Virus record (IMG/VR): IMGVR_UViG_3300031999_000005
Span: 39,757 to 103,756 of that record
Origin: a virus
Direction: 5' to 3' (one strand)
Length of the DNA stretch: 64,000 bases
Part shown: positions 1 through 64,000 of the stretch, in pieces
How positions within the stretch are numbered: position 1 is the stretch's first letter
Layout: every line of letters starts with the position of its first letter
Translations under genes and position numbers: made by a program
Notes under the pieces: model-generated
Databases searched by the model: none
What the model was told of the DNA's origin: nothing
What the model saw: the letters and a program-made list of their open reading frames with translations, nothing else

Positions 1-1140
1 TCACTATTTCCCCCACGACCTGAGCAATGCGGCGAAGATGGCCGCATGGTGCAGCCCCTCAGTTGCGGACGGAACCGGAGGGCATTTGAGTCGCGGCGGG
101 AATCGGAGGAACGAACCGTTGCTTCCGGGACAGGCGAAACTGGCGAGTTGGGCCACGCCGCGAAGCACGGACGGCCAGAAGGGCGGGCCGAATCAGCACG
201 GCAGCAAGGGCGATCTGATGCTGCCGAGCCAGGCGGCGAGGGCTTCCTGGGCCACGCCAGCAGGGCGAGATTTTCGGGACGGGCGAGCCAGCCAGAAAAC
301 AATGGAGAAGAACGCACGGCCCCTGAACGAACAGGCGGTCCAACTAACGGCTTCTGGGCCAACGCCGAATGGCTCCACTGCCGAGACCAGAAATACCGGG
401 CAGTTGAACCCAAGTTTATCTCGCTATTTGCAGGGTCTTCCGGTAGAATGGGACTTGGCGGCTACAAGGGTAGAAAAGAAGCCGTCAAGGAGGAAGTGAA
501 TGCCAATCCCAGCGAAGCCGGACCCTGTAAGATTCTGCGCACTGTGCGGAAAGCAAATGCAGCGCCAGCGATACAACGGAGTCTTGGAGTCAAACCTGAA
601 CTTCCGGCGGCGGAAATACTGCAATCGAAACTGTATGGCCGTGGGGCAAATCCGCGAAGTAGTAATGAGCGTGAGCCACAGTCGGATCAAATCGCACCGC
701 AAGGCCAAGGCGGAGTGCGAGATATGCCGGAAGTCCGACAAGATCCATGTTCACCATCGCGACGGAAACCCCCTGAACAACGCGACCGACAATTTGCAGA
801 CTTTGTGCGCCTCGTGCCATCGTCTTACGCACTCGCCCAACTACATGGGGACACCGTTACTGCCGAAGCCATGTTCACACTGCTCAAAGCCAGTGGCGCG
901 GAAAGGCTTGTGCAATACCCACCTTACCAGGTTGAAGCGGTATGGCGATCCCTTGGTCAAGAAGTTCAAGATCGGCTCCGAATGGGTTTTGATGCGGGTA
1001 ACTTCGTGAGAATAACGGAACCGCCCCTCATCAAGGGAACCGTGAACAGAGTGGGACGCCTGCGCGGTTACGGCAACGCGCTCACGGCACCGGTTGCCGA
1101 GGCTTTCATCAGATGTTATCTTGAAATCCATGGGAGATAA
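1..1140 (+). CDS. C5-cytosine DNA methyltransferase, large (alpha) polypeptide, 5'-truncated by window
   Basis: Frame 1 is open from base 1 to TAA at 1140. It ends RVGRLRGYGNALTAPVAEAFIRCY (C5-MTase motif X) and contains GPTNGFW..AEWLHCRD.KYRAVEP, typical of phage C5-MTases. No motif IX is seen in this frame. Confidence 0.8.
   Translation, partial: SLFPPRPEQCGEDGRMVQPLSCGRNRRAFESRRESEERTVASGTGETGELGHAAKHGRPEGRAESARQQGRSDAAEPGGEGFLGHASRARFSGRASQPENNGEERTAPERTGGPTNGFWANAEWLHCRDQKYRAVEPKFISLFAGSSGRMGLGGYKGRKEAVKEEVNANPSEAGPCKILRTVRKANAAPAIQRSLGVKPELPAAEILQSKLYGRGANPRSSNEREPQSDQIAPQGQGGVRDMPEVRQDPCSPSRRKPPEQRDRQFADFVRLVPSSYALAQLHGDTVTAEAMFTLLKASGAERLVQYPPYQVEAVWRSLGQEVQDRLRMGFDAGNFVRITEPPLIKGTVNRVGRLRGYGNALTAPVAEAFIRCYLEIHGR
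2..499 (+). CDS. C5-methyltransferase small (beta) polypeptide in overlapping frame, 5'-truncated
   Basis: Frame 2 is open from base 2. Three W-x-[ST]-P-x3-D...QA repeats are followed by GQLNPSLSRYLQGLPVEW, matching motif IX (LTxRExxRLQGFP). Confidence 0.7.
   Translation, partial: HYFPHDLSNAAKMAAWCSPSVADGTGGHLSRGGNRRNEPLLPGQAKLASWATPRSTDGQKGGPNQHGSKGDLMLPSQAARASWATPAGRDFRDGRASQKTMEKNARPLNEQAVQLTASGPTPNGSTAETRNTGQLNPSLSRYLQGLPVEWDLAATRVEKKPSRRK
500..1009 (+). CDS. HNH endonuclease with Zn-finger motifs, nested inside the methyltransferase gene
   Basis: AGGAGG RBS then TGA-ATG junction with the beta ORF. CEIC..HVHHRDGNPLNNATDNLQTLCASCHRLTH HNH motif plus extra CxxC motifs. Confidence 0.85.
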   Translation: MPIPAKPDPVRFCALCGKQMQRQRYNGVLESNLNFRRRKYCNRNCMAVGQIREVVMSVSHSRIKSHRKAKAECEICRKSDKIHVHHRDGNPLNNATDNLQTLCASCHRLTHSPNYMGTPLLPKPCSHCSKPVARKGLCNTHLTRLKRYGDPLVKKFKIGSEWVLMRVTS

Positions 1141-1148
1141 ATAAATAG

Positions 1149-1607
1149 ATGAGAAGTCCATCAAGGCAGGCACTCTCAAATCAGCAGAAAAAAGCCGCAC
1201 TTGTGGCGTACAAGGGCGGCAGGTGTACAGATTGCGGAGGAACGTTTCCGCAGTGCTGTTATGACTTCGACCATAAGGACCGGACTCAAAAGCGATTCCA
1301 CGTTGGTAGTCATATAGGAGGGGCGCTTCCAGCACTGATGCTGGAAGCCGACAAGTGCGATCTCATCTGTGCAAACTGTCATCGCATCCGAACGGCTGCG
1401 GATGCTGGAATAGCAGAACATCTTTCTCGGATAAGGAAGGGCAAACCCGGCAGGCCGATGTCCGAAGAAAACAAGAAGCGGTTAAGCATCGCCACCAAGG
1501 GCAGGCGGCTGTCACAAGAACACAAGGAAAAACTCAGTGAGGCCAACAGGGGCAAGGTTCCCTGGAACAAGGGATTCTCTGCGCGCCGGTCGCGCAAGCC
1601 TTCATAG
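1149..1607 (+). CDS. HNH endonuclease with NUMOD3 DNA-binding repeats
   Basis: YKGGRCTDCG..YDFDH..KCDLICANCHRIRT; C-terminal SEENKKRLS / SQEHKEKLSEANRGKVPWNKG. Confidence 0.85.
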   Translation: MRSPSRQALSNQQKKAALVAYKGGRCTDCGGTFPQCCYDFDHKDRTQKRFHVGSHIGGALPALMLEADKCDLICANCHRIRTAADAGIAEHLSRIRKGKPGRPMSEENKKRLSIATKGRRLSQEHKEKLSEANRGKVPWNKGFSARRSRKPS

Positions 1608-1626
1608 AGGCGTACATGGGGTGCAG

Positions 1627-2352
1627 ATGAACGGATTGCCGAAGGCGTACTACGATGACGGGAGGGGGATCAGGATATACCTGGGAGACTGCCGTAAAAT
1701 TCTTTTCTTGCTTGAGCAGCATGATGCCTGCCTAACGAGCCCGCCGTACAATCTCAGGAAGGGATATCCATGCGATGATTGGCCGACATGGAATAATTAT
1801 TACGGGTTCCTGCGAGGTGTGTACGGAGCGGTTCCGGCGCCGATCCAGGCGTGGTTATTTCCATTTTCGCTGAATGACGAGGACTCAGGATTGATCCGCG
1901 CAACATGGAATGAATGTGCCCTCCCATGGAAGCGGCTAAGACTTGTCCTGCGGCATCCTTCCGTGGACGACAGCAAAAGCCTAATCGCAATGCCGCCACG
2001 AGCGGAAATCCTCTGCATCAATACTTGGGCTGAAGAGAACGGGCCGAAGATCTGGTGGGTGCCACACGCGAAGTTCGCGGCAAGTAGATTATCTATGCGG
2101 GTTGGTCATCCGGCCAGTTTCCATGAACGGTTGCCAGCAGAGTTCTTCGCAGCCTTCCCAACCGTTAAGTCGGTGATTGATCCATTCATGGGTACGGGGA
2201 CGACGCTTGTGGTCGCAAAGCAGCGTGGGATACAAGCGACCGGGATCGAGATTGTTGAGGAATTTGCCGAACTTGCAGTGAAGCGTTTGGCGCAGGAGAT
2301 GTTGCCGCTTCGAGCACCTGCTTTGGAGCCAGAGCAGGGGAGTCTGATCTGA
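1627..2352 (+). CDS. N4-cytosine/N6-adenine DNA methyltransferase (beta class)
   Basis: IYLGDC, TSPPY (motif IV), HPASF and VIDPFMGTGTT..GIE (motif I). Confidence 0.9.
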   Translation: MNGLPKAYYDDGRGIRIYLGDCRKILFLLEQHDACLTSPPYNLRKGYPCDDWPTWNNYYGFLRGVYGAVPAPIQAWLFPFSLNDEDSGLIRATWNECALPWKRLRLVLRHPSVDDSKSLIAMPPRAEILCINTWAEENGPKIWWVPHAKFAASRLSMRVGHPASFHERLPAEFFAAFPTVKSVIDPFMGTGTTLVVAKQRGIQATGIEIVEEFAELAVKRLAQEMLPLRAPALEPEQGSLI

Positions 2353-2367
2353 TTGCCAGGAGGGAAG

Positions 2368-2655
2368 ATGGTGCCATGGGGCGAATGCAGCCAGTGCGGG
2401 TTGTGCTGTTTGAGCAAGGGCGGACGGTATATCTGCGAACACCTGGAGGTGATTACCGCGGTGGGGGAGGCTGGGGGGACGCGGTGCAAGGTTTACGGGG
2501 AGCGGTGGCACTTAATGACGATTCGGATGCTAGACCGAGAGCGGGGGCGGGCGTCGTATGTGACAGAGTGCTTGATTTCCGAGCAGATGCCGTTTGAGGA
2601 GCGGAGGAGGAATTTGCCGGCGGGGTGTACGCTGGTGAATCCGGTGCTGGGGTGA
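2368..2655 (+). CDS. small Cys-rich protein (YkgJ/CxxCxxCC-like)
   Basis: CSQCGLCC...CEHL...CKVYGER...C pattern. Confidence 0.55.
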   Translation: MVPWGECSQCGLCCLSKGGRYICEHLEVITAVGEAGGTRCKVYGERWHLMTIRMLDRERGRASYVTECLISEQMPFEERRRNLPAGCTLVNPVLG

Positions 2656-2673
2656 ATGTCCAAATTTGGATGT
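2656..2673. promoter_or_regulatory. 18-bp palindrome, copy 1 (ATGTCCAAATTTGGATGT)
   Basis: Matches consensus AYRTCCAAATTTGGAYRT. Lies between a stop codon and the RBS of the HTH gene. Confidence 0.7.
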
Positions 2674-2683
2674 TGGAGGGGGC

Positions 2684-3157
2684 ATGGAGGAAAGGATCAC
2701 GGTCAGGTGCCCACGGTGCAAGCTGGTGCAGTACGTGGCTGCGGCCAAGCGTTGTCGGCGGTGCTGGTTTGCCGGTGTGATTGTTCCGTTGGGTGCTGAT
2801 CCTCTGGCCGCAGTGAGTAAAGTGCAACCTGCAAGCCCCGACGAGGCAGTGGATTTTCTTGAAGCGTTGCGATACTGGCGAAATATCGCTGGAATGAACA
2901 GAGCACAATTGGGCACCCGCATGGGCAGATACCGCCGGACGTATATCTATAGATGGGGAAGAGCGCGCCGTTCTCCGAATGTTGAGAACATCATGTCTGT
3001 GGCAAAGGCGCTTGGCATCCCGGCGAGGTGGCTGCTGGTTCCCTGGCCCACCGACGGAACATCCCGGATGATCTTGTGGGAGGCGAGCAAGTTGCCAGCC
3101 AAGCGCCGCTGGGAGTTGATGGGGAAGGTGCGGGGCATGGCTGAGGGGCGGGCATAA
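2684..3157 (+). CDS. Zn-ribbon + XRE-family helix-turn-helix regulator
   Basis: CPRC..CRRC then LRYWRNIAGMNRAQLG..R.YIYRW...SPNVENIMSVAKALGIP..WLL. Confidence 0.75.
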   Translation: MEERITVRCPRCKLVQYVAAAKRCRRCWFAGVIVPLGADPLAAVSKVQPASPDEAVDFLEALRYWRNIAGMNRAQLGTRMGRYRRTYIYRWGRARRSPNVENIMSVAKALGIPARWLLVPWPTDGTSRMILWEASKLPAKRRWELMGKVRGMAEGRA

Positions 3158-3176
3158 AAAAATCCGCAGAATTTAC

Positions 3177-3205
3177 TTGTAAAACGTAAAACAGGCAGGT
3201 ACGAT
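3177..3205 (+). promoter_or_regulatory. sigma70-like promoter with GTAAAAC spacer motif
   Basis: TTGTAA-17bp-TACGAT, A-rich upstream element, RBS AAGGAGG downstream. Confidence 0.6.
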
Positions 3206-3235
3206 AGGCAGCGGCTATAAAGGAGGCCGACAAGG

Positions 3236-3634
3236 ATGAAACTGAGATGGCGAGGAATTCTGGTTTTGGTGATGGCGTGCGCGGTGGGCTTGGCGGGGCA
3301 GGTGAAGCCGGGTGCTGAGAAAGCGAAGGCCAGCGCCGACTCGATGGTTCTGAGCGAGGTGGAGACCCTCAAAGGCAAAAACCTGGACTTGAAAATCCTC
3401 ACAGCGCGGCAGGAGCAGGAACTTCTTCAAGTGCGCTTCCAGCAGATGCAGCAACGCTTCCAGTTGCTTGAGAAAGAGATCGAACTGCTAGATGCCGATA
3501 TTAAGCAGCATGAAAAGGACGTGCTGGCCGCGCACAAGGCACCGAAAGGTAGCAGGGTGGACACAAGCACCGGTCGGATTGTGCCGCCGCCCCCGGAGGC
3601 CAAACCGACAGAGAAACCACCTGAGTCGAAGTAG
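3236..3634 (+). CDS. secreted coiled-coil protein (paralogue of 37885..38109)
   Basis: Signal peptide MKLRWRGILVLVMACAVGLAG-Q, heptad region, C-terminal LAAH...G.RVD..TGRIVPPP. Confidence 0.65.
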   Translation: MKLRWRGILVLVMACAVGLAGQVKPGAEKAKASADSMVLSEVETLKGKNLDLKILTARQEQELLQVRFQQMQQRFQLLEKEIELLDADIKQHEKDVLAAHKAPKGSRVDTSTGRIVPPPPEAKPTEKPPESK

Positions 3635-3641
3635 AGAGATC

Positions 3642-3833
3642 ATGCCGGCAAGACGCAACGACAAACTGATGACCCCTGAGCGGCGTCGGGAACGCTGGAA
3701 GGAATGCGCGGAATATCTGCGCCGACATGGGAACCTGTCGGCTGCCAGGGCGGCAGCCAAGAAAGACGGGAAGAACCAGAACGTTAGCGTGTGGATCTCG
3801 GCCCTGGGGAAGATGCTGGAAGGGAAACTATGA
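3642..3833 (+). CDS. hypothetical small protein
   Basis: Follows the upstream stop; ATGA overlap with the next gene. Confidence 0.45.
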   Translation: MPARRNDKLMTPERRRERWKECAEYLRRHGNLSAARAAAKKDGKNQNVSVWISALGKMLEGKL

Positions 3834-4321
3834 AACTTCAGGAATGGTGGACGAAGGCGACACCGGCAGAGCGGAATGCGCTGGTGGCCGAGAAGATCAT
3901 AGGCATCACCGATTTCCGTAAGGACTGGCCGTGCTACATCTCGCCGGAAGACGGAAAGTTGGTGCCTTGGCTTGAAGAATGGGGTGACTTCACGGAAGGA
4001 GAACGTGATCGTGACCTCTTTACAGAACGTGGCCTTTTCTTCCGCAATGAATACGGTATCCTTGAGGCTGTTCCTGATTATCAAGGGGACATCGCAGCCG
4101 TATGGCAGGTGGTGGAGAAATTGCGGGATATGTGGACCATTGCTACGGCTAAAAGCGATGGAATCCATGGCGACTTTGAACACCCCTTTGACGACCTTCG
4201 ATTCTTTGAGCATCTACACCGTGCGGCAGACCGACGTTGGCCCTGGGCATTTTTGTATGTAACGCCTGAAATAATCTGCCTTGCGGCGCTGGAAGCCCTC
4301 GGCGTCGAGGAAGTCGGATAA
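3830..4321 (+). CDS. phage ABA-sandwich domain (BC1872-like) protein
   Basis: RNALVAEKIIG...PDYQGDIAAVWQVVEKL...PEIICLAALEA signature. Confidence 0.65.
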   Translation: MKLQEWWTKATPAERNALVAEKIIGITDFRKDWPCYISPEDGKLVPWLEEWGDFTEGERDRDLFTERGLFFRNEYGILEAVPDYQGDIAAVWQVVEKLRDMWTIATAKSDGIHGDFEHPFDDLRFFEHLHRAADRRWPWAFLYVTPEIICLAALEALGVEEVG

Positions 4322-4512
4322 TGGGCAAAGAGCCAACAGGGGCGGAATCCCGCTGGATTGAACTCAAGGAGCGGGATTTCATTTCAGAAGATCGGCAAGG
4401 GCGGATTGCGCGCTCCCTGGAAGCATTGTGCGGGGGAACGGGGATACGGTTATCGGCCGAGGAATGGAAGCGGGTTGCGGAAGATTCAGACCTGGAGGAT
4501 GAAGAAAGATGA
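4321..4512 (+). CDS. hypothetical protein
   Basis: Translationally coupled ORF. Confidence 0.4.
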   Translation: MGKEPTGAESRWIELKERDFISEDRQGRIARSLEALCGGTGIRLSAEEWKRVAEDSDLEDEER

Positions 4513-4895
4513 AACTTAAGATCATCGTTCCTGAAGGCACGGCGTTTTTAAAGTGGTACGGCATGGCGTGGTTATGCTGGGACAAAATGGCCTGGGTGGC
4601 CTATCCGATTCCGCTGAATCTGGTGATGCGGTTCCTGCACTGCGTTTGGATCATGTTGCGGAACGGCTTCCGCCCCAGTTGGCTTGACTACTTTATCCGT
4701 GAAGTGCGCAAGCGGGAATACGACCGTGGTTATGCGGCTGGCTGGGCAGATGCGGTCAAGGAGAACTACCAGAAAGGATTTCTCCGTTTGGGGAATCAGA
4801 TTGGTAACGAGTTTGAAACCCTGCGTCGTGCTCTGGTGGGGAAAACAGGAGCACGCGAAGCAGACGAGTCTCTGCCGCCGGAACATCCTGGTTGA
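4509..4895 (+). CDS. hypothetical protein
   Basis: Coupled ORF with YDRGYAAGWADA GxxxG-type motif. Confidence 0.55.
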   Translation: MKLKIIVPEGTAFLKWYGMAWLCWDKMAWVAYPIPLNLVMRFLHCVWIMLRNGFRPSWLDYFIREVRKREYDRGYAAGWADAVKENYQKGFLRLGNQIGNEFETLRRALVGKTGAREADESLPPEHPG

Positions 4896-4912
4896 AGTGG
4901 AAGGAGTTGGCC

Positions 4913-5152
4913 ATGAAAAATAATGTTGTCTCAATGCCGAAGGGATACCCTACGATGGCGGAGATTGATCTCCAGTATCGGAAGGCGGCAGTAGAATGGC
5001 GTTGCTCAGGATTGAATCCTGACCTTTTTGCGTGCAATCGCCCGTCGCGCAGTTGGCGGAGAACCGTGCTGTGGTTTATCACCGGCTGGCGATTTGTGGT
5101 GCTGCTGGGACTGCTGGCCTTTGGGATTACGTGGTTCCTGACGCGGCGATAA
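4913..5152 (+). CDS. small membrane protein
   Basis: AAGGAG RBS and hydrophobic C-terminal helix. Confidence 0.55.
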   Translation: MKNNVVSMPKGYPTMAEIDLQYRKAAVEWRCSGLNPDLFACNRPSRSWRRTVLWFITGWRFVVLLGLLAFGITWFLTRR

Positions 5153-5168
5153 TGTTTTACTTTTTCCC

Positions 5169-5197
5169 TTGCATTTCACGTAAAACGCGGCTACGCT
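5169..5197 (+). promoter_or_regulatory. sigma70-like promoter with GTAAAAC motif
   Basis: TTGCAT-17bp-TACGCT; GTAAAAC at 5180-5186 and inverted GTTTTAC at 5154-5160. Confidence 0.65.
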
Positions 5198-5221
5198 TGT
5201 TTTCCTACGGAGGTGAACCCC

Positions 5222-5587
5222 ATGCCAACCGATGAAGTTCTCAACCGTCTAATAACCGAAAAAGTTATGGGGCGCGTTCTTCCACGCCTTTCCATTGATG
5301 TGTTCGATTTCCAGGGTTTTGTCGAAGGTGCTTGGCTGGTGATCGAGAAGATGCTGGAACGTGGATTCAGCCCCACGGTGAACCACAACGGCCCTCCAGG
5401 GCATTTCACCCACAGTCCCGATTGGGCTGGCCCTTGGCATTGCTGCTTCCATAACACCAAGGGATGCCTCCACTGTGGGGATGAATCATGCAAGTGCTAT
5501 TCCCATGCTGAGGCGGACACGCCAGCGCGGGCGATCTGTTTGGCTGCACTCAAAGCCCGTGGAGTGGAGGTTTCCGATGCTGACTGA
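5222..5587 (+). CDS. phage ABA-sandwich domain protein (second copy)
   Basis: LNRLITEKVMG...AWLVIEKM...AEADTPARAICLAALKARG; GGAGGTG RBS. Confidence 0.7.
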   Translation: MPTDEVLNRLITEKVMGRVLPRLSIDVFDFQGFVEGAWLVIEKMLERGFSPTVNHNGPPGHFTHSPDWAGPWHCCFHNTKGCLHCGDESCKCYSHAEADTPARAICLAALKARGVEVSDAD

Positions 5588-6056
5588 GGTACATCCAAAT
5601 CTGTACGTTGCGGGCATTGAACATTGCCCCCTGACCTACCGGCGGAACGAAGATTGGGCCGGCATCGTTCACGCCTGCAAAGACCCCTGCCACGCCCGCG
5701 TCGTCGGGCACCGAGTCGCCAAAGACGATCCTCAATACCTGTGGGCAGAACGACCGGTTGATCTATGGCTCAACATGATTGACCCGCCGGTGCCGCTGTT
5801 CAAGGCGGAGTTGTTCAACAAGGCCCTGGACTTCATCTCGGAGCGCATCCAGAAGGGGCGTGTGCTGGTTCACTGCAACGAGGGGTTGTCGCGGGCGCCG
5901 ACAATCGCGCTGGTGTGGCTGGCGAAGCGGGCCAGGATGCTTCCGGTGGAGAATTACCAGGATGCGCGGGTAGCATTCGAATCAAAGATGCCGGACTATG
6001 CGCCGGGCCTTGGGATTCAGATTTTCCTGCGGGGGCATTGGGAGGAGGTCGGATGA
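5577..6056 (+). CDS. dual-specificity/protein-tyrosine phosphatase family protein
   Basis: VLVHCNEGLSRAPT (CX5R) and N-terminal EVHPNLYVAG. Confidence 0.9.
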   Translation: MLTEVHPNLYVAGIEHCPLTYRRNEDWAGIVHACKDPCHARVVGHRVAKDDPQYLWAERPVDLWLNMIDPPVPLFKAELFNKALDFISERIQKGRVLVHCNEGLSRAPTIALVWLAKRARMLPVENYQDARVAFESKMPDYAPGLGIQIFLRGHWEEVG

Positions 6057-6583
6057 TTGTCCTTATCGTTCTCCATGCAGTTATGTTTATGGTTCTCGGC
6101 TGGTTTACGGTGGGGTATCTGCGGAATCACCGGAAGTTGGCCGAAACCGCGCAGTTACTCCACCTACAGAAAGAGCACGAAAACTACCTGAAAGAGCAGA
6201 TACGTGTACTGACGGGTAGATTGTGCAAGATGGCACCTTTCGGGAAGCCGGTTCTTGAGCGCTTGCTGAAAGAGGAACCGAGACCCATTACCCTGCATCA
6301 CCTGAGCACTGGCCGATACGCACGCGGGGAGACATTAGAAATTGATCCAGCAGAGATTATTGCGGCTGGCTGGATAGTCCCCCCGCACGAATATGAAGCG
6401 CTACGCCAGCATCTGAAGTGTGGCCTCCGGCAGCAACAATCTTTAGAACCGCGGGCACTGGACATCGGCTATGACGAATTGATGTTGAACAGAAAAATCA
6501 CGGTGAACGGCCATCCGGTACTTGAAGGGTTGGAAGAACCAGCGAAGAAGGAGGAATATGACCAAAAAGGCGAAGAAGGATGA
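6053..6583 (+). CDS. membrane-anchored hypothetical protein
   Basis: GGAGG RBS; N-terminal TM helix followed by a short coiled coil. Confidence 0.6.
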   Translation: MIVLIVLHAVMFMVLGWFTVGYLRNHRKLAETAQLLHLQKEHENYLKEQIRVLTGRLCKMAPFGKPVLERLLKEEPRPITLHHLSTGRYARGETLEIDPAEIIAAGWIVPPHEYEALRQHLKCGLRQQQSLEPRALDIGYDELMLNRKITVNGHPVLEGLEEPAKKEEYDQKGEEG

Positions 6584-6890
6584 CAGGCATCTGATCGGGC
6601 AGAAAACCCGAGAGGGGTACATCGTCAAAGACGGGAAGTTCTACATCTCCCTAAGCATGGCCTCCAGGATGAAGAACGTCATGGCGCAGGCGCTTGCACT
6701 TAAAAGATTGGCTAAGGAAACCAACACCTTTGTGGCGGCCCGCTACACTGAACTGGAAAAGGAAGGCCAGCGTTTTTGGACGGACATCTGCGATGACCTT
6801 GGGATTGAGATAGAAGGGCATCGCTGGATGTTTGATCCCTACAAGGATTGCGTTTTCGAGGCCCTGCCCCCAGAGAAGAAACAGGAATGA
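6558..6890 (+). CDS. hypothetical coiled-coil protein
   Basis: AGGAGG RBS; ATGA overlap with the ATPase gene. Confidence 0.55.
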   Translation: MTKKAKKDDRHLIGQKTREGYIVKDGKFYISLSMASRMKNVMAQALALKRLAKETNTFVAARYTELEKEGQRFWTDICDDLGIEIEGHRWMFDPYKDCVFEALPPEKKQE

Positions 6891-8650
6891 GTGTTGCTCT
6901 GCACATCGCGGAAGGACTGAACCTGCCGATTGATCTGGCAACGCAGACCATTCTCATTGTCGGCAAGCGCGGCAGTGGGAAGAGCACCACCTGCGTCCGT
7001 CTGGCCGAACAATTTTTCAAGGCGAAGATACCATTCGTCTCGATAGACCCGACCGATACATGGTACGGCCTGAAGGCTTCCAAGGATGGAAAGGGACCTG
7101 GACTGGGCGTCTACATCTTTGGTGGCCGGCACGCTGATCTCCCACTGGAGTCCACCGCAGGGGCGCTTGTAGCTGATGTGGTGGTGGATCATCGCATCTC
7201 CGCAGTTCTCTCCATTAAGCACTTCTCTGGCCGGGAGCGCGGTCGGTTTGTGTCGGACTTCGCTGACCGCCTCTACCACCGGAATACCGAACCTCTGCAC
7301 CTCTTCTTGGAGGAAGCCCATGAAGTGGCACCTCAGCAACCGTTCAAGGGCGAAGAAGAAATGCTTGGGCGAGTCACGCGGATCTGGAAACTCGGTCGAT
7401 CATCTGGCCTTGGTGGTTCAGCCATCACGCAGCGGCCAGCCTCGTTGTCGAAAAACATCACGACGCAGGCAGAGGTTCTAATAGTCCACCGGATTCTTGG
7501 GCCGCAGGATGTTGCGGCCATTCGGGAATGGATCAAATACCACGGGGAGAGCGACCAAGTTCTTTCACAACTGTCTGGATTGAAAACCGGTGAGGCATGG
7601 CTTTGGGCACCGGACTTCCCTGAAGGGTCTCCAATCGGACTTCGGCGGGTGAAAATCCTCGACCGCGAGACTTTCAATTCTTCGGCAACACCGAAGGCCG
7701 GGGAGCGCCAAACCGAACCGAAGGTGCTAGCCCCGGTTGATCTCGATGCCCTCCGTTCGAAGATGGCGGCTACCATTGAGCGTTCCAAGGCCGACGATCC
7801 GAAGGAACTGCGGAAGAAACTTGCGGCCAAGGATGCGGAGATTCGGAAGTTAACCGCTGGCATCAAGCCGGTCGATCCCGAAGCGCTGGAGCGTGCCCGC
7901 CAGGAAGGCGCGGACAATGCGGCCCGGCAGTTTCGCGGAGAGACCAAGAAACTCCAGGACAAGATAAAGGATACGGCGCAATTGCTGGCTGGCATCCGGG
8001 GGAGTTTCGATAAAGCCTGTGAGATTTTGAATGAGGCGTGCCTGGGAGAAATCAAGGCTGTGCCGTTCACTGAGGTAATGAGTCGGCCGAACCAGAGATT
8101 CAAGGCACCCGCTTTCAGACCCACGCCCCCCATCCTGCCGCGCAGGAACAAAGTGGTCGTTGAGGATGACGGGAATCTGACCGGCCCGGAGCAACGCATT
8201 CTGGACGCTATTGCTTGGATGGAAAGTATTGGAGTGAATCAGCCAGAGCAACCTGCCGTGGCATTCTTGGCGGGATACAGGATTGGCGGGGGTGCCTGGA
8301 ATAATCCTCGCGGTCGATTGCGAACCAGGGGACTGGTTGAATACGCCGGGAATTGCGTGCTACTGACTGAGGCTGGCCGTGCCCTTGCCAACAAGCCTGA
8401 TACACCGGCTACCACTGAGGGTCTGCACGCTGCCATCATGGCCCGGCTTCGCGGCCCTGAGCAGAAAATCCTGCGCGTGATCTTGGAGCGGTATCCTCAC
8501 AGTATCTCGAACGAGGAATGCGCGGCAGAGGCGGGGTACTCCCTGGGTGGTGCTTACAATAATCCCCGCGGTCGACTGCGGACACTGGGATTGATTGAAT
8601 ACCCTAGCGGCGGGATGCTGCGGGCGCGGGGCATCCTTTTCTTGGAGTGA
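6887..8650 (+). CDS. HerA/FtsK-superfamily (DUF87-like) ATPase with coiled coil and tandem C-terminal winged-helix repeats
   Basis: Walker A GKRGSGKS, Walker B LFLEEAH, GR..G and ITQRPA. Duplicated L.GPEQ.IL...AGY..GGA.NNPRGRLRT.GL.EY. Confidence 0.85.
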   Translation: MSVALHIAEGLNLPIDLATQTILIVGKRGSGKSTTCVRLAEQFFKAKIPFVSIDPTDTWYGLKASKDGKGPGLGVYIFGGRHADLPLESTAGALVADVVVDHRISAVLSIKHFSGRERGRFVSDFADRLYHRNTEPLHLFLEEAHEVAPQQPFKGEEEMLGRVTRIWKLGRSSGLGGSAITQRPASLSKNITTQAEVLIVHRILGPQDVAAIREWIKYHGESDQVLSQLSGLKTGEAWLWAPDFPEGSPIGLRRVKILDRETFNSSATPKAGERQTEPKVLAPVDLDALRSKMAATIERSKADDPKELRKKLAAKDAEIRKLTAGIKPVDPEALERARQEGADNAARQFRGETKKLQDKIKDTAQLLAGIRGSFDKACEILNEACLGEIKAVPFTEVMSRPNQRFKAPAFRPTPPILPRRNKVVVEDDGNLTGPEQRILDAIAWMESIGVNQPEQPAVAFLAGYRIGGGAWNNPRGRLRTRGLVEYAGNCVLLTEAGRALANKPDTPATTEGLHAAIMARLRGPEQKILRVILERYPHSISNEECAAEAGYSLGGAYNNPRGRLRTLGLIEYPSGGMLRARGILFLE

Positions 8651-8653
8651 ACC

Positions 8654-8890
8654 ATGATCGAATGCACCCTTCACGATTTTCACCAATGGCTGGATGAACA
8701 GGGTTGGCCGAGTGAAATCATTCTGCATCCAGACGACTTCACGCTGCTACAAGCCCGCTTTGGACCCGGAGACCGCAAACTGCTGTTCGATGACTGGAGA
8801 AACTATTTTATCTGTGGGCCTACGCGCATTCGACCGGGTGCCTCCAACAAGAAGTTTCTGGACGTGAGCAAGGAGAGACTGTTCAAGTGA
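8654..8890 (+). CDS. hypothetical protein
   Basis: GGAG RBS; coupled to the next ORF. Confidence 0.5.
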   Translation: MIECTLHDFHQWLDEQGWPSEIILHPDDFTLLQARFGPGDRKLLFDDWRNYFICGPTRIRPGASNKKFLDVSKERLFK

Positions 8891-9741
8891 AGCGCCAACA
8901 TCCAAATTTGGACATGCCGAAGGGCAAGCGCAAGTTCCACTGGAAGAGAGTCAACTACGCCTTGTTCGTCACGATTCGCAAGACGCCGAAGTTGGAAGCC
9001 TCTGCCGTCTACGGTCGTGCCATCGGGTTGAGGAAGGACGGCCAGACGTTTTCTGCGCTGGCCGCGTTGCCCTGGATCATCCCAAGGAAATTCGACTGGC
9101 GCCCGATAGCCAAGGCCCGCCTGGATTCTTTTCTTCTCGCAGATTGCCGCTGCAAATCGGAGGGTTCCGAAGTCACCACCTGCAAGATGCACCACGGGAT
9201 ACGAGGAAAGTGGTTGGCCGAAGACGCCAAGAGAACCAAAGAACTGCCAGCACAGCCAAATCTCTCGCTTGATTCTGGGCCGGTGTCTGGCTTCAGGGTG
9301 ATGAACAGAAACTATCCCTGGTGCGTGATGATCCTGGAGAAGAACGAGTGGTTCTGCGACATCTGCAAGGCCGCACACCCAGCGCATGAGGACAACCCGA
9401 GCTACCGGAATCAATTCATCCTGAGACATTCCCATTGCGGATTTCCGGCGGCGGGATATGCAGAATCGCTGCGGAAGTGCAATCTCAGCACATGGGCAGA
9501 CGCAGCGGCTGAGGCCAGGAAGCGCATAGATGAAGCTAGAAGGCGGGCAGACAAGGTTGAGGGAGAAGTGCAAGGTTATCGTCTCTTGGAGGTAGCCTTC
9601 AAAGAAATCTCTGCCGGTCGGTGCAATCCATACCTTCCTGAGCGAATGTCCTTTGAGGAAGTGGTCCAGCATGCTGTAGGGGAAGGGGTGGCGATTCCCG
9701 AATCGCTACGCCCGCAACTGTTGGAGGGAAAGAGCCGATGA
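8887..9741 (+). CDS. hypothetical protein
   Basis: 284-aa ORF overlapping its neighbours by GTGA/ATGA; C-terminal coiled coil. Confidence 0.55.
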   Translation: MKRQHPNLDMPKGKRKFHWKRVNYALFVTIRKTPKLEASAVYGRAIGLRKDGQTFSALAALPWIIPRKFDWRPIAKARLDSFLLADCRCKSEGSEVTTCKMHHGIRGKWLAEDAKRTKELPAQPNLSLDSGPVSGFRVMNRNYPWCVMILEKNEWFCDICKAAHPAHEDNPSYRNQFILRHSHCGFPAAGYAESLRKCNLSTWADAAAEARKRIDEARRRADKVEGEVQGYRLLEVAFKEISAGRCNPYLPERMSFEEVVQHAVGEGVAIPESLRPQLLEGKSR

Positions 9742-10163
9742 ACAGGCGCGAATTCTTCAAGAGCCTTGCCCTTGGTGCTGCGGTGATTGCCATTCCGGGC
9801 GCGGCACTGAAGGTGCTTGCTCAGAATCCAGGCAACCCGGCTGCTACCGCTGCCATCAAGACACAGGCGCCGCTTACGCTTCGTGCCCTCCAGAAAGCAT
9901 TCTTTGAGTGCTCGGTAGGCAAGGAATGCCCTTCGCAGATTTTTCTCAGTTCCTCTTGCTGGATCAAATTCGAGGAAATGATGCGCAACCACGATGAACG
10001 GCAATTATTCGTCAATCCTAAACGCCCGATCCAGAATCTCACTTTCCATGGTGCCGATGTCTGCCCCGATCCTGACACCCCGGACGACATGATGGTCTTC
10101 ATCAACGAAGAACATCCTGATAATCCCAGTCTGAACAAGCGTTTCCGTCTGGACGAAATCTGA
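9738..10163 (+). CDS. Tat-signal protein carrying a major-capsid A-domain paralogue
   Basis: MNRREFFK + hydrophobic stretch + VLA-Q. The mature part aligns by eye with the LSLKEVQ..WFLN segment of this phage's capsid protein. Confidence 0.7.
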   Translation: MNRREFFKSLALGAAVIAIPGAALKVLAQNPGNPAATAAIKTQAPLTLRALQKAFFECSVGKECPSQIFLSSSCWIKFEEMMRNHDERQLFVNPKRPIQNLTFHGADVCPDPDTPDDMMVFINEEHPDNPSLNKRFRLDEI

Positions 10164-10226
10164 GATTGACAGGTTCGATGTTTTACAAGTATGCTGACAA
10201 TCGCCGCAGCAGAAAGGAACTGACAA

Positions 10227-10460
10227 ATGCCATACCCGAACGAAAGTCCATTGGTTCTTCTCGACTCCCTGGTTTGCAGCATGTGCTTGCATATCATGCG
10301 CCGCGTGTTGGAGATCGATGCGAATGGGAAGTTCAAGAAAGCCACCCACTACTGCGACACCTGCAAGTACGGATACGAAATAACCAGGGATAAGGCCCTG
10401 CATCCAGCCAATGGCCGTGATGTGCCGTGGGTTGCCGAAGTGAAGGATGGTGCCAAGTGA
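10227..10460 (+). CDS. small Zn-ribbon protein
   Basis: CSMC...CDTC; AAGGA RBS. Confidence 0.55.
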   Translation: MPYPNESPLVLLDSLVCSMCLHIMRRVLEIDANGKFKKATHYCDTCKYGYEITRDKALHPANGRDVPWVAEVKDGAK

Positions 10461-10735
10461 TTCGTGACCCGCTCGGAAGAATTTTCAAGCCCGGCCAGAA
10501 GGTCATTCTCGCCAAGGGCATCCTGCCGGAGATGATCTTGGCGCAGGTGATGGAGGTCAACGACAACATCCTCACCACGGGGCCAAACCAGCAGCAGCCG
10601 CGGACGGTGGTGTTTGGTCTCGGCAGTTTCACTGTGGCCTTGGGTGGTCCCGGAGATGTAGTCAACGTTTCGATCATCGTCCAGGAAGCTGACGAGAAGA
10701 TCCCGCAGATCGAAGGGGAAAGCAAGGTGAACTGA
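10457..10735 (+). CDS. hypothetical protein
   Basis: GTGA overlap start; RDPLGRIFKPGQKV SH3-like start. Confidence 0.55.
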   Translation: MIRDPLGRIFKPGQKVILAKGILPEMILAQVMEVNDNILTTGPNQQQPRTVVFGLGSFTVALGGPGDVVNVSIIVQEADEKIPQIEGESKVN

Positions 10736-11217
10736 TGAAGGACGCATTATACGCCCTTGTTTTGGTGTTGATTGGCCTGCTGGCTGGCGGCATGGTTCTG
10801 GCCCTGGCCTTTCTCTTCTACCTTGTCCGCCAAGCAGTGATGAACCTCACGGCGGCCTGCGCTGCGCTCCAGAAGGACATCAGCGACTTCCGTGGGGCGA
10901 TGGAGAGATTGGCGGTAAGCCCTGATTACCAAGGAGCGATTACGGCCGTCCGCACGATTGCGGTTCTTGGGCCGGCAGTGACGGCGCGGGTGGAGGCCCT
11001 TACTGTGGTGATTGGGAACTGGGTCAAGATCATGAACATCAGGGGAGAAGGGCCAGCGAAGGAAGTGGACTCAGCGGCCTACGGGTACAGCGAACAAATG
11101 GCGGCGCAGAACGAAGCAGCAAGGGAACTGGGGAAGCAAGGGATCGTTCTTGCGGAGGCGCCGGCGGAGATCCCGGTGGACAAGATGCGGACGCTTTCGC
11201 AGGAGCCGCCAGGGTAA
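10735..11217 (+). CDS. membrane protein
   Basis: Long N-terminal hydrophobic segment; TGATG coupling. Confidence 0.6.
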   Translation: MKDALYALVLVLIGLLAGGMVLALAFLFYLVRQAVMNLTAACAALQKDISDFRGAMERLAVSPDYQGAITAVRTIAVLGPAVTARVEALTVVIGNWVKIMNIRGEGPAKEVDSAAYGYSEQMAAQNEAARELGKQGIVLAEAPAEIPVDKMRTLSQEPPG

Positions 11218-11271
11218 AGAATCGGGGCCGGTTGTGGGGAGTTCGTCGAATAGGAGTAGAATAAGGCGGGC

Positions 11272-11329
11272 CGCAGCGGTGCATGGTATTCGAGGAAACC
11301 TCGAACCAGAAACACACCGCTGCGTTTTT
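11272..11329 (+). terminator. long hairpin followed by T5 (terminator or ncRNA element)
   Basis: CGCAGCGGTG / CACCGCTGCG stem with inner TTCGAGG-AAA-CCTCGAA, followed by TTTTT. Confidence 0.5.
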
Positions 11330-11377
11330 AAGGCTCCTCCGCTCAGAAATGAACAGCCGGCCTCCGAACGGCCCTTG

Positions 11378-11454
11378 CGCTCCAGGCTAAGATTCGTGGC
11401 ACGCCGGTTGCAGCCCGGCGGGATTCTAGGTGACGTGACTCTTAGCTTGGAGCG
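11378..11454 (+). ncRNA. structured RNA hairpin domain
   Basis: 15-bp stem CGCTCCAGGCTAAGA / TCTTAGCTTGGAGCG enclosing a GCCGG-TTGCAGC-CCGGC stem-loop. Confidence 0.45.
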
Positions 11455-11603
11455 GAGCGGCCCGATGCGGCGTGGAAGGACACGCGGGCGCAAGCCAGCA
11501 CGGGGATTCGGCGGACGGCCCCTGGTGAAACGGCCTAATAGCCAGGGGTGGCGATTACCGATGAAAGTGCAGCCGGGTTAGAACCGGCCATCGGGTCGCT
11601 CCA
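11454..11603 (+). ncRNA. tRNA-like structured RNA
   Basis: 14-bp closing stem 11454-67/11589-602, D-arm-like GCGTG-GAAGGA-CACGC, T-arm-like GCCGG-GTTAGAA-CCGGC, expanded central domain. Confidence 0.55.
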
Positions 11604-11609
11604 CTACTT

Positions 11610-11686
11610 CGGGGCGTAGCGCAGCCTGGTAGCGCGCTTGCCTTGGGCGCCGGTAATCCCCGGTTCAAATCCGGGCGCCCCGACCA
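11610..11686 (+). tRNA. tRNA-Pro (TGG)
   Basis: Full cloverleaf: CGGGGCG/CGCCCCG acceptor stem, D-loop AGCCTGGTA, anticodon TGG at 11644-46, TTCAAAT T-loop, encoded CCA. Confidence 0.95.
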
Positions 11687-11725
11687 ACCTAACGAACGTC
11701 CACATTCGGATGTAAAACCTACCTC

Positions 11726-11755
11726 TTGACTCCCTGCCGGTTCTCGAACCACAAT
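11726..11755 (+). promoter_or_regulatory. putative promoter of the packaging operon
   Basis: TTGACT-18bp-CACAAT, 10 nt before the TerS ATG; palindrome copy at 11696-11713 just upstream. Confidence 0.45.
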
Positions 11756-11765
11756 ATCAGCGAAT

Positions 11766-12326
11766 ATGCCGCCCAACGTCCTTGCCTCGCCTGTCCACCG
11801 ATTTCGCTATGCTCGGGCACGAAGCGGGATGACCATTGAGGACATCGCCGCACAGGATCATGTGTCCGTCGATACGGTCAGAACCTCCATCAAGGCGGTC
11901 GAAATTCGCAAGCAACTGTGCAGCATTCATGAGGTAGAGACGGCGGAGGCGCAATTGCTGCTCGACACGATTCCCTTGCAACAGAAGGCTCTTACAGAGG
12001 CCCTGGTTGCCACGCAGATCGTCATGGGAACGAAGGGAAGGGTCAAAGAGGTTCCTGACCACACCACCCGGATGCGCGCTGTTGACGTGCTGACACAGAA
12101 ATCCGCATCGCTCCGACCGCAGGTAAAGATCGCCCCGACCACTCAGGTGAACGTCAACACCGGGAACCAAACACTGGTAAACGGCATGACGTTTGAAGAC
12201 CGGGTGCGGCAGATCGTGGAAAAACGCCGAGAAGCTGAGACCGTGCCTGCGCTGGCCGCCCCAGTTGATTTGGGCGGCTACATCGAGGCTGAACCCGAAG
12301 GGGATGTCGATGGCGATAAGCCGTAA
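11766..12326 (+). CDS. terminase small subunit (putative)
   Basis: N-terminal HTH, EVPDHTTRMRAV motif, position directly upstream of TerL. Confidence 0.7.
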   Translation: MPPNVLASPVHRFRYARARSGMTIEDIAAQDHVSVDTVRTSIKAVEIRKQLCSIHEVETAEAQLLLDTIPLQQKALTEALVATQIVMGTKGRVKEVPDHTTRMRAVDVLTQKSASLRPQVKIAPTTQVNVNTGNQTLVNGMTFEDRVRQIVEKRREAETVPALAAPVDLGGYIEAEPEGDVDGDKP

Positions 12327-15300
12327 AGACCCCTACCTGAACGAAATCCTCGAAATCCTGGACATGATCTACGATCAGGCAGGGAATGACATCGCTCGGG
12401 CCTATTCGAGCCTCGGCACGCACGAACTGAAATTCATCGAGGAAGAAACCACCCGTTGCGCTGACTGGCGGTACTACGTCGAAAATTATCACATCATCCG
12501 CACCGTGGACGGGAATCTTCAGACGCTCTATCCACTGTGGGACAGCCAGGAAATCTTTTATGAACCGGTGCTTCTAGCGCAGAGAGCACACCTGCCGGTT
12601 CGGATAATTACGCTCAAGGCAAGGCGACTCGGCCTCTCGACAGAATGTCAATCGCTGATCTTCCATAAAACCATCTTCACCCATAATTGGGATTCGCTGA
12701 TCGTTGCGCAGGACCCTGACCAGACAGCGTACCTTTTTGAGATGAGCCGGCTCGCCTACGAGAAATTGCCCTGGTGGATGCGGCCTGAATCGCGGTATGA
12801 CGTGAAGGGCACCCAATTGGTGTTTGACCGCAAGGACCCGAAGGAACGTTTGCTGCATCCGGGTTTGCGCTCACAGATCATGGTTGCCTCAGCTAATAAA
12901 ATGTCAGGAATTTCTGTGGGTAAGGCGCTCATGTCAACGCACCTGTGCCTGACTAAAGAAAACTATGTGTTGCGACAGGATGGGAAGATAACCCCGATCT
13001 CAGAAATAAAGGTTGGTGACAGGGTTGAATCCCGTTGCGGACCTGTCCCGGTGTCTTTCGTGTCTTTCAGGGAATCAGATGCTAATGTCAGTGTCACGCC
13101 TTGGTGCAATTCTGCATTTCCGATCATCGGCACACCGAACCACCGCATTCTCTGTGGGGAACTCGTCAAGAAGCAAATTGCCGGAAAGCGGGGACCTGCA
13201 ATAAGGAATATCCGGTGGGTAGAACTGGGCAAGGTGTCGCTGAAAGATTGTCTAGTGATTCCAGTAAAGAAAATTTCTGACACACGAGAGTTGCCTGTGG
13301 CACGTTTGCCCGAGTCATTCCGTCGAAAACATGGAGGAGGCTCGATCCCGCTCCCGATCAGTCCACAGAAAACCAGAGAATGGGGATTTGCCATTGGCCT
13401 TTATCTGGCCGAGGGAAGCATCGAAAAGGCAAAAGTCATAATCAGTCTCGACAAAAAAGAGAATGGGTTGGCTAGTCGCTTTTCAAGGGCAATCGGAGTC
13501 GCTGAAGGGAAAGTGGGAAAGTCCCGAAAAACAAGGACCAGGGTGCATCGTTTCTATAATGCTGCGTTGGCTACGTGGCTTGCTGACAATTTCGGGCATC
13601 ATGGAGAAAAGATCATCCCCGATTGGGCATGGGAGACGGGCCGCGACTTTTTGCTGGGGATTATCGAAGGTCTGATGCTCGGAGACGGCCACTTCCCGCT
13701 CAAAAATAGAGAGTGCATATTTTGCTCCATCTGTCCACAGTTGTCGATCCGCCTGCGAGACGCCGTAGCGTCATTGGGGATCGGTTACGGTTCGCTGTAT
13801 CTCAGGAAAGCTGGAATTCGATACGGGAGAAACTGCAAGAATGCTTGGTTGACCCATTTTGCGATGAAAACAAATGATTCGCTTCGCCTACTCTTTGGGA
13901 TCAAGCCATCTAGAAAGGTCCAGAGACATCATGGTAAGCACTGGTATTATTCCTTGAACAGATCAGAGATTTACGTGCGTCTGCGAAAAATAGAAGAGGT
14001 CCTCGGTGATACGGTCTATGACATTGAGGTCGATTCCCCAAACCACGAATTTTTGCTTCCTGGAGCCGTTACACACAATTCAGAATTGAGCCTCTGGCCT
14101 GATCCCAAGAAGCTGGCCGAGTATCTTTTCCCGACGATGGAGAGCAACCAGGGTTTGTACTTCATGGAATCCACGTCGCGTGGTCGGCATGGATTCTGGC
14201 CGCGATTCTGGAAAAAATCGGTGCGGCGGGAAACTAACTGGACCCCTGTTTTTATTGAGTCATTCCGGGTGAGGAAGTATTCGATCCCAATTGACGCAGG
14301 TGAGAATTTCGTGCTGACGGCTGAAGAAAAGGCCATCCGCGACAAGGTTTTGAGGCAGCGGAAAGTCGAAATCCCCCTGGAGCATTTCAAGTGGCGCCGG
14401 AAGACAATCCAGGACTTTGTTGCGGCAAATGGCGATGATTCGATGTACTACCAGGAATTCCCGGCCACGAGTCCTTCAGAATCATTCGTGGGCACTGGCT
14501 TGTGTGCGTTTGACAAGAAAAAACTTCAGCGGATCAGGGAAGAAACGTGTTGCGATCCAATCTGGTTTGGTGAGATTCGCCTGGAAAAGAAAAAGCCGCG
14601 AGCCATCCTGTACGAATCTGCCAAGGCTGCACATATTCCTCCGCAGACAGTGGAAGGTGGTCGGTTATACGTTTGGGAGATGCCCGAGCCGAAGGAAATC
14701 TACTATGTGTCAGGTGACGTGGCCGAAGGAATCATCGGAGGTAATTTCTCGGATGCGCAGGTGCTTCGCAAGGGGAAGGGACCGGCTCCAGATGTGCAGG
14801 TAGCCGAATGGCACGGGTGGATCAGCCCAGAGGAATTCGCTGAAGTTTTGGCCGCCCTGGGGATGCTCTACAACAATGCTGAAATAGCGCCGGAAACCAA
14901 CGCGAAGTGTGGTGGACTGATGATCGGGCACCTCTCGCGGGTGGTTGAATACGAGAACATTTTCCGGTGGAAGCATTACGACAAAGTGAAAAACCAGCGG
15001 ACGAACTACCTTGGTTGGGCCACGAACACCAAGAGCCGAGCGGACATCATTGCTAAGGGAACCCGTGCGGTCAGAGAGGGCCTAGTGATAATCCGCAGCG
15101 AGGAGTTGGTCGAGGAAATGTTCGATTTCGCCAGCACTGATGACTCGGTGAAGATCGAGGGCCAGGACAACTGGGATGATCGTGTGATGAGTTTCCTAAT
15201 TGGCTATTTCTGTGCGCACGATTCAGACGAATACACGGACTACGGAAAAAGCAGCGAACCAGAAAAGGACAGAGGGCGAGATTTCTACAACACCGAATCC

Positions 15301-15435
15301 TGTGCGCCTTGTACCAATCGACCACCGAGCCAGACGGTCTTCCACGATCAAAAAATGCCATCGGACATGAGCCTGTACTTGGCGAATGCACCGATGCCTG
15401 AAGGAGATGACAACGAACTGTGGAAGAGGTTATAA
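12310..15435 (+). CDS. terL: terminase large subunit (intein-containing)
   Basis: LKARRLGLST Walker A region; HL|SE Walker B split by the intein; MESTSRG coupling motif; nuclease SGDVAEG...DDRVMS. Confidence 0.95.
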   Translation: MAISRKDPYLNEILEILDMIYDQAGNDIARAYSSLGTHELKFIEEETTRCADWRYYVENYHIIRTVDGNLQTLYPLWDSQEIFYEPVLLAQRAHLPVRIITLKARRLGLSTECQSLIFHKTIFTHNWDSLIVAQDPDQTAYLFEMSRLAYEKLPWWMRPESRYDVKGTQLVFDRKDPKERLLHPGLRSQIMVASANKMSGISVGKALMSTHLCLTKENYVLRQDGKITPISEIKVGDRVESRCGPVPVSFVSFRESDANVSVTPWCNSAFPIIGTPNHRILCGELVKKQIAGKRGPAIRNIRWVELGKVSLKDCLVIPVKKISDTRELPVARLPESFRRKHGGGSIPLPISPQKTREWGFAIGLYLAEGSIEKAKVIISLDKKENGLASRFSRAIGVAEGKVGKSRKTRTRVHRFYNAALATWLADNFGHHGEKIIPDWAWETGRDFLLGIIEGLMLGDGHFPLKNRECIFCSICPQLSIRLRDAVASLGIGYGSLYLRKAGIRYGRNCKNAWLTHFAMKTNDSLRLLFGIKPSRKVQRHHGKHWYYSLNRSEIYVRLRKIEEVLGDTVYDIEVDSPNHEFLLPGAVTHNSELSLWPDPKKLAEYLFPTMESNQGLYFMESTSRGRHGFWPRFWKKSVRRETNWTPVFIESFRVRKYSIPIDAGENFVLTAEEKAIRDKVLRQRKVEIPLEHFKWRRKTIQDFVAANGDDSMYYQEFPATSPSESFVGTGLCAFDKKKLQRIREETCCDPIWFGEIRLEKKKPRAILYESAKAAHIPPQTVEGGRLYVWEMPEPKEIYYVSGDVAEGIIGGNFSDAQVLRKGKGPAPDVQVAEWHGWISPEEFAEVLAALGMLYNNAEIAPETNAKCGGLMIGHLSRVVEYENIFRWKHYDKVKNQRTNYLGWATNTKSRADIIAKGTRAVREGLVIIRSEELVEEMFDFASTDDSVKIEGQDNWDDRVMSFLIGYFCAHDSDEYTDYGKSSEPEKDRGRDFYNTESCAPCTNRPPSQTVFHDQKMPSDMSLYLANAPMPEGDDNELWKRL
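12946..14079 (+). mobile_element. intein with LAGLIDADG homing endonuclease (378 aa)
   Basis: Begins CLTKENYV and ends VYDIEV..HEFLLPGAVTHN|S. Block B TPNHRI; LAGLIDADG helices IGLYLAEGS and IEGLMLGDG. Confidence 0.95.
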
Positions 15436-15489
15436 TCTAACCGCTGGCGCCCCGGCAGGCAGCGTCCAGCGAAGGAGGAAGTTTCAATA

Positions 15490-16131
15490 ATGCTAAAACA
15501 CAATATCGCCTGCCCTGATTGTTTGCTCACCGGCGTGGAAACCCCTCTTTGCTCAGACCCTGGGAGAGTCATTGGTTATTTCTGCGGTTCTGGGCACGAG
15601 TTTAAGGACACCGAAGCCCTGATGAGAAGGAACGCGCCGAAACTCTCTCGACCGCCCGTTCCGCTTGCCCCGATTCCTCAAGCTGGCTTGGTGGAGATCC
15701 GCATTGCGCTTCCTGGCGTTGTGGACAGCGCCCTGACCCAGCGGTTTGGCCCGAAGAAAAATCCGACCATCGTGGCTGTATTGCAGGCGCTCTGCGACCC
15801 GCAGACTCTACTGATCTCGGCTGAAGACCGGGCACAGATCGTGGAGAAACTGGGCGAGGAATTCAAGACGGCTGGCGAACTGGCGGGGATGATCTTCTCC
15901 TTCAGGGATACGGCCCGCAATCTTGAAAAAGACAAGGAGGACCTGGAAAAACAGGTGGAGAACCTGCGGCAAGGGAAAATGGCGGAGAGCGGCGGCGGTG
16001 GGGGTGTGTTCGTGGTGCTGGAAACCAGTGTCCTGGAACGGTTGCAGCAGATTGCTGAATTCCGCGAGATGGACCTGGGCAGGATGCTGGCTGAGACGGT
16101 TACTGGGGGTCTTGAATCGGGCTGGTTTTAG
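15490..16131 (+). CDS. hypothetical protein (N-terminal Zn-finger, coiled coil, possible ribbon-helix-helix)
   Basis: CPDC...C..GH; AAGGAGG RBS. Confidence 0.65.
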   Translation: MLKHNIACPDCLLTGVETPLCSDPGRVIGYFCGSGHEFKDTEALMRRNAPKLSRPPVPLAPIPQAGLVEIRIALPGVVDSALTQRFGPKKNPTIVAVLQALCDPQTLLISAEDRAQIVEKLGEEFKTAGELAGMIFSFRDTARNLEKDKEDLEKQVENLRQGKMAESGGGGGVFVVLETSVLERLQQIAEFREMDLGRMLAETVTGGLESGWF

Positions 16132-16149
16132 TCGCGGGGGCGAACACGC

Positions 16150-16185
16150 TTGACAAGCGCTGAGTTTACGTCCAAATTTGGACGT
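16150..16185 (+). promoter_or_regulatory. TTGACA box followed by perfect palindrome ACGTCCAAATTTGGACGT
   Basis: TTGACA at 16150-55; palindrome 16168-85 covers the expected -10 position upstream of the portal gene. Confidence 0.65.
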
Positions 16186-16197
16186 GAGGTTTAGTCC

Positions 16198-18045
16198 ATG
16201 GCTGCTGCCGCTTCCGCTTATCCTGAACTGAAGCCGAAATACGAATTGCATCCGAGTACCGGCCAACCCTACTGGCCCTCTGGCGAAGAGGGAACCGAAT
16301 ACCTCCGCAGCATCCGCGCCTATACAGAAGCGGCTTTTGAGGAAGCCAGCTACGACAACCGGCAATCCGAGGAAGTCCGCGAGGTCCAGAAGTACATCAA
16401 CTACATCGTCGGGGACCAATGGCCGGTGGGCCGGCCAACGTACAAATCCAAGCCAGTGAACAACCGTATCTGGCCGATCTTTTGGGAACTGGTGTCGCTG
16501 CTGACGGACATCCGACCGATGTTCGAGGTGCTGACGTACAACAAGGAATTCCAGCGACATGCGGACATTCTGAACGCGGCCACAAAAAGCTGGTGGTTGG
16601 AGAACGACGCCGACCTGAAGTTGGCCTTCATCATTATCTATGCGTTACTGGGCACCGGCTACGGGAAGTTGACGTGGGACAGGTTTGCCAGGAATGGTCA
16701 GGGGGATTTCGATTTGATCCCCTGCGGCCCAAGCGACGTGTTGCCGCTCAAAGCCCGGTTTCACATTCAGGATGCGCAGGCGGTGATCTACCGGTCGGTG
16801 GTGGCGGTTAATTGGGTGAAGAACAAATTCCCGCTTACCAGCGCAGGGATTGAGGCGGATGCCAAATACTCACGATTCCAGGTCACGGGAGATAAGGGGA
16901 ACTTCCCTGGATCGAAGATGATGTTTGACATGCTGTCGCCGCAGATGCAGTACCGGTATACCGGTGGCACGGCCAACATGAAGCCATCCTCTTTCCCGAT
17001 GTGTCTGTACCGGGAGTATTGGCTCCGTGATTTTACAGAAAACGCCTCCAACGCTATCGTGAAAATGGGCCGCGGCGGGTGGTCATATTTTGTGAAACCT
17101 GGAGAACGGCTTTATCCGCGGGGCCGACTGATTATCATGGCTGGAGAGGGTGCGAAGGCAATGCCCATGGATGATTGCCCAAATCCCTACGCTCACGGGA
17201 TGTACCCATTCGGTTGCCTGCGGATGAACCCGGTGCCCTGGACGTTTTCGGGCTTGAGTGACCTTCGACCTTTGATGTCCCTGCAAGACATTGTGAACAA
17301 CATCTTGGCCGGCATTCTGGACATGGTAAAGAAGGCGCTGAATCCGGTTATGCTGGCGCCACGGAACGCAATCGCGGAAGGATTGTGGAATTCGCTGGAC
17401 AATTCAATGCCAGGGCTACGGATTGCCTACAATCCAAACGCAGCGGCTGCTCCGTTTTACCAGCCGACACCCAACATCCCCGGCTACGTGATGATGACCT
17501 ATGATCGTGCGGCGGCCGAGATGGACCGCACATCAAGCGGAGCAACGGCGGCTTCAGCGGCGCGAAAAAAACAGGTGCCCGGTGCTGAGACTCTTGCGGA
17601 ACTTCAGAACGCACAGCAGACCCCGGTGCGGCTCAAGGGCCGGTGGACAGAAGTTTTCCTGCGGGATCTTGGGAAAATGGACATCTACAACATTTTCCAG
17701 TTTTACGACAAAAAGCGCCGGTTCTTCATGCTGGGGGATAAGGGAATCACGGTGGAGGATTCAGACCAATCGCCGAACAGCATGGTACCGCACGGGTCAA
17801 CAGTTGAAGACCATGCCAAGAACTTCGCGTTCTTCATTCGGCCAGGCACGCTACTGAATCTGGACAAGGCGCAACGAGCAATGACGGTGCTTGCGCTGCG
17901 GCGCCAGGGCGACATCGACCGGAGCACGATGTACGACGAACTGGAAATGGGCGTGGACGTGGGGATGATCGAAAAGAATCTGGAAGCGGAAATGGCCAAG
18001 AAATTGGCGCTGGTCGCAAAAGCCCAGCGACCGGGGGGCGGATGA
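16198..18045 (+). CDS. portal protein (P22/SU10-like)
   Basis: 615 aa downstream of TerL; GDQW..NRIWP..GTGYGKLTWD..YPF..LQDIVN pattern. Confidence 0.9.
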   Translation: MAAAASAYPELKPKYELHPSTGQPYWPSGEEGTEYLRSIRAYTEAAFEEASYDNRQSEEVREVQKYINYIVGDQWPVGRPTYKSKPVNNRIWPIFWELVSLLTDIRPMFEVLTYNKEFQRHADILNAATKSWWLENDADLKLAFIIIYALLGTGYGKLTWDRFARNGQGDFDLIPCGPSDVLPLKARFHIQDAQAVIYRSVVAVNWVKNKFPLTSAGIEADAKYSRFQVTGDKGNFPGSKMMFDMLSPQMQYRYTGGTANMKPSSFPMCLYREYWLRDFTENASNAIVKMGRGGWSYFVKPGERLYPRGRLIIMAGEGAKAMPMDDCPNPYAHGMYPFGCLRMNPVPWTFSGLSDLRPLMSLQDIVNNILAGILDMVKKALNPVMLAPRNAIAEGLWNSLDNSMPGLRIAYNPNAAAAPFYQPTPNIPGYVMMTYDRAAAEMDRTSSGATAASAARKKQVPGAETLAELQNAQQTPVRLKGRWTEVFLRDLGKMDIYNIFQFYDKKRRFFMLGDKGITVEDSDQSPNSMVPHGSTVEDHAKNFAFFIRPGTLLNLDKAQRAMTVLALRRQGDIDRSTMYDELEMGVDVGMIEKNLEAEMAKKLALVAKAQRPGGG

Positions 18046-18242
18046 GCGCAGCACAACCAATTTTTCAGTCCGCACCGTATAGAATCGTTAGCCCGGATGG
18101 CCGTTGGATTCCAGTAACGAAAGAAGTGTTCCATGCCTACGCCCGATTTATTGAGGGAAAGTCATGCGGGGTGGTTGAGGTTGCCTTCAAGGCAGGCGGA
18201 ATAGCGGGTGTGATCGCCACCGAGAAGACCACATACAAATGA
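18042..18242 (+). CDS. small DUF2292/YezD-like protein
   Basis: G.VEVAFKAGGIAGV...EK pattern; ATGA overlap. Confidence 0.45.
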   Translation: MSAAQPIFQSAPYRIVSPDGRWIPVTKEVFHAYARFIEGKSCGVVEVAFKAGGIAGVIATEKTTYK

Positions 18243-18436
18243 TCCAGGCTGGCGACAGATGCGACCGGAACCGATGCCGGGGCAAGGTTTGTGCGGTGAA
18301 GGACCTGAACCGCAAGCAGATAATCCTCAGATGCAACCAGTGCGGCGCGGTGCATGGTGTGGAGAAATTGGAAGATCCCAAAGACCTGATCGTCCAGAGC
18401 CGACCCGCAATAACCCCTGAAGCGTGGGGGGAGTAA
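18239..18436 (+). CDS. small Zn-ribbon protein
   Basis: CDRNRC...CNQCG. Confidence 0.5.
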   Translation: MIQAGDRCDRNRCRGKVCAVKDLNRKQIILRCNQCGAVHGVEKLEDPKDLIVQSRPAITPEAWGE

Positions 18437-18533
18437 AAAGAATCGCTTGACAACGCATACCGCCCTGTTGTTTCCTTAGAGCGGATCAAAGGCCACGGGT
18501 TCCCATTCCAGGTGGGACGAACAAATGGGCAAC

Positions 18534-18571
18534 TTGGCTCCGAGGGGGTAAAACCCTTCGGGGCCAATTTG
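18534..18571 (+). terminator. 14-bp hairpin upstream of head genes (terminator/attenuator)
   Basis: TTGGCTCCGAGGGG-GTAAAA-CCCTTCGGGGCCAA then TTT; TTGACA at about 18447 upstream. Confidence 0.45.
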
Positions 18572-18588
18572 CATTTTAGGGGCCGACA

Positions 18589-18774
18589 ATGCCGCTACTG
18601 AAGGGCAAGTCAGACGCGACGGTCAGCAAGAACATCAGGGAGATGATGCACGCTGGGCATCCGCAACCCCAAGCTATCGCTGCTTCGATGCGCATGGCTG
18701 GAAGACCGAAACCGAAGTGGGGAACCACTGGTCGCAGTTCGAAACGACAATCAAACCGGCCAAGCAGCCGGTAA
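18589..18774 (+). CDS. small basic phage protein (MPLxKGKS..NIRE..QAIA family)
   Basis: Motif common in phage head modules. Confidence 0.7.
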   Translation: MPLLKGKSDATVSKNIREMMHAGHPQPQAIAASMRMAGRPKPKWGTTGRSSKRQSNRPSSR

Positions 18775-18787
18775 AGGAGATACGACG

Positions 18788-18934
18788 ATGGCAGGCTATG
18801 AGAATCACGAAACCCCAACGAACGCCCCGAAAGTAAGCAAGGGCGAATTCGTCGGCATCGGCACGTTTATTCCGCTGTCGGAGAAGCCGTTCAGCCCGAA
18901 CCAAAAGACCGGCGAACCGAAACCGCAGAAGTAG
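18788..18934 (+). CDS. 48-aa hypothetical protein (not in ORF track)
   Basis: AAGGAG RBS; MAGYENHETPTNAPK...KPQK-stop. Confidence 0.6.
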   Translation: MAGYENHETPTNAPKVSKGEFVGIGTFIPLSEKPFSPNQKTGEPKPQK

Positions 18935-18946
18935 AGGAATCTGACC

Positions 18947-19330
18947 ATGCCGCCGCAACCACTTGATGCTCCTCCAATGCTCCCGTCCGAAGTCTCGTCA
19001 CAGTTGGGGGCCGCCCCTTTTGCCGGGGTGACCGCGAATCTTTCCGACAGGTTAGGTGCGCCCCCACCTGCCGGCGGGGTCAACCCCACGGGATCAATTG
19101 ACGCGATGGCGGATGCGGTCAAGACGATCGTGCAACGGATGGCGTCCATGGCCCCGGTATTTGCCCCGTTCGGGACCCGGATATCTACGGTTCTCGATTT
19201 GGGGATGTCTGAAGTCAAATCGCAAGGAGCGCCAGGAATGGGTCCTCAGCCTGCTGCTGGTCCACCGCCGGGAGTCGGTGGGGCAGCGATGCGGGAAGGA
19301 CCGCCCCCAGGGGCAAACGTTCCAGCGTAG
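18947..19330 (+). CDS. Pro/Gly-rich hypothetical head-module protein
   Basis: GAGGA RBS; position between portal and scaffold. Confidence 0.65.
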   Translation: MPPQPLDAPPMLPSEVSSQLGAAPFAGVTANLSDRLGAPPPAGGVNPTGSIDAMADAVKTIVQRMASMAPVFAPFGTRISTVLDLGMSEVKSQGAPGMGPQPAAGPPPGVGGAAMREGPPPGANVPA

Positions 19331-19351
19331 CCGCAGGCGAAGGAGACTTGT

Positions 19352-20299
19352 GTGGCATTACCGGAAGCAATTGAAGAGATGCTGAAGACCCTTCCCGCAG
19401 AGGATCAGGAGGCTCTGCGCCCACGCTTCGAGAAGCACCAACCACTCCGCGATGGCTACCTGCGCCAGAACGAATTTGACCGCAAGTTCAACGAGTGGAA
19501 AGAGCAGAAGGAGAAAGAGCAGGCCGCGATTGAAGCCCGCAAGGCGGAGATCGAAAAGGCAATCGCAGAACCCAGGGATTGGCTGAAACGCAATAAGAGC
19601 AAACACGACCAACTCCTTACTGAACACAAGGCCCTGGAAACAGCGAACCAGGAACTGACGGCGCAACTCGAAGCGGCAGAAGCAGCACGAAATAACGGGA
19701 GGGAAACGGACATGGACGAAGCAGCAGTGAAAGCAGCGGCGCAAGCCGTAGTGGACGAGCGCGTGAAGGCGCTCAAGGCAGAGCAGGCTGGCTACATCAC
19801 GCAGAAGCAGATGGACGATATCGTGAAAAGCACCACGGACCAGTTCTTCGCGGTGACTCTTCCGAACTCAATGAATTTCGCCTCAGCCGTGTTGGATTGC
19901 CAGTTGGAGCATCGGCAGGAATTTGGTGAACGCTTGGACCGCAGCAAATTTGCGGAGTGGATGCAGAAAAAGTTGGAGGAGACGAAGAACCCCATGTATG
20001 GGGACCCCTACGTAGCCTACAACGAATACATGGCACCACGGCGCGCTGAAGCCACCGAGAAAAAGCGCCAGAAGGACCTGGACGACGCCCGCACTGAGGG
20101 TGCCGAAAAGGCCCGCAAAGAATTCGCCGCAACCGCAGGCGTACCGGGGAGTGGCGTTCCGCCAGCCCCATCAGAACTTGGTCCAATGCAGAGGCACGTT
20201 CTCGGCAAAGACGTACAATTGCCGGCGGGCGTGGAGATCGGCGATGGCCGCGCAGCGATGGCGGCTGCCGAATCGCTCCGTGCTGAGGGCAAGTTCTGA
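19352..20299 (+). CDS. capsid scaffolding protein (putative)
   Basis: Helical/coiled-coil, charged protein immediately upstream of the capsid gene. Confidence 0.75.
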   Translation: MALPEAIEEMLKTLPAEDQEALRPRFEKHQPLRDGYLRQNEFDRKFNEWKEQKEKEQAAIEARKAEIEKAIAEPRDWLKRNKSKHDQLLTEHKALETANQELTAQLEAAEAARNNGRETDMDEAAVKAAAQAVVDERVKALKAEQAGYITQKQMDDIVKSTTDQFFAVTLPNSMNFASAVLDCQLEHRQEFGERLDRSKFAEWMQKKLEETKNPMYGDPYVAYNEYMAPRRAEATEKKRQKDLDDARTEGAEKARKEFAATAGVPGSGVPPAPSELGPMQRHVLGKDVQLPAGVEIGDGRAAMAAAESLRAEGKF

Positions 20300-20594
20300 A
20301 GTCGTGCCCCGCATGGGGTGCGTGGAAGAAACCGGGTGGGGAACCCGCCTTCAGGAGTTAACGTAGAGGTTGTAAACTCATGCGTTTCCTGAGAAGCCCT
20401 TTTGGACAGTTCACCACTGCCCATCGGAAGGCCATTCAGCCCCAGCCGATTGGGGAGCAGCGATTAAGAGGCCCGCAGAGCCGGAAGTCGGAGTGAACGC
20501 AGCCGGCGGCGGATGATTCTAACCCTCAAAATCCCTGCCCCTTTGTCGGGGCAAAAGGAGGATGGCCTTCCCGGTGGGAGGGCCAACATACCAA

Positions 20595-21447
20595 ATGGCA
20601 CTCACTTGGGGTGATTTAACTTCAAAAACCAATAGCCATATCGTGCCACGCTTGATTGACACGATCTACCGCACGTCCGCTCTGCTGACGCGCATCAGGA
20701 CGCGCAACACCGAGCGGTTCGAAGGCGGGGATTCTCTCAAGGTTCCCATCATGCACGCCGAACTGAAGGGCGGTCCCTTCACTCGCGGCGGCACCTTCGA
20801 TTGCTCGTATGTCGAGTCCGATACGGCCCTCAATTTCTTGATGAAGCCGTATTACGTCAACGTTTCCATCTACGGCCTGGACTGTGCGCTGAACCGCGGT
20901 CCCGAAGCCGCAATGACGATCATTGACTCGAAGATGGCGAACGCCGGCGGGAAGATGGCGAAGTTGCTGGCAACCGATATGTACCTGGACGGCCAGGGCA
21001 CCGCTTCTTCGGCCATCGCATTGGATGGATTTTCCGGAGCCCTAGACGATGGAAGTAATTTTCCAGTTTACGGCCAAATCACCCGGACGGATCTTTCCGC
21101 CACGGCGAACACCGGCATCAACGCCTACTACAAGGTGGTGGCCACGCTGTCCCTGAAGGAAGTGCAGACGGCCTTCGGAAGCACGTGGTTCGGCGGAGAA
21201 CACGCGGATCTGCTCACCACCACCCAGGCCGTGTGGGACATCTGGTGGAACAAACTGCAACCGCAACAGCGGTTCAACGAAGAGTCCAGCGATGTGGGCA
21301 AAATCGGCTTTCAATCGTTCAGGTACAATTCCGCTCAGGTAGTGGTTGACCAGCATTGCCCAGCGGGCAAACTCTGGTTCCTGAACATGAAGTACGTGAA
21401 CCTGTACCTGAGCACGATGCCGCAATTCCAGTTCGGGTTCACAGGAT
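20595..21447 (+). CDS. major capsid protein, exon 1 (HK97 fold, SU10/P22-like)
   Basis: MALTWGDL..., LDGF.GAL..G..YGQITR, QPQQRF..GFQSF.YN...VVVDQHCP.G.LWFLN. Alternative start at 20562. Confidence 0.9.
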
Positions 21448-22616
21448 CAACTTTCGGTCCCCTTTCAAGCACCGTCAGCGAAGGAATGACGGTAAACTAG
21501 GAAGGAAAATTCTGCTATATGCTGGGACAACAGGTCATGCCGAGCTACTTACAAGGTAAAAAGGCGACGGATAATCCTGTCAATCAGCAAGGAAGAATCG
21601 TTCAAATTGCTCGTCTCGCAGGAATCTTTGATTGCGAGGGATGCTTCTACCTGAACCGCTATGGTCGGTCTCATGATTGCTATTCCGTGGTTGCGAGAGT
21701 CAGCAACTCGAATATGCGGATCATCGAGGAAGTTTGCTCTACACTGTCGGTTCTGGGTTTCAAGTACAACAGAACTGATGGTCTGCCGACAGGAATGGGC
21801 GGTCGGGTGTCGGAAATTAGGCTGCATGGGACAAAGAGGGCGAAGCCGCTTATCGAACTCATCGCCCCGTATCTGTCAGCCAAATCCCGCGTTACTGACC
21901 TTCTGAAGATGTTTTGGGAACGCAGAGATTCAGTAGCGTATGGGGCATCCTACACAGAAGAAGATTTCAGAATTCACCGGGCTGTCCGGGCAGTCAATTC
22001 CAACGGCACAGCAAAGGACATACCCGTTGGAGATCATCTGGAATTGGTTGGACCGTCGAGAGTAGCACGGCTTGGAGAGGTGGAAGCGAAAGCCAAACTT
22101 GCAGCCATCGTGGAATGCGATGGTTCTCTCGGCCTGACTAATCTGAGGAATGGGGAGAACTACATGCCAGCGATTTACATGGTGAACACGAACGAATCTT
22201 TGCTTGCAGAGATTCGTCAATCACTGGCTATGCTTGGAATTCCCTACTACTTCCAGATGAGACCGCCACGAGGCATTTCGATCAAGGCCATCGGTGAATT
22301 CCACATTCAGGGAATGAAGCGTGCCAAGCGGTTCCTGGATGCCATAGGTGATTATTTCGTAGCCTACGCGGAACGGGCAAAATTGATTCGGCAATTCATC
22401 AATCGTCGGCTTTCTCTCCCGGCCAACTATCCGTATTCGGAAGTTGAGCGGGAGATCAAGAGGGCCTTGGACGAAGAGAAACCGAAGAGCGATTCCCTTC
22501 AACGACTGCACGCAGAACCGGGCAAGTCCCGGATGATACAGTCTGTTCTGCATGGAGACATGCAGACGGCGGCAGAAATGACCGCCGCGCTCGCGTAAGC
22601 GAGAGGTAACAGCAAG
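21448..22616 (+). mobile_element. group I self-splicing intron in the major capsid gene
   Basis: P1 GGAU|C..GGUCC with U.G wobble at the 5' splice site; P10 CUUUC/GGAAG; core AATCAGCAAGG, TTCAACGACTG, GATACAGTC (P7); terminal G at 22616. Splicing restores the frame FTG-W-KENQFSIDVAGQ. Confidence 0.9.
21519..22598 (+). CDS. intron-encoded double-motif LAGLIDADG homing endonuclease
   Basis: RLAGIFDCEGCF and KLAAIVECDGSL. Confidence 0.9.
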   Translation: MLGQQVMPSYLQGKKATDNPVNQQGRIVQIARLAGIFDCEGCFYLNRYGRSHDCYSVVARVSNSNMRIIEEVCSTLSVLGFKYNRTDGLPTGMGGRVSEIRLHGTKRAKPLIELIAPYLSAKSRVTDLLKMFWERRDSVAYGASYTEEDFRIHRAVRAVNSNGTAKDIPVGDHLELVGPSRVARLGEVEAKAKLAAIVECDGSLGLTNLRNGENYMPAIYMVNTNESLLAEIRQSLAMLGIPYYFQMRPPRGISIKAIGEFHIQGMKRAKRFLDAIGDYFVAYAERAKLIRQFINRRLSLPANYPYSEVEREIKRALDEEKPKSDSLQRLHAEPGKSRMIQSVLHGDMQTAAEMTAALA

Positions 22617-22726
22617 GGAAGGAAAATCAATTCTCGATTGATGTGGCCGGGCAGTACCTGTTCCTTGGCAACATCGTCGTAACCGCGCCTCGGCTGATGG
22701 CGCAGATAAGTGGAATAACTGGTTGA
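22617..22726 (+). CDS. major capsid protein, exon 2
   Basis: (W)KENQFSIDVAGQYLFLGNIVVTAPRLMAQISGITG-stop, a typical capsid C-terminus. Confidence 0.9.
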
Positions 22727-22756
22727 CATGTATCTGATTCTAAGGGAGTTAGCCAA

Positions 22757-23437
22757 ATGGCAGCTTGCTTAACACTGGGTCAAGCCGGGGTATATAGAGT
22801 GATGGCGGAACTCTTGCTCCGCGGTCACAGGCCGTACATTCCGGCAGTGGACGATCATGGTGTTGATTTGGCTCTTTCCACTGGAGTCAGAATACAGGTC
22901 AAGACGGCTCGTCTCCACACCAGGAAGAATTGGCCGAGAAAGCCAATCTACCATCTGACATTTGGATGGGCACAGATAGGCCGGACGCACATTCCTATCC
23001 GCAGAAAGAAGAATTACAGTTCAGAATGCGATTTTCTCATCATCTACGGTGTTGATGAAAACCGCTTTTGGATTGTTCCTAGCTTCCTGTTGGACGGGAG
23101 AACATGCCTGATGCTTGGACCCCGATGCCGAGTTGTTCGTGGGCAGATAGAGGAACTTCTCGATGTCGGGGTGACGAGAATCGAGGCAGCGAGGAAACTC
23201 GGCGTTGATCGGCATACCATCACAAGGCGGTTGAAGGGCGAGGGAACGAAAAATGGCGGCTTTGTGAGATCAGTCAGAATGTGCGAAGACCAATGGGGAC
23301 TTTTGGGTTCTCCAGTTTTCGCTCCATTCGTGGGGAACCCGCCCAGTCTTCCAGGCGGTGAGACGGCCCAACAGAAAACAAGAGAGGAAACACAATGTCA
23401 GTCGCTGTCACTAACAACAATCTGCCATACCTCCTGA
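22757..23437 (+). CDS. free-standing PD-(D/E)XK endonuclease (I-Ssp6803I-like) with HTH
   Basis: GQAG...AELLLRG...P..D.GVDL....IQVKT; CDFLIIY; IEAARKLGVDRHTITRRL. Confidence 0.8.
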   Translation: MAACLTLGQAGVYRVMAELLLRGHRPYIPAVDDHGVDLALSTGVRIQVKTARLHTRKNWPRKPIYHLTFGWAQIGRTHIPIRRKKNYSSECDFLIIYGVDENRFWIVPSFLLDGRTCLMLGPRCRVVRGQIEELLDVGVTRIEAARKLGVDRHTITRRLKGEGTKNGGFVRSVRMCEDQWGLLGSPVFAPFVGNPPSLPGGETAQQKTREETQCQSLSLTTICHTS

Positions 23438-23979
23438 TTCCCGAGATTTCAACCGGCAACGTTGCGACCGTCAACGATGCCTACAGCACCACAATCAGCG
23501 CCGCAAACCCCTACGGGAACGGCGCAAAGAATGCACCTGGCGCAGCGTTTTACGCAGCCGATTCGGCTGGCCGGGTTGCCAAGTACCGCTACGTGCGGCT
23601 TTACCCAGGCACGCCACCGGGGGCCTACATCGTGGGGCCGGTTTACTGGAAGGACAACACGTTCACCATCGTGACCACCACGCTGTCCAACGCTGTGACG
23701 GCCGAGGCAAGCGCCTTTGCCGGCATCCTGCTGCGGGCAGAGGCCACACCGGCACTGATGACCGGCAACTGGGTGGTGATCCTGGTTCGCGGGTTCCTTG
23801 CTGCTCTCGTTGTCGCGGCCAGCCCTACCGCAGGCGATGAAGTATACGGGACGGCTGGTGATCAGATACTTAACGGCAAGGTGACCAGCGGCACGGCGCC
23901 GAAATTCCCTGGTCATGACATCCGGGCGCTGACCACCAGTGCCACGCCCGATGTCTGGGTTGAAGCCGAGGGTGCGTAA
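23395..23979 (+). CDS. putative capsid decoration/cement protein A1
   Basis: Downstream of the capsid gene; KYRYVR motif; paralogue of A2. Confidence 0.65.
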   Translation: MSVAVTNNNLPYLLIPEISTGNVATVNDAYSTTISAANPYGNGAKNAPGAAFYAADSAGRVAKYRYVRLYPGTPPGAYIVGPVYWKDNTFTIVTTTLSNAVTAEASAFAGILLRAEATPALMTGNWVVILVRGFLAALVVAASPTAGDEVYGTAGDQILNGKVTSGTAPKFPGHDIRALTTSATPDVWVEAEGA

Positions 23980-24062
23980 ACGGGGTGACCTGATTCCAAG
24001 GGGTGGGCCTAACTAGCCTTTCCCCTTGGGGCCGGGACACAACCAAAAGAGAGGACAACACA

Positions 24063-24650
24063 ATGGCAGTAGCAGTGACGAACAACAACATCCCGTACCT
24101 CCTCGAACCCGAGATCAGCACCGGCAACATCGCCACCGTCAATGACGCTTACAGCACGACCAAGAGCGCGGCCAACCCTTACGGGAATGGCGCGAAGAAC
24201 CAGCCGGGAGCGGCATTCTACGCTGCTGACTCGGCTGGCCGAATTCTGAAATGCCGCTACGTGCGGCTCAATCCAGGCACCCCGCCGGCATCCTACAAGG
24301 TCGGCGTTGTCTACTGGCAGGATGCTGCCCGGACGATTGTAACCACCACACTCTCGAATTCACTCACAGCCGAGGCATCTTCCCTCGCTGGCGTTTTGCT
24401 ACGAGCTGATGCGACCCCCGCAAACATGACGGGGAATTGGGTGGTGATCGTAACGCATGGCTTTGTCGCGGGTGTTTTCGCCGTCGCTGCCACTGCGGCA
24501 GGCGATGAACTCTTCGGCGATACGGGCGATCAGGTCGTGGACCGGGTAGCCACTGGCACGGCACCGAAATTCCCAGGGCACGATCTCCGGGCCATCACCG
24601 CAGTTGCGGCTGGTGTGTCAGATGTTTGGGTGGACGCGGAGGGCGCGTAA
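24063..24650 (+). CDS. putative capsid decoration/cement protein A2
   Basis: Near-identical N-terminus to A1. Confidence 0.65.
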   Translation: MAVAVTNNNIPYLLEPEISTGNIATVNDAYSTTKSAANPYGNGAKNQPGAAFYAADSAGRILKCRYVRLNPGTPPASYKVGVVYWQDAARTIVTTTLSNSLTAEASSLAGVLLRADATPANMTGNWVVIVTHGFVAGVFAVAATAAGDELFGDTGDQVVDRVATGTAPKFPGHDLRAITAVAAGVSDVWVDAEGA

Positions 24651-24715
24651 AATCTTCTTTTTCGCCAGGGGCGGGGTGACTCGCCTTTGGCGGAGAAGAG
24701 AGGAGAAAAACGACA

Positions 24716-25177
24716 ATGGCTGTAACCATCAATAAAGTCGCGGATGGAGAGTGGTCGCTCGGCAACAAGATTGCCGTGATCGTGGATCTTTCATCAATCA
24801 CCTACGTTGCTGGCGGGGTGCCAATCGCCGCTGGAGACGTGGGTTTGGGCAAGATCCTCGGCGCTCAAATCCTTGGAGGCAGCGCTGAGTCCGCTGTCCT
24901 GAACTGGTTCTGGGACACCACCAACCTCAAACTGATGGCCACCTTCCCTACCGGGGGTGCAACAGTGCCAGTAACACTGATTCCCCCTGTTGCCACTGCA
25001 TCGGCGGTTTCGGGAGCTTGTACCGCTGGCATAGCAACGGCTTCAGCGGTCAATGCTGTCACACCGGCTATTACGGGTACCGCAGCGGCTCAAGTTCTGG
25101 TGGCCGGAGTGAGCAAAGAACCTGGAGCCATTGCCCTCAGCGCTTGCAGGCTGCGGGTAATGTTCATTGGCTACTAA
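24716..25177 (+). CDS. putative head structural protein B1
   Basis: Y..GG.P motif; 153 aa; paralogue of B2. Confidence 0.6.
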   Translation: MAVTINKVADGEWSLGNKIAVIVDLSSITYVAGGVPIAAGDVGLGKILGAQILGGSAESAVLNWFWDTTNLKLMATFPTGGATVPVTLIPPVATASAVSGACTAGIATASAVNAVTPAITGTAAAQVLVAGVSKEPGAIALSACRLRVMFIGY

Positions 25178-25224
25178 TCCCTCCTGCTGCGGGCGCAGGA
25201 TCGAGATAGAGGAGGAAAACGGCA

Positions 25225-25686
25225 ATGGCAGTGACTATCACCAAAGTCGCAGATGGCGAGTGGTCTATCGGCAATAAAATCGGCGTGATCGTAGACCTTT
25301 CAGCGATCACCTACGTTTCTAGCGGGGTGCCAATTGCTGCCGGGGATGTGGGTCTGGGAAAGATTCTCGGGGCACAGATTCTCGGAGGCAGCGCTACTGC
25401 TGCGCTCTTAAATTGGTTTTGGGACTCCACCAATCTCAAGTTGATGGCGTTCTTCCCGACTGGAGGCGCGTCAACGCCGGGCACGTTGATTGCTCCTGTG
25501 CTTACTGCATCGTCAGTTACAGGAAATTGTACCGCTGGCGGGCAGACGGCCTCGTCAGTCGATGCTACGACGCCGACCATCGCCGGTACCGCAGTAGCTC
25601 AAGCGCTGGTGGCCGGTGTGGGCAAGGAATCTGGGGCCATCGCCCTCACCAACTGCACGGTGCGGGTGATGTTCATTGGTTACTAA
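25225..25686 (+). CDS. putative head structural protein B2
   Basis: 153 aa, highly similar to B1. Confidence 0.6.
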   Translation: MAVTITKVADGEWSIGNKIGVIVDLSAITYVSSGVPIAAGDVGLGKILGAQILGGSATAALLNWFWDSTNLKLMAFFPTGGASTPGTLIAPVLTASSVTGNCTAGGQTASSVDATTPTIAGTAVAQALVAGVGKESGAIALTNCTVRVMFIGY

Positions 25687-25769
25687 ACCGCCGGGGAGAT
25701 GAAGGCAGGGAATTGAGGCAGGCGCAGGTCGATGGGCCTGTCCTGCCTCTCTGCTTGTTAGGGTGAAAA

Positions 25770-27011
25770 ATGGGCGGAATCCTAATCCAGCCGCGTGCTA
25801 CCAGCCCGACCACGGTGCTGACGGCCTACAACGGCACAGGGCCAGCACCGGTGTTGACCTTTACTGGAGCCTACGCCACCACAGTGCTCTTGCAGGTAAC
25901 CACGGGCGGGCTGGGGGACGGTACCGCCAAATTCAAGTGGAAGACGATCACCGGATCGGCCTGGACAACCGGCGTGTCAAGCGCGGTGGGAGTGCTGCTT
26001 GGGACCACCGGCCTGACACTTGATTGGGACCCCGGACAAACCTATATCGTAAATGATGCCTGGAGCATTGTCTGCACGCCGGGAGTGGCCGGGAACGTAG
26101 TCGCGCAATCGACCTTTGCTCAGATGGCTGGCGAGATTCAGCGGTGGAATCCAGAGGTGGACAACCTGCTGGCGAGACGTTGGTTGAACAACGTCTACCG
26201 AAGGATCGTTGACTCGCGGAACTGGTATGGGATGCTGCTCAGGGGGCAATTAACCGTTCCAGCGATCTACACCACGGGCACAGTTGCGGTGACGGTCGGC
26301 TACAACACGGTGACCGGGACAGGGACGGCATGGGATGCCAGTTTCATCGGACGGCAATTCCGCTCTGGCTACACGCAGAGTCCAATCGCAACCATTACTA
26401 ATGTAGCTGATGCAACGCACTTGACGCTGGAGGCGGTGTGGGGTGGGACCTCTTACACTTCGACGGGCTACCAGATTTTCCAGTCAATCGTGAATTTTGG
26501 AGCCAAGGTGAAGTTGCTGACGCAGATGATAAACCTGCGGCAGAACCGGCCCATGGAAGTGAATGTCCCACAGGCGTATCTGGATGCGCGAGATCCCTGG
26601 CGGTCGAGAATCGGTTGGGCAGAGGTGGCGGCCTGCTATCCAGCTTCTGTTGACGGTATCACTCAATGGGAGTTGTGGCCGATCCCGGTTTCGCAGCAGA
26701 CCTTCCCTTACCGGGCTTATGTGCAGCCGCCGGACCTGTCGGCCAATTCCGATGTTCCGTATCCATTCATCCGTTCCGACATCCTTGTCTACGGGGCCAT
26801 CCCGTTCGCATTGCTGCACGGCGGACTCAAGAGCAAGTATTACGACCCGGTGACAGCGAAGATGTTCATGGGGATGTTTGCCGCCGAGATGATGAAGCTG
26901 GAACTGAAGGACAACGACTACTTCCAGAAAGACGGGCAATGGGATTGGAACCGTGGTGCGACAGCGGGGGCGGGGATGTACGCGCAGATGACTGACGTGT
27001 CAGGAGGGTGA
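25770..27011 (+). CDS. head-tail adaptor-like protein with added beta domains
   Basis: TFAQM..EI...RRWLNNVY..I / ELWPIP / DILVYGA adaptor core, with inserted GTVAVT..VTGTGTAW domain. Confidence 0.65.
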   Translation: MGGILIQPRATSPTTVLTAYNGTGPAPVLTFTGAYATTVLLQVTTGGLGDGTAKFKWKTITGSAWTTGVSSAVGVLLGTTGLTLDWDPGQTYIVNDAWSIVCTPGVAGNVVAQSTFAQMAGEIQRWNPEVDNLLARRWLNNVYRRIVDSRNWYGMLLRGQLTVPAIYTTGTVAVTVGYNTVTGTGTAWDASFIGRQFRSGYTQSPIATITNVADATHLTLEAVWGGTSYTSTGYQIFQSIVNFGAKVKLLTQMINLRQNRPMEVNVPQAYLDARDPWRSRIGWAEVAACYPASVDGITQWELWPIPVSQQTFPYRAYVQPPDLSANSDVPYPFIRSDILVYGAIPFALLHGGLKSKYYDPVTAKMFMGMFAAEMMKLELKDNDYFQKDGQWDWNRGATAGAGMYAQMTDVSGG

Positions 27012-27013
27012 CG

Positions 27014-27304
27014 ATGGAGTGCGCGAACGGGCACGAATTTGACGGGGTGGGGCGAGTCATCATGGAAGGTGAACACAAGGGGAAGGTCGTTTGCCGCCAG
27101 TGTGACCACGGCAGGGGGCCGGTACTTCACCGGAAGGCAGTGTTCCCCTTCACAACCACCAACGTCGCTGACCGTCCGGGTGTGCCGATAACGTTTGAGA
27201 ACATCTACCAACTCCGCAAGGCTGAGGCAAAATTCGGCATCCAGAGCCACTGTTTCAACGTCGATCAAGCTCATTGGGATGATCCAAAAAGCAAGAGAGT
27301 ATGA
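27014..27304 (+). CDS. small Zn-binding hypothetical protein
   Basis: CANGH...CRQC; AGGAGG RBS. Confidence 0.55.
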   Translation: MECANGHEFDGVGRVIMEGEHKGKVVCRQCDHGRGPVLHRKAVFPFTTTNVADRPGVPITFENIYQLRKAEAKFGIQSHCFNVDQAHWDDPKSKRV

Positions 27305-27517
27305 CTTCGCCCGATAGGGCAGAAAGGAGACAGGCCGTGAAAAAGGAAAGCAAGGTAGAGGAACGGCAGGAAGTCCGCGAAGAAATCTTGAAGCGCAAGA
27401 AAGAGCGCAAGGGCGGCCAGCGTTGTAGCAGCAGGTAGAGGGAGGTGATCCCGAACATCTCGGGGGCGCTCGGGATGCTGGGCGCCTCACGTCCAAATTT
27501 GGATGTTGGAGGAGACT

Positions 27518-27679
27518 ATGAAAAAAGACCAAGAGTTCCCAAGGCAAGAGCGATTCACGCGACCGGGGGAAGACATGGCAACAAACACCAAGCCAACCGG
27601 CGTGCCTGTGCCCAATCCAGTGCAGACATGGGACGCGGACAAGGGCACATTTGTGAAGGAGTTCGGGAGGAAGAGGTAA
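27518..27679 (+). CDS. 53-aa hypothetical protein (not in ORF track)
   Basis: GGAGGAG RBS directly after palindrome copy 27489-27506. Confidence 0.5.
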   Translation: MKKDQEFPRQERFTRPGEDMATNTKPTGVPVPNPVQTWDADKGTFVKEFGRKR

Positions 27680-27682
27680 ACC

Positions 27683-28054
27683 ATGCCATCAGCCCAACTT
27701 GTACTCACGTCGAAATACACAAACTACTGCCTCTGGACGCTCATCAAGGCGTATAACCCCTTGGCACCGGCTGCGCAGCCGGTTGAGTATTCCGGAGCCG
27801 GGCCATGCGTGCGGTCGCTTGTGATAACGAACGATCCCGGCATGGGGGCAGGGAAACTGTTTGTCGGGGATGTAAACATGGGCACCGGGGTCGCCCACGC
27901 TGGCCGAGCAACCGGTTACGCTCAAGAACTTTCCTTCGGAGGCAAGCAGGAATGGTTTTCAGGCAACGACCTGAACAACATTCCCTTGCAAGACAAATGG
28001 GTCCAGACGGACACGGATGGCCTGGTGATTGATGTCGGGTGGGACTACAACTAG
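27683..28054 (+). CDS. putative structural protein
   Basis: Beta-rich ORF in the virion module. Confidence 0.55.
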   Translation: MPSAQLVLTSKYTNYCLWTLIKAYNPLAPAAQPVEYSGAGPCVRSLVITNDPGMGAGKLFVGDVNMGTGVAHAGRATGYAQELSFGGKQEWFSGNDLNNIPLQDKWVQTDTDGLVIDVGWDYN

Positions 28055-28062
28055 GGGGTACC

Positions 28063-29376
28063 ATGAAGAAACTGCTGATTCTCTTTGTTCTGCTGTTTGC
28101 CCTGCATGGGCAGGCGCAGAACGTCATTAACGCCGACTGCTCGATCACCCTGACTGTCACGGCGGCAGGGAGTTCCGTTGCTTTCGATAACCGGAGGATC
28201 GCCTGCACGACCTGGCACATGGCCTACATGAGCACCGGGTTTACAGCAGTGTCGATGCAACTGGACTATTCAGCCGATAACGCCGGGGTACCGGCCGCAT
28301 GGACGGTCTGGCCAGCGGCTGATATTGCGGTGGGTGCGCTGCCTCTGACGGTTACGACCGAAACTCAGATCACGGGGTACAAGTACCATCCATGGGTGAG
28401 GATCACGCTCAATTCCAAAACTGGAACAGGCACAGTGCGGGCGCTGGCCTATGGCTACAAGCCGTGGTCAGGTTTTGATTCCAGTTTTGGTGGGGCGGTG
28501 CTGGTTGACTTGGCGAAAATCGGCGGAACAGCAGTCCCGTCCACCACCATCGGGACCGTCGCCGCAGCCGGAGAAAATACCGCGCAGTGGATCAAGACAT
28601 ACTCTGCGGTTGGGGCTATCGACAGTGCCGCCGGGGCAGGATCAAAGTTGGTTCCACTTACCGTGGTTTCTACAGCGAAGCCCAATCTAAAGGCGGATGT
28701 ATCCAGCATGGGCGGGACTGATGTGCCCTCTACCGCAGTGAGCACGGCAACGGGTGCGAAGGCTGAAAACGTGGCGAACTGGATTCATGCCTTGGCTGCG
28801 ATTTCTGGGCAAGATCTAGCTGCTGCTGCGGGTTCGCAGCAGGCCCCGGTTGGGGTTGTGGCACCGAATGCTACCCATGATGAGAGGCTGGTCAACCGTT
28901 TGAAGACGCACGCAATTGTGGCTGCATTGGACACGACGCTGGGAGTGGGTTCGCAAGAAGTCCCGATTAACGCAGTGTCAACCCTGCCCGCTGGGACGGA
29001 AACCGGATTGATTACTCGCAACATTCCCGCTGTTGTTGCCAATTCCTTCGTGGCACAAAACGGTTTAGGCAGCACAGCGGTCTTGAATGCTGCTTGGCTG
29101 GCACCACTGAATCATTCCTTCCAGATCAACGTAACTATCACGGCGAAGACTCTGACGGCTTGCACCTATTCCATTTACGGTTCCCTGGACGGAACAACCT
29201 TCGACACCGCACCATTGGCCGACGCCCAGGACTGTTCAGCGGCGGCGACTAAGGCTGTTCTATTCTCGGTCGTCGGCAAGAGGGTCAAATATGTGAAGGG
29301 GACGATTTCGGCCTGGACGGAGGGTGGCGCGGGTGCGGCTCCGGCAGTCCAACTACTGTACTCGGGGGGGAACTGA
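28063..29376 (+). CDS. signal-peptide-bearing beta-rich virion/fibre protein
   Basis: MKKLLILFVLLFALHGQA-Q; T/A/G/V-rich; 4 Cys. Confidence 0.7.
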   Translation: MKKLLILFVLLFALHGQAQNVINADCSITLTVTAAGSSVAFDNRRIACTTWHMAYMSTGFTAVSMQLDYSADNAGVPAAWTVWPAADIAVGALPLTVTTETQITGYKYHPWVRITLNSKTGTGTVRALAYGYKPWSGFDSSFGGAVLVDLAKIGGTAVPSTTIGTVAAAGENTAQWIKTYSAVGAIDSAAGAGSKLVPLTVVSTAKPNLKADVSSMGGTDVPSTAVSTATGAKAENVANWIHALAAISGQDLAAAAGSQQAPVGVVAPNATHDERLVNRLKTHAIVAALDTTLGVGSQEVPINAVSTLPAGTETGLITRNIPAVVANSFVAQNGLGSTAVLNAAWLAPLNHSFQINVTITAKTLTACTYSIYGSLDGTTFDTAPLADAQDCSAAATKAVLFSVVGKRVKYVKGTISAWTEGGAGAAPAVQLLYSGGN

Positions 29377-32171
29377 TGAAACGGTTACTGATTCTCGCAC
29401 TTCTTGTTGGCATGGGGGCGCTGGCCCAAGAACCTACGCCGGTCTATAACGGCCCGATAGTGATTCGTGGCGGGACGACCCCCCTGACTGTCATCAAGAA
29501 CTCGGATTTCCGTGGGACGCATACCCAGACCGGGAACGTTGTGATTACCCCATTGGCGGCCCCAGGAGCGCCTACAGTGACCCCGACGCCGGGTGGTGGG
29601 GCTACGACCTGGGGTTATAAGGTGGTGGCCTGCCTGGACGCGCTTTGTACGGCGCACACCACGGCGAGCGTTGAAACTGACGATGTAACTGGTGGTGCGG
29701 ACTTGCTTGCGGACGGCAGCGTGAAGGAAACAGTTTCCTGGGCAGCCGTTACTGGGGCGCTGTTCTACAATCTGCGCCGGATTGCTTGGGGCGGGACATG
29801 TCGCGGAATCGCCTGCGTTGGTGGGTCAATCGGAATTACCACGCTTACCAACTTTGAAGACACCGGCCAAGTCGGAGATGCGACAACCACACCGCTCACG
29901 AACACGACTGGGACGTTGACGCTTCCCGCCATGACTGCGGGGTCTGTTCCGTTCTTCGGTGCGGGTGGCTTACTTTCGGAAGCTAATAGCAACTTTTACT
30001 GGGACAGCACGAATAAGCAACTGCAAATCACCGCGAATCCTTCCAGTACAAACACCATCCTTGACGTTCTGAAATTGACGCGGAGTACCACCGGCACCGC
30101 CGGCAACGGCATCGGTACCGGCCTTGTCCTGTACGCCGAAGACGCCAGCGGGAATATCGAGGAGGCGGGGAGGTTTCAGGCCAGCTTCCCGAATGCTACG
30201 CACGCTACGCAAACCGGTCGCGTGGATATTACCGCAATGGGTGCGGCGGCGGGCGTTAGCGTGCAGTCGGATGGCCAGGTGGCGGTTCGACCATCAGGGG
30301 CGGCTTTAGCTCGTCTGCACGTCGAGCCTGCGGCGGGGTTGCAAGGGGCGATTATCAACGAGAATGGCGCGGCGTTAGCGACAGGGGGACTCATTGGCGG
30401 TTCTCCAGCCCTGCTTACTCTGGAAGCGGGGTCCGCAAGTCCGTACTACCAACTTGGATATATCATTGATGGAGTTGGAAGCATCGCTAACTATCAAGTC
30501 CTCGACGGGAACTATCTTCAGTTCGACCACTCTAACTCCGCCGGATCGCCAACAGGAAGCAATTGGCTCGACAGCTATGGGGGTCATGGATACCAAAGTT
30601 ATACCAGTGATTCCTGGACCTTATACCGGCGCACGGATACCTACAGCGGCCTCGGCAAGTGGACGGACGGTACGGTCTCGACGAACAACCCGTTACCGCT
30701 TATCAACGTCTTCGACGCCGGTACGGTTCGCATCTCCTCGCCGTCCACGCTTGGCGGCGAATCGCTGAACGAGACGGCGTTCACCACCCACGCCAAGTGG
30801 GATACCACCGGAGACTTCAACGATACCGCAGGCAATGCCAAGTATACCCACAATACCGGCGTGGGGACGTTGACTCAGACCGCAGTAAATATGCTTGCAG
30901 CCGGGGCCGCTAATCGCTTCTATCGCTTCCCCTACCTAATATCCGGCTTGTCCGGCGACGTGGCCTGCTCAATTACTACGACGTTCGCAGCGGAAGCAAC
31001 GCCATTGAACCTGACCGCAGGCGCACAGACCACTGACTTCTTGTCTGCCGCTGCGCCAGGGAGCTTCGTCATTTCTTGTACCTCAACCGTTGCCGGCGGC
31101 GTGACGCTGGACGATGTGAGCTTGAAGCCGGTCGCTGGCGGTGACTTGATCGTTGATGGCAAGGTCGGCATCGGGACGGCGGCGCCAGCCGAGAAACATC
31201 ATGTCTACAACGGCAATTCTCGTATCGACTACGGGCACTTGAGGTTCATCTCCGAGGCCACGCCGGGAGCGCCAACCTCGAATGCTCCTACCGCTGGCGG
31301 TTCATGTACGGCAGGTACGCACGTCTTCGTAACGACCTTCGTGACTGCGAATGGCGAGACGCAATACGGAGCAGCCAGCGCCGCACAGACTTGCGGAGCG
31401 AATGCTACTGTGCCGTTGAGTGCCATTCCTACTGGCACTTCTGGCGTGACCACGGGCCGGAACATCTGCGCGTCGAAAGCCGGAACCACCACGCCGTTAT
31501 ACCAAGTCGGTGCATCGCCCACGATTGCGGATAACAGCACCACCACTTACAATTTTGTCACCGCAGACGGTTCGCTGACCGTGGCGTGCAATGCGACGGA
31601 CACCACTACCGGCGGGATTTGGGTGGATGGGACGCAGAAGGTATGGATTGATTCGGCAACGGGTTTTCTCGGCATTGGCGGCGCTCCGTATGCGGGATAT
31701 ACTACTGTACTTACCCCGTTGTACGTGAGTTCAATTTCCTATTTAGGGGGTGCCGTCTCGCTGGGAGGGGGCATCGGAACCTATAAGGCCATCGCCACCG
31801 TCTCCAACGGCATCCCCGCAATCTACGGCACGGTGGACCTGACCGCGCAGACCTCTGCAATCGGCGCAACCACGATTTACGCGAACCCTGCAACCACGGG
31901 CCAGTACCGCGTCTGTTACCTTGCGCTCACCAAGAAGGCCGGGGATGCGGTGAACCTGGCTGTGCAACTCTCGTTCACCACTCCTGACGACAGCAGCACA
32001 GCGCAGAGTATCGCCAGCGCGAACGTAGCGATCAACACGGTTGGCGCGTACACGCAGGGGTGCCCTACTATCGTTGCCAAAGCATCCACCAATATCCAAT
32101 ATGCAACGACGTTAAGCGGAGGCATCGGCGCTGGCGAGTACAGTTTGTGGATCAAGGTGGAGAAATTGTAA
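29376..32171 (+). CDS. signal-peptide-bearing tail fibre-like protein
   Basis: MKRLLILALLVGMGALA-Q; fibre motifs GSVPFFGAGG.L...NSNFYWD and GKVGIGTAAP; 12 Cys. Confidence 0.75.
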   Translation: MKRLLILALLVGMGALAQEPTPVYNGPIVIRGGTTPLTVIKNSDFRGTHTQTGNVVITPLAAPGAPTVTPTPGGGATTWGYKVVACLDALCTAHTTASVETDDVTGGADLLADGSVKETVSWAAVTGALFYNLRRIAWGGTCRGIACVGGSIGITTLTNFEDTGQVGDATTTPLTNTTGTLTLPAMTAGSVPFFGAGGLLSEANSNFYWDSTNKQLQITANPSSTNTILDVLKLTRSTTGTAGNGIGTGLVLYAEDASGNIEEAGRFQASFPNATHATQTGRVDITAMGAAAGVSVQSDGQVAVRPSGAALARLHVEPAAGLQGAIINENGAALATGGLIGGSPALLTLEAGSASPYYQLGYIIDGVGSIANYQVLDGNYLQFDHSNSAGSPTGSNWLDSYGGHGYQSYTSDSWTLYRRTDTYSGLGKWTDGTVSTNNPLPLINVFDAGTVRISSPSTLGGESLNETAFTTHAKWDTTGDFNDTAGNAKYTHNTGVGTLTQTAVNMLAAGAANRFYRFPYLISGLSGDVACSITTTFAAEATPLNLTAGAQTTDFLSAAAPGSFVISCTSTVAGGVTLDDVSLKPVAGGDLIVDGKVGIGTAAPAEKHHVYNGNSRIDYGHLRFISEATPGAPTSNAPTAGGSCTAGTHVFVTTFVTANGETQYGAASAAQTCGANATVPLSAIPTGTSGVTTGRNICASKAGTTTPLYQVGASPTIADNSTTTYNFVTADGSLTVACNATDTTTGGIWVDGTQKVWIDSATGFLGIGGAPYAGYTTVLTPLYVSSISYLGGAVSLGGGIGTYKAIATVSNGIPAIYGTVDLTAQTSAIGATTIYANPATTGQYRVCYLALTKKAGDAVNLAVQLSFTTPDDSSTAQSIASANVAINTVGAYTQGCPTIVAKASTNIQYATTLSGGIGAGEYSLWIKVEKL

Positions 32172-32184
32172 CAAGGAGGACGGC

Positions 32185-32565
32185 ATGAATAGGCTCTTGA
32201 AAGTTCTTATCGTCAGTGCCTTGGCGGTAGGCATTGCGGTCGCGCAGGATGCACCGCCGGTCTACACGTCTTTCCTGACAGGCGTGACGCTGACCAGCGT
32301 GCAGGCACAGTCAGTGGCGACGTTGGCCCAAACCCGTGACTCCGCCATTGCTTCGGCACAAACGCAGTCGGACGGAGCACTGGCTGAACTCAACATTCTG
32401 CTGGATGCCGCCGATCCTGACCTTGCCCGTATCGGGACGTTATCCCGACGGGTGCGGACGCTGGCTGCGCAGCAGAAACAGGCGTACACGCAGTTCCGGC
32501 GCGACGTGTGGCAACTGCTAACTCCAGCGCAGCGGGACGTACTACTGGCGCGATTGGGGTTTTAG
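32185..32565 (+). CDS. secreted Spy/CpxP-like (LTxxQ) helical protein
   Basis: Signal AVA-Q; LTSVQ and LLTPAQR motifs flanking a helical hairpin with DPDLARI. Confidence 0.7.
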   Translation: MNRLLKVLIVSALAVGIAVAQDAPPVYTSFLTGVTLTSVQAQSVATLAQTRDSAIASAQTQSDGALAELNILLDAADPDLARIGTLSRRVRTLAAQQKQAYTQFRRDVWQLLTPAQRDVLLARLGF

Positions 32566-32613
32566 ACCAGACCACGGCGCAGGTCGCCGTGATTGAGAAC
32601 ATATAAGGGTTTC

Positions 32614-33291
32614 ATGCTTCGCGTATTGACAATCTTCGTGCTTTTGTTCCTTGCAGGATGCGGCGGCAATCCACCAGTGGTCGTGATACCGCCAGTACCA
32701 CCGCCAGTGGTCGTGCCGGAGCCACCGCCGATTGTCGTTCCTGAGCCGCTGCCGATTGTCGCCCCACAACCCCCTCCGATGCCGGAGATACCCGATTGGA
32801 TTCTGGCGGACTATCCCGATGCTCGGCAGGTCTGGTTCGGAACGACTGCGGTGATGTACGTGAGCGGCGGATTCGCCCTGGACGACGTGCGGAAATACGT
32901 CAACACAGCATTGGCCGACACGCAGAAACTTCGGCCAGCGGCGAAATTGGAGGGCATGTTCGTCGTCAAGGAAATGCCGAACGATTGCCCGCGCAGTTCC
33001 GGGCCGGCCTTCTTCGCGGATGGCGTGATGGATTCTCGCGAAGTAGTTGGAATGCGCCAGTGGTATCCTCAGTCGTTTGTGAACAATCGGCCATGTGTCC
33101 ACGGCTATTTCGGGAGTCGCACGATTCCTCCGGTCATTTACGTGCCGACTGGTTTGCCCGAAGTCATCGAGCATGAGGTACTGCACGGTATCTGGTGGAG
33201 CAACTGGGTAGGCGAGAAGTGTGGAGGGGATTTCGTATGGGCTGTGGTTGAACATGGCGGGGCATGTGACCCGTTTTCGGGAGAGAAATGA
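32614..33291 (+). CDS. lipoprotein with Pro-rich linker and HExxH zinc-peptidase motif
   Basis: Lipobox LAGC; PPVVV repeats; IEHEVLHG. Confidence 0.7.
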   Translation: MLRVLTIFVLLFLAGCGGNPPVVVIPPVPPPVVVPEPPPIVVPEPLPIVAPQPPPMPEIPDWILADYPDARQVWFGTTAVMYVSGGFALDDVRKYVNTALADTQKLRPAAKLEGMFVVKEMPNDCPRSSGPAFFADGVMDSREVVGMRQWYPQSFVNNRPCVHGYFGSRTIPPVIYVPTGLPEVIEHEVLHGIWWSNWVGEKCGGDFVWAVVEHGGACDPFSGEK

Positions 33292-33956
33292 CCGTTTCAG
33301 ACCTAACCGATGAAGTTCTTCAAGCCCTTGAGGAAGACCCCGCCGCCCCTATTTTCTGGAATCTAGTGGATGAGGTACGTCCAGCGGTGGTAGAGGCTGC
33401 ACGGTGGGCCACGATTATCACTGGTGAACCGGAGTTGCGGGTTGCGCCAGCCTTCCCTCTGGCTGCCGACACCATGTTGTTCACCGTTCCCTCTTCTCTG
33501 ATTGCTCTGATTCGCGTGGAAAGCACCTCCGTAGTGCCCAAAAGCAGCCCATGGAAACTGGACCGGATGATCCCCGGCTGGCAGAACGAAATAGGGGATG
33601 ACCTGAAGGCTTGGTTCCCAGTGGGTCTAACGAAGTTCGGGATTTATCCGCGGCTGAATAACGCGATTGATGTGGCTCTCACGGGAATCGCTCTGCCGGT
33701 CACGACAGGGCGCCCGTACACAGGTTTTGAACCGTTGCCTTTCCAGGTGGAATACAGTCATGCCTTGCAACGCATGGGGGTTCACCTACTGCGGGTCAAG
33801 GAGAGTGGCCTGGAGTTTTACCAGAGCCTTGACGACCTGGATTCATTCCTGGATGCGATGGTAGACTTGGGCCGGTTCTCGTACCGGAAAGACAAGTTGC
33901 GATTCACGTCCGCATTTGGACCCAAGGCGGAAGTAAAACCGGTGGAGGCTCGCTAA
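33288..33956 (+). CDS. head-completion/adaptor-like protein
   Basis: MTVSDL...FW....EV...KLDRMIPGW...FGIYP pattern of podovirus adaptor-like proteins. Confidence 0.55.
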   Translation: MTVSDLTDEVLQALEEDPAAPIFWNLVDEVRPAVVEAARWATIITGEPELRVAPAFPLAADTMLFTVPSSLIALIRVESTSVVPKSSPWKLDRMIPGWQNEIGDDLKAWFPVGLTKFGIYPRLNNAIDVALTGIALPVTTGRPYTGFEPLPFQVEYSHALQRMGVHLLRVKESGLEFYQSLDDLDSFLDAMVDLGRFSYRKDKLRFTSAFGPKAEVKPVEAR

Positions 33957-34846
33957 TGAATGCCCGAGAGGTCCTTGAAGATTGCTCCTACATTCTGTTG
34001 CAGCCAATCGTGTCCACCATGCTGGTTGGGGCAGTGGCTGGAGCCGGCGTAGTTTCAGTGGCATTGGATTCGGCTGATTCTATCTACATTGGAGCGCAGT
34101 TGGTGGTGGATGTCGATGGGGCTAATGAAGAGGTGGTCACAGTGACGAATCTGTCGGGAACCACGATCACGGCGACCTTCCTTTATGCCCATGCCGCTGG
34201 GGTAACTGTGCGGGCGCCGACATTCCCCAAGGGGCAGATCACCCACCCTCTGTTTACCCAAGATGAGTTGCTCGGATATCTTCAGGATTCACAGAATGAA
34301 TTTCTGGCCGCAGTTGAGCCGGTGGTCTACATCCTTCCGTTGACTATCGGGCCGGCGGCATTTATCTACGATCAACCAGCCAACGTGATTGACGTGAAGC
34401 GGATTGAAGCGCGGGGTCAGGGGGTTGATGAAGAGAGCCAATCGCTACTGGACATGGACAACCCGCAGTGGATGTATGATACGCCCAGCGACCCGCCGGA
34501 CCATTGGTTCCGTGACCGGATGGATGTGAAGAAGATTGGGTTCCATCCGCTTCCAGCAAACACCGTGTCGGCCGGCATATGGGCTTCGTTATCCTATCCG
34601 ACCGCGCTGGCGCTGAACACCGTCCTGCTGGTCCCCGAACCCTTCTGCCATATCCTGAAATACGAGGTTCTGTCACACGTGTTCAAAAAGGACGGGGAAC
34701 AGAAAGACCCGATGCGAGCGAAGTATTGTAGCCGGATGTTCCGGGTGGGGATCATCGCTTCGCTGAAATTCATCATCGGGACGGGCCTACGGCAATTGGG
34801 CGAGTCTACGGAACTGCATCAGGGTATAGGGAGGTTCACATCATGA
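33956..34846 (+). CDS. adaptor-like protein with inserted beta domain
   Basis: FTQDELLGYL...LLDMDNPQW...P..F.H.L.Y core. Confidence 0.55.
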   Translation: MNAREVLEDCSYILLQPIVSTMLVGAVAGAGVVSVALDSADSIYIGAQLVVDVDGANEEVVTVTNLSGTTITATFLYAHAAGVTVRAPTFPKGQITHPLFTQDELLGYLQDSQNEFLAAVEPVVYILPLTIGPAAFIYDQPANVIDVKRIEARGQGVDEESQSLLDMDNPQWMYDTPSDPPDHWFRDRMDVKKIGFHPLPANTVSAGIWASLSYPTALALNTVLLVPEPFCHILKYEVLSHVFKKDGEQKDPMRAKYCSRMFRVGIIASLKFIIGTGLRQLGESTELHQGIGRFTS

Positions 34847-37800
34847 GGCGATTGTTCTGGATGTTTGCGTTGCTGCTTCTGCTTCCTCAACTCATTGAGG
34901 CGCGGAGCAGATTCCAAAGTTTCTGCGAAACTGGCGGAGTTTCTGTCACTGTTCCAGGGACCCTTGGCAGTGGCACACAAAAATTCCAACGTTCGTATCC
35001 CTCCTGCACCGTGGCTGTCTATTTAGCCAGTTCTCATACACTCGCGGCGATTTACTCCGATGATGTCGGCACCAGCAAGGCGAACCCTTTCACCGCTGCC
35101 TCTAATGGTCAGTGGTTCTTCTACGCCAATGATGGGCGATACACGGTGGAACTCACTGGTGGAGGCATCAGTGGCACCGTTACATTGGCGGACATCCCGC
35201 TGTTTGATCTCATGGGTGGTGTAAGTAGCACCGTTTTCCTCAACGGGGGGAATGCCTTCGGTTCAACTTTCGCTACCCTGGGGACCACAAACAACAAGGA
35301 CTTGGCAATCATTACCAATGGTGTAGAGCGTGCCAGGGTGCTTGGAAGCGGGACCTATAAAGTTGAGACCGACCTGATGGTTTCCGGTTATTCCGCTTTT
35401 TGCGGAAGCGCTTTATACGATACCGTTGCTACCGGGTACGTTGGAATTATCTGTGACAAAACGTGGATAAATACCGATAACGAGGTACGAGGCATCCATG
35501 CCACTGTTCGCAATAAGCGGACTATTGCCGATGCCGCATGGGACTTCTTTGCTATCGGCGGGGCTGCTGAGGTTGCTACGGGGAATACTCAGCACATTAC
35601 TGGGCAAATGAAAGGAGTAGTAGCAGAGCTTTATTTTCAGCCAGGGGTTTACACTGTAGACAAGGCTGTCGGGCTTCAGTCGAACATCCCTACGCTGGGC
35701 GCGGGAGTCACGGTAACTGATTGGTACGGCTTGGCAGTCAATGCTCCGCCTGCCGGGGGGACAATTACGAATGGTCGAGGAATATGGATTGAGAACTTGA
35801 ACGCCAACGGGAACCCCCCCACGAATTCATACGCCATTCAAATCGACGGGATAGGCAACTACGGCAGGATTAAGTGGCAACATGCGACTATCCAGGAATC
35901 TCCCACCAACTACCTGGAATTGAACGCTACCACTGCTATTGTAACCGTCCCAGGACTGATTGTCGGTGCTGGAGGAAGCCAAGGAGTAAATGCCGGTAGT
36001 TATGCGATTGGCGGGACCACGATTATTGACGGGAGCGGAAACGTTTCAACCACCGGCTATGGGAACTTCTCATATCTCCAAGTGGCGAACGTAGGTGCCC
36101 CTGGAACCCCTGCCGGAGGATACATCAGACTGTATGCCAAGTCCGATGCAACCGACCCCGTAGGCTCCAAACTGCTTTACTACAAGGACTCAGGCAGCAA
36201 CGAATACGTGATCTGCAATACGGGGACCTGTGCTGGGGGAGGCGGGGGCACGATTAGCGGTACTGGAACTGCCACATATATCCCCAAGTTCACCGCAGCC
36301 ACAGTCATTGCAAACTCTATTCTTACGGACAACGGCGCAGGGGCGATGGTCCTTACCGGCACCAATCACTTTGACAGCGCAGGCGGGTATTACGTGGCGG
36401 GGGTGCAAGTCATAGACAGTTCCAAGAGTATTGGGAATGTGGTCAACATGAGCGCTTCGGGGTATATGGTGGCAACGGGGCGCACTGCCGGCTCATATCT
36501 TACGCTGACCAACGCAACAGCCCCCGGTGCGCCCGGAACTGGATACACCCACGTCTACATTAAGGCAGATGGCACTGACCCGTTAGGATCGAAGAAACTC
36601 TATTACAAGGACTCGGCAGCTAATGAATATGCACTGTACCCTGCCGTAATTGGAGGGATCACCGGCAGCGGTACTACGGGAACGGTTCCCAAGTTTACCG
36701 GAGCTTCGGCAATCGGCGATTCCATTCTGACTGATAACGGCGCAGGGGCGATGGTCCTTACCGGCACCAATCACTTTGACAGCGCAGGCGGCTACTATGT
36801 GGCGACAACCCAAGTTATAGACGGTTCCAGAAGCATTGGGAACGTAGTCAACGTGATTGCAAGCGGGTATATGACCGCCGTGGGGCGTGTTGCTGGTGCC
36901 TACCTAACTTTGGCTGACGGGGCGGCTCCCGGTTCCCCTGGCGCGGGTTACGTTCACCTCTACCCCAAAGTGGGTGAGGTGGGAGTGAAGAATTTATACT
37001 ATAAGGACTCAGGGGGGACCGAGTATACAGTCTGCAACACGGTTACTTGCCCCGGAGGAGGCGGAGGGATTAGCGGTAGTGGCACCACGAACACGATTAC
37101 CAAGTTTACGGGCGCTACCGCTGTCGGCAATTCCATTATGACGGAGGCAGGCGGGAGTGCGATAGTCCTGACAGGAGCTAATCACTTCGATTCCGCCGGA
37201 GGGTATTACGTTGCGGGAACCCAAGTCATTGACGGTAGCAGGAATATCGGCAATGTGGTGAACATCTCCAATTCCGGCAGTGTCAGCGCCACAGGAAACA
37301 TCAACACCTCTACGGGATTTCGCATCAACGCTGCCGCACCTGTTCGTCACTACTTGGTAGGAAATGGCAGTTACTATGTGGACGGAACCATACAGGTTGG
37401 TGACATTCCTAGCCATGCCCATGCCGGCACGGACATCACCAGTGGTACAGTTGGTACAGCATATCTCCCGGTAGCAGGAACGGGGGTAGCTGGCATCGTC
37501 TCTGCCGCTGGCTCACAGTATTTTAGTGGCACTAAGTATTTCAACGCTGTGCTTACGGCTCTTGGTGGAATCAGCGCACCAAGCCAAGGCGTCTCGGCTG
37601 GCAGTTTTGCCATCGGTGCCACCACAATTATAGACGCTGCAACAAACGTTAGTACGACCGGCATCGGGAACTTCGGGTCAATCCAAGTGTTGTCCGGAAC
37701 TGTTGTGACGGCAAATCGTGGAATTATCCATCGTTACTTTGCGTCTGCGGGGTTCCCAACTCTTGATACAAATGAGGTTGCTATCTGGTACAAGACCAGT

Positions 37801-37878
37801 GGTGGAGGGGGTATTTGGCTGGTTAGCAACGTGGCTGGTGCTGCTAACTACGGTGTCCTGATGACGCTGAATCCGTAA
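34843..37878 (+). CDS. signal-peptide-bearing tail spike/fibre with particle-binding N-domain and 3 internal repeats
   Basis: MRRLFWMFALLLLLPQLIEA-R; LAAIYSD...ANPFTA..NG..FFYA.DGRY particle-binding motif; GSGT...PKFT.A..IG.SI repeats; 8 Cys. Confidence 0.8.
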   Translation: MRRLFWMFALLLLLPQLIEARSRFQSFCETGGVSVTVPGTLGSGTQKFQRSYPSCTVAVYLASSHTLAAIYSDDVGTSKANPFTAASNGQWFFYANDGRYTVELTGGGISGTVTLADIPLFDLMGGVSSTVFLNGGNAFGSTFATLGTTNNKDLAIITNGVERARVLGSGTYKVETDLMVSGYSAFCGSALYDTVATGYVGIICDKTWINTDNEVRGIHATVRNKRTIADAAWDFFAIGGAAEVATGNTQHITGQMKGVVAELYFQPGVYTVDKAVGLQSNIPTLGAGVTVTDWYGLAVNAPPAGGTITNGRGIWIENLNANGNPPTNSYAIQIDGIGNYGRIKWQHATIQESPTNYLELNATTAIVTVPGLIVGAGGSQGVNAGSYAIGGTTIIDGSGNVSTTGYGNFSYLQVANVGAPGTPAGGYIRLYAKSDATDPVGSKLLYYKDSGSNEYVICNTGTCAGGGGGTISGTGTATYIPKFTAATVIANSILTDNGAGAMVLTGTNHFDSAGGYYVAGVQVIDSSKSIGNVVNMSASGYMVATGRTAGSYLTLTNATAPGAPGTGYTHVYIKADGTDPLGSKKLYYKDSAANEYALYPAVIGGITGSGTTGTVPKFTGASAIGDSILTDNGAGAMVLTGTNHFDSAGGYYVATTQVIDGSRSIGNVVNVIASGYMTAVGRVAGAYLTLADGAAPGSPGAGYVHLYPKVGEVGVKNLYYKDSGGTEYTVCNTVTCPGGGGGISGSGTTNTITKFTGATAVGNSIMTEAGGSAIVLTGANHFDSAGGYYVAGTQVIDGSRNIGNVVNISNSGSVSATGNINTSTGFRINAAAPVRHYLVGNGSYYVDGTIQVGDIPSHAHAGTDITSGTVGTAYLPVAGTGVAGIVSAAGSQYFSGTKYFNAVLTALGGISAPSQGVSAGSFAIGATTIIDAATNVSTTGIGNFGSIQVLSGTVVTANRGIIHRYFASAGFPTLDTNEVAIWYKTSGGGGIWLVSNVAGAANYGVLMTLNP
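36331..36791 (+). repeat. 56-nt exact direct repeat (36331-36386 = 36736-36791) within 3x ~135-aa repeat
   Basis: AACGGCGCAGGGGCGATGGTCCTTACCGGCACCAATCACTTTGACAGCGCAGGCGG occurs twice. Confidence 0.9.
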
Positions 37879-37884
37879 GGAGGT

Positions 37885-38109
37885 TTGATGAAGCTCACGC
37901 TCGTATTGATGCTTGCTATGGTTCTCGGTCCCTTGGCACCCTGCGCGGATAAACCAGACCCATTGGTCTTGGCTAAGATTGAACTGCTGCGCCAAGAGCA
38001 GGGGGAGATAGAGAACAGGATTCTCAAAGCGCATGGAGCAGAAGGCGGTTGGATTGATGTGCAGACAAAGCGGGTCATCCCCCCGCTCCCGAAACCCAAG
38101 GAGAAGTGA
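37885..38109 (+). CDS. small secreted coiled-coil protein (possible fibre chaperone)
   Basis: Signal peptide; TAAGGAGG RBS; directly after the spike gene; paralogue of 3236..3634. Confidence 0.65.
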   Translation: MMKLTLVLMLAMVLGPLAPCADKPDPLVLAKIELLRQEQGEIENRILKAHGAEGGWIDVQTKRVIPPLPKPKEK

Positions 38110-41100
38110 TTGGCCGAATTCAAGACACAACCGATACTGTTCCACAACAAGGGCCTGCTGGCCCGTGTAGCTGTAGACCAAGCTCCGCCCGATACTTACC
38201 TGAATCTGCTGAACATCGAATCACGAGAAGAGAACGCCCTAGCATCCAGATTTGGACGTTCGGTCATCACCAAGAACACCACAAGCCATCAGAATCTTCC
38301 ACTCTATTCAGCCGGCCTAGCGCCGCTTCCTGTGTTGTCCATGCACCGGATGGTTTACCAGACCAGCAAATACCGGTATGCTGCAACGAGCCGTCGCCTT
38401 TACAGGAGTACAAAGATTGATGACACGTCGGGAGCCTATACCCCGATCAACGGGCACAAATCCGGTGTGGTTAATGTTGATGCTACTGGAAAGATTGTGA
38501 CTTGGGTATCGGGGGACACATTCAGCACCGCATGGGTCGGGATGCTGATATGGATTACGGGGGGCTATTATCAGGTAGCGCACGTTGTCAGCGCGACCAC
38601 ATTGTACTTGGCCGGTGGCCCCGCAGGTCCCCTAACCGGAGCAACCTACGATTTGGACGAAATGGGGATCTACGGGAACCCGACATTTTCCGCGAATTTC
38701 AGACCGGATATGTCGTCGGCACCGTACATCTTCTTTGCTGATTGGTACCAGATGCTGAAGGACACCGGTGCCCTGGCATCGACGCAGCGATGGGGCATCT
38801 TTGCGCCAACGCGCCCAGTAACCACGCAGTTAACTTCTCCTGCGGCCACGATCATTGAGGACTTTGACTTTCTTGGGGACTTGGCGATTACCGGAGTCAT
38901 CACTCCAGCGATCGTAGCGAAAATACCGGCAGCGGCGCAACTCAATCCCGCAGGAGCGGCGATATCGGCTGGACAAATATCCACGGTGACACCCACGGCT
39001 GGTGCGATGGTGGCAATTCAACCGGGAGCACTAATTAGGGTCGATGCGACCCTTGGAACCCAAGAGGATATTCTCGTTATTTCCACCACATCCTCGACCT
39101 TCACGGCCTACTTCTACTATACGCATGTGGCGACATCGACAATCGACGAAACAGAAGTCATGGGAGGTATCCCGGCTGGCACCACCGGGACGATTACCAG
39201 GGCAGTGATTACTCCAGTGATTGATCTCGGCCAGATGCGTTACCCGCCATTTCCATCTGGAACGATTGCTTCTGCCGGGGGGGATGATCGGCTTCACTTC
39301 CACTTGCAGGGCATTGTCTCATCGGGGATAGTGATTACCGCAGAGGCTGCTGCTGATCCCGCTGGGTTCACTTCGGTTGCACACGGCTTGGTGGACGGGA
39401 ACACCATCGAAATCAGCAACTATACAGGTTTGTGGTTGCCAGCCAATGGAGTCTGGACGGTCACGGTGACTGGTCCAGATACGTTCACGGTGCCGTTGGA
39501 TGCTTCTGGTTTTGGAGCGTCAGCGGACACTCCAACATGGGCCATTGTCTCTGCCAGTGCGGCAGGAGCCATTTCAAAGATCGAGATTTCCATGGATGTG
39601 GGCGACGGTTCTTTCACCGAGGACTTCTACATCAAGACCATCGACAATCCTGAATCAACGATGGTCGAAATTCAATTCAAGGACTTTGTGGCCCACGGTC
39701 TAGCAGGGGAAGTTGGGCATACATTTTGGAATGTACTCTGCTGGCGAATTGCCATTACGGCGGCGGTGCCCTGCACGATTTACCTGAGCGAATTCTATGA
39801 ACACGGTGGGACCGGCCTAGATACGACCGGCGGCGTGAAGTACGACTACCGGGTCACGTACTACGACAACAACACCGGAGCGGAATCTTCACCTTCGGTG
39901 GTGATGGCCACAGATAGTTGGCTTGATCCTCGGCGCCAGCCGGTGTTGCTCAGTTGGGTGCCCAGCCCTGATTCGCAGGTAACTCATGCACGTCCATACC
40001 GCCGTGGCGGAGTGCTCTCATCCGACTGGTACAAACTCGCGGATGTGCCGATTGGCACGAACGTGTATGAAGACAGACTTTCGGATGCCTCGATTGCGCT
40101 GAATAAACTCCTGGAAATCGACAACGATCCGCCAATCAGTTCGCTGATACCGGTTCCTGTCAACCGAGTATTGGGCGGAGCAGTGGTGGCCGGCGCGATG
40201 GCTTCGGTGGTGCCTGGTGCGGACCCAGGTGTTATGACCGGTATCTATCCGAACCAGTACCTGGACGTGGACACAGGAGATTCTTACGAATCGGTGATTG
40301 TGGAATCGACCCGGCTAACCGGCGTGGTAAACACTGTGGCTCCCGCAACCGTCGATTGGGTGAGCGGGCAAACATTCAGCACCACCTGGATCGGGAAAAC
40401 CATCAAGATCAACAACGTGAACTACGAGGTGCTCGGCGTTGCTTCCTCCATACAGTTGACCCTGACCTCCAATCCGGGAAACCAATCAGCAGTGTGGTAC
40501 GGGGTCGACTGCATCTATGCCTATTTCCAGAAGGCACACGCAGCCACGGCTATGATCTTTGCTTCGGTACGAACCGGAAAGCCGGCGGCGCTGTGTGCAT
40601 CGGCCTACGGTCGGATGTGGGTGGCCGGAGACCTGGACAATCCGCACATCCTTTATTACTCGAAACGCAATCGGCCAGAATCATTCCCTCCGCAGAACAC
40701 GCTGGAGATCGGGAACCCCTCAGATCCGATTATGGCAGTGATCGAACATCGAGGGGTTCTGCTGGTGGCCACCAAGAGCACTTGGTACTATGTCTCCTCG
40801 CCAGCCAATGCCGTTCCTTACTACACCTCAACCGGATGCCGGCATGGGTTGCTGACGTACTATGGATGGACAAAAACTGAGGCGGACATCTGGTACAAGT
40901 CCCATGGGGGAATCTACGTATTCCGCGGGATGGATGCGACCTACGTGAGCGAACCGGTGGAATGGGTGTTTCGCGGGAAGGCTCTTGGGCCAGTCGTCCC
41001 AATGGATCAAACGCAAGAACAGTCCGTTCGGATGGCGTACCACAACAACGAGGTTTACTGCTCTTATGTTGGGACGGATGGTTACGTCTACCGATTGATT

Positions 41101-42165
41101 TCCCACCTCATCTACCAGCGCGGTAGAAACGACCAGAACTCCGACACACCCAATTGCGTAACCTCGATGTTCCTGGAGGAAGACACAAACACTCTGCTGC
41201 TGGGAATGTCGAACGGGATGATTGTCGCAGATCGGCAAGCGATGGACTACGACGACGGAGGCTATGCGGTCGGTGGGGCCGCAGTGCAACTTCCGATTGG
41301 CCTGAATTTGCAAACGCCATACCGGGATCAGGGTGAGCCGGAAAAGGAGAAACTTTACGAGCAAGTGACGCTCGATCTAAACACCCGTGGGCAAGACGTG
41401 ACTGTGGTTGCCCTGTTCAACAACGGAGAAGTGGGTGCCATCACGGCCGCTACGAATGCCACGGCCGCCCAGATGACAAGAGCTAATCACGGCCTGTCAA
41501 CCGGGGCTATAGTGGTAATTTCTGGTTTTGCTGGAGGCTGGACGACGGCCAATACATCATGGCCCGTTACCGTGGATGGGCCGGATACCTTCACGATCCC
41601 ATTGGACAGCACAGCATTTGGAGCATTGGCTGGAACCCCGGTTTACACCTTGACTATAACCCTGGGGATCGTGAGCACGCTCACGCGGCAGCAGGTGAAG
41701 CTCGACATCAATTCGGGCCTGGGCCAGCTTGCCAGAAACATATCAGTGCGACTGACGGCATCGGTGACGCAGGTGGTGGACTTCTACGGCTTTTACGTGA
41801 AGGCTTCCCTGGACACTGAATGGCGCCTGTCCTTTGACACCTATTGGACCGACTTTGGGATGCCGGGCTGGAAATTCGCAAAGCAGGGGTGGTTTGAATA
41901 CGTCTCGAATGCCACAATCACTTTCTATGTCTACCTGGAGGGAAGCGGCACGCCGACGTACACATTCGACCTGCCATCTAGCGGTGGCCTTCGAGCGGCA
42001 TTCCGAAAGCGGCTTCCGCCGGTCGAAGGCAAACTGTGGCGGTTCTTGGCCCTTTCGAGCGCCAATTTCAAGTTGTATCCAGGCAGCTTTATCGAAATGA
42101 AGCCAGTCTGTGCGGCAGATCAAAAAGGATACACACAATTTCCGTTGGAGGCGTTGTCGCAATAG
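38110..42165 (+). CDS. tail nozzle/stabilisation protein (P22 gp10/T7 gp12-like) with multiple inserted beta domains
   Basis: N-terminal GL...D..P...LLNI; propeller-like GRMWVAG...ILYYS..PESFP; two E1-FCCH-like inserts (HGL..G..I.IS...GPDTFT.PLD). Confidence 0.7.
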   Translation: MAEFKTQPILFHNKGLLARVAVDQAPPDTYLNLLNIESREENALASRFGRSVITKNTTSHQNLPLYSAGLAPLPVLSMHRMVYQTSKYRYAATSRRLYRSTKIDDTSGAYTPINGHKSGVVNVDATGKIVTWVSGDTFSTAWVGMLIWITGGYYQVAHVVSATTLYLAGGPAGPLTGATYDLDEMGIYGNPTFSANFRPDMSSAPYIFFADWYQMLKDTGALASTQRWGIFAPTRPVTTQLTSPAATIIEDFDFLGDLAITGVITPAIVAKIPAAAQLNPAGAAISAGQISTVTPTAGAMVAIQPGALIRVDATLGTQEDILVISTTSSTFTAYFYYTHVATSTIDETEVMGGIPAGTTGTITRAVITPVIDLGQMRYPPFPSGTIASAGGDDRLHFHLQGIVSSGIVITAEAAADPAGFTSVAHGLVDGNTIEISNYTGLWLPANGVWTVTVTGPDTFTVPLDASGFGASADTPTWAIVSASAAGAISKIEISMDVGDGSFTEDFYIKTIDNPESTMVEIQFKDFVAHGLAGEVGHTFWNVLCWRIAITAAVPCTIYLSEFYEHGGTGLDTTGGVKYDYRVTYYDNNTGAESSPSVVMATDSWLDPRRQPVLLSWVPSPDSQVTHARPYRRGGVLSSDWYKLADVPIGTNVYEDRLSDASIALNKLLEIDNDPPISSLIPVPVNRVLGGAVVAGAMASVVPGADPGVMTGIYPNQYLDVDTGDSYESVIVESTRLTGVVNTVAPATVDWVSGQTFSTTWIGKTIKINNVNYEVLGVASSIQLTLTSNPGNQSAVWYGVDCIYAYFQKAHAATAMIFASVRTGKPAALCASAYGRMWVAGDLDNPHILYYSKRNRPESFPPQNTLEIGNPSDPIMAVIEHRGVLLVATKSTWYYVSSPANAVPYYTSTGCRHGLLTYYGWTKTEADIWYKSHGGIYVFRGMDATYVSEPVEWVFRGKALGPVVPMDQTQEQSVRMAYHNNEVYCSYVGTDGYVYRLISHLIYQRGRNDQNSDTPNCVTSMFLEEDTNTLLLGMSNGMIVADRQAMDYDDGGYAVGGAAVQLPIGLNLQTPYRDQGEPEKEKLYEQVTLDLNTRGQDVTVVALFNNGEVGAITAATNATAAQMTRANHGLSTGAIVVISGFAGGWTTANTSWPVTVDGPDTFTIPLDSTAFGALAGTPVYTLTITLGIVSTLTRQQVKLDINSGLGQLARNISVRLTASVTQVVDFYGFYVKASLDTEWRLSFDTYWTDFGMPGWKFAKQGWFEYVSNATITFYVYLEGSGTPTYTFDLPSSGGLRAAFRKRLPPVEGKLWRFLALSSANFKLYPGSFIEMKPVCAADQKGYTQFPLEALSQ

Positions 42166-43517
42166 TGCCCGGCATCATCTTTAACCCGTTTCGGCAGAAA
42201 GACCTGCAAGAACCTAGCCTTTCCATGCTCAATGAGTTCTGGCGGAAACTGGCGGAGCAGATCAATGAACTTTGGGGATTGGCCGGCCCGGTTCTTCTTA
42301 ACGATGATCTTGACCTCCAGGGGCACAGTATTCTGAACGCAAGTCTGGCTGGCGCTGCGGCTTCGTCTTCTTCGGCTGCACCGTCCCTTTACGGTCCGCA
42401 TTCCAATCGCCCTGATGCCTCCGGCGTAGCAGAAGGCACCCTGTACCTGGAGACTGACCGCACTGTCCTTTATCAGTTGCAGTTGGTCAGTTCGGTTAAG
42501 CGGTGGGTCTACATTGCCGGGATCATGCAGGGCTTGTTCTCTGGGCGGCCGCTGGCCTCTTCTTTGGGGCCGGGGGACAGCGGGTTGCTTTACCATGCCA
42601 GCGATAATGGCCAGGTCTACAGGTTCAGTTATCCGGCGTGGTCAATCATTAATCTCCGCGGGCCGATGATTGAAGGCACAAATGCCGAACGGCTGGCTGG
42701 CGGAAGATACGATGCGAAGAATTTGGCTGTGGGGGCGGAGTTTTTTGAGACCGATACTCTGGCGAGATACATGGTGCAGGTGGTTGCCGGGGTGAACACA
42801 TGGGTGGTGGAACCCGCAGCGGACATTGACGTGCAGAAGGCTGGAGTATTGGTTGGGACGCGCTCGAAGGTTAATTTCACCGAAGACGGCAACATTGTGT
42901 TGACAATGGCCGATAATCCGGGACAGACACGTGTGGACATTGGAATAAAAGCAACTGGTGCGGGCGACGTGATTGGTCCTGGCTCGGCTACTGATTCCGA
43001 TTTTGCGGGATTTGACGGAACTACCGGCAAGCTCATTAAAGATAGTAGCTCAAAGGCAGCGGACTTCGCCCCAGCGGGATATATCCCTCAAGCTCAGGTT
43101 GCCCGTGCGCATCACTCTGCAAACCAGTCCATTCCCAATGTCACGTATACGACACTTAATTTTGACACAAACACCTTTACGCCTGTACCGCCTACAATGC
43201 ACGATCCTGCTACAAGCAACTCCAAGTTCGTAGCACCAGTCGCAGGGAAATATCTTGTCAAGGCAAGTATATCGTTTGAAACCAATCCAACCGGGGATAG
43301 AAGGGTAATACTCCGTCTAAACGGGGCCTCCGGGACTACAGCAGTATTCCAGTCCAGTCCGGCGGCTGAACCTACTATACAAATCTCGGACATTTTAAGT
43401 CTTGCGGCAAACGACTACATAGAAGCAAGAGTTTTTCAGTCGTCCGGCGGGACGTTATTGGTAGTATGGGGAGCAACCGATACTTCGATGGCCATGTACT
43501 TCTTAGGGGGTAATTAA
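42165..43517 (+). CDS. tail-associated protein with C-terminal C1q/TNF-like domain
   Basis: GDVIGPGSATDSDFAGFDGTTGKLIKDS fibre motif; LNFD...KFVAPVAGKYLV...LAANDYIE. Confidence 0.7.
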   Translation: MPGIIFNPFRQKDLQEPSLSMLNEFWRKLAEQINELWGLAGPVLLNDDLDLQGHSILNASLAGAAASSSSAAPSLYGPHSNRPDASGVAEGTLYLETDRTVLYQLQLVSSVKRWVYIAGIMQGLFSGRPLASSLGPGDSGLLYHASDNGQVYRFSYPAWSIINLRGPMIEGTNAERLAGGRYDAKNLAVGAEFFETDTLARYMVQVVAGVNTWVVEPAADIDVQKAGVLVGTRSKVNFTEDGNIVLTMADNPGQTRVDIGIKATGAGDVIGPGSATDSDFAGFDGTTGKLIKDSSSKAADFAPAGYIPQAQVARAHHSANQSIPNVTYTTLNFDTNTFTPVPPTMHDPATSNSKFVAPVAGKYLVKASISFETNPTGDRRVILRLNGASGTTAVFQSSPAAEPTIQISDILSLAANDYIEARVFQSSGGTLLVVWGATDTSMAMYFLGGN

Positions 43518-43521
43518 CTCT

Positions 43522-44094
43522 ATGGCAACAGCAGTAATTGAACCGGAGACGAAGACAGACTGGCCATACCAGTCGGAGACCACTGCTCTGATTCCAAGAA
43601 TCGAGGGGCAGCACGATGACCTCTTGATTCAGGCATACCTCCAGGCGAAGGCAGAGGGTCTCTTGCCCTGGGTATTCCCAGAGGGCGGAGGAGCGATAAC
43701 CGCCGGCGGATTCATGACCGAGATGCACGGGAAACCCATGGTCTTGGCCTTCAGCAAGGCCACAGGCGAACTGATGGGCATTGGGTGGCTATGGGATGTC
43801 AGATGGACGGCGGAAACGAACAAGAAGGCATCCTGCGCGTACTTCTATTTCCGAAAGTGGTGGGGGAAGCCGGAGATCAGGGAAGCCAGCCGGTTTGCCA
43901 TCCGCTGGTGGTTCTACGGACTCGGGGTGACCGTTCTATTCGGGCCGTTGCTGGCAGCAAACCATCGGGCGGTGAAGTTTGCGGAATCTCTGGGGGCCAA
44001 GAAAGTGGCTGATATTCCGCAGTTCTTCTGTAACAATAAGGGCGGGCTGGACGATGCAGTCGTGACAATGTTGGTGCGGGGCGGAGAGAGGTGA
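43522..44094 (+). CDS. GNAT N-acetyltransferase-like protein preceding the ejection genes
   Basis: FRKWWGK...N.RAVKFAESLG GNAT motif; position as in podoviruses. Confidence 0.7.
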   Translation: MATAVIEPETKTDWPYQSETTALIPRIEGQHDDLLIQAYLQAKAEGLLPWVFPEGGGAITAGGFMTEMHGKPMVLAFSKATGELMGIGWLWDVRWTAETNKKASCAYFYFRKWWGKPEIREASRFAIRWWFYGLGVTVLFGPLLAANHRAVKFAESLGAKKVADIPQFFCNNKGGLDDAVVTMLVRGGER

Positions 44095-44097
44095 ACA

Positions 44098-44967
44098 ATG
44101 GGCGATCACGGGGAAAAGGAAACGCAGCGGCAAACGCTGGCGCTGGCGCAACAGCAAGCGGCTCAGGGGCAGAAATTTGATGAACTCGCGGGGATGTACC
44201 TGCCGATTGCCAAGGGCCAAGAAGCGCGCTCCACCGAACTTTACAACCTCACTTTGCCGGGCCTACAAACCGCCGTTAAGCACTATACAGGTCTGGCCAG
44301 CGGTGACACGAACGCCATTTTCAAAGAGATCGCACCAGCCGCTGAGATGCGTCGGCAAGTGGAAAGAGGGGCCGGGGCGCAGATCGAGGAAATGTCACGG
44401 GGCGGAGAACAACGTTTAGCGAAGGCGATGAACGTAAGCGCCTCAGCAGGGGACATCGGAAGGCTGGCAACGCAGTCCTATACATCTGCTTTTCCAGCAC
44501 TGGCACAATTAGCCCAGGGAGGCATCGGTCTGTCGATGGGTGAATTGAGTCAGACACTGGCCGCCATGTCAGGCGCGGGGGGTGCTTACGGTGGGGCCGC
44601 GGGTGCCTACGGGGGCGCCGCCAAGATCACGGGGGACGTTGCGCAGCAACAAGCACAGGCGACAGCGGCCCAAAAGGCCATGTTCTCATCGCTGGCGGGC
44701 ACGGGTGCCGCCTTCATTCCCAAACCGTGCTGGATTGCCGAACTGCTCTATGGTGTGAGCGATATGCGCACCTTCATCATTCGGACGTGGGTATCGCACA
44801 TCCAAATTCGGACATGGCCAGACCGAATCGGGACGGCACTTTATCGGCGGTTTGGGCGGCAGACCGCGGCGGTCCTGCGGCGGGTTCCGGTGTTGCAGGT
44901 TTTCTTCCGGCCGATTTTCAACCACTGGCTTGGTGAAGCATCACGGGCACTGGAAGTGAGGGTTTGA
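44098..44967 (+). CDS. DNA ejection/internal virion protein with C-terminal CWIA..LYG domain
   Basis: A/G/Q-rich helical body; CWIAELLYG...LYRRFG...A...F.PIF. Confidence 0.6.
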   Translation: MGDHGEKETQRQTLALAQQQAAQGQKFDELAGMYLPIAKGQEARSTELYNLTLPGLQTAVKHYTGLASGDTNAIFKEIAPAAEMRRQVERGAGAQIEEMSRGGEQRLAKAMNVSASAGDIGRLATQSYTSAFPALAQLAQGGIGLSMGELSQTLAAMSGAGGAYGGAAGAYGGAAKITGDVAQQQAQATAAQKAMFSSLAGTGAAFIPKPCWIAELLYGVSDMRTFIIRTWVSHIQIRTWPDRIGTALYRRFGRQTAAVLRRVPVLQVFFRPIFNHWLGEASRALEVRV

Positions 44968-44969
44968 CC

Positions 44970-46886
44970 ATGGCGGACAATTTCCAACTCGATGAGATAC
45001 CGATTCCCAGGGCCGCACCGGTAGAGGCTCAACTTGCACCTATCGTTCAGAACACGGAATGGCAGGCACGGCAGGCACAAGCGCGAGTCGAAGAACCACC
45101 GAAGGCATGGGGAATGCCTGGAGCGGGCTTCGCAGGGAAAGGTGCGGGCGCCGCGAACATCGCAGACAGCATTCTGAGGGGCTTGATCGCCGGGAAGACA
45201 GCGGCTGCATTAACCATGGCAAAGCAGACCATGGCTGAAGTCGGCACGGCTACCCAGCGGCACAGGGTCAATGAGGAAAGCTACCGGAATGCGAAACTGG
45301 CAACCATGGACCCGACCACCATGGAAAATCCAGAGGCGCGGGACAAGGCCGCTGCGGCCCTGGCGACTGCCGAGCAGAATCTCCGGGACAGCCAAAACAT
45401 GATGCTGCAAGTTTATGGGAAGCACGCTGGCCTCACGGAGCGCAAACCAGGGCAGAAAGAAGGAGGGATTGGCTCAAAGATCGTGCGCGGGATGGCGGGC
45501 GCGTTCAAGGCAAAGGACCCCACCTCTGCGGCAATTCAGATAGCGTACTCGATGATGCCAGCAGGGGAAGATATGCCGATGCCAGCCATTGATCCGCTGG
45601 CGGCCACGAAGGCACGCATCCTCGGGACTGCGGCCAAGGGTGGTGAACAGCAACTTGAGGTCGGCAAGCAGCAACTCGCGTTAGGCGCGCAGAAACTCGA
45701 AGCAGGGAAATTCGAGAACGAGATGCTTGCCATGAATGCCGAGCAAATCCGGGAGGCGCGAAGTTATCTGCGACAGTTTGACGCCGTGGGCGCCATGCGG
45801 AGGCAGGCTATCGCATCAGGGAGACCCGCAACCGACCCACAGGTGAGGATATTGGATGCCGAAAGAGGATCACTGGCATCTGGATACGCAGCGCGCACTG
45901 GCAGGACTATTCCTTCCCCCAGCGCTTTCGATGCAGAAGAAGAGAAGAACGCTCTAACGATTGCGACCTCTCAGGAAGGCCGTAAATACCTGCAACAGCG
46001 TGGAGTGGCCATGGAGAAGGCGGCTCGCGGGGAGAAATTGGCTGCTTTCGACCAGATGCTCGTCGGGATGAGACCAGAGAACGTCTTCCAAGCGTACTGG
46101 CAGAGTTTCGGCGGCGATGCTGGCAAAGCGGCGGAACGGATGCACGCTGATGCCTTGCAGATAGCGAATGTCGGTCATCAGGCGAACGGATACGCCTACC
46201 TCTATAAAGCCGCCAGAATAATCGAAGATGACAACTGGAAAAAGGCCGGGAACACGGGGCCGGCCCCGGAAGCAAACGTTGCCCGTCACTTTGAACAGAT
46301 TGACAGGCCGCAAGCCTTCAAGGTACCGACTCGCACCTTCACTGAGGGTGACAAGCAGAGAACTCTCTCCAGTTACCTTGCCCAGGTGTTCAGAGTACAA
46401 CCAGAATGGGGGAAGTATGGGTTCGCCTCTGGAACAATGGGGAAGGGAACCTACGACACCGTTTTGAGGCGACCTACTCCAGATATCGGTACGATGCCCT
46501 GGAATGAGGGCGAGGTGAAAAACGCGAAGGAACTGGCCGATTACGATGAATTTTACGGCACGCTACTCAGTTTGGCTAGGTCTCAGTACGACCAAGCGCG
46601 GGCGCGAGGTGCCGAGGCGCAACAGAGGGGACAGGATGTAGACATCAAGCAAATACCTCCAAGCCCAAGCGAACTTGGGTTGGTTCCAGACTTGAGCCAG
46701 ACACCTCCAGGTGGCACCGCGTCCCAGCAAAGGGAAGGATGGACCCCTCCGGCGGGATCAACCGCACCAGGAGCGCGATTGTATCGGATTACCCTTGAGG
46801 GGAAGACGAGGGAAGTAATGCTGCAACCGGAAAGGGCGCAAGAATATCAGGCCCGCGGTGCGAAAGTGGAACCCATAAGCAGGTGA
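44970..46886 (+). CDS. putative DNA ejection/internal virion protein
   Basis: Ala/Gln-rich helical protein between the small ejection protein and the giant protein. Confidence 0.6.
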   Translation: MADNFQLDEIPIPRAAPVEAQLAPIVQNTEWQARQAQARVEEPPKAWGMPGAGFAGKGAGAANIADSILRGLIAGKTAAALTMAKQTMAEVGTATQRHRVNEESYRNAKLATMDPTTMENPEARDKAAAALATAEQNLRDSQNMMLQVYGKHAGLTERKPGQKEGGIGSKIVRGMAGAFKAKDPTSAAIQIAYSMMPAGEDMPMPAIDPLAATKARILGTAAKGGEQQLEVGKQQLALGAQKLEAGKFENEMLAMNAEQIREARSYLRQFDAVGAMRRQAIASGRPATDPQVRILDAERGSLASGYAARTGRTIPSPSAFDAEEEKNALTIATSQEGRKYLQQRGVAMEKAARGEKLAAFDQMLVGMRPENVFQAYWQSFGGDAGKAAERMHADALQIANVGHQANGYAYLYKAARIIEDDNWKKAGNTGPAPEANVARHFEQIDRPQAFKVPTRTFTEGDKQRTLSSYLAQVFRVQPEWGKYGFASGTMGKGTYDTVLRRPTPDIGTMPWNEGEVKNAKELADYDEFYGTLLSLARSQYDQARARGAEAQQRGQDVDIKQIPPSPSELGLVPDLSQTPPGGTASQQREGWTPPAGSTAPGARLYRITLEGKTREVMLQPERAQEYQARGAKVEPISR

Positions 46887-46892
46887 GGCAAC

Positions 46893-49800
46893 ATGGCTCT
46901 TGGCGATTTCTATTTGGACCCCTTGCCTGAACCTGAAGGATCACAAGCTAAACCTCTCACTTGGGATGAGATCAACCAGAGTGCAATCCGACCAAGTAGG
47001 TTAACTCAACCACGCAGGACAACCGCTAAACCTCTCACTTGGGATGAGATCAACCAGAATCAGCGTGCCAGTGCCCAATACCCTGTCACCCAATTGAGTC
47101 TTGAACCGCTGCCTTCATTCCAGGAAGACTACGGCCCAGTTCCCAGATCCACAATTGAACCCGCAGTTAAAGAACTGACCCGTCAGTGGCAGACGCCTGC
47201 GGGTATGGAGCAGCGCCGGGAGGAACCGCCAGCGGTTCTTGAACCCTTCCGCAAGAAGTTCGGACTCACTGCGCTGGCGCCTGTGGAGCAGAAACCGTCC
47301 ATTGGCAAGCGATTGGCCCTGGAAGTTTTACCCTCTGTTGCCGCAGGTTTGGTGGCGCCGTTTATCCCGCCCACGACTGCATCGGTGCTGGCAAGGGTGC
47401 TGCCGGAACCCTTGGCATCTCTGGCGCAGCACGCAAGCGTCGAGAGCATGTTCCGTGCCTCCGGCGCCATCACGGATATCGCACAGCAGGAAATCATTCA
47501 TCGGTTGGTTCCCACGCCGGCGGAACAGCGCGAGATCAACCTGAACTACTACCAGGCGCGGTCTCTCAGCCCTCAACTCTCGTCGCAGGAAAGGCAGGAA
47601 TACCAGCAGAAATACCGCGACCTGAAGGCAAAACCTGAATTGACTGGGGATATCTTCGACGTACTGCGTACTGAAGTGGGGATTCTTGACCCATTGGTGC
47701 TAACCCGCGCAGCGGCGGACACCATGATTGAATGGGAAGGCCCATTCATGCAGGGTTTGCGGGCCTTCCATGCTCTCGGTGCGGTGTTAGGCAAGGGGTC
47801 GAAGGCAGGGTACCGAGCCGTCCAGGCAGCGAACGCGGCGGTGGCTGGGTACTTCACCGTCGATCAGGCCAAGGCTGGCGGGCAATTGTGGCAGGAAGGT
47901 CGATATGTCGAAGCGGTTTCCCAATTCGGTGGCGCCACTGCAATGGCCGTCATGGGATTCATGGGTGCCCTGAGCATCGCCGCTGCTAATCCGAATCTCT
48001 CCAAGGTGCAGATCAAGAACGAATGGTGGAAGCGGTTCAGCGGATCAATCGGGAAATACGACGATGCTGCCAAACGGCTTTTTCGGGTTGCAAAGTTCAG
48101 CGACGGTCGACAACTGCCGCTATACGGTGAACAGATCACACCAAAAACCCTAAAGGAAGTGAATGCCGCTGTAGCAAAGGGAGACGCGAAAGTTTCCGGC
48201 CTGTCGTATGACCAAGTGCCCGACGCGCAGAAACTGGAGGTCATCAACTACGTTGAAGCCAAGCAACGTGCAGCGGTAGCGCCGGAGACGATGAAAAAGG
48301 GCTTGGCGCTTGAAGCCCTTCCTGAAGAAGAACGTGCCGCTTGGCTGGGGGTCACGCTCGAATCAGAAGCCCAAAGAACGGTGCGAGAGCAAACCATTGC
48401 CAGGATGGCGCAGCGCAACCAGGAAATCCGAGACGAACAAGGGAATCTGAAACCTGGAGTTGTTGTTCGCACGGTTCCCGCAGATGAACGCGCTCGGCTT
48501 GCAGGCATTGCTGGCAAAACTTACCGCGACATTGGGAATCTTGATCCAGCAGACCAGACGATGGTAGCGCAGATTGAAGCTGAGGACGGATTCCTTCGCT
48601 CACTGAGACCACCCGAAGCCGCGAAGTTGAATGACGCTGAATTCGATGTGTGGCGGGCAGACCGCCGCACCAAGGAAGGAAAGTGGCAACCGACTGCTGA
48701 CGCAGGGGTAACAAGAGCACATGCGGAAAAGTTGCGGGAGACAGTTGAGGCTCTGATTGCGCGGGGTGATCTGGACGGTGCTGACCGCATTCTGACTGAC
48801 AACATTGGAACCCGACCGGAGAAGATTCCGGCTGATGCAAAGAAGCAAGCTGATGCGTTTGATGTCCTGGTTAAGGATCTGAAGAAGCAGGTGCAGGATG
48901 CCCGCGGGAAACCGGCAGAGGCCGTGGTGGAACCGGCACCTGCGATGCCTCCGGAACTTGCGATGCCGGGGGTTCCGAAGCCAGCGGAACAACCATTGGA
49001 AGGCGCGTCAGAAGCATACATTGCCCGTGAACGTGCCCGCATTGAACGTGCTCTTGCCGGCAATCGAGCACGGTTGCAGGACAAGAATCTACGACCGGAA
49101 GCACGCAAGGCTGCGGAGGCGGCTGTTGCTCAGTTGGAAGTGACCCTTGAACAGATGGATGCTGCCATTGAGGACATGAAGAACTACCAACTTGGCGGCC
49201 CAGACTGGATGGCTGGCAATGAGCAGGTAGAAGAGATCATCGAGCGTCACAGAAAGGAGATTGAGGACTACGAACGCGGCGGGGGGATCACCAGGGAGGG
49301 TGCGCTCCCGGTGGATGTCCAAGAGGAAATCAGAAGGCTTGCTCTGGAGGGGCTACCGCCGACTGCCGAACCGGAAGCCTACCAACTGGTTCTTGACTCC
49401 CTGGACCGGGCTGAAGCTACGCAACCGGCAGCGACTGTGCCCGCTGGACCGAGACTGTCTTCGGAAGAGAGAAAGCGGATCGCAGACAACGTGATGAATT
49501 GGTTCTGGCGTCCGGCGCAAGAATCGGGAAGGCCGCTGACTCCAGATGAGGTCAATGGGATAGCCGATGACGTGCGCAACTACTACCTTGGTGGGCCGCC
49601 GTGGAGAGCACCGGAGGAATTGCCCGAAGAGAGGCGCCGGCACACGCCAGATGAACTGGAGCGGATTGCAAAGGACGTAGGCGACTATTGGCGCGGTGGA
49701 CCAGGATGGAGAGAACCGGGTCCGCCGCGCCGGATGAACGCAGAGGAGCGGCAAGCGGTTGCTGATCGAGCGCGTGAGCGCGCTGAACAGGCTCGCGGTC

Positions 49801-52800
49801 GGCCCATAACCAGGATCGTACCTGTCCCGCGAAAACCCGCTGTGACTCTGGGCGTGGTTGCCAATCCAGTGCCTGAAGACGTTCAAGGTATAGTTGCCGA
49901 TCTTCACTTGGAAGCATTGCCACCTCCGCCCACAGAAGTTTCGGCTGCCGCAGAATTACGGCTTGAAGAACCGCCAGTGCCGGGGCGTGATGAGGGCTAT
50001 CTCGGTGCTCCAGTTGTGGGTCATACAGGTCGGATGGATGTTCGTGGCTTAGACGTAATTCCCGGGAAACTCCAGTTCAAGAAGGGTGCCAACCCTAAGA
50101 CAGGGGCGACAGATTCCCTTGATGCTATCAAAGCATGGGACCCTGGAGCGGCGGGCGTGATCGCAGTCTGGTGGAATCCAGAAACTGAAAAGTTCACGGT
50201 TGTGAATGGTCATACCCGTTTAGCCGCCGCGAAACGCTTTGGGATCAAGGAAGTCAACGTCCTGCGGATTGAGGCCGTATCCATAGAGGATGCCTATGCC
50301 TACGGGGCGCTCATTAACATCGGAGAGGGCCAGGGAACGGTCTTTGACGCAGCCACCTATTTCCGGCTCCATACCGGAACTGAGGCAGAGCGTCTGGCAA
50401 CACTTGAACGGCATGGCCTCAATCTGGAGAAACCTCTCGTTCAGCAGGCATTGGGTTTGGCTCGGTTAGATGAACGGCTCTTTGAGATGGCGGTGAATGA
50501 TGATCCGAAGTTAAAACCCAAGCGGGCGGCGGCGATTGGAAGATTGACCGCAGACCCAGTTGAGCAATGGGCCATCTTTGAGGAAATCGTAAGACGTGAG
50601 AAGCGGCCTGGAGCTTACGTAAACATTGAGGAAATTGAAACCCTCTATCGTTTGGCAAAACAGGCTGGAAAGACCAAGAAAAAAGGCGCGGGAGTTGGAC
50701 AGACGGGGTTTCTGTTTCCGAGCACTGAGCAAGAGAAGAACTTGCTCATGACGATGAGCCAAGAAGTAGTGCATCAGCGGCAGCGGCTTGTTGCACTACG
50801 GGCGCATTATGCTGCCGTGTCCGACGAAGCAAGGGCAAAAGTGCTTGCCGGGCTTGGGAACAAGAACGACTGGGAGAGGAACCAGAGCGAAACCGAAAGA
50901 GTCTCACGGGAAATTGAAATTTACGATAAGGAATTTGACAAAAGCGGTACGATAGTGAACATCCTTGCAGAGTCCGCTAGGAGGATTGAAGGCGATGAAA
51001 ATGCCAACGCCATTGAAATTAGAAACGCCACCCACGATGCCATCCGCAAAGCTGCGGCCGAAATTATCGAACGTAGCGTTCGCTCGGCTGGTGAGAAACC
51101 TGAAGGTGACATTGGCGGTAGACCCGCGGGAGAGAGAGCGCTTCCGCCAACCTTAACCGTCGCAGAATTTGAACGGGCATTACTCGCTACGCCGCAGGGC
51201 AGGGACAGCCTTGCGGTGGCTCACATCTTTGCCGACTCCGCTGGCATGTCCTTTAAGGACTGGGTGGCCGGCCTTGCTTCAGAGGTCCGCCTTGGTGGGA
51301 CCTATTGGGACAAACTCCTGCAAGACAGAATCGCTCGCGGTGACTTGGAACCAGGAACAAGTTTTGAGGAAGCAGCCAAAAGATTCCCGGAGTTCCAGGG
51401 GATGGATGCAAAAATCGTCCGTGGGATGGCGGAATTCATCGCGGATGGCCGGGCCATCATCCACATCTTCAACACGGCAGATGGTTCTACCGCACTCCAT
51501 GAAATTACCCACGCAGCCTACAAATACTTGCCTGCTGAAGATCGAGCGGCAGTTGACCGTTGGCTCGATAGTTTAAATATAAAAGATCCCACCGAACGAG
51601 CGGAGGTGTTTACACGGGCGGCGGAACGATATCGGTACGAAGGGAAGGCCCCTACCGCCGAATTGCAGCCAGTGTTTGCCCGCATTGCAGCATGGATGCG
51701 GGAAATCTACACCGGCGCAAAAGAAGCGCTGCTGATAAAGCCCAATGCTGAAGTCGAACAGGTATTGGAGCGTATGCACGGCGGGAAGGGAGAACGCGGC
51801 AAGGCAGAGGCAAAGGTAGGGCCACTGGAACCGCTGCCGCCGGAAGCGCCGAAGGCGGTTCATCCTGCGCTAGAAGAAGTGACGGAAGCGGCGGCGATAT
51901 TCAAGAAAGCGTTTGGCGCTCGGCCAGCGATGCAGGCAGAGGCGGGCACCCGGCGTTTCCAACTGGAAGCGGTGCCGGGGGAACGAAAGCCTGAACCTGA
52001 GATTGCCCGCGCTGCTGAAAAAGGTTTGAGGGTTGGGCGGATTTTGGATACCGACCAAATACCATCGCGTTCTTGGATTAGCCCCTCTGGGAATTTCGCA
52101 GAAGTGACTCCAGGCAAAACTCACGATGGTGTGGCTCACCAGATGGGTACCACATCGCTGAGTTTGATGAAAGCGGGCTGGATTCGCAAGCCAGGAGAGG
52201 GCTACTACGAGGTTTACCAAGCGGTTCCAGATGTTCTGCGTGTCATTCAACAGGACATGGACGCCACGCCTTATCTTCTGGATGATCCTCGGTCGGTTAT
52301 CTACATCGACCAAGCGCGGATTATTGGGCAACCTCACACCATTCGGATAACCGGCGCTGATTATGTCCAGGCCAACTATGACTTGACGGAGGCCGTTGGC
52401 CAAAGGTTCCAATTCCCCAACATGCAATTACTCCAGGGTGAGGGCTTAGACCCGGAACTTCTGAAAAGCGCCATCATCATAGGGATGGATCAGTACAAAG
52501 CCGGCCGCCGGGACTTCGCATCGTGGTCACAGCACTTCATTGACGAATACGGGGAGAAGGCACGTCCGTATTTGGATGCTGCGTGGCGTGGGATGCCTGC
52601 TCTAGCCCGCGCCAGGGCAGAGCAGGTAGTAAAGGCTCACCCGGAGGCCAAGGCGCGAACTGAGGCCGACGTAGGCTCATTCCGGGCCATCGAGGAGGCA
52701 ACCCGTGAAGAAAAACAAGATCAAGAGGCCGCGCAAGCCGCCCGCAAGGGTAAGGCTCAAATTGGAGCCGCCGCCGCGCCAGGTCGAGCGCCCGCCGGTG

Positions 52801-55800
52801 GTGGACGAGAACAGCCTGGAGGCGAGGTTGGCGGATATGCCCCTGTCGGAACTCCTGGCAGCCCAAGGCGTACCGATCTAGTTACGGGCGCCGGCATCGA
52901 GAAGGGATTACAGAAAAAGATCCAGATTGTAGGCGAACCCCCTCCATCCGATGAATCCATGGTGCCGAAAGAAATGGTTCCCCACCTCACGAATTTCCAG
53001 CGGCAGGGTGCAGCGTCAGCCATCCGGGCGATGTTCCCTGCGGGGAGTTACCGTGGCGGTGGGTACCTGCTCGCCGATGGGACGGGTACAGGCAAGAGCC
53101 TAGTGGCCCTGGCGGTCGCCAAATACGCTATCGACCACGGCCATCCGGTGTTGATCGCCTCGATGCCAGAAGTGTTTAGCATGTATGCAAAGGACGTGAA
53201 GCCGGGTGGAACTTTCGGCGAGTGGCTGGAGCGCTTCGGGCTTCCTTCTGCGCGCTACGTCAAACCCAATGCCAAAGGCGAATACACCAAGCGGTTTGAA
53301 CCTGGGAAACTGTATTTTGCGACGTTCACTCCGGGCTTTAACCACGCTCCGGTGGACAGCAACACGGTGCTGATAATAGACGAATCGCACGGAGCCAAGA
53401 ACGAATACAAGGCTACTTCCCAGACGAGCCGCGGAGTGGTTGTTGCAGACTTTGCGCGGCGTGCTCATGCCGTGATGTTCATGAGCGCCACTCCGATTGA
53501 CATGCCGCAGCAGATCACGTACCTAGAACGGGCCGGGATACTGGAAGGAAGAAGCACGCGAGAGGCATACGAATCCCTCGGATTGAAGTCGAAGACCGTC
53601 ACCGTTCATTCGAAGTGGGGAGACATCGACAAAGAGGTCTGGTACGTTGACCCCAATGTTGGTGCTCGCGGTGTAAATAAACGCTTGGATGCGTTGACCA
53701 CGCGCATGATCGGCGACGGGAAGATGCTCAAGCGTGAACTCTCGATGGACGGGGTGAATGTCAACATCCTGGATGTTCCGGTGTCCCAACGTGCTCGGGA
53801 GATTTCGGAAGACATCGAATACGCATTGCGTGGACAGACCAGCGTGGCGGGGACCGGCTTGGAAGACGCCATCATCCGGATGCACCAGCGCCGGCAATTC
53901 GAAAACGACAAGATCGACCACGTTATAAACATCGTGAGGAAGAGGCTGGCTGGGAATCCGAACGAGAAATTTGTCCTCTTCATGGCTCGGACCAATGAAT
54001 CCCAAGTGATGATTCCCAAAACACTCCGGGACCCCATCACGGGCGAAAGGATCAAGACCAGGGAACCAGCCAAGGACCGCCATGGGAACGACATCATCTC
54101 CCCTGGAACGACCGCTGCATTGAAGAAGCGGTTGGTTGACGAAGGTATTGTCAAGGCAGAGGACATCGCCGAGATCCACGGTGAGGCTGAAGAGGAATTC
54201 TTGGGCGCAAAGGGACAAACGAGAACTCGTCCCAAGGACAATAAAACCGAGATGGCGCGGTTCCAGACGGGCAAAGTCAAGGTGGTGATCGCCACAATTG
54301 AGAGCGGAGGAACGGGGATCAACCTCGATGATGTCACCGGGAAGAACCCGCGCACGATGATTATTATTACCGCGCCGTTCAGCGCCGTGCAGAACATGCA
54401 GGCAGTCGGCCGGGTGTGGCGTCTGAGCACGCAGTCCCATCCAGAAATTTTCTACCTACGTGGCGATATCGATATCGACCACTGGAACTTCGGAATCATC
54501 CAGAACAAGATGGCAACGCTGGGTGCTGTGGTAAAGGGTGAGGCTCCGCGGTTGGACCCGGCGTACATGGAATCTCAGGCGTTACTGTACCAGTCTGAGC
54601 GGGGGAAGCGTGGTGAAGAGAAACCCGGCCCACTGATGGCGATGATCCCCGGCATGGAAGATGTGCTGCGGGAGCAGCAGGCCACCAAGGACAAGATTCA
54701 GGGAGAGGAACTAACCGCCCAGTTCGCCGGGAAGATATCGACCAAGGGAAGACCGGAAGCTGGGCCATTGTTCCGAGGGACGGAAGCGGCACCGCAGCGG
54801 GAATTGTTTGGGCTGGAAGCATTGCCTGAAGAAAAGCCAACAGCAAAGACTGAACCGCAAGGGGCACTCTTCCAAGAAGACTTAGAGATGCCCAAATCCC
54901 TGGAAGGCCCGAGCCAAGGCGAACTTAACGAATTGCGCGTGATGGACGTAACAGATGCCCGCAGACTGATGGACATGCTGCGAAAGATGGGGCCACGGGC
55001 AAACCGTGGGGAAGTATTGGATACCTTCCTCAAACGGTCAAAGGAACAAATGGAGGAGCAGGGCCGAGTGCTTGATGCAGCAGCGGCCACGGTCAAAGGG
55101 GGCGCGGCACGTGCGAGAGCAGAGGAGGAAATGTTGCCACCGGCAGGCGGTGGTACTCCCGCGCCAAAGGGCGAGAAAGCCTACGTCGTTAGGCTGGAAG
55201 ATGGAAGTGGGTGTACATTCCGTTCTCTTCGTCGTGCTGAACGGTTCTATAAGGAGAGACTGGAAGCCGGGGAATCCGTGTTCGAGCCGAAACTGACGGA
55301 TATAACCAGCGAGAGGCTTTCTGGAGACATCGCAACGTGGGAGGGGTCATTTAGAAGCCAGAATTTGGCGCTGGGGTCAGTCCGCGAGACCAGACCGATT
55401 GCTGAAAAATTGGAATTCGGAATAGATGATGAGTACACCTTTAAGGGCATTTTCATGCGCTTATTGGCGGAGGCTGACCCGCGGTACGAGGTGTGGGTGG
55501 AAGGTGAAAAGGGGCCAAGTGAGTCTTTCACAATTATCAGCAGAAAAGGGACCTTAGTAGACGCCAAGCAGCACGCTGAGTCGGTTAAAAGAGCCGAGGA
55601 AGGTGCCAACAGTTACGCCGAGACACTACGGCGCGAAGGGAAGGCAGTTGATGTTCGATACAACGAAGGGAAGACGTTGGAAGGACTTGGCCTTGGTGGG
55701 CACGGGTGGTTTGGGTTGAAGAAATTCCTGGAAATCGGCGACATCCTTGATCGGTTCGAGAATCCGCTGGAAGCCATCGGTGAGCGGTCAGTGCGCTTCA

Positions 55801-57401
55801 GGAGAAAGTATGACCCTGATCTTGCGCAACGGGCAGCAGTGATTCGCAGCGTTCTTGACGAGATTTGGGAGATGCTGCCCGAAAAGGCTACACGAGAAGG
55901 CGGTAAGGCGGGATTCATCAAGAACTACCTGACGCACATGGAGCGAATTGCGTCATCCAACAATGACCTGATGGCTGGAATTCAGCAGGTGTGGGACTAC
56001 CATTTCCGCAAGCCGCTTGATGACATCCTAGCTCCATGGTGGAGTTGGCGGAATCGGCGGCGCCAGTCTTATGAACACAAAATCCAGATGGATGCCGAAG
56101 GGCATGTCATCCGGGACAAGGCTGGCAGGCCAGTCTACCTACGACCGCCGGGAATGGGCAAGCCAGGGTCACCGTATGTTGAGCACCGCGGCGGATTCGT
56201 GAAGAATCCTGAAATGGATGTGCGCCGAGTGCTACCGGCCTATGTGGACTCGATTGCCCGTGTGATTTTCCGCAAACCGATAGCAGAAGAAGTTGCGAAG
56301 ATGATCCGCCAATTGCCGGAGGATCTACCGATAGGGCGGGAATTGGCAGAGTCTACCTTGCGGAATTACACCCGCTATGACGTATACCGGGAGATGGAAA
56401 GGGATTGGGAACGCTCCGCATACTCGTTTATGCGGATTACGGGCCGGTCGATGGTGGGTGGAAAGCTGGCCATCCAAACGTATCATGCGTGCCGTTTCCT
56501 ATTGAACACATTTCCGGAACTGAAAATCAAGTACAGCGCAATCGGCGTGGGGAGGGTTCTGCGAAACCCCGTCAAAGCCTATGACGAAATGGGCCGACTC
56601 GGCATGATGCAGATAAGCATTCGACCGGCGAAATTCCGCCTGCCAACCCAGGCGCTTGATAATGCCCTGGGATATTTCTATATCGTTGACGGCCTTGAAC
56701 GCGCAGCGGCCTACCATGGATTCCGGCAGAAGTTCCTGGATGCCGGGATGGACGAATTACAAGCATCGCGGGAGGCCATCAGAGAGGTCAAGCGTGTATC
56801 GGCGTTCATTGATCCTGTGCGGTCAATTGGAATCTTCACCGAGGGTAAAGGGGCGGTCGGTGTTGGTGCGCGTTTCGGGTTGCAATTCAAACACCAAGTC
56901 GCTCGGTTGGTTGAGCAGTACGCTGGCATCATACTGAAGGCTCGGCAAGATCCAGCCCGGTTTTTCTATTTCATGGGCATGGCGGCGCTGGTTTACGAGG
57001 TCCAGGGCGCCACTGGCCTGAAACTGTGGCATATTGGACCGTATATGCTCAATTTCGCAGGAGCTGTGCCGGGGCAGATCACTAAAATTGCGGTTGCACT
57101 TTGGGAGGGGAACGTAGAGAAAGCCGTGGAAGAAACCGGGTTGTGGCTTATTCCTGGCGGTCTTTCAGCGCGACACGAGTGGCAAGGCATCAAGAAAGAG
57201 GGTTTGATGGGGTTGAGTGCTGTTCGGAAACACGAACCATGGTTCGAACGGGGTGCCACCTTCATGCGGCAGCAGCCAGCGATACGAGGACCGCTTGAGG
57301 AAACATTCGGACTGAAGCACGTCAAACCGAGACGGCAATCGGCGCGGGAACGGCTGGGCTTGGAGCCGCTGCCGCTAGAGCGGATGGAGATGCCGCAGTG
57401 A
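46893..57401 (+). CDS. 3502-aa polyvalent (DarB-like) virion protein: ParB-like domain, HExxH peptidase-like domain, Strawberry-notch-type SF2 helicase
   Basis: VVNGHTRLAAAKR (ParB-like, ~50.2 kb); ADGSTALHEITH (51.5 kb); LADGTGTGKS, IIDESH, MSATP, ESGGTGINL, QAVGRVWR (53.0-54.5 kb). Confidence 0.85.
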   Translation: MALGDFYLDPLPEPEGSQAKPLTWDEINQSAIRPSRLTQPRRTTAKPLTWDEINQNQRASAQYPVTQLSLEPLPSFQEDYGPVPRSTIEPAVKELTRQWQTPAGMEQRREEPPAVLEPFRKKFGLTALAPVEQKPSIGKRLALEVLPSVAAGLVAPFIPPTTASVLARVLPEPLASLAQHASVESMFRASGAITDIAQQEIIHRLVPTPAEQREINLNYYQARSLSPQLSSQERQEYQQKYRDLKAKPELTGDIFDVLRTEVGILDPLVLTRAAADTMIEWEGPFMQGLRAFHALGAVLGKGSKAGYRAVQAANAAVAGYFTVDQAKAGGQLWQEGRYVEAVSQFGGATAMAVMGFMGALSIAAANPNLSKVQIKNEWWKRFSGSIGKYDDAAKRLFRVAKFSDGRQLPLYGEQITPKTLKEVNAAVAKGDAKVSGLSYDQVPDAQKLEVINYVEAKQRAAVAPETMKKGLALEALPEEERAAWLGVTLESEAQRTVREQTIARMAQRNQEIRDEQGNLKPGVVVRTVPADERARLAGIAGKTYRDIGNLDPADQTMVAQIEAEDGFLRSLRPPEAAKLNDAEFDVWRADRRTKEGKWQPTADAGVTRAHAEKLRETVEALIARGDLDGADRILTDNIGTRPEKIPADAKKQADAFDVLVKDLKKQVQDARGKPAEAVVEPAPAMPPELAMPGVPKPAEQPLEGASEAYIARERARIERALAGNRARLQDKNLRPEARKAAEAAVAQLEVTLEQMDAAIEDMKNYQLGGPDWMAGNEQVEEIIERHRKEIEDYERGGGITREGALPVDVQEEIRRLALEGLPPTAEPEAYQLVLDSLDRAEATQPAATVPAGPRLSSEERKRIADNVMNWFWRPAQESGRPLTPDEVNGIADDVRNYYLGGPPWRAPEELPEERRRHTPDELERIAKDVGDYWRGGPGWREPGPPRRMNAEERQAVADRARERAEQARGRPITRIVPVPRKPAVTLGVVANPVPEDVQGIVADLHLEALPPPPTEVSAAAELRLEEPPVPGRDEGYLGAPVVGHTGRMDVRGLDVIPGKLQFKKGANPKTGATDSLDAIKAWDPGAAGVIAVWWNPETEKFTVVNGHTRLAAAKRFGIKEVNVLRIEAVSIEDAYAYGALINIGEGQGTVFDAATYFRLHTGTEAERLATLERHGLNLEKPLVQQALGLARLDERLFEMAVNDDPKLKPKRAAAIGRLTADPVEQWAIFEEIVRREKRPGAYVNIEEIETLYRLAKQAGKTKKKGAGVGQTGFLFPSTEQEKNLLMTMSQEVVHQRQRLVALRAHYAAVSDEARAKVLAGLGNKNDWERNQSETERVSREIEIYDKEFDKSGTIVNILAESARRIEGDENANAIEIRNATHDAIRKAAAEIIERSVRSAGEKPEGDIGGRPAGERALPPTLTVAEFERALLATPQGRDSLAVAHIFADSAGMSFKDWVAGLASEVRLGGTYWDKLLQDRIARGDLEPGTSFEEAAKRFPEFQGMDAKIVRGMAEFIADGRAIIHIFNTADGSTALHEITHAAYKYLPAEDRAAVDRWLDSLNIKDPTERAEVFTRAAERYRYEGKAPTAELQPVFARIAAWMREIYTGAKEALLIKPNAEVEQVLERMHGGKGERGKAEAKVGPLEPLPPEAPKAVHPALEEVTEAAAIFKKAFGARPAMQAEAGTRRFQLEAVPGERKPEPEIARAAEKGLRVGRILDTDQIPSRSWISPSGNFAEVTPGKTHDGVAHQMGTTSLSLMKAGWIRKPGEGYYEVYQAVPDVLRVIQQDMDATPYLLDDPRSVIYIDQARIIGQPHTIRITGADYVQANYDLTEAVGQRFQFPNMQLLQGEGLDPELLKSAIIIGMDQYKAGRRDFASWSQHFIDEYGEKARPYLDAAWRGMPALARARAEQVVKAHPEAKARTEADVGSFRAIEEATREEKQDQEAAQAARKGKAQIGAAAAPGRAPAGGGREQPGGEVGGYAPVGTPGSPRRTDLVTGAGIEKGLQKKIQIVGEPPPSDESMVPKEMVPHLTNFQRQGAASAIRAMFPAGSYRGGGYLLADGTGTGKSLVALAVAKYAIDHGHPVLIASMPEVFSMYAKDVKPGGTFGEWLERFGLPSARYVKPNAKGEYTKRFEPGKLYFATFTPGFNHAPVDSNTVLIIDESHGAKNEYKATSQTSRGVVVADFARRAHAVMFMSATPIDMPQQITYLERAGILEGRSTREAYESLGLKSKTVTVHSKWGDIDKEVWYVDPNVGARGVNKRLDALTTRMIGDGKMLKRELSMDGVNVNILDVPVSQRAREISEDIEYALRGQTSVAGTGLEDAIIRMHQRRQFENDKIDHVINIVRKRLAGNPNEKFVLFMARTNESQVMIPKTLRDPITGERIKTREPAKDRHGNDIISPGTTAALKKRLVDEGIVKAEDIAEIHGEAEEEFLGAKGQTRTRPKDNKTEMARFQTGKVKVVIATIESGGTGINLDDVTGKNPRTMIIITAPFSAVQNMQAVGRVWRLSTQSHPEIFYLRGDIDIDHWNFGIIQNKMATLGAVVKGEAPRLDPAYMESQALLYQSERGKRGEEKPGPLMAMIPGMEDVLREQQATKDKIQGEELTAQFAGKISTKGRPEAGPLFRGTEAAPQRELFGLEALPEEKPTAKTEPQGALFQEDLEMPKSLEGPSQGELNELRVMDVTDARRLMDMLRKMGPRANRGEVLDTFLKRSKEQMEEQGRVLDAAAATVKGGAARARAEEEMLPPAGGGTPAPKGEKAYVVRLEDGSGCTFRSLRRAERFYKERLEAGESVFEPKLTDITSERLSGDIATWEGSFRSQNLALGSVRETRPIAEKLEFGIDDEYTFKGIFMRLLAEADPRYEVWVEGEKGPSESFTIISRKGTLVDAKQHAESVKRAEEGANSYAETLRREGKAVDVRYNEGKTLEGLGLGGHGWFGLKKFLEIGDILDRFENPLEAIGERSVRFRRKYDPDLAQRAAVIRSVLDEIWEMLPEKATREGGKAGFIKNYLTHMERIASSNNDLMAGIQQVWDYHFRKPLDDILAPWWSWRNRRRQSYEHKIQMDAEGHVIRDKAGRPVYLRPPGMGKPGSPYVEHRGGFVKNPEMDVRRVLPAYVDSIARVIFRKPIAEEVAKMIRQLPEDLPIGRELAESTLRNYTRYDVYREMERDWERSAYSFMRITGRSMVGGKLAIQTYHACRFLLNTFPELKIKYSAIGVGRVLRNPVKAYDEMGRLGMMQISIRPAKFRLPTQALDNALGYFYIVDGLERAAAYHGFRQKFLDAGMDELQASREAIREVKRVSAFIDPVRSIGIFTEGKGAVGVGARFGLQFKHQVARLVEQYAGIILKARQDPARFFYFMGMAALVYEVQGATGLKLWHIGPYMLNFAGAVPGQITKIAVALWEGNVEKAVEETGLWLIPGGLSARHEWQGIKKEGLMGLSAVRKHEPWFERGATFMRQQPAIRGPLEETFGLKHVKPRRQSARERLGLEPLPLERMEMPQ
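46947..47058 (+). repeat. ~34-nt exact direct repeat encoding AKPLTWDEINQ
   Basis: GCTAAACCTCTCACTTGGGATGAGATCAACCAGA occurs twice near the 5' end of the giant gene. Confidence 0.85.
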
Positions 57402-57420
57402 ACATCCAAATTTGGATGTT
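57401..57420. promoter_or_regulatory. perfect 20-bp palindrome AACATCCAAATTTGGATGTT
   Basis: Same motif family; abuts the giant gene stop and the next RBS. Confidence 0.75.
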
Positions 57421-57432
57421 GGGAGGAAGATC

Positions 57433-57729
57433 GTGCCCGACAACAACAAGAAAAATGGCCCAATGGGCCAGAATGACGCTCACTTCGATAAGAAGTTGCT
57501 GTGCTTCATCTTCCTGGTGGTTCTTGGGTGCCTGATGGGTGTCTATCGGTCCCCGGTAACTGACCAGTTTGAGATCGCGCAGAACATGCTGGTGACGGTG
57601 CTCACGGGTGCGCTCACCACGCTCTTGGGTGGCATCATTACCCTGACATCCGGAAGATTATCGCAGCGGTCTGCGGACCCGCAGCAACCGAGCACTGAGC
57701 CATCCCCGAAACCGATAGAACCAGTCTAA
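57433..57729 (+). CDS. two-TM membrane protein, possible holin
   Basis: Two hydrophobic helices; end of the late operon; GGGAGG RBS. Confidence 0.5.
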   Translation: MPDNNKKNGPMGQNDAHFDKKLLCFIFLVVLGCLMGVYRSPVTDQFEIAQNMLVTVLTGALTTLLGGIITLTSGRLSQRSADPQQPSTEPSPKPIEPV

Positions 57730-58202
57730 GCGGGCGCACCAACGGATGCCAATTCCTGGGCCAATTTCTTCGCTGCCCAATCGTGGATTCGATCTTTGGC
57801 AGCAGCCCGTCTTCTTGATTTCACGTACTTGATCTCCCCACAGTGGACGGCCAATAGATACCTGCGAACCTGATTCACTGAGAATCGGATGTCCCCATTG
57901 GAGCCAGTGAAGTGCTGAATCGTGTGGACCTTGCGCATCTCTCTGAGGTTTGCTGTGTTCGTGCCGAGCAACTCGGCCACCTCGATACCGCGCAGGATGG
58001 GGAGATCATCAATGTTGCGGCGGTGGCGCCGAGCGTCCAGCACCAGATCCCAACCGATATCCAGCACGCGGGTGCCCTGGGACGTTTCCAGCACGGGGAG
58101 TTCGCGCTCCTCGATCATCTCGGCAACCTGGGCGGAACTGAACCCGTAAAGGAGGCCCCATTCGGAGGGCCTCATCCAACGCTCCAGTGGCATGGGTTCC
58201 AT
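57726..58202 (-). CDS. HTH (excisionase/MerR-like) DNA-binding protein, divergently transcribed
   Basis: ILRGIEVAELLGTNTANLRE...GDIRFSVNQV. The only convincing minus-strand gene. Confidence 0.65.
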   Translation of the reverse strand: MEPMPLERWMRPSEWGLLYGFSSAQVAEMIEERELPVLETSQGTRVLDIGWDLVLDARRHRRNIDDLPILRGIEVAELLGTNTANLREMRKVHTIQHFTGSNGDIRFSVNQVRRYLLAVHCGEIKYVKSRRRAAAKDRIHDWAAKKLAQELASVGAPA

Positions 58203-58240
58203 GGTAGCAGAGGGGACCCAAAAAGATTTGAAAAAAAACC

Positions 58241-58269
58241 TTGATTTCTGTAAAACGTGGTGGTAGGCT
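58241..58269 (+). promoter_or_regulatory. sigma70-like early promoter with GTAAAAC motif
   Basis: TTGATT-17bp-TAGGCT, extended -10 TG, A-tract UP element. Confidence 0.7.
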
Positions 58270-58308
58270 TGTGCCCGCGTTTCCCTTAGCGAAAGGAGCC
58301 ACGCAAAA

Positions 58309-59544
58309 ATGAGCACTCCCGACCAGCAGTTCCAAGTGGACAATTCAGTTCCAAAGGTTGAATACGCGATAGTCGAAGCACCCACGCAGATGGGCCGTGG
58401 ACCACAGGACATCGTATCCAGCGCGCTGACCCCAGCACAGATCACGAAACAGGTCCAACTCATCCAGCAGGTGATGAAAGACCACATGCAGGTGGATGAG
58501 CACTACGGCGTGATTCCCGGCACCCTGAAGCCGACGCTATACCAAGCTGGAGCGCAGAAACTTGCGTTGCTGTTCCGTCTTGGGGTGCGGCCAACGGTGA
58601 CATTCCGGGTGATCGAAAAGGACTTCATCTTTTACGAAGTGCGCGTGGACGTATACCACATCCCGACCGGCCAGCACGTGTCTGCTGGCATGGGATCGTG
58701 TTCCTCGCGGGAGGAGAAATACGCTTACCGGAACGCAGCCCGGAAGTGCCCGTCTTGCGGTAATGAAGCGATAATCCAGGGCAAAGTCGAATACGCCCCC
58801 AAGGGACCGGGATACGCCAAAGGCGGATTCGTTTGCTTCAAAAAGAAAGGCGGATGCGGGAAAGCGTTTCGGGATGATGACGAAACGATCACGAAGCAAA
58901 AGGCTGGAAAGATTCCGAACGAGAACATCTGGGAACTGCACAACACGATCCTGAAGATTGCCGTCAAACGGGCCTGCAACACAGGGGTGCTCAACGCAAC
59001 GGCAGCCAGTGACATTTTCACGGTGGATGTGGAGGATTTACCACCTGAATACTTGGGTGATCCAGGGCCATCGTTTAAACAATCGCAGCAACAGACGCCG
59101 CCAGAACCGCCTCCTCAACCACGAGGGAGGCCGAAAGGGGGAACGAAGCCCCAAGCGCCTCCAGAGGAGCAGGTGGAGAAGGCAACTGCTCCAGCATCGG
59201 CACCGGCTACACCCCCGGCATCGGCCGCAACGCCAGCCGTGCCAGCGGTACCGCTTACGAACCAAACGAAATCCGAAGAAATCAAGAAGAGGAGCGGCTG
59301 CAACCAAACAACTCTCATAATGTTCGTCCGTGACATGGTGCGCAAATGTACCAAGAACGCCACCTGGGATTTGCCGCCAAAGACCGATGCCCAGCGAGGT
59401 CTGGTATCGCAGATACTCGACGTGCTGGTTGAGGGGCTGGAGAGAATCCCATCGGCATCCATTGGGGCGTTCATCCACGGTCAACCGATTTCAGAAGCGG
59501 AACGCGCCATCATGCAGGAAGTGTGGAAAGAAAAGGTGAGGTAG
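58309..59544 (+). CDS. putative ssDNA-annealing/recombination protein with Zn-ribbon insert
   Basis: HYGVIPGT.KPTLY.AGAQKL...GSCSSRE.KY...NTILKIA.KRA...ASDIFT.DVED; clustered with SSB-like and RuvC-like genes. Confidence 0.65.
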   Translation: MSTPDQQFQVDNSVPKVEYAIVEAPTQMGRGPQDIVSSALTPAQITKQVQLIQQVMKDHMQVDEHYGVIPGTLKPTLYQAGAQKLALLFRLGVRPTVTFRVIEKDFIFYEVRVDVYHIPTGQHVSAGMGSCSSREEKYAYRNAARKCPSCGNEAIIQGKVEYAPKGPGYAKGGFVCFKKKGGCGKAFRDDDETITKQKAGKIPNENIWELHNTILKIAVKRACNTGVLNATAASDIFTVDVEDLPPEYLGDPGPSFKQSQQQTPPEPPPQPRGRPKGGTKPQAPPEEQVEKATAPASAPATPPASAATPAVPAVPLTNQTKSEEIKKRSGCNQTTLIMFVRDMVRKCTKNATWDLPPKTDAQRGLVSQILDVLVEGLERIPSASIGAFIHGQPISEAERAIMQEVWKEKVR

Positions 59545-59546
59545 AG

Positions 59547-60077
59547 ATGCTAGACGAAATCAACCCTGATTGGAACGTGGACAGAGTTAAATCCGGCAAC
59601 TACATCTGGGCGCTCAAAGTTCTCGCCTGCGCCCACCGCGATTTTCCTGGCCCGAAACCGTATCTAGCGATGACCTTCCAAGTAACGACAGGGGAGCAAA
59701 AAGGCTTCAAGTTCTCCGCACGGCTCTACTTCACACCAGCGGCCGAACATTTCTGCCGATATTTCCTGAAGAAGTTCGGCTACCCAGAAGAACTGCTGAC
59801 ACGACAGCCGCGGGCGGTTCTGCGGATGTCCGCAATCGAGGGCTTGGAGGGGAAGGCCCTACTGGCAGTCGAAGTGGAAAACCAGTATGGAGTCGAGGCT
59901 GATCTAAAACTCTTCGAGCGCTCGGACGAGACTGAAATCGAGGACCGGATAGACAAGAAAACCGTGGACGCAACTCTGCCGGGGAAGGATGAACCAGTGA
60001 TTGACGTGGAGAAAGAGGGTCTGGAGGAACCGGTGCCAGAACCGCCTCCAGAGGAAGAGAGGAATGTATGGGACTGA
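59547..60077 (+). CDS. DUF669-like ssDNA-binding protein
   Basis: G.Y...V...YL.MTFQV..G..KG pattern; acidic C-terminal tail. Confidence 0.55.
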   Translation: MLDEINPDWNVDRVKSGNYIWALKVLACAHRDFPGPKPYLAMTFQVTTGEQKGFKFSARLYFTPAAEHFCRYFLKKFGYPEELLTRQPRAVLRMSAIEGLEGKALLAVEVENQYGVEADLKLFERSDETEIEDRIDKKTVDATLPGKDEPVIDVEKEGLEEPVPEPPPEEERNVWD

Positions 60078-60129
60078 AAGGGCTGGGTGTTTTGGAACAG
60101 CACCGAGCCGGTGTGGGAGGAATAGGAAG

Positions 60130-60279
60130 ATGGTCACAATCACCTTAACCAACAGGTTCTGGTTCACGGACGAAGTAACCGAAGGGATGTCGGACGAGGA
60201 ACTTATCGCGCTGGTGAGCGAGGACTTGCCGGAGATCGTGGACGGGGCGGCGTGGACCATCGAAAGGAAGCAATCGTGA
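60130..60279 (+). CDS. small acidic hypothetical protein
   Basis: AGGA RBS; GTGA overlap with the next gene. Confidence 0.45.
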   Translation: MVTITLTNRFWFTDEVTEGMSDEELIALVSEDLPEIVDGAAWTIERKQS

Positions 60280-60839
60280 ACTACGACAACATCACCGAAG
60301 TGGTCGGCCTGGACCTGAGTTTGACTGGGACCGGCGTGGCACTGGGGATCGCCGCTATTACCGATCTGTTTGACGGCAGGCGGCGCATTGATGCCGCCGG
60401 TCGCGTCGGGATGGATCGCTTGGCACATATCCGAGACGAGGTTCTCACCGGATGCAAGGAAACGACCCTCGCAATCATCGAGGGCTACGCTTTCGGCAAG
60501 ATACAGGGCATGGCAGCCCTTGGCGAATTAGGCGGAGTCGTCAAACTGGCGCTGCACGAACGCGGCATCCCATTCGTTATCGTCGCGCCGGCCAGCCTAA
60601 AAAAGTTCGTGGCCGGGAAGGGCAACGCCGACAAGGCGGTGATGATAAAGGAGGTCTTCAAGCGGTTCGGCGTGGATACAAACGACCATAATATCGCTGA
60701 TGCTGTCGGGCTCATGTACATCGGTCGCGCCCTGTGCGGCTGGTACGAGCCGACGACGGAGGCACAGCGGCAAGTGATCGAAGAAATCAAGACCGGCAAG
60801 CGGGCGAAGAAGGCGGAATTGAATCTGGCGGTGGCATGA
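60276..60839 (+). CDS. RuvC-like Holliday junction resolvase
   Basis: VGLDLSLTGTG, IIEGYAF, LGELGG, LKKF..GKGNADK, HNIADA. Confidence 0.9.
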   Translation: MNYDNITEVVGLDLSLTGTGVALGIAAITDLFDGRRRIDAAGRVGMDRLAHIRDEVLTGCKETTLAIIEGYAFGKIQGMAALGELGGVVKLALHERGIPFVIVAPASLKKFVAGKGNADKAVMIKEVFKRFGVDTNDHNIADAVGLMYIGRALCGWYEPTTEAQRQVIEEIKTGKRAKKAELNLAVA

Positions 60840-60870
60840 CGGCAGTACGGGTGAAGGAGAGGGGGAAGAA

Positions 60871-61101
60871 ATGAAGGTTACAAGGTACTTTATCGGTTAC
60901 AAGCGCGATATTAATATTACCCCCATCATCGATCCGGGATTTCGCTCGGTCAACGTCGCTTGGGGGCAACGGGACGAATTGTGGCCCGAGAAAACACCCA
61001 TATGGAAGGTGGTTCAGACAACCACGATTAGAAAGGTTCCTGAGCCGAAGCGTGGCAAGAGGAAGCCTGTCAGCCAGAAAGGAGGTGGTCCAGGTGCGTG
61101 A
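60871..61101 (+). CDS. hypothetical protein
   Basis: Strong RBS. Confidence 0.5.
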   Translation: MKVTRYFIGYKRDINITPIIDPGFRSVNVAWGQRDELWPEKTPIWKVVQTTTIRKVPEPKRGKRKPVSQKGGGPGA

Positions 61102-61573
61102 GATAATGACCCCAAGCGGCTGCCGACCGCCTAGAGTCGTGTGTTGCCGCTGGAAGCGAAGGCGAGGCGATCCTAATATGTACGATTGCCCTGACTGCCT
61201 TTCGTATACGGGAAATCCAAGGTTTTACGCCAAGGTCTCGTTTTGCATTTGTCCTAAAAAAGACCGGCGCAAAGAGAACCGCCGCTCGGAAAAGCAGGAT
61301 AGGAGACACAACGCTAACTGACCTCGAGATCGTCGAGAGGCTGGCAGGGGCGCTTACGGGAGGGTGCGGCTGTTCGGACTGCCTGGACTATGCAGCGCGG
61401 GCGCTCCCCACAATGAAGGCCATGCTGCTGGAGGAGCGGCGCTGGGGCGTGACCATGTTTGGAAACTGCCTCTGTGCAGTCTATGGGCCAGACGCACCAG
61501 CCAACTCCTGTGAGTGGTGCCGGGAACGGATTCGTATTGAGCGCGAACTGGCCGCGCTGAAAGAGGGGAAGTG

Positions 61574-62860
61574 ATGTGCAACTGTAGAATCGGCGTCGTC
61601 TGCGAGGAATGCCTTGAGCGAAACAAGGCAGGACGGAAGGGAACGGTCATGCCAGAAGCAAGTGAGAAGGCGAGGAAGACAGCGGAAAAGATTGTTGATC
61701 CATTCCATCACGACAACTTCAGTTCGACTGGAGACCGTGTAGTGCGTGAAATCACCGCCGCCATCCAGTCGGAGCGGGATAGAAAAGTGGGGTCGGCTCC
61801 TAAAACCATTGCAAGTCTTTGCGCGGATATTGCGCGTGCGGCAGGGCGCATCACGGAACTGGAATCTGACCTTCAGTATCAGACCGAGGCCAGAGTGCGG
61901 GACGCAAAGGACAGCAGTGCTAATTTCCTAACATGGAAGAAGGCTCAACACGATCCACTTAAACAGCACATCGCGGACCTGGAAGCTGTCCTCAAAAAAT
62001 CAGAGGACGCCCAGCGAGAATACTTTGAGTTGAATGAGAAGCTGGAAACCGACCTGAAACTCCAGCGACAGGCAATCAAGGTGAACCTCGATGAGCACCA
62101 GCAGGAAGTTGAAGAACTGAAAAGGGAGTTGGAGCAAGCCACCATCGCTGTAGACCAAGCGTCTGACGCACTGTTTAAGAAAGATGCGCTAATCGAGAAC
62201 ATTACCAGATCGCTCCCGACGATTGGCGATGTTCTAGCTTCAGAGAGGGTTACTGAACTGGAGAACCAACTCTCCCCCTCGCCCTGCGGCGTCAAGGGCC
62301 ATTACAAGGTCGATTGGACGGATTGGACGGAGAGGCGGGCAGGTGAGAGGCGTGTCATGGCACACATCTGTACTCCGTACAGCGGTGACTGTGTCAAGTT
62401 CCATCCTGGTCGGGTTGGTAATCAACGGACTTGGAGGAGTGATAAGCCAGGCAATTCGCGGATTCACGTGAACCGTCGCGTCACCAACTCCGGCGGTTAC
62501 TGTGCGCGCTGCGGGGAAGTGGAGGAGGCTAAACTAGAAGCCATGCGCCATGTTGCAACTGGCTGCGGTCTTGCTTGTCGGCCACGCAGTAACCTGGATG
62601 ACCTTGTGACTGCGATCAAACAAGAAACGGGGCGGGCCGTCACCGCCGCCCTCGAAGCGGCCGGGCAGTATATTCCCGGCGATCTTCGTGCCCTGGGTTG
62701 GTCTGTTGCTACTCATAACGACTATCGGCAAGACGGTAAGTTCCACACCTTCTGGTTGCTCACCAAGAGTGGCCAGTGTGTAAAGGGCGAGGGTGAAAGC
62801 GATGCGGAAGCATTGAATCAGATTCGGGTCGCCATTCTCGGGAAGGCGGTGAAGGGATGA
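61574..62860 (+). CDS. hypothetical coiled-coil protein
   Basis: Long heptad region; C-terminal GWSVATHNDYRQDGKFHTFWL domain. Confidence 0.65.
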   Translation: MCNCRIGVVCEECLERNKAGRKGTVMPEASEKARKTAEKIVDPFHHDNFSSTGDRVVREITAAIQSERDRKVGSAPKTIASLCADIARAAGRITELESDLQYQTEARVRDAKDSSANFLTWKKAQHDPLKQHIADLEAVLKKSEDAQREYFELNEKLETDLKLQRQAIKVNLDEHQQEVEELKRELEQATIAVDQASDALFKKDALIENITRSLPTIGDVLASERVTELENQLSPSPCGVKGHYKVDWTDWTERRAGERRVMAHICTPYSGDCVKFHPGRVGNQRTWRSDKPGNSRIHVNRRVTNSGGYCARCGEVEEAKLEAMRHVATGCGLACRPRSNLDDLVTAIKQETGRAVTAALEAAGQYIPGDLRALGWSVATHNDYRQDGKFHTFWLLTKSGQCVKGEGESDAEALNQIRVAILGKAVKG

Positions 62861-62969
62861 GCGGCCTGATTCTCACACTGGCGATTGTAGCGATATACTT
62901 CAGCATCTTTCGCTACAAGCTGGAACGTCACAATGATAGGACCATCGAGTTGCTGAAGAAGGAGAAACC

Positions 62970-63281
62970 ATGACCAGACGAGGAGCAGTAGCGTTGCTGG
63001 CGGTTGTCGCCGGTATTGCATCAAAGCTGGCCGCTTCACAGGTACTCGCTACTTTCAAGGGCGTTGTCACCAAGAAGAAAGAAGCCGCGTACCAAGCATG
63101 TCTTGCCAAACACGAGAAACAGAATACCATCGCTTCCGGATGTACGCCACCCGACCTCGACGCGCCTTTCTGGTGCGAGATCAATGCCGATGTTTGGAGT
63201 GGTATCCGCATTGTCTCCGGCAAGGAAACCGTCGAGATCACGATGGCGGAAGTGATGGAGGCGCTGCGGGCACCACGATAA
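62970..63281 (+). CDS. exported small protein (possible Tat/Sec signal)
   Basis: MTRRGAVALLAVVAGIA; AAGGAG RBS. Confidence 0.55.
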   Translation: MTRRGAVALLAVVAGIASKLAASQVLATFKGVVTKKKEAAYQACLAKHEKQNTIASGCTPPDLDAPFWCEINADVWSGIRIVSGKETVEITMAEVMEALRAPR

Positions 63282-63317
63282 GGGGACGGTCGCCATTCGT
63301 GAGAAGGAGAAACAGTA

Positions 63318-63524
63318 ATGATCGAAGCAGGGAAGGGGGTGAAGCCATTGTTTGTTCTAAACGACGACTATGAAAATCCTGTCGACGACGCTTCCCATAA
63401 GTTTATTGAGTATGAACGGGAAATGCAAGTGGTTTGCAGCCGGTGTGGATTCTGTTACGAACTGGGCGGAGGCCATAAATGCCCCGGTGCAAAGCATGAA
63501 GGCTGCAACTCTAGACGAGTATAA
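63318..63524 (+). CDS. hypothetical protein
   Basis: AAGGAG RBS; CSRCG motif. Confidence 0.45.
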   Translation: MIEAGKGVKPLFVLNDDYENPVDDASHKFIEYEREMQVVCSRCGFCYELGGGHKCPGAKHEGCNSRRV

Positions 63525-63551
63525 AGCCGCCATTCGTGGGAAGGAAATGAG

Positions 63552-63929
63552 ATGAAGAGGCTCTGGTGGCACGGTACAACGACCGAATGCGCTAGGGTGA
63601 TTTTGCGCGAGGGCTTCCGCAAGGGGACATACTACGCTGCACAACTTGAGGATGCCTTGAAGTTTGGTGGTCCCCATGTCTTTACAGTGGCCTTTTCAGT
63701 CAATAGGCGGGCCGGGGCGGTGAAACTATATGATCCTGGTTTGCGCATATGGCAGGTTTGCCTGGACAATAAACTGCCGCCAGAAGCAATCGTGGGTTAT
63801 CGCATCTATCACGTTGAACAAAAGTTCTACAACGCAGAGAAGATAGACAAGCGGTTTAACGGATGGCAGGACGGCGAAATGGCGTGCTGTGAACAGACCG
63901 CCATTCGCAATGGACCTACGGGTCGTTGA
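63552..63929 (+). CDS. ADP-ribosyltransferase-fold (H-Y type) protein
   Basis: WHGT.....ILREGF..GTYYA....A..FG...V motif. Confidence 0.55.
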   Translation: MKRLWWHGTTTECARVILREGFRKGTYYAAQLEDALKFGGPHVFTVAFSVNRRAGAVKLYDPGLRIWQVCLDNKLPPEAIVGYRIYHVEQKFYNAEKIDKRFNGWQDGEMACCEQTAIRNGPTGR

Positions 63930-64000
63930 CGATGCGCTTGTATCGCTCATCACCAGGTGCGAAGTCTGAAGAACGCATTGGCGCGACTCAATCGCAAGGA

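Follow-up and report, generated by a model that had tools for sequence, protein, structure and literature searches.

A two-frame phage DNA cytosine-5 methyltransferase locus with a nested HNH endonuclease gene

Introduction

A DNA cytosine-5 (C5) methyltransferase gene that is open in two reading frames, and that hosts an HNH endonuclease gene in its coding sequence, is a real feature of the viral DNA described here and not a product of chance. The window, by which we mean the whole stretch of 64,000 nucleotides that was analysed, covers positions 39757-103756 of a 103.8-kb viral contig. The methyltransferase locus was followed into the upstream DNA of the same record, and this extended locus is called L001. 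The reading that we favour, with a probability of roughly 70%, is that the two frames would encode the two subunits, alpha and beta, of one C5 methyltransferase, and that alpha would be translated straight through an HNH cassette. The pair would resemble M.EcoHK31I, except that beta would hold the recognition domain too.

Both of the tricks that are combined here have published precedent, and the nested out-of-frame HNH arrangement in particular was already published in 2025 (PMC11855218). The combination, together with the size of the overlapping gene family, is apparently undescribed. We found no description of a large two-frame phage family in the literature, which is weak evidence, as most subscription journals lie outside the coverage of the search.

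Results

The features of the locus are collected in Table 1. Frame 1 is without a stop from the first nucleotide of the window and, in L001, proves to be the 3′ part of a 600-codon ORF (alpha) that starts 662 nt upstream of the window. Frame 2 is the end of a 361-codon ORF (beta), nested in alpha at an offset of +1. The codon that directly follows the beta TGA is, in the same frame, the ATG of an HNH ORF.

Table 1. Features of the methyltransferase locus, in window coordinates unless L001 or L005 is named.
Feature	Position	Strand	Remarks
Alpha ORF, 3′ 380 of 600 codons	1-1140	+	Frame 1; whole ORF L001 838-2640; motifs I-VIII, linker, passenger peptide over the HNH gene, motif X
Beta ORF, last 165 of 361 codons	2-499	+	Frame 2 (alpha+1); L001 914-1999; WPTP-type repeats, motif IX; TGA 497-499
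Alpha-frame conserved block GFW..W..CRD.K.R.VEP, alpha residues 338-358	349-411	+	Invariant columns in alignments A1 and A6
Beta-frame motif IX (QLNP..SR.L.G.P..WD)	401-454	+	Recoded cassette copy from 412 on
HNH#1 cassette, 637 nt	412-1048	+	Bounded by exact blocks shared with L005; alignment A7
Shine-Dalgarno sequence AAGGAGG, 6 nt before the HNH ATG	487-493	+	Inside alpha codons and beta codons alike
HNH#1 gene, putative homing-type endonuclease, 169 codons	500-1009	+	Frame 2, directly 3′ of the beta stop, overprinted on alpha
Native 35-nt block between the cassettes, encodes alpha RVGRLRGYGNAL	1049-1083	+	Identical to L005 3468-3502; GYGNA (motif X) 1066-1080
HNH#2 cassette, 493 nt	1084-1576	+	Recoded alpha 3′ end (1084-1140, stop 1138-1140), then most of a second, free-standing HNH gene
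HNH#2 gene, 152 codons, NUMOD3 repeats	1149-1607	+	Pfam NUMOD3 E 1.8e-10; phrog_3106 E 1.4e-22
Displaced native alpha 3′ end, frame 2 reads ..CAPVAQAFIEAY..	1577-1628	+	No longer joined to alpha; 1577-1614 identical to L005 3500-3537

By its motifs and predicted fold the alpha/beta pair is a C5 DNA methyltransferase. The catalytic domain lies within the first 172 residues of alpha, where residues 76-172 match Pfam PF00145 (E 1e-12), and alpha also matches phrog_363 (E 3e-72). The FFAG.G, CPCQ.FS, GEQV and APH.R.R columns, which are C5-methyltransferase motifs, are invariant in the alpha alignments (A1 and A6). An AlphaFold model of alpha is highly confident over residues 1-170 (pLDDT above 90) and in the last helix, and it matches M.HhaI (Foldseek E 8.8e-8). 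Motif X, that is GYGNA followed by a helix (1066-1137), belongs to alpha and motif IX to beta, just as a sequence-only reading of this DNA had placed them; these are separate ORFs, and both align with single-chain relatives. The middle of alpha is unconserved in A1 and has low pLDDT: the score is below 50 for 314 of the 600 residues and the linker is of low confidence, with helices predicted at residues 479-547 (pLDDT 65-84). At 240 residues, the linker and passenger that precede motif X are long.

Two analyses of codon usage bear on whether both frames matter. In distant pairs, identity at the four-fold sites of alpha is 51% over the part of the catalytic domain that beta overlaps. It falls to 31% in the 31 codons that precede beta and to 38% in motif X, beyond the end of beta, values close to the 27-38% that composition would lead us to expect. 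That is, the synonymous sites of alpha are constrained only where beta overlaps. The other analysis concerns the repeat region of beta, where alpha has no stop in any of 27 loci (27/27), against a mean of 3.6 expected from synonymous shuffling of beta; by the same shuffling, the stop counts in the third frame are as expected. Alpha is thus kept continuous from its catalytic domain to motif X.

We infer from the start-codon, synonymous-site and alpha-continuity tests that beta is a real, separately initiated protein. Its probable start is an ATG at L001 920, behind AAGGAG and about 27 codons into alpha, which is also where a public gene call (P0001) begins. Among 84 distinct loci, 77 have a beta-frame ATG at -50 or -32 nt from the QCHFF codons. 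The alpha codons in this region are chosen in a way that forms the start signals: the arginine codon AGG (which forms AGGAG) is used in 31% of cases against 5.6% elsewhere, and the aspartate codon GAT (which forms ATG) in 79% against 30%.

The content of beta is best seen in its single-chain relatives. Beta matches phrog_1008 (E 2.5e-24), and the protein catalogue holds at least 2977 beta-type proteins; in the 120 best of these no Pfam family is found, except for an unrelated PF01555 domain in one. In the single-chain proteins P0127, P0129 and P0131, one frame encodes an N-terminal PF00145 domain, beta-like repeats and motif IX, and P0129 goes on, in that one frame, to a motif X (..AGNGVVPQQ) after motif IX. 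The single-chain repeats match those of beta with BLASTP E values of 1e-13 and 2e-11, and in P0127 and P0129 the part homologous to beta lies between motifs VIII and X. From this homology, beta would be equivalent to motif IX together with the variable (recognition) region that an ordinary C5 methyltransferase has in one chain. For about the first 135 residues of beta, the part that overlaps the catalytic domain of alpha, the single-chain relatives have no counterpart. Modelled alone by AlphaFold, beta has a mean pLDDT of 57, better only at residues 80-130 and in the motif IX helices, and a beta profile has no match in the PDB, so the proposed small-domain assignment has homology to the single-chain enzymes as its one source. 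The motif IX of the present beta has a tyrosine where at least 90% of relatives have a tryptophan, and this copy could be impaired.

The two-frame layout is widespread. The same nearly co-extensive ORF pair is found in ε15, a Klebsiella phage, Komagataeibacter phage phiKX1 and three viral contigs. Stops in homologues, which the sequence-only reading had itself pointed to as a danger to its proposal, occur in neither frame: alpha and beta are open in all 87 related loci examined (7/7 of the first set and 80 more). The 80 further loci were picked by alpha N-terminal patterns only, and in these the median length of the longest ORF is 341 codons for the +1 frame and 62 codons for the third frame. 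Along the locus the conserved blocks alternate between the frames, from the catalytic domain (alpha) to a helix-hairpin block with a variable number of WPTP units (beta), the GFW..CRD..VEP block (alpha), motif IX (beta) and finally motif X (alpha).

The HNH#1 product is an HNH endonuclease by PHROGs (phrog_1271, E 2.4e-14). With Pfam, HNH scores 20.1 bits against a cut-off of 21.4 and HNH_3 is likewise just below its cut-off; the HVHH...N...CH residues are conserved in the HNH alignment (A4). The boundaries of the cassette come from comparison with an uninvaded relative, L005, which is without both cassettes and whose alpha is 67% identical in A1 and 56% identical in the best tblastn segment. 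Exact blocks common to the window and L005 lie at 377-411, 1049-1083 and 1577-1614. The HNH#1 cassette stands in place of 34 nt of motif-IX DNA (L005 3434-3467), and lengthens the gene by a net 603 nt (201 codons), a multiple of three and in frame for alpha. The left part of the cassette carries a recoded motif IX, with which beta ends; the right part restores the alpha lead-in to motif X, and there the beta frame is broken by stops. The insert sits between two diverged copies of a VEP...RVGRLRGY-coding stretch, and phiKX1 has the same cassette architecture. The beta stop precedes the HNH ATG by 0-2 codons, in the same frame, in five alpha/beta-type hosts, which suggests translational coupling. 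Neither a group I nor a group II intron model was matched in an Rfam search of window positions 1-3000 at E values up to 10, where the one hit was a chance snoRNA match, and a Pfam search of alpha gave neither a Hint nor an intein domain. The sequence-only reading had claimed much of this, namely the TGA-ATG junction into an HNH gene, the similar frame-1 flanks and a lack of recognisable intron or intein signatures, and in these respects it holds.

Nested genes of this kind are sporadic. One of the 80 alpha loci (L140) has an invaded long alpha ORF with an HNH ORF after the beta stop, and four other long alpha ORFs among these loci were checked and have no HNH. Homologues of HNH#1 are nested in C5-methyltransferase genes of phiKX1, of Staphylococcus phage CUB-EPI_14 and of 22 viral contigs; the relatives in viral contigs were retrieved with an alignment that includes the Staphylococcus phage sequence. 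The CUB-EPI_14 gene (35% identity, E 1e-22) has as its host an ordinary C5 methyltransferase gene coded in a single frame, in which it occupies the +1 frame just before motif IX, and in another relative, L013, the repeats, motif IX, passenger and motif X are all in one frame. Across the homologous loci the inserted HNH gene either precedes motif IX or separates it from motif X. Homologous HNH genes nest alike in single-frame methyltransferases, so it is not because the host is double-coded that the insertion can be tolerated. The sporadic distribution, the conserved target (motif IX DNA) and the recoded flanks are consistent signs of a homing endonuclease, and we regard HNH#1 as a putative member of this class.

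The host frame is open across the HNH gene more often than chance allows. When the synonymous codons of the HNH ORF are shuffled, frame 1 acquires 4.1 stops on average, against none observed (P about 0.005), which bears out the emphasis that the sequence-only reading had put on this stop-free stretch; the third frame has 10 stops where 9.3 are expected. The genome has 56% G+C, and alternative-frame stops occur at about 0.032-0.036 per codon in its other long ORFs. By the same shuffling, P is about 0.0002 or less for phiKX1, and in CUB-EPI_14 the host frame is open across the HNH gene in DNA of 33% G+C. Among the closest homologues, 26 viral loci (L009-L034) of 30-68% G+C, a host-frame ORF spans the whole HNH match in 25, and all of the translated host ORFs are C5-methyltransferase genes (22/22). 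Of 23 distinct loci, the present phage, phiKX1 and the Staphylococcus phage included, 22 are without a host-frame stop over the HNH gene, against 1.6-11 expected, with the third frame as expected. These results support the conclusion that the alpha frame across the HNH gene is kept open by selection. Stop avoidance is evidence that the frame matters, not that its product is active.

The idea that the passenger peptide is a selected 'insert domain' was considered and dropped. Distant pairs are 21.5% identical in the passenger; with the HNH gene shuffled synonymously the figure is still 19.6% (z 4.5), and the apparent conservation is nearly all a by-product of the conservation of the HNH gene.

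The HNH#2 cassette starts 35 nt downstream of the HNH#1 cassette. It brings a recoded copy of the last 19 codons of alpha with the alpha stop, plus most of a NUMOD3-HNH gene, the last codons of which run into the displaced, L005-identical 3′ end of the native methyltransferase gene.

Discussion

In the mechanism that we propose, one stretch of DNA would be read in two frames to give two subunits of a DNA cytosine-5 methyltransferase. Alpha would contribute the core for AdoMet binding and catalysis (motifs I-VIII) as well as motif X, which lies at the far end of alpha; its poorly conserved linker would exist mainly because the frame must stay open. Beta (about 360 codons) would initiate at its own Shine-Dalgarno sequence and ATG and supply the repeat-built recognition region and motif IX, and the two would assemble in the way that M.EcoHK31I alpha and beta do. 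A homing-type HNH cassette would then have taken the place of the 34 nt of motif-IX DNA, with its recoded motif IX closing beta and its right flank leading alpha into motif X. HNH#1 would probably be translated by direct initiation at the strong Shine-Dalgarno sequence, by re-initiation after beta, or both. Alpha would be read straight through the 201 extra codons as a passenger loop; these add no stop to alpha, so no RNA or protein splicing would be needed. HNH#2 appears to solve the same problem otherwise, by bringing in a recoded alpha end and displacing the native one. That both proteins are produced, associate and methylate DNA, that the passenger is tolerated and that the HNH nucleases cleave the uninvaded allele, we infer from sequence. 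Given the tryptophan-to-tyrosine change and the two cassettes, the enzyme could be impaired.

The closest known enzyme is a useful point of comparison. The M.EcoHK31I work is reportedly that of Lee, Kam and Shaw in 1995. The enzyme, from E. coli HK31 (YGGCCR), is a two-polypeptide C5 methyltransferase with the beta gene wholly inside alpha in another frame and motif IX on beta, according to two papers (PMC2836561, PMC3404938). The present locus shares the two polypeptides (here predicted from sequence) and a beta ORF inside alpha in the other frame. However, M.EcoHK31I beta is small and its alpha keeps the recognition domain, whereas the beta described here has about 360 residues, overlaps nearly all of alpha including the catalytic domain, and carries the recognition repeats; the two were compared by layout. 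The classification as EcoHK31I type in the sequence-only reading is thus right in that this is a two-frame, two-polypeptide-type C5 methyltransferase, and too narrow in that the recognition region lies on beta with motif IX, which makes it no strict member of that layout. Likewise, the double coding that it confined to the first 1 kb is there, but the overlap is far larger, with beta starting near the beginning of alpha. Its view of an HNH gene that parasitises a dispensable dual-coding region keeps the nested gene and loses the dispensability: motif-IX-coding DNA was replaced, and the cassette brought recoded flanks. M.AquI (CYCGRG) has two consecutive subunits, of which the second holds part of the variable region and motifs IX and X (PMC3404938). 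The placement of part of the variable region and motif IX on a second subunit is alike here, whereas motif X stays on alpha.

The nested HNH gene can be compared with other selfish nucleases. Homing endonucleases that are encoded in introns or embedded in inteins are removed from the RNA or the protein. They resemble HNH#1 in occupying a conserved coding site without killing the gene, and differ from it in that here there is no sign of removal and the frame of the nuclease is not that of its host. Free-standing homing endonucleases that split genes are known from Aeh1 nrdA/mobE, described as 'genes in pieces' (PMC3045599, PMC2988022). There too a selfish nuclease gene sits inside an essential-type coding sequence that is still usable, and HNH#2 is of this ordinary free-standing kind; however, the Aeh1 host gene is split into separate ORFs, whereas here the host frame continues through. 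Comparable too are the ShiLan domain and Pacc40 gp60, hidden out-of-frame HNH genes in mycobacteriophage DNA methylases (Arsenault, Gosselin and Gogarten 2025, PMC11855218). As in ShiLan, we see an insertion in a methylase gene, a host frame without a stop, an HNH ORF in another frame, no intron or intein signatures, an insertion start that resembles the sequence after the insertion site, and a sporadic presence among relatives. HNH#1 is the same kind of element from a different HNH lineage: a tblastn search of 50,697 phage records with E up to 1e-3 retrieved no Mycobacterium phage. Furthermore, the offset here is +1 and the gene begins with an ATG and a strong Shine-Dalgarno sequence right after the beta stop, whereas ShiLan has a GTG, no ribosome-binding site and the third frame. 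Unlike ShiLan's, the host gene here is double-coded and the two flanks serve different frames.

Several other explanations deserve to be weighed against this. One is that two selfish insertions are destroying the methyltransferase, which has lost its function, and that the frames are open only through recent ancestry. Two cassettes within 35 nt of each other, the altered motif IX of beta and the fact that orphan phage methylases can be dispensable (PMC11855218) all fit such a decay, but the present locus taken alone avoids alpha stops (P about 0.005), beta, its start and motif X are intact, and homologous invaded genes keep the frame open even though their HNH genes are only about 34-56% identical. 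We consider decay unlikely. A single polypeptide could also be made by two programmed frameshifts, one past motif VIII into the beta frame and one past motif IX back to that of alpha, which would yield motifs I-VIII, recognition domain, IX and X, and the order of the conserved blocks across the frames is indeed that of the single-chain relatives. This we find distinctly improbable: beta is open and constrained, with a Shine-Dalgarno sequence and an ATG, about 140 codons upstream of any shift site; alpha is free of stops through a repeat region that shifted ribosomes would never read; and the alpha block GFW..CRD..VEP, lying between the repeats and motif IX of beta, would raise the number of shifts needed to four.

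The remaining alternatives concern the cassette. Alpha might end in the passenger and motif X be a separate small peptide from an internal start, and there are in-frame candidates for this, ATG 982 and GTG 1006, as well as the precedent of homing-endonuclease insertions that split genes into working pieces, Aeh1 nrdA/mobE (PMC3045599). By eye, though, no Shine-Dalgarno sequence is evident before either start, and selection against stops over 170 codons in many lineages would be left unexplained, so that there is very little to be said for it. Hardly any credence is left for the idea that the HNH#1 cassette is an intron or other spliced element in which the openness of alpha is incidental. Phage group I introns commonly carry HNH genes, and the similarity of the flanks resembles intron guide-sequence pairing, as discussed for ShiLan (PMC11855218). 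Against this stand the failure to match any Rfam intron even at E 10, the mere 90 nt or so of cassette DNA outside the ORF, a net insertion length that is a multiple of three, and a host frame that, in 22 of 23 loci covering 30-68% G+C, contains no stop, which splicing would not require.

We return to the two-subunit reading with a read-through cassette. A bolder form of it, on which we would take an even bet, is that the family, conserved across thousands of phages and prophages, encodes an obligate heterodimeric cytosine methyltransferase in about 340 codons that overlap fully, and that the homing cassette split its duplicated target between the frames, the left copy serving as motif IX for beta and the right copy leading alpha into motif X, while coupling translation of the nuclease to termination of beta. 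To our knowledge, an overlap of about 340 codons, if real, would rank among the longest same-strand gene overlaps.

These results have some practical consequences. Should alpha and beta both be produced, the annotation of a very common phage gene is wrong. What databases record is a single protein, either an alpha with a meaningless middle or a beta labelled 'hypothetical'. Among 182 GenBank phage records this concerns ε15, BcepC6B and many phages of Klebsiella, Burkholderia and Salmonella. At such loci, gene callers and pangenome pipelines will produce split or wrongly joined genes.

Finally, the nested HNH gene adds a third solution to those of introns and inteins for a selfish nuclease that settles in a conserved coding site, and the question of how ShiLan is translated has a concrete candidate answer here, a Shine-Dalgarno sequence and an ATG that abut the beta stop. 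If both proteins are made, the family would be a large natural test bed for the evolution of two proteins on the same nucleotides.

Relatives of the methyltransferase locus

Two further loci place a homologous HNH gene within the same methyltransferase context (see the table below). At one of them (L013) the repeats of beta, motif IX, a passenger peptide over a truncated HNH gene and then motif X all lie in a single frame. This division resembles that of M.AquI, with motifs I-VIII on one protein and the recognition region, motif IX and motif X on the other. The second locus (L140) is of the alpha/beta type, with the homologous HNH gene directly 3′ of the beta stop and an alpha of 656 codons that is open through it. 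This was the only invaded locus found among the 80 fetched by the alpha patterns alone, where the check covered five long ORFs. The HNH core also has weaker homologues in Brucella phages; in about 41 records they lie either beneath the gene annotated as large terminase or beside it.

Coordinates of the features discussed
Feature	Location	Strand	Remark
L013, single-frame relative	L013 277-1755
L140, alpha/beta-type relative	L140 2252-4219
Nested Vsr/DUF559-like nuclease region	L169 1663-2616 = G000:C1 about 24.1-25.1 kb	-	15 kb before window
Helicase frame end within Walker A motif	L169 1655-1680	-	
N4/N6 DNA methyltransferase (PF01555, SPPY motif)	window 1627-2352		downstream of C5 methyltransferase
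PAPS-reductase-like protein (PF01507)	L001 44-748		upstream of C5 methyltransferase
Weaker HNH-core matches	H55, H62-H80 (Brucella phages), around record position 3617-3938

DNA-modification genes

Together with its PF01555 and PF01507 neighbours, the C5 methyltransferase forms a DNA-modification cluster. A beta-type protein of 413 aa (P0120) also bears a PF01555 N4/N6-methylase domain, a hint that the beta module may be fused to another methyltransferase class.

A nuclease gene nested in a helicase gene

The Walker A stretch of the SNF2-type helicase gene reads ..GAT GAG ATG GGC TGA CC GGC TTG GGT AAA ACT..., so that the helicase frame ends as DEMG-stop and LGKT is carried on in a different frame. 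In the 8-nt gap, matched GGC codons flank the stop on both sides. Possible explanations of this break are a short ribosomal hop, a -1 shift, a split gene and an assembly error.

The same helicase gene contains, in its +1 frame, a Vsr/DUF559-like gene of 170 codons (ATG at L169 2237), preceded by a near-identical GGAGGAAGT.AATGCCAA start. The host frame contains no stops there, against 4.7 expected (P 0.003). The gene is a predicted second nested nuclease of the same phage that carries the HNH gene in alpha.

Follow-up and report, generated by a model that had tools for sequence, protein, structure and literature searches.

An accessory phage gene joins a predicted twin-arginine leader to a homologue of the capsid A-domain

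An accessory gene of an uncultured sediment phage of ~100 kb combines a predicted twin-arginine (Tat) signal peptide, a linker and a homologue of the A-domain found in HK97-fold major capsid proteins (MCPs), and our confidence in this three-part architecture is high. The explanation that best accounts for it, and that we consider probable, is that of a capsid-derived domain exported by the Tat pathway as a non-essential, envelope-directed factor. Export and cleavage of the 141-aa pre-protein appear quite likely from the features of its leader; the role of the product at the envelope is put forward as a tentative possibility.

The phage and the gene

The sequence analysed belongs to an IMG/VR virus record of 103,756 bp (CheckV completeness 88%), and the window referred to below is the right 64 kb of this record. 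Nearly all genes of the window are carried by the + strand. Besides SU10-type adaptors and an ORF of 3,502 aa, it encodes the following features:

9723..9727, + strand: Shine-Dalgarno sequence GGAGG, 10 nt ahead of the ATG at 9738, read directly from the sequence
9738..10163, + strand: ORF of 141 aa (protein P0001), comprising a Tat leader, a linker and the capsid A-domain homologue
12193..15435: large terminase gene (terL)
16198..18045: SU10/P22-type portal
20562..21500: ORF of the MCP, matching phrog_9953 ('major head protein') at E 3e-33

The ORF at 9738..10163 is a genuine accessory phage gene, as follows from its Shine-Dalgarno site, its coupling to the upstream gene, whose stop codon TGA (9739..9741) overlaps the start codon as ATGA, the strand that it shares with its neighbours, its positive coding score, and a frame that is open in a 66%-identical homologue and in 20 diverged representatives of its family. 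Using a codon-usage log-odds score trained on the core genes of the phage, the frame reaches +0.09 per codon, a weaker fit than that of the core genes, and both long antisense frames are negative. No RNA dataset is listed as containing the stretch.

The gene is located between the gene of a HerA-like ATPase and those for packaging. Downstream of it follow, after 1.6 kb, an ORF for which no family match was found (11766..12326), after 2 kb terL and after 10.4 kb the MCP gene, which contradicts the first-pass annotation on one point, namely that the gene was far from the head genes. A search with PADLOC near the gene matched nothing except the HerA-like ATPase. The host of the phage is probably an acidobacterium, by association of labels: the only contigs of metagenome-assembled genomes (MAGs) bearing this type of MCP are labelled Acidobacteriota, and so are the nearest clusters of the ESM Atlas.

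Homology of the passenger to the capsid A-domain

The mature part of the 141-aa protein is truly homologous to the HK97-fold A-domain, and we regard this homology as settled. The regions concerned are as follows:

9867..10163, + strand: HK97-fold A-domain homologue, residues 44-141 and stop codon, delineated by HMM, hhalign and AlphaFold
20562..21446: exon 1 of the MCP gene, containing the homologous stretch given on the next line
21120..21398, + strand: homologous stretch of the phage's own MCP (P0002), residues ~187-279, profile match at E 4e-15, positions 60876-61154 of the record

The likeness was originally noticed by eye, and the capsid segment then quoted was located at 21147..21386, inside the MCP ORF. 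This likeness proved real, although the pair of sequences alone gives a weak signal: BLASTP of P0001 against the MCP, as a single comparison, returns 23/100 identities at E 0.004, and P0001 matches phrog_9953, the MCP's own PHROG, at E 0.0038. When P0001 is compared by BLASTP with all ORFs of the phage, the MCP is absent at E<5; the pairwise signal would thus fail in a genome-wide search, and profiles are needed. They are decisive. A profile of 20 family members, built without P0001 and its close homologue P0004, matches the phage's own MCP over residues 187-279 with 51 bits (E 7e-18), and when the family is compared by hhalign with 26 aligned MCPs, the probability is 98.9% (E 2e-17) over 85 columns. 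The family profile also detects the MCP gene in 50/50 related phage records (E 7e-7 to 1e-21). Moreover, the NCBIfam model NF033394 ('capsid_maj_Podo') is matched at E<=0.1 by seven of the 22 single members, the best at 1.4e-6. A search of the MCP insert with Rfam found no group I intron.

The counterpart of the small protein is limited to residues ~187-279 of the MCP, 43 of the 141 aa being leader and linker. Positions conserved among MCPs are retained in the passenger (L48, Q52, A54, G61, E63 and W75). G61, P65 and F103 are invariant in the family, and its C-terminal motif I-N-E-x-x-P-x-D-P-x-L-N is specific to it: the motif does not align to the MCP, and INE..P.DP..N has no counterpart in MCPs. 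Invariant residues and a private C-terminal motif together indicate that the family evolves under its own selective constraints.

Structure prediction agrees with the sequence comparisons. With the 22-sequence alignment, AlphaFold reaches a mean pLDDT of 80.5, with values >90 over most of residues 50-140; with two sequences only, the pLDDT is 43. In a Foldseek search of the PDB, the best 16 ranked matches, of which 14 are listed, are all HK97-fold capsids, at weak E-values of 0.03-0.15, and in BFVD major capsid proteins are matched at a probability of at least 0.99. VIA-align superposes model residues 44-140 on chains of HK97, D3 and encapsulin with Z 8-10, the encapsulin shell reaching Z 10.1 (rmsd 2.3 A, 92 residues aligned) and HK97 gp5 residues 253-383, its A-domain, Z 8.6. 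The model thus predicts an A-domain fold for the passenger, and the profile and structure matches to capsids for which the first-pass annotation had called were found. The capsid N-arm, E-loop, spine helix and P-domain have been lost from the 141-aa protein; lacking N-arm, E-loop and P-domain, it cannot serve as a shell subunit.

Age and distribution of the family

The family was defined by an exhaustive HMM search of 1.8 billion representatives, which yielded 21 further proteins of 85-183 aa and not a single full-length capsid protein. The 22 representatives are 23-67% identical and keep the frame and their own invariant residues; P0004 is a close homologue of P0001 (66% identical). In a tree built on the 90 columns common to MCPs and small proteins, the 34 MCPs of the phage clade cluster together with support (SH-aLRT 96), all small proteins fall outside this cluster, and the small A-domain proteins have much longer branches than the MCPs. 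Judged from this tree, the family is an old, fast-evolving accessory lineage outside the MCP group of the clade. A recent duplicate of the phage's own MCP was considered as its origin and is ruled out by this position. The early description of the protein as a Tat-tagged paralogue of the capsid A-domain is thereby upheld as far as sequence and predicted fold are concerned, and withdrawn insofar as a recent copy of the phage's own MCP was meant.

It is extremely unlikely that the ORF is open by chance, as what remains of a duplicated capsid gene in decay. Such a fragment would be expected to show the low pairwise identity to the MCP and the weaker codon fit reported above, but 22 representatives sharing 23-67% identity have kept the leader, the frame and the invariant residues, the fold is predicted with confidence, and the family stands apart from the MCP clade.

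The Tat-tagged copy is rare. None turned up among 50 related IMG/VR records, nine of them at least 90% complete, in four Acidobacteriota MAGs carrying this MCP type, or in a sample of 401 Acidobacteriota genomes. Searches of GenBank phages by tblastn with P0001 and P0021 gave no match, scans of IMG/VR with the queries A1, P0021, P0005, P0009 and A4 revealed no record encoding a relative, and P0021 found none among genome contigs. This phage carries two further small ORFs with an RR leader, and the relative G014 carries four; neither phmmer nor PHROGs revealed kinship of these ORFs to virion proteins.

The twin-arginine leader and the linker

The N-terminal part of P0001 is divided as follows:

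9738..9821, + strand: Tat signal peptide, residues 1-28, with n-region MNRREFFK, 16-residue uncharged h-region SLALGAAVIAIPGAAL and c-region KVLA, which includes a basic residue
9822..9866, + strand: Pro/Ala/Thr-rich linker, residues 29-43, of variable length in the family, with a conserved Pro31 and lower pLDDT

The h-region has a mean Kyte-Doolittle value of 2.0 over its 16 residues. Cleavage by signal peptidase would likely take place after A28 (VLA|Q), a site placed by eye. Small residues stand one or two positions ahead of the conserved Pro in ~9/20 members (by eye as well), which fits a signal-peptidase site. As the first-pass annotation required, the RR signal is conserved: R3, R4 and F6 are near-invariant across the family alignment, and 20/22 members carry RRxF with an uncharged stretch behind it, 9-24 residues long and in most cases 12-24. 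The leader is also the best-conserved part between P0001 and P0004. Profile models of Tat signals, which are short and give weak scores, agree: TIGR01409 is matched by 9/22 members at E<=0.1 (best 2e-4) and PF10518 (Pfam TAT_signal) by 5/22 (best 8e-4), P0001 alone remaining under the curated cut-off of PF10518 (14.3 bits against 22.7, E 0.042). In the PDB, the family profile matches the signal peptide of CueO best. In a metagenome scan, whose matches were confined to the leaders of ordinary bacterial Tat proteins, the leader of P0001 was 70% identical to that of a bacterial sulfatase over 23 residues and 48% identical to that of a bacterial flavoprotein over 40 residues. Cysteines are not conserved in the family, which argues that disulfide formation is not the reason for export.

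Small A-domain proteins are also found with no leader. The representatives P0008 and P0023 are leaderless, and leaderless small A-domain ORFs occur beside terminase or portal genes in three related phages (G050/G023 and G027); together they indicate that a cytoplasmic role for the A-domain exists in the group. One might then read P0001 itself as a cytoplasmic protein acting in head assembly, its RR leader being a membrane tether or serving some other use, and the location of the gene directly upstream of the packaging genes would suit this reading. We judge it improbable, however, since the leader resembles genuine Tat leaders throughout its regions and no other part of the family is as well conserved, since a signal-anchor with a positive n-region would still put the domain outside the cytoplasm, and since the gene is dispensable, as described in the next section.

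The architecture alone, a strong leader on a compact fold, would also suit a product that hijacks the Tat pathway, an abundant and stable passenger saturating or blocking the translocase and thereby halting host substrates such as cell-wall amidases. This seems very unlikely, because it leaves unexplained both the choice of a capsid domain and the passenger's own conserved motifs. Export of the passenger in its own right is the reading retained here.

A variable cassette and a natural knockout

The gene belongs to a segment that is present or absent among otherwise near-identical phage genomes:

8898..8915, no strand assigned: 18-bp palindrome with core TCCAAATTTGGA, immediately ahead of the upstream gene and overlapping its ATG, present in long and short forms
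8914..9741, + strand: upstream gene of 275 aa, translationally coupled, Cys/His-rich, with no signal peptide
8949..10210, no strand assigned: variable cassette, 1,262 nt long and containing both genes, swapped for 59 other letters in near-identical contigs elsewhere

Several sediment metagenomes contain the stretch. In four others of this kind, from four studies (runs X2-X5), one contig each joins 8948 to 10211, and these bridging contigs match the flanks with 1-6 differences. The short form is the only one assembled over the junction in these four other samples; no contig of runs X2-X5 covers 9516..10208, and the evidence consists of the bridging joint. The left edge of the cassette falls 12 codons inside the gene of the 275-aa neighbour, and the right edge 16 nt ahead of the ATG of the next gene.

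The neighbour has a positive coding score and a negative antisense frame. Its residues 8-116 have 34%-identical counterparts in the relatives G013 and G027, that of G013 lying ~11 kb upstream of the MCP gene, a distance matching the one in this phage. No kin of the rest of the protein was detectable, and the neighbour was matched by nothing in Pfam, PHROGs, NCBIfam, PADLOC, the PDB or the Atlas. Given these N-terminal counterparts in G013 and G027, it is likelier that the short form arose by deletion or replacement than that it is ancestral.

The 141-aa gene and its 275-aa neighbour are dispensable in nature. This dispensability speaks against virion assembly depending on them, and is in keeping with accessory genes of the arms-race type. 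The short form may be a deletion derivative, in which case it demonstrates dispensability and is silent on function.

These observations bear on the proposal of the first-pass annotation that the exported domain could be a docking surrogate for fibres. Spelled out, the A-domain would stand in for the capsid surface in the periplasm and would hold or chaperone, until lysis, fibre or decoration proteins bearing signal peptides. A-domains form the centre of the capsomer, where decoration proteins bind in other phages, and the virion module of this phage includes genes at 28063, 29376 and 34843 whose products bear Sec-type signal peptides, together with genes for an exported LTXXQ-like protein (32185) and for a lipoprotein (32593), which speaks for the proposal. 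The four other samples, however, assemble only the gene-less form across the junction, and the small gene was not found in the 50 related phages. As an essential step such docking is unlikely, given near-identical genomes and related records that do without the gene, and we regard the proposal as a whole as quite improbable.

Comparison with known systems

The closest published kind of protein is the Family 4 'A-domain encapsulins' (PF08967, DUF1884; PDB 2PK8, PF0899 of Pyrococcus furiosus), stand-alone A-domain proteins of ~100 residues (PMC8346489). They are cellular proteins of hyperthermophilic archaea and Rhodothermus, cytoplasmic, and encoded in operons downstream of enzyme genes (PMC8346489). 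The phage protein shares with them an architecture reduced to the A-domain, its mature domain counting ~98 residues, and a fold, 2PK8 matching the model with Z 7.4 and rmsd 3.7 over 85 residues. It differs from them in being encoded by a phage, in its Tat leader, PF08967 proteins having no signal peptide, and in being tied by sequence to the MCPs of SU10-like podoviruses. None of the 22 members matches PF08967 at E<=0.1, Pfam giving TAT_signal only, and the same holds for P0001 at E<=1. The two families are most likely independent reductions of the fold.

Three further groups invite comparison. First, the MCPs of SU10-like podoviruses (phrog_9953, NF033394) resemble the small protein in sequence and fold over MCP residues ~187-279. 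The small protein differs in bearing a leader for export and a C-terminal motif of its own, and in evolving several times faster. Second, bacterial Tat substrates (TIGR01409, PF10518; CueO and Tat-lipoprotein sulfatases) have in common with it the motif S/T/N-R-R-x-F-[LF]-K, a mildly hydrophobic h-region, a basic c-region and an AxA-like site. Here, in contrast, the passenger is a structural domain derived from a virus, has no cofactor site and is encoded by a phage. Third, phages encode morons and superinfection-exclusion proteins that are exported to the envelope, such as T5 Llp, the Ltp-type lipoproteins and P22 SieA (reviewed in PMC11436027). The likeness lies in a small, dispensable gene of patchy occurrence whose product is sent, here by prediction, to the envelope. 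To our knowledge, these proteins rely on Sec signals, lipoprotein signals or membrane helices, and descent from a capsid protein is not known for any of them.

Full-text searches of the literature turned up no paper describing a capsid domain fitted with a Tat leader. The statement of the first-pass annotation that no equivalent had been described holds, within the reach of these searches, for Tat-tagged capsid domains and is too broad for stand-alone A-domains, of which the Family 4 encapsulins are an instance (PMC8346489).

Possible role of the putatively exported domain

In the explanation that we favour, a domain of ~95 residues would have descended from the A-domain of an SU10-like, podovirus-type HK97-fold MCP and would fold in the cytoplasm. 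The host Tat translocase would recognize the leader and deliver the protein, already folded, to the periplasm; the host would be a diderm, probably one of the Acidobacteriota. In the periplasm, signal peptidase would free the domain, probably after VLA28. At the cell envelope, the product could act as a fast-evolving factor of competition or host interaction, for example in superinfection exclusion or by binding an envelope protein, and the capsid domain would provide a stable scaffold. The capsids of incoming phages never reach the periplasm, so that a capsid-derived domain would have no obvious ligand there.

A decoy, one of the roles raised by the first-pass annotation, would account for both the use of Tat and the use of a virion piece. 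The A-domain would copy a surface of the MCP that is recognized by a host factor, for instance a capsid-sensing defence protein, and the Tat leader would either take this factor out of the cytoplasm as a hitchhiker or keep it trapped on the TatBC receptor, thereby protecting the infection. Tat is the one general export route that accepts folded proteins and bound partners. The passenger's retention of the six MCP-conserved positions listed above is in keeping with such mimicry, and fast evolution, patchy presence and dispensability would suit an arms-race gene. Nevertheless, PADLOC shows only the HerA-like ATPase nearby, capsid binding activates rather than blocks the known capsid sensors, and many capsid sensors exceed the size that Tat accepts, and we consider this reading rather unlikely. 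A broader and slightly less probable conjecture would be that phages repeatedly excise folded pieces of virion proteins and provide them with Tat leaders, as a counter-defence by 'export of the sensor'. Such pieces would capture a host factor that recognizes the capsid or the portal, and would export it or pin it at the Tat receptor. If this conjecture were true, the present gene would be its SU10-like example from an acidobacterial phage. The reading that we retain is that of a Tat-exported, capsid-derived domain acting as a non-essential factor directed to the envelope.

Significance

Capsid proteins are the textbook case of cytoplasmic, self-assembling viral proteins. A conserved, Tat-tagged capsid domain under its own selection would reveal a new route by which structural viral folds give rise to accessory proteins directed to the cell envelope, and would add phage genes to the short list of cofactor-free Tat substrates. 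Since near-identical phage genomes with and without the gene exist in nature, a comparison of the two forms offers a direct test of what it does.

Other small ORFs with RR-type leaders

Besides ORF 9738..10163, the window phage carries two further candidate small ORFs with RR-type leaders (MTRRGAVALLAVVAG.. and MKRRSFFALLLGALG..), and no kin of the passengers of these two candidates could be detected:

62970..63281, candidate small ORF with an RR-type leader
G000:C1:12009..12239 (1010..1240 of L130, a stretch of the window phage's own record), candidate small ORF with an RR-type leader

The complete 108-kb relative G014 has four small RR-leader ORFs, with leaders such as MERREFFKVTAG.. and MNRRTFFGALLG.., which lie on the minus strand in two parts of its stretch L138 (9819..12077 and 19617..20225). 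In all four, the match to the profile of the 22-member family of ORF 9738..10163 is confined to the leader.

Upstream of the variable cassette

The variable cassette follows a 600-aa HerA-like P-loop ATPase and a small ORF on its 3' side:

6848..8650, HerA-like P-loop ATPase, matched by the PADLOC HerA models (E 2e-15) and carrying HTH repeats at its C terminus
8654..8890, 78-aa ORF
8898..8915, 18-bp palindrome with the core TCCAAATTTGGA

The palindrome reaches into the start codon of the 275-aa gene that precedes ORF 9738..10163, and is also kept in the short genome form, the near-identical contigs that skip the cassette.

Head module: a split capsid gene and a long terminase ORF

The major capsid protein (MCP) gene of the window phage is in two pieces (20562..22726), separated by a 1.17-kb insert:

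20562 to about 21446, MCP exon 1, ending in ..FGFTG
21519..22598, LAGLIDADG endonuclease ORF, within the insert
22619..22726, MCP exon 2, in a frame different from that of exon 1, coding for the final 35 residues, which are conserved in relatives
22757..23437, PD-(D/E)XK endonuclease that carries an HTH domain, immediately 3' of exon 2

The insert looks like an intron bearing a homing endonuclease; Rfam detected no group I intron in it. The PD-(D/E)XK gene is a second mobile-endonuclease-like gene of the head module. The MCP of the related phage G040 is likewise spread over two frames (10001..11780 of its stretch L078), with residues 14-169 in one frame; the other, a 186-aa frame some 750 nt downstream, holds the A-domain part.

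The large terminase ORF (12193..15435) encodes 1,080 aa, of which terminase profiles cover only residues 82-206 and 753-1005; the approximately 550 residues in between are unaccounted for and may represent an insertion, either an element or a domain. On the 3' side of the MCP gene, two tandem pairs of paralogues (23395..23979 with 24003..24650, and 24716..25177 with 25225..25686) have near-identical N-terminal sequences and no family match.

Tail and fibre module

Matches to the SU10 adaptor family (PF24175) occur in three ORFs, which are adaptor paralogues scattered along the tail module:

25770..27011
33288..33956
33956..34846

The large fibre-like proteins encoded at 28063, 29376 and 34843 start with Sec-type signal peptides, and two genes placed between them, at 32185 and 32593, code for an LTXXQ-like exported protein and a lipoprotein, respectively. 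Such signal peptides and exported proteins within a virion module (28063..37878) are unusual for virion genes.

Follow-up and report, generated by a model that had tools for sequence, protein, structure and literature searches.

The window analysed here is a 64,000-nucleotide stretch (positions 39,757 to 103,756) of IMG/VR virus record IMGVR_UViG_3300031999_000005, which belongs to an uncultured short-tailed soil podovirus with a tail of the portal–adaptor–nozzle type; its host is probably a soil diderm, for example an acidobacterium. Between positions 28063 and 38109 of the window lie eight genes, six of which (A to F) start with a Sec or lipoprotein signal (Table 1). A to F are co-oriented with the virion genes and tightly packed among them, with overlapping stops and starts, as where the stop of adaptor-like protein 3 overlaps the start of E (ATGA). 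Adaptor-like protein 1 is conserved clade-wide upstream of the spike gene, with homologues in most of the related contigs L011–L051 and in the cultured phage Tunturi_2 (gp11), and a homologue of adaptor-like protein 3 of about 445 aa adjoins the spike gene in many relatives; the Pfam SU10_adaptor match of adaptor-like protein 2 falls below the cut-off (E = 2.2e-04). Homologues of the nozzle-like protein lie 3' of the spike gene in most relatives, Tunturi_2 gp32 being one, and its Pfam matches are to inserted E1_FCCH-like barrels alone.

Table 1. Genes of the exported fibre and spike block and its neighbours (positions in the window).
Feature	Coordinates	Strand	Description
Adaptor-like protein 1	25770..27011	+	413 aa, no signal; Pfam SU10_adaptor E 2.4e-08
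A, exported fibre-like protein	28063..29376	+	437 aa; Sec signal, two Cys pairs
B, exported mosaic tail-fibre protein	29376..32171	+	931 aa; Sec signal, six Cys pairs
C, secreted Spy/CpxP/ZraP-like protein	32185..32565	+	126 aa; two LTxxQ motifs
D, zincin-like lipoprotein	32614..33291	+	225 aa; lipobox LAGC, Pro-rich linker
Adaptor-like protein 2	33288..33956	+	222 aa, no signal; phrog_399
Adaptor-like protein 3	33956..34846	+	296 aa, no signal; Pfam SU10_adaptor E 4.8e-08
E, exported tailspike/fibre	34843..37878	+	1011 aa; Sec signal, N-terminal beta-sandwich, repeat-rich body
F, small secreted protein	37888..38109	+	73 aa; leader, predicted helix, Pro/Lys-rich tail
Nozzle-like protein	38110..42165	+	1351 aa, no signal; homologues after spike gene in relatives

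We called leaders with our own rule-based scorer in place of SignalP. The scorer was positive for four of the eight ORFs in the region, or six once D and F are included manually; of the 132 ORFs outside the region in the 103.7-kb record it selected 8, mostly weak or on the non-coding strand, so that leaders are enriched in this module, and it found no such leader on the portal, the capsid, the three adaptor-like proteins or the nozzle. The leaders of A, B, C and E combine a K/R n-region, an uncharged hydrophobic core of 11–16 residues and small residues at −3/−1, and the leader of D (ATG at 32614) ends in its lipobox, with the proline-rich linker after it. F (ATG at 37888) has a hydrophobic leader that is less typical of Sec (signal peptidase I) signals because it ends in LAPC. 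A GGAGG-like Shine–Dalgarno sequence precedes each of the six starts by 5–9 nt. Relatives of A, B and E keep leaders despite complete divergence of the leader sequence, and the n-h-c architecture with small −3/−1 residues is retained across about 70 diverged leaders. A sequence-only reading of this DNA had described cleavable signal peptides on A, B and E, further signals on C, D (as a lipoprotein) and F, and none on capsid, portal, adaptors or nozzle; all six N-termini agree with it, and conservation of the signals in homologues, which it had proposed as a check, was found as well for A to E. The leaders thus appear to behave as real export signals, making export well supported, and cleavage would be expected at the predicted sites. 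An all-or-none rule, by which a phage's module is exported whole or not at all, was not borne out.

The exported proteins A, B and E are of fibre or spike type, as that reading had also claimed; shared modules, the bodies found in the E family and the fold of the E N-terminal domain all support this. A has a beta domain at its N-terminus, repeats within and a further domain at its C-terminus; the protein matched no Pfam or PHROG family, and its relatives at 45–96% identity all carry a leader, each with a different leader sequence. B has one module in common with P0010, a fibre bearing a Peptidase_S74 chaperone domain; its closer relatives carry leaders, and B-type N-termini vary. A and B are without a conserved anchor domain. 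Searches with B and E returned no matches among cultured phages by tblastn and no useful match among PDB sequences by phmmer. Across the whole proteins, the cysteines number 4 in A, 12 in B and 8 in E, the figures that the sequence-only reading gave for the mature parts, and all fall into neighbouring pairs: 26/48 and 367/391 in A; 86/91, 142/147, 531/568, 644/673, 698/738 and 847/896 in B; and 28/55, 187/204, 458/463 and 731/736 in E. The CxxxxC motifs quoted in the sequence-only reading are among these pairs. A, B and E may form disulfides; a search of the record for the DsbA family found none.

The conserved N-terminal beta-sandwich of E (residues 21–125) contains Cys28/Cys55, and two further CxxxxC motifs lie in the body. 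Genes of this family occur on 41 viral contigs, mostly of 55–73 kb, in a conserved order between adaptor and nozzle genes, and encode a signal, then a conserved N-terminal domain of about 100 aa, then a variable C-terminal part. These C-terminal parts include pectate-lyase spikes and tailspike enzymes (PF12708, PF13229, K1-lyase_C), and many members carry polysaccharide-cleaving domains; E's own body is a repeat fibre with no recognised beta-helix. In this respect the family is laid out like tailspikes: the N-domain is conserved, the receptor-binding bodies can be exchanged, and the genes sit next to those for adaptor and nozzle. Both N-domain cysteines were present in 57 of 69 leader-bearing members versus none of 10 leaderless ones (Fisher 4.5e-07, a test that ignores relatedness), leaving a dozen leader-bearing members without the pair. 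In the leaderless proteins the start lies a few residues at most from the predicted cleavage site, Val or Ala replacing Cys, which lends indirect support to export and cleavage of the leader-bearing forms. A genome scan with a narrower alignment of the family returned three short MAG contigs alone (Gemmatimonadota, Ignavibacteriales and Thermoanaerobaculia); on chromosomes the family is thus uncommon.

In structural comparisons, the model of the E N-domain (pLDDT >90 over most of residues 21–120) aligned with podophage tail-complex chains of Pan3 (Z 9.0, rmsd 2.3, 80 aligned) and Pam1 (Z 8.3) and with the head-binding domains of the P22 and Sf6 tailspikes (Z 7.2–7.8, generic beta-sandwiches reaching Z 6.5–7.4). 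It also gave 30 BFVD matches at E <= 0.001 (best 8.5e-08), the named ones being nearly all phage spikes or fibres, and the family profile found no useful match among PDB sequences. The modelled fold thus resembles phage tailspike N-termini, a resemblance to be read in the light of a common beta-sandwich for which generic domains score nearly as high. P22 gp9 and Sf6 gp14 join an N-terminal particle-binding beta-sandwich to a variable receptor-binding body, an arrangement that E probably shares (rmsd 2.2–3.1, 79–90 aligned, 6–7% sequence identity), and they are added as the last assembly step. These two tailspikes differ from E in carrying no signal peptide and in folding in the cytoplasm, and they have no conserved disulfide such as E may form.

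C, with a mature protein of about 105 aa, had been described as an LTxxQ protein of the Spy/CpxP kind, and its motifs, LTSVQ and LTPAQ, retain L, T and Q invariantly in four homologues. Its Pfam LTXXQ match (PF07813, E = 0.0041) scores 18.3 bits against a gathering cut-off of 24.3, and Metal_resist (E = 0.0062) is likewise under threshold, while a search of the whole record for LTXXQ at E <= 0.1 found nothing. In the ESM Atlas, the clusters nearest to C are named Spy/CpxP or LTXXQ (score 0.89–0.90, 177–186 shared features), and its best PDB sequence match is ZraP (3lay, E = 0.033), which fits the description. C shares with Spy/CpxP/ZraP the signal peptide, the short mature protein and the two motifs, and differs in being phage-encoded and linked to a fibre gene, placed as the gene of a tail-fibre assembly chaperone would be: in four phage contexts, including L004, L005 and L006, it comes immediately after a B-type fibre gene. 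Lambda Tfa and T4 gp38/gp57A are likewise small genes directly 3' of a fibre gene that move with the distal part of the fibre; they resemble C in gene position and differ in being cytoplasmic and unrelated in sequence. C would most likely act as a folding helper of the B-type fibre.

D had been read as a lipoprotein with HExxH, and both elements are there. In a 16-sequence alignment H187, E188, H191, C203, H214 and C218 are invariant (the HExxH being HEVLH), H214 is a candidate third metal ligand, and most members have a Cys-containing lipobox-like motif. The model (pLDDT 89) has a globular enzyme-like domain with weak Foldseek matches, almost all of them HExxH metallopeptidases and the best being LTA4 hydrolase, collagenases and lugdulysin (E 0.075–0.3); D has no Pfam match, and its sole PHROG match (phrog_456, E = 0.012) is confined to the leader. 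The alignment and model support D as a conserved membrane-anchored lipoprotein and a zincin-like putative enzyme. F is an orphan: it matched no Pfam or PHROG family, and the small secreted proteins encoded after the spike gene in relatives showed no homology to it. We considered D and F as spanins (Rz/Rz1 or unimolecular) and rejected this assignment: the D domain is globular and enzyme-like, F has no canonical lipobox, and neither gene lies beside recognisable lysis genes. Family searches of the record found no lysozyme or amidase_2.

Similar features recur in cultured phages. Tunturi 1 and 2 (PP887698, PP885685; Tunturiibacter), which differ in having 63-kb genomes and cultured Acidobacteriota hosts, have capsid, adaptor-1 and nozzle homologues in common with this phage; Tunturi 2 is a lytic podovirus. 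Tunturi_2 gp12 carries, like E, a leader and an E-type N-domain with both cysteines (HMM E = 1e-27); gp13, gp14, gp16 and gp17 carry leaders and many cysteines, as in this module, such that all of the large fibre- or spike-like proteins examined (gp12, gp13, gp14 and gp17) are leader-bearing. The paper describing these phages does not mention signal peptides and contains no virion proteomics (PMC11924767). Cellulophaga phage phi10:1 (KC821618) is a siphovirus infecting Bacteroidota; its gp091–gp094, unrelated in sequence and poor in cysteines, are leader-bearing late proteins that the record annotates as structural by virion MS/MS.

Given the secretion signals on the fibres and the spike, the periplasm is probably where these parts for host recognition acquire their fold. 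We propose, at about an even chance, that this is a receptor-binding module whose products A, B and E are exported by Sec, fold and oxidise in the periplasm and join the particle at lysis. A, B and E would be made with cleavable signals and cross the inner membrane unfolded; folding, oligomerisation and disulfide formation would follow in the periplasm, where C would be a phage-encoded protein helping the B-type fibre to fold and D a membrane-anchored zincin-like enzyme within the module, while head, adaptors and nozzle would assemble in the cytoplasm. Once holin lesions have joined the two compartments at lysis, the exported parts would join the otherwise finished particle, a step equivalent to the final addition of the P22 tailspike, shifted to another compartment. 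Docking after the compartments merge must compete with dilution. Direct observation covers the signals and their conservation, the order of the genes, the covarying cysteines and the resemblance in fold, whereas cleavage, disulfides, the chaperone role of C and docking are inferred. That the exported parts dock at lysis is the reading we prefer, because the N-domain of E resembles the kind that anchors podovirus tailspikes to the tail. An export, fold and dock route had already been suggested from the letters alone, and part of it is supported: real export signals, proteins of fibre or spike type, a Spy-like C and a zincin-like lipoprotein D. To our knowledge, textbook tailed-phage pathways all build the whole particle in the cytoplasm, and our literature search found no description of Sec-signal tail fibres or of such an assembly route. 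Fibre-like trimers that fold outside the cytoplasm do exist in the mosaic fibre adhesins of Bdellovibrio, which are phage-fibre-like and exported by a diderm; these differ in being encoded by chromosomal genes of a predator, outside any virion module.

A rather unlikely yet serious alternative holds that the proteins are exported and never reach the particle, acting instead in the envelope of the infected cell, where as enzymes or binders they would remove or hide receptors, capsule or slime. Superinfection would thereby be prevented, progeny kept from adhering to debris, or release made easier, and the virion would recognise its host by means of the nozzle or of some other, unrecognised component. 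The signals indeed place A to F in the envelope, many E-family members carry polysaccharide-cleaving domains, A and B have no conserved anchor, and exported non-virion genes such as lambda lom and T5 llp are known in tail-fibre regions. The nozzle, moreover, is very large, with inserted barrel domains; were this 1351-aa protein itself to bind the receptor, the exported proteins would be dispensable for infectivity. Against this, in many relatives, such as L011, L013 and L040, no candidate for a spike or fibre other than a leader-bearing E-family protein lies in the interval from adaptor to nozzle, and Tunturi_2 is alike; the conserved N-domain with a variable body is the layout of virion receptor-binding proteins; leaderless orthologues hold the same gene position; and the annotation of phi10:1 puts leader-bearing proteins in virions.

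Two further readings carry much less weight. The hydrophobic N-termini might go unused for export, with cytoplasmic folding, conventional assembly and another role or none for the leader, as textbook assembly and the leaderless family members, whose N-domain can evidently work without one, would allow. We consider this highly unlikely in view of the leader architecture kept through so much divergence, the confinement of the N-domain cysteine pair to leader-bearing forms, the canonical lipobox conserved in the D family and the periplasmic-type chaperone-like gene in the same block. Least probable of all is lysogenic-conversion cargo, which a lysogen would display as adhesins or exclusion factors; the sequence-only reading had offered this as its alternative. 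Signals and adhesin-like fibre bodies would suit it, and the record is 88% complete, so that an integrase could be missing; the search of that record nevertheless found no tyrosine integrase (PF00589), the genes are packed in one orientation among virion genes with overlapping stops and starts, and Tunturi 1 and 2, which have the same layout, give clear plaques and carry no gene annotated as an integrase (PMC11924767), all of which weakens it.

Returning to periplasmic maturation with docking at lysis, we extend it tentatively, at somewhat less than an even chance, to a large soil podovirus clade and apparently to other lineages too, in which assembly would have a periplasmic branch that supplies Sec-exported, disulfide-bonded receptor-binding proteins with phage-encoded helpers and mounts them on particles built in the cytoplasm only once the inner membrane gives way at lysis. 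The cultured Tunturi phages put the question of periplasmic maturation within direct experimental reach. If the proposal is true, pipelines that set aside proteins with signals as non-structural during annotation would be overlooking the host-recognition proteins, and recombinant depolymerases of such phages would need periplasmic expression. Disulfide-stabilised spikes would explain robustness in soil, and assembly, lysis timing and host range would be coupled in a new way, if a soil phage clade this widespread does mature its receptor-binding proteins in the periplasm, a step outside textbook assembly.

The fibre or spike genes at 28063, 29376 and 34843, which a sequence-only reading had proposed to encode exported proteins, do begin with Sec-type leaders: those of proteins A, B, C, E and F in the block at 28063-38109 each run from a positive stretch through an uncharged hydrophobic core to small residues at -3/-1, and a GGAGG-like ribosome-binding site precedes every start from A to F. 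Leaders were detected with a purpose-written rule-based scorer, not SignalP, that called four of the eight ORFs in the block positive (six of eight once D and F were included manually) and 8 of 132 ORFs outside it, mostly weak or on the non-coding strand. The count of 4, 12 and 8 cysteines in the fibre-like proteins A and B and the spike or fibre E also held, with every Cys, including those of the four CxxxxC motifs quoted in that reading, lying in a neighbouring pair. Leaders persist in homologues: all relatives of A (45-96% identity) carry one, although the leader sequences differ, and in the closer relatives of B leaders front unrelated N-terminal domains. We consider it highly probable that A, B, C, D and E, and probably F, are exported, as predicted.

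Among A, B and E, the last offers the strongest test of leader reality. Its residues 21-125 define a family of 47 database proteins and 41 viral contigs (mostly 55-73 kb), which among 185,579 species genomes was found on only three short MAG contigs. The leader lies directly before this domain in about 70 distinct members and is absent from about 10, and two cysteines of the domain, at positions 28 and 55 of E, co-occur in 57 of 69 members with a leader versus none of 10 without one (Fisher 4.5e-07, members treated without correction for relatedness). In leaderless proteins the start Met lies only a few residues from where cleavage is predicted, and the two Cys positions are mostly occupied by Val and Ala. 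The simplest reading is that the pair would form a disulfide requiring an oxidising compartment, to which the leader would deliver the protein.

Related contigs carry the E-family gene with adaptor-like genes on one side and the nozzle gene on the other. The N-terminal domain is conserved and the remainder varies, with pectate-lyase-like beta-helices, Beta_helix and a K1 capsule lyase C-terminal domain among the variable parts; virion receptor-binding proteins classically have this layout. The modelled N-domain (pLDDT >90 over most of residues 21-120) best matched cyanopodophage tail-complex chains among solved structures (Pan3, Z 9.0, rmsd 2.3, 80 aligned; Pam1, Z 8.3), followed by the head-binding domains of the Sf6 and P22 tailspikes (Z 7.2-7.8). 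As an unbiased search returned Pam1 as the sole match at Z >=8 and generic beta-sandwiches at 6.5-7.4, solved structures are only suggestive of a tailspike-anchor-type domain. Predicted viral structures gave 30 matches at E <= 0.001 (best 8.5e-08), those with names being nearly all phage spikes or fibres. B has one module common to a fibre ending in a Peptidase_S74 chaperone domain, and A, with no recognisable family in Pfam or PHROG, is called fibre-like on its repeats and position only. Separately, a low-GC 44.7-kb phage contig encodes two consecutive leader-bearing proteins, one of them 50% identical to B residues 444-600, so that this B module crosses very different phages.

The linear 103.7-kb virus record has an estimated completeness of 88%; its final 64 kb form the window, and every virion gene is on the + strand. 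The phage is short-tailed, of the portal-adaptor-nozzle type, and has no close cultured relative. The tandem 153-aa paralogues between the capsid and adaptor genes have two Cys each at identical positions and, in relatives, a single homologue that may be a head decoration. The 3502-aa protein has only 2 Cys and contains a strawberry-notch-type helicase core (AAA_34, Helicase_C_4; residues 2155-2551). Lysozyme and amidase_2 families were looked for across the whole record and not found.

Features of the window and of related viral contigs (prefix L), with positions
Feature	Position	Strand	Description
A, fibre-like	28063	+	437 aa; charged/hydrophobic leader
B, fibre-like	29376	+	931 aa; charged/hydrophobic leader
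C, Spy/CpxP/ZraP-like	32185	+	126 aa; charged/hydrophobic leader
D, HExxH lipoprotein	32614	+	225 aa; lipobox LAGC, then proline-rich linker
E, spike/fibre	34843	+	1011 aa; charged/hydrophobic leader
F, small protein	37888	+	73 aa; charged/hydrophobic leader
Portal	16198	+	SU10/P22 type
Major capsid protein	20562	+	distantly related to Mx8 and Stenotrophomonas phage BUCT555 capsid proteins
Three SU10-adaptor-like proteins	25770, 33288, 33956	+	
Nozzle-like protein	38110	+	1351 aa
3502-aa protein	46893-57401	+	downstream of nozzle, ejection-protein position
Two homing-endonuclease-like genes	21519-23437		immediately 3' of capsid gene; one LAGLIDADG (Pfam E 5.3e-09), the other PD-(D/E)XK domain plus HTH
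Tandem 153-aa paralogues	24716-25177, 25225-25686		78% identity
GNAT acetyltransferase	43522-44094		within tail module (Pfam E 2.3e-08)
ORF	9738-10163		no match in Pfam search
Membrane-protein-like ORFs	5915-6583, 57412-57729		
Leader-bearing protein pair	L003:4161-6606		one related to B
Small secreted family	L021:10396-10734, L023:11402-11740, L033:7603-7935, L016:11725-12081, L019:13743-14114, L030:14669-14968		about 100-120 aa
163-aa lipoprotein	L022:7501-7992, L023:7501-7992, L025:7483-7974		lipobox LASC; immediately upstream of spike gene

Of the interleaved genes, C had been described as a secreted LTxxQ Spy/CpxP-like protein. Its leader and two LTxxQ motifs (L, T and Q invariant in four homologues) stand, and three weak signals converge on a Spy/CpxP/ZraP-type family: sub-threshold Pfam matches to LTXXQ and Metal_resist, nearest Atlas clusters named Spy/CpxP or LTXXQ (0.90, 186 shared features) and ZraP as best PDB sequence match (E 0.033). 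The gene lies directly 3' of a B-type fibre gene in four phage contexts, even where those fibres have just part of their modules in common, the position that tail-fibre assembly chaperone genes also occupy. D is, as described, a lipoprotein with HExxH; its family (27 representatives among 1.8 billion proteins) conserves the lipobox, with HExxH, one further His and one Cys pair invariant, and its model (pLDDT 89) gave weak structure matches, almost all to HExxH metallopeptidases. F is an orphan. Relatives encode, mostly immediately 3' or 5' of the spike gene, a family of mutually homologous small secreted proteins, in which a helical part and a Pro-rich tail accompany the leader; F has no detectable homology to this family.

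With an E-family member as query, we reached the Tunturiibacter phages Tunturi 1 and 2 (PMC11924767). These podoviruses, with genomes of 63 kb, infect Acidobacteriota, give clear plaques and lack an annotated integrase. In Tunturi_2, gp11 is an adaptor-1 homologue, gp12 combines a leader with an E-type domain that has both Cys (HMM E 1e-27), and leaders also begin gp13 ('tail fiber'), gp14 ('pectin lyase'), gp16 and gp17 (1280 aa, 34 Cys); gp32, the nozzle homologue, has none. Like the window, Tunturi_2 encodes an acetyltransferase, in its case gp35 near the nozzle gene. The paper describing these phages (PMC11924767) contains neither a mention of signal peptides nor any proteomics of virions. 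In the Cellulophaga phage phi10:1 record, MS/MS is given as the basis for annotating gp091-gp094 as structural proteins, and each of the four has a classical leader, indicating that leader-bearing late proteins can reach purified particles in at least one cultured phage.

After export, the E-type spike and the fibres would dock onto particles at lysis. We favour this account, at roughly even confidence as a whole, because the N-domain of the E-type protein is anchor-like and this protein is the sole spike candidate in many relatives, because leaderless orthologues hold the same gene position, and because spike addition in P22-type phages is the final assembly step, separable from the remaining assembly. 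The main rival, that the exported proteins act only in the infected-cell envelope and the nozzle recognises the host, is possible but rather doubtful. Display on a lysogen, the alternative raised in the sequence-only reading, is unlikely, given that a search of the record found no tyrosine integrase, that the genes are packed among virion genes with overlapping stops and starts, and that the cultured relatives are lytic.

Our search of the literature for signal peptides on phage tail fibres, tailspikes or receptor-binding proteins turned up no account of proteins of this type, nor of an assembly step in the periplasm. We file A, B and E as ordinary fibre or spike proteins with a proposed, undescribed maturation route. 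New from this window are an association of leader and Cys pair that spans a large family, leaderless forms that start at the predicted cleavage site, a Spy-like gene linked to a fibre gene, and a connection to cultured phages of Acidobacteria that make the idea testable.
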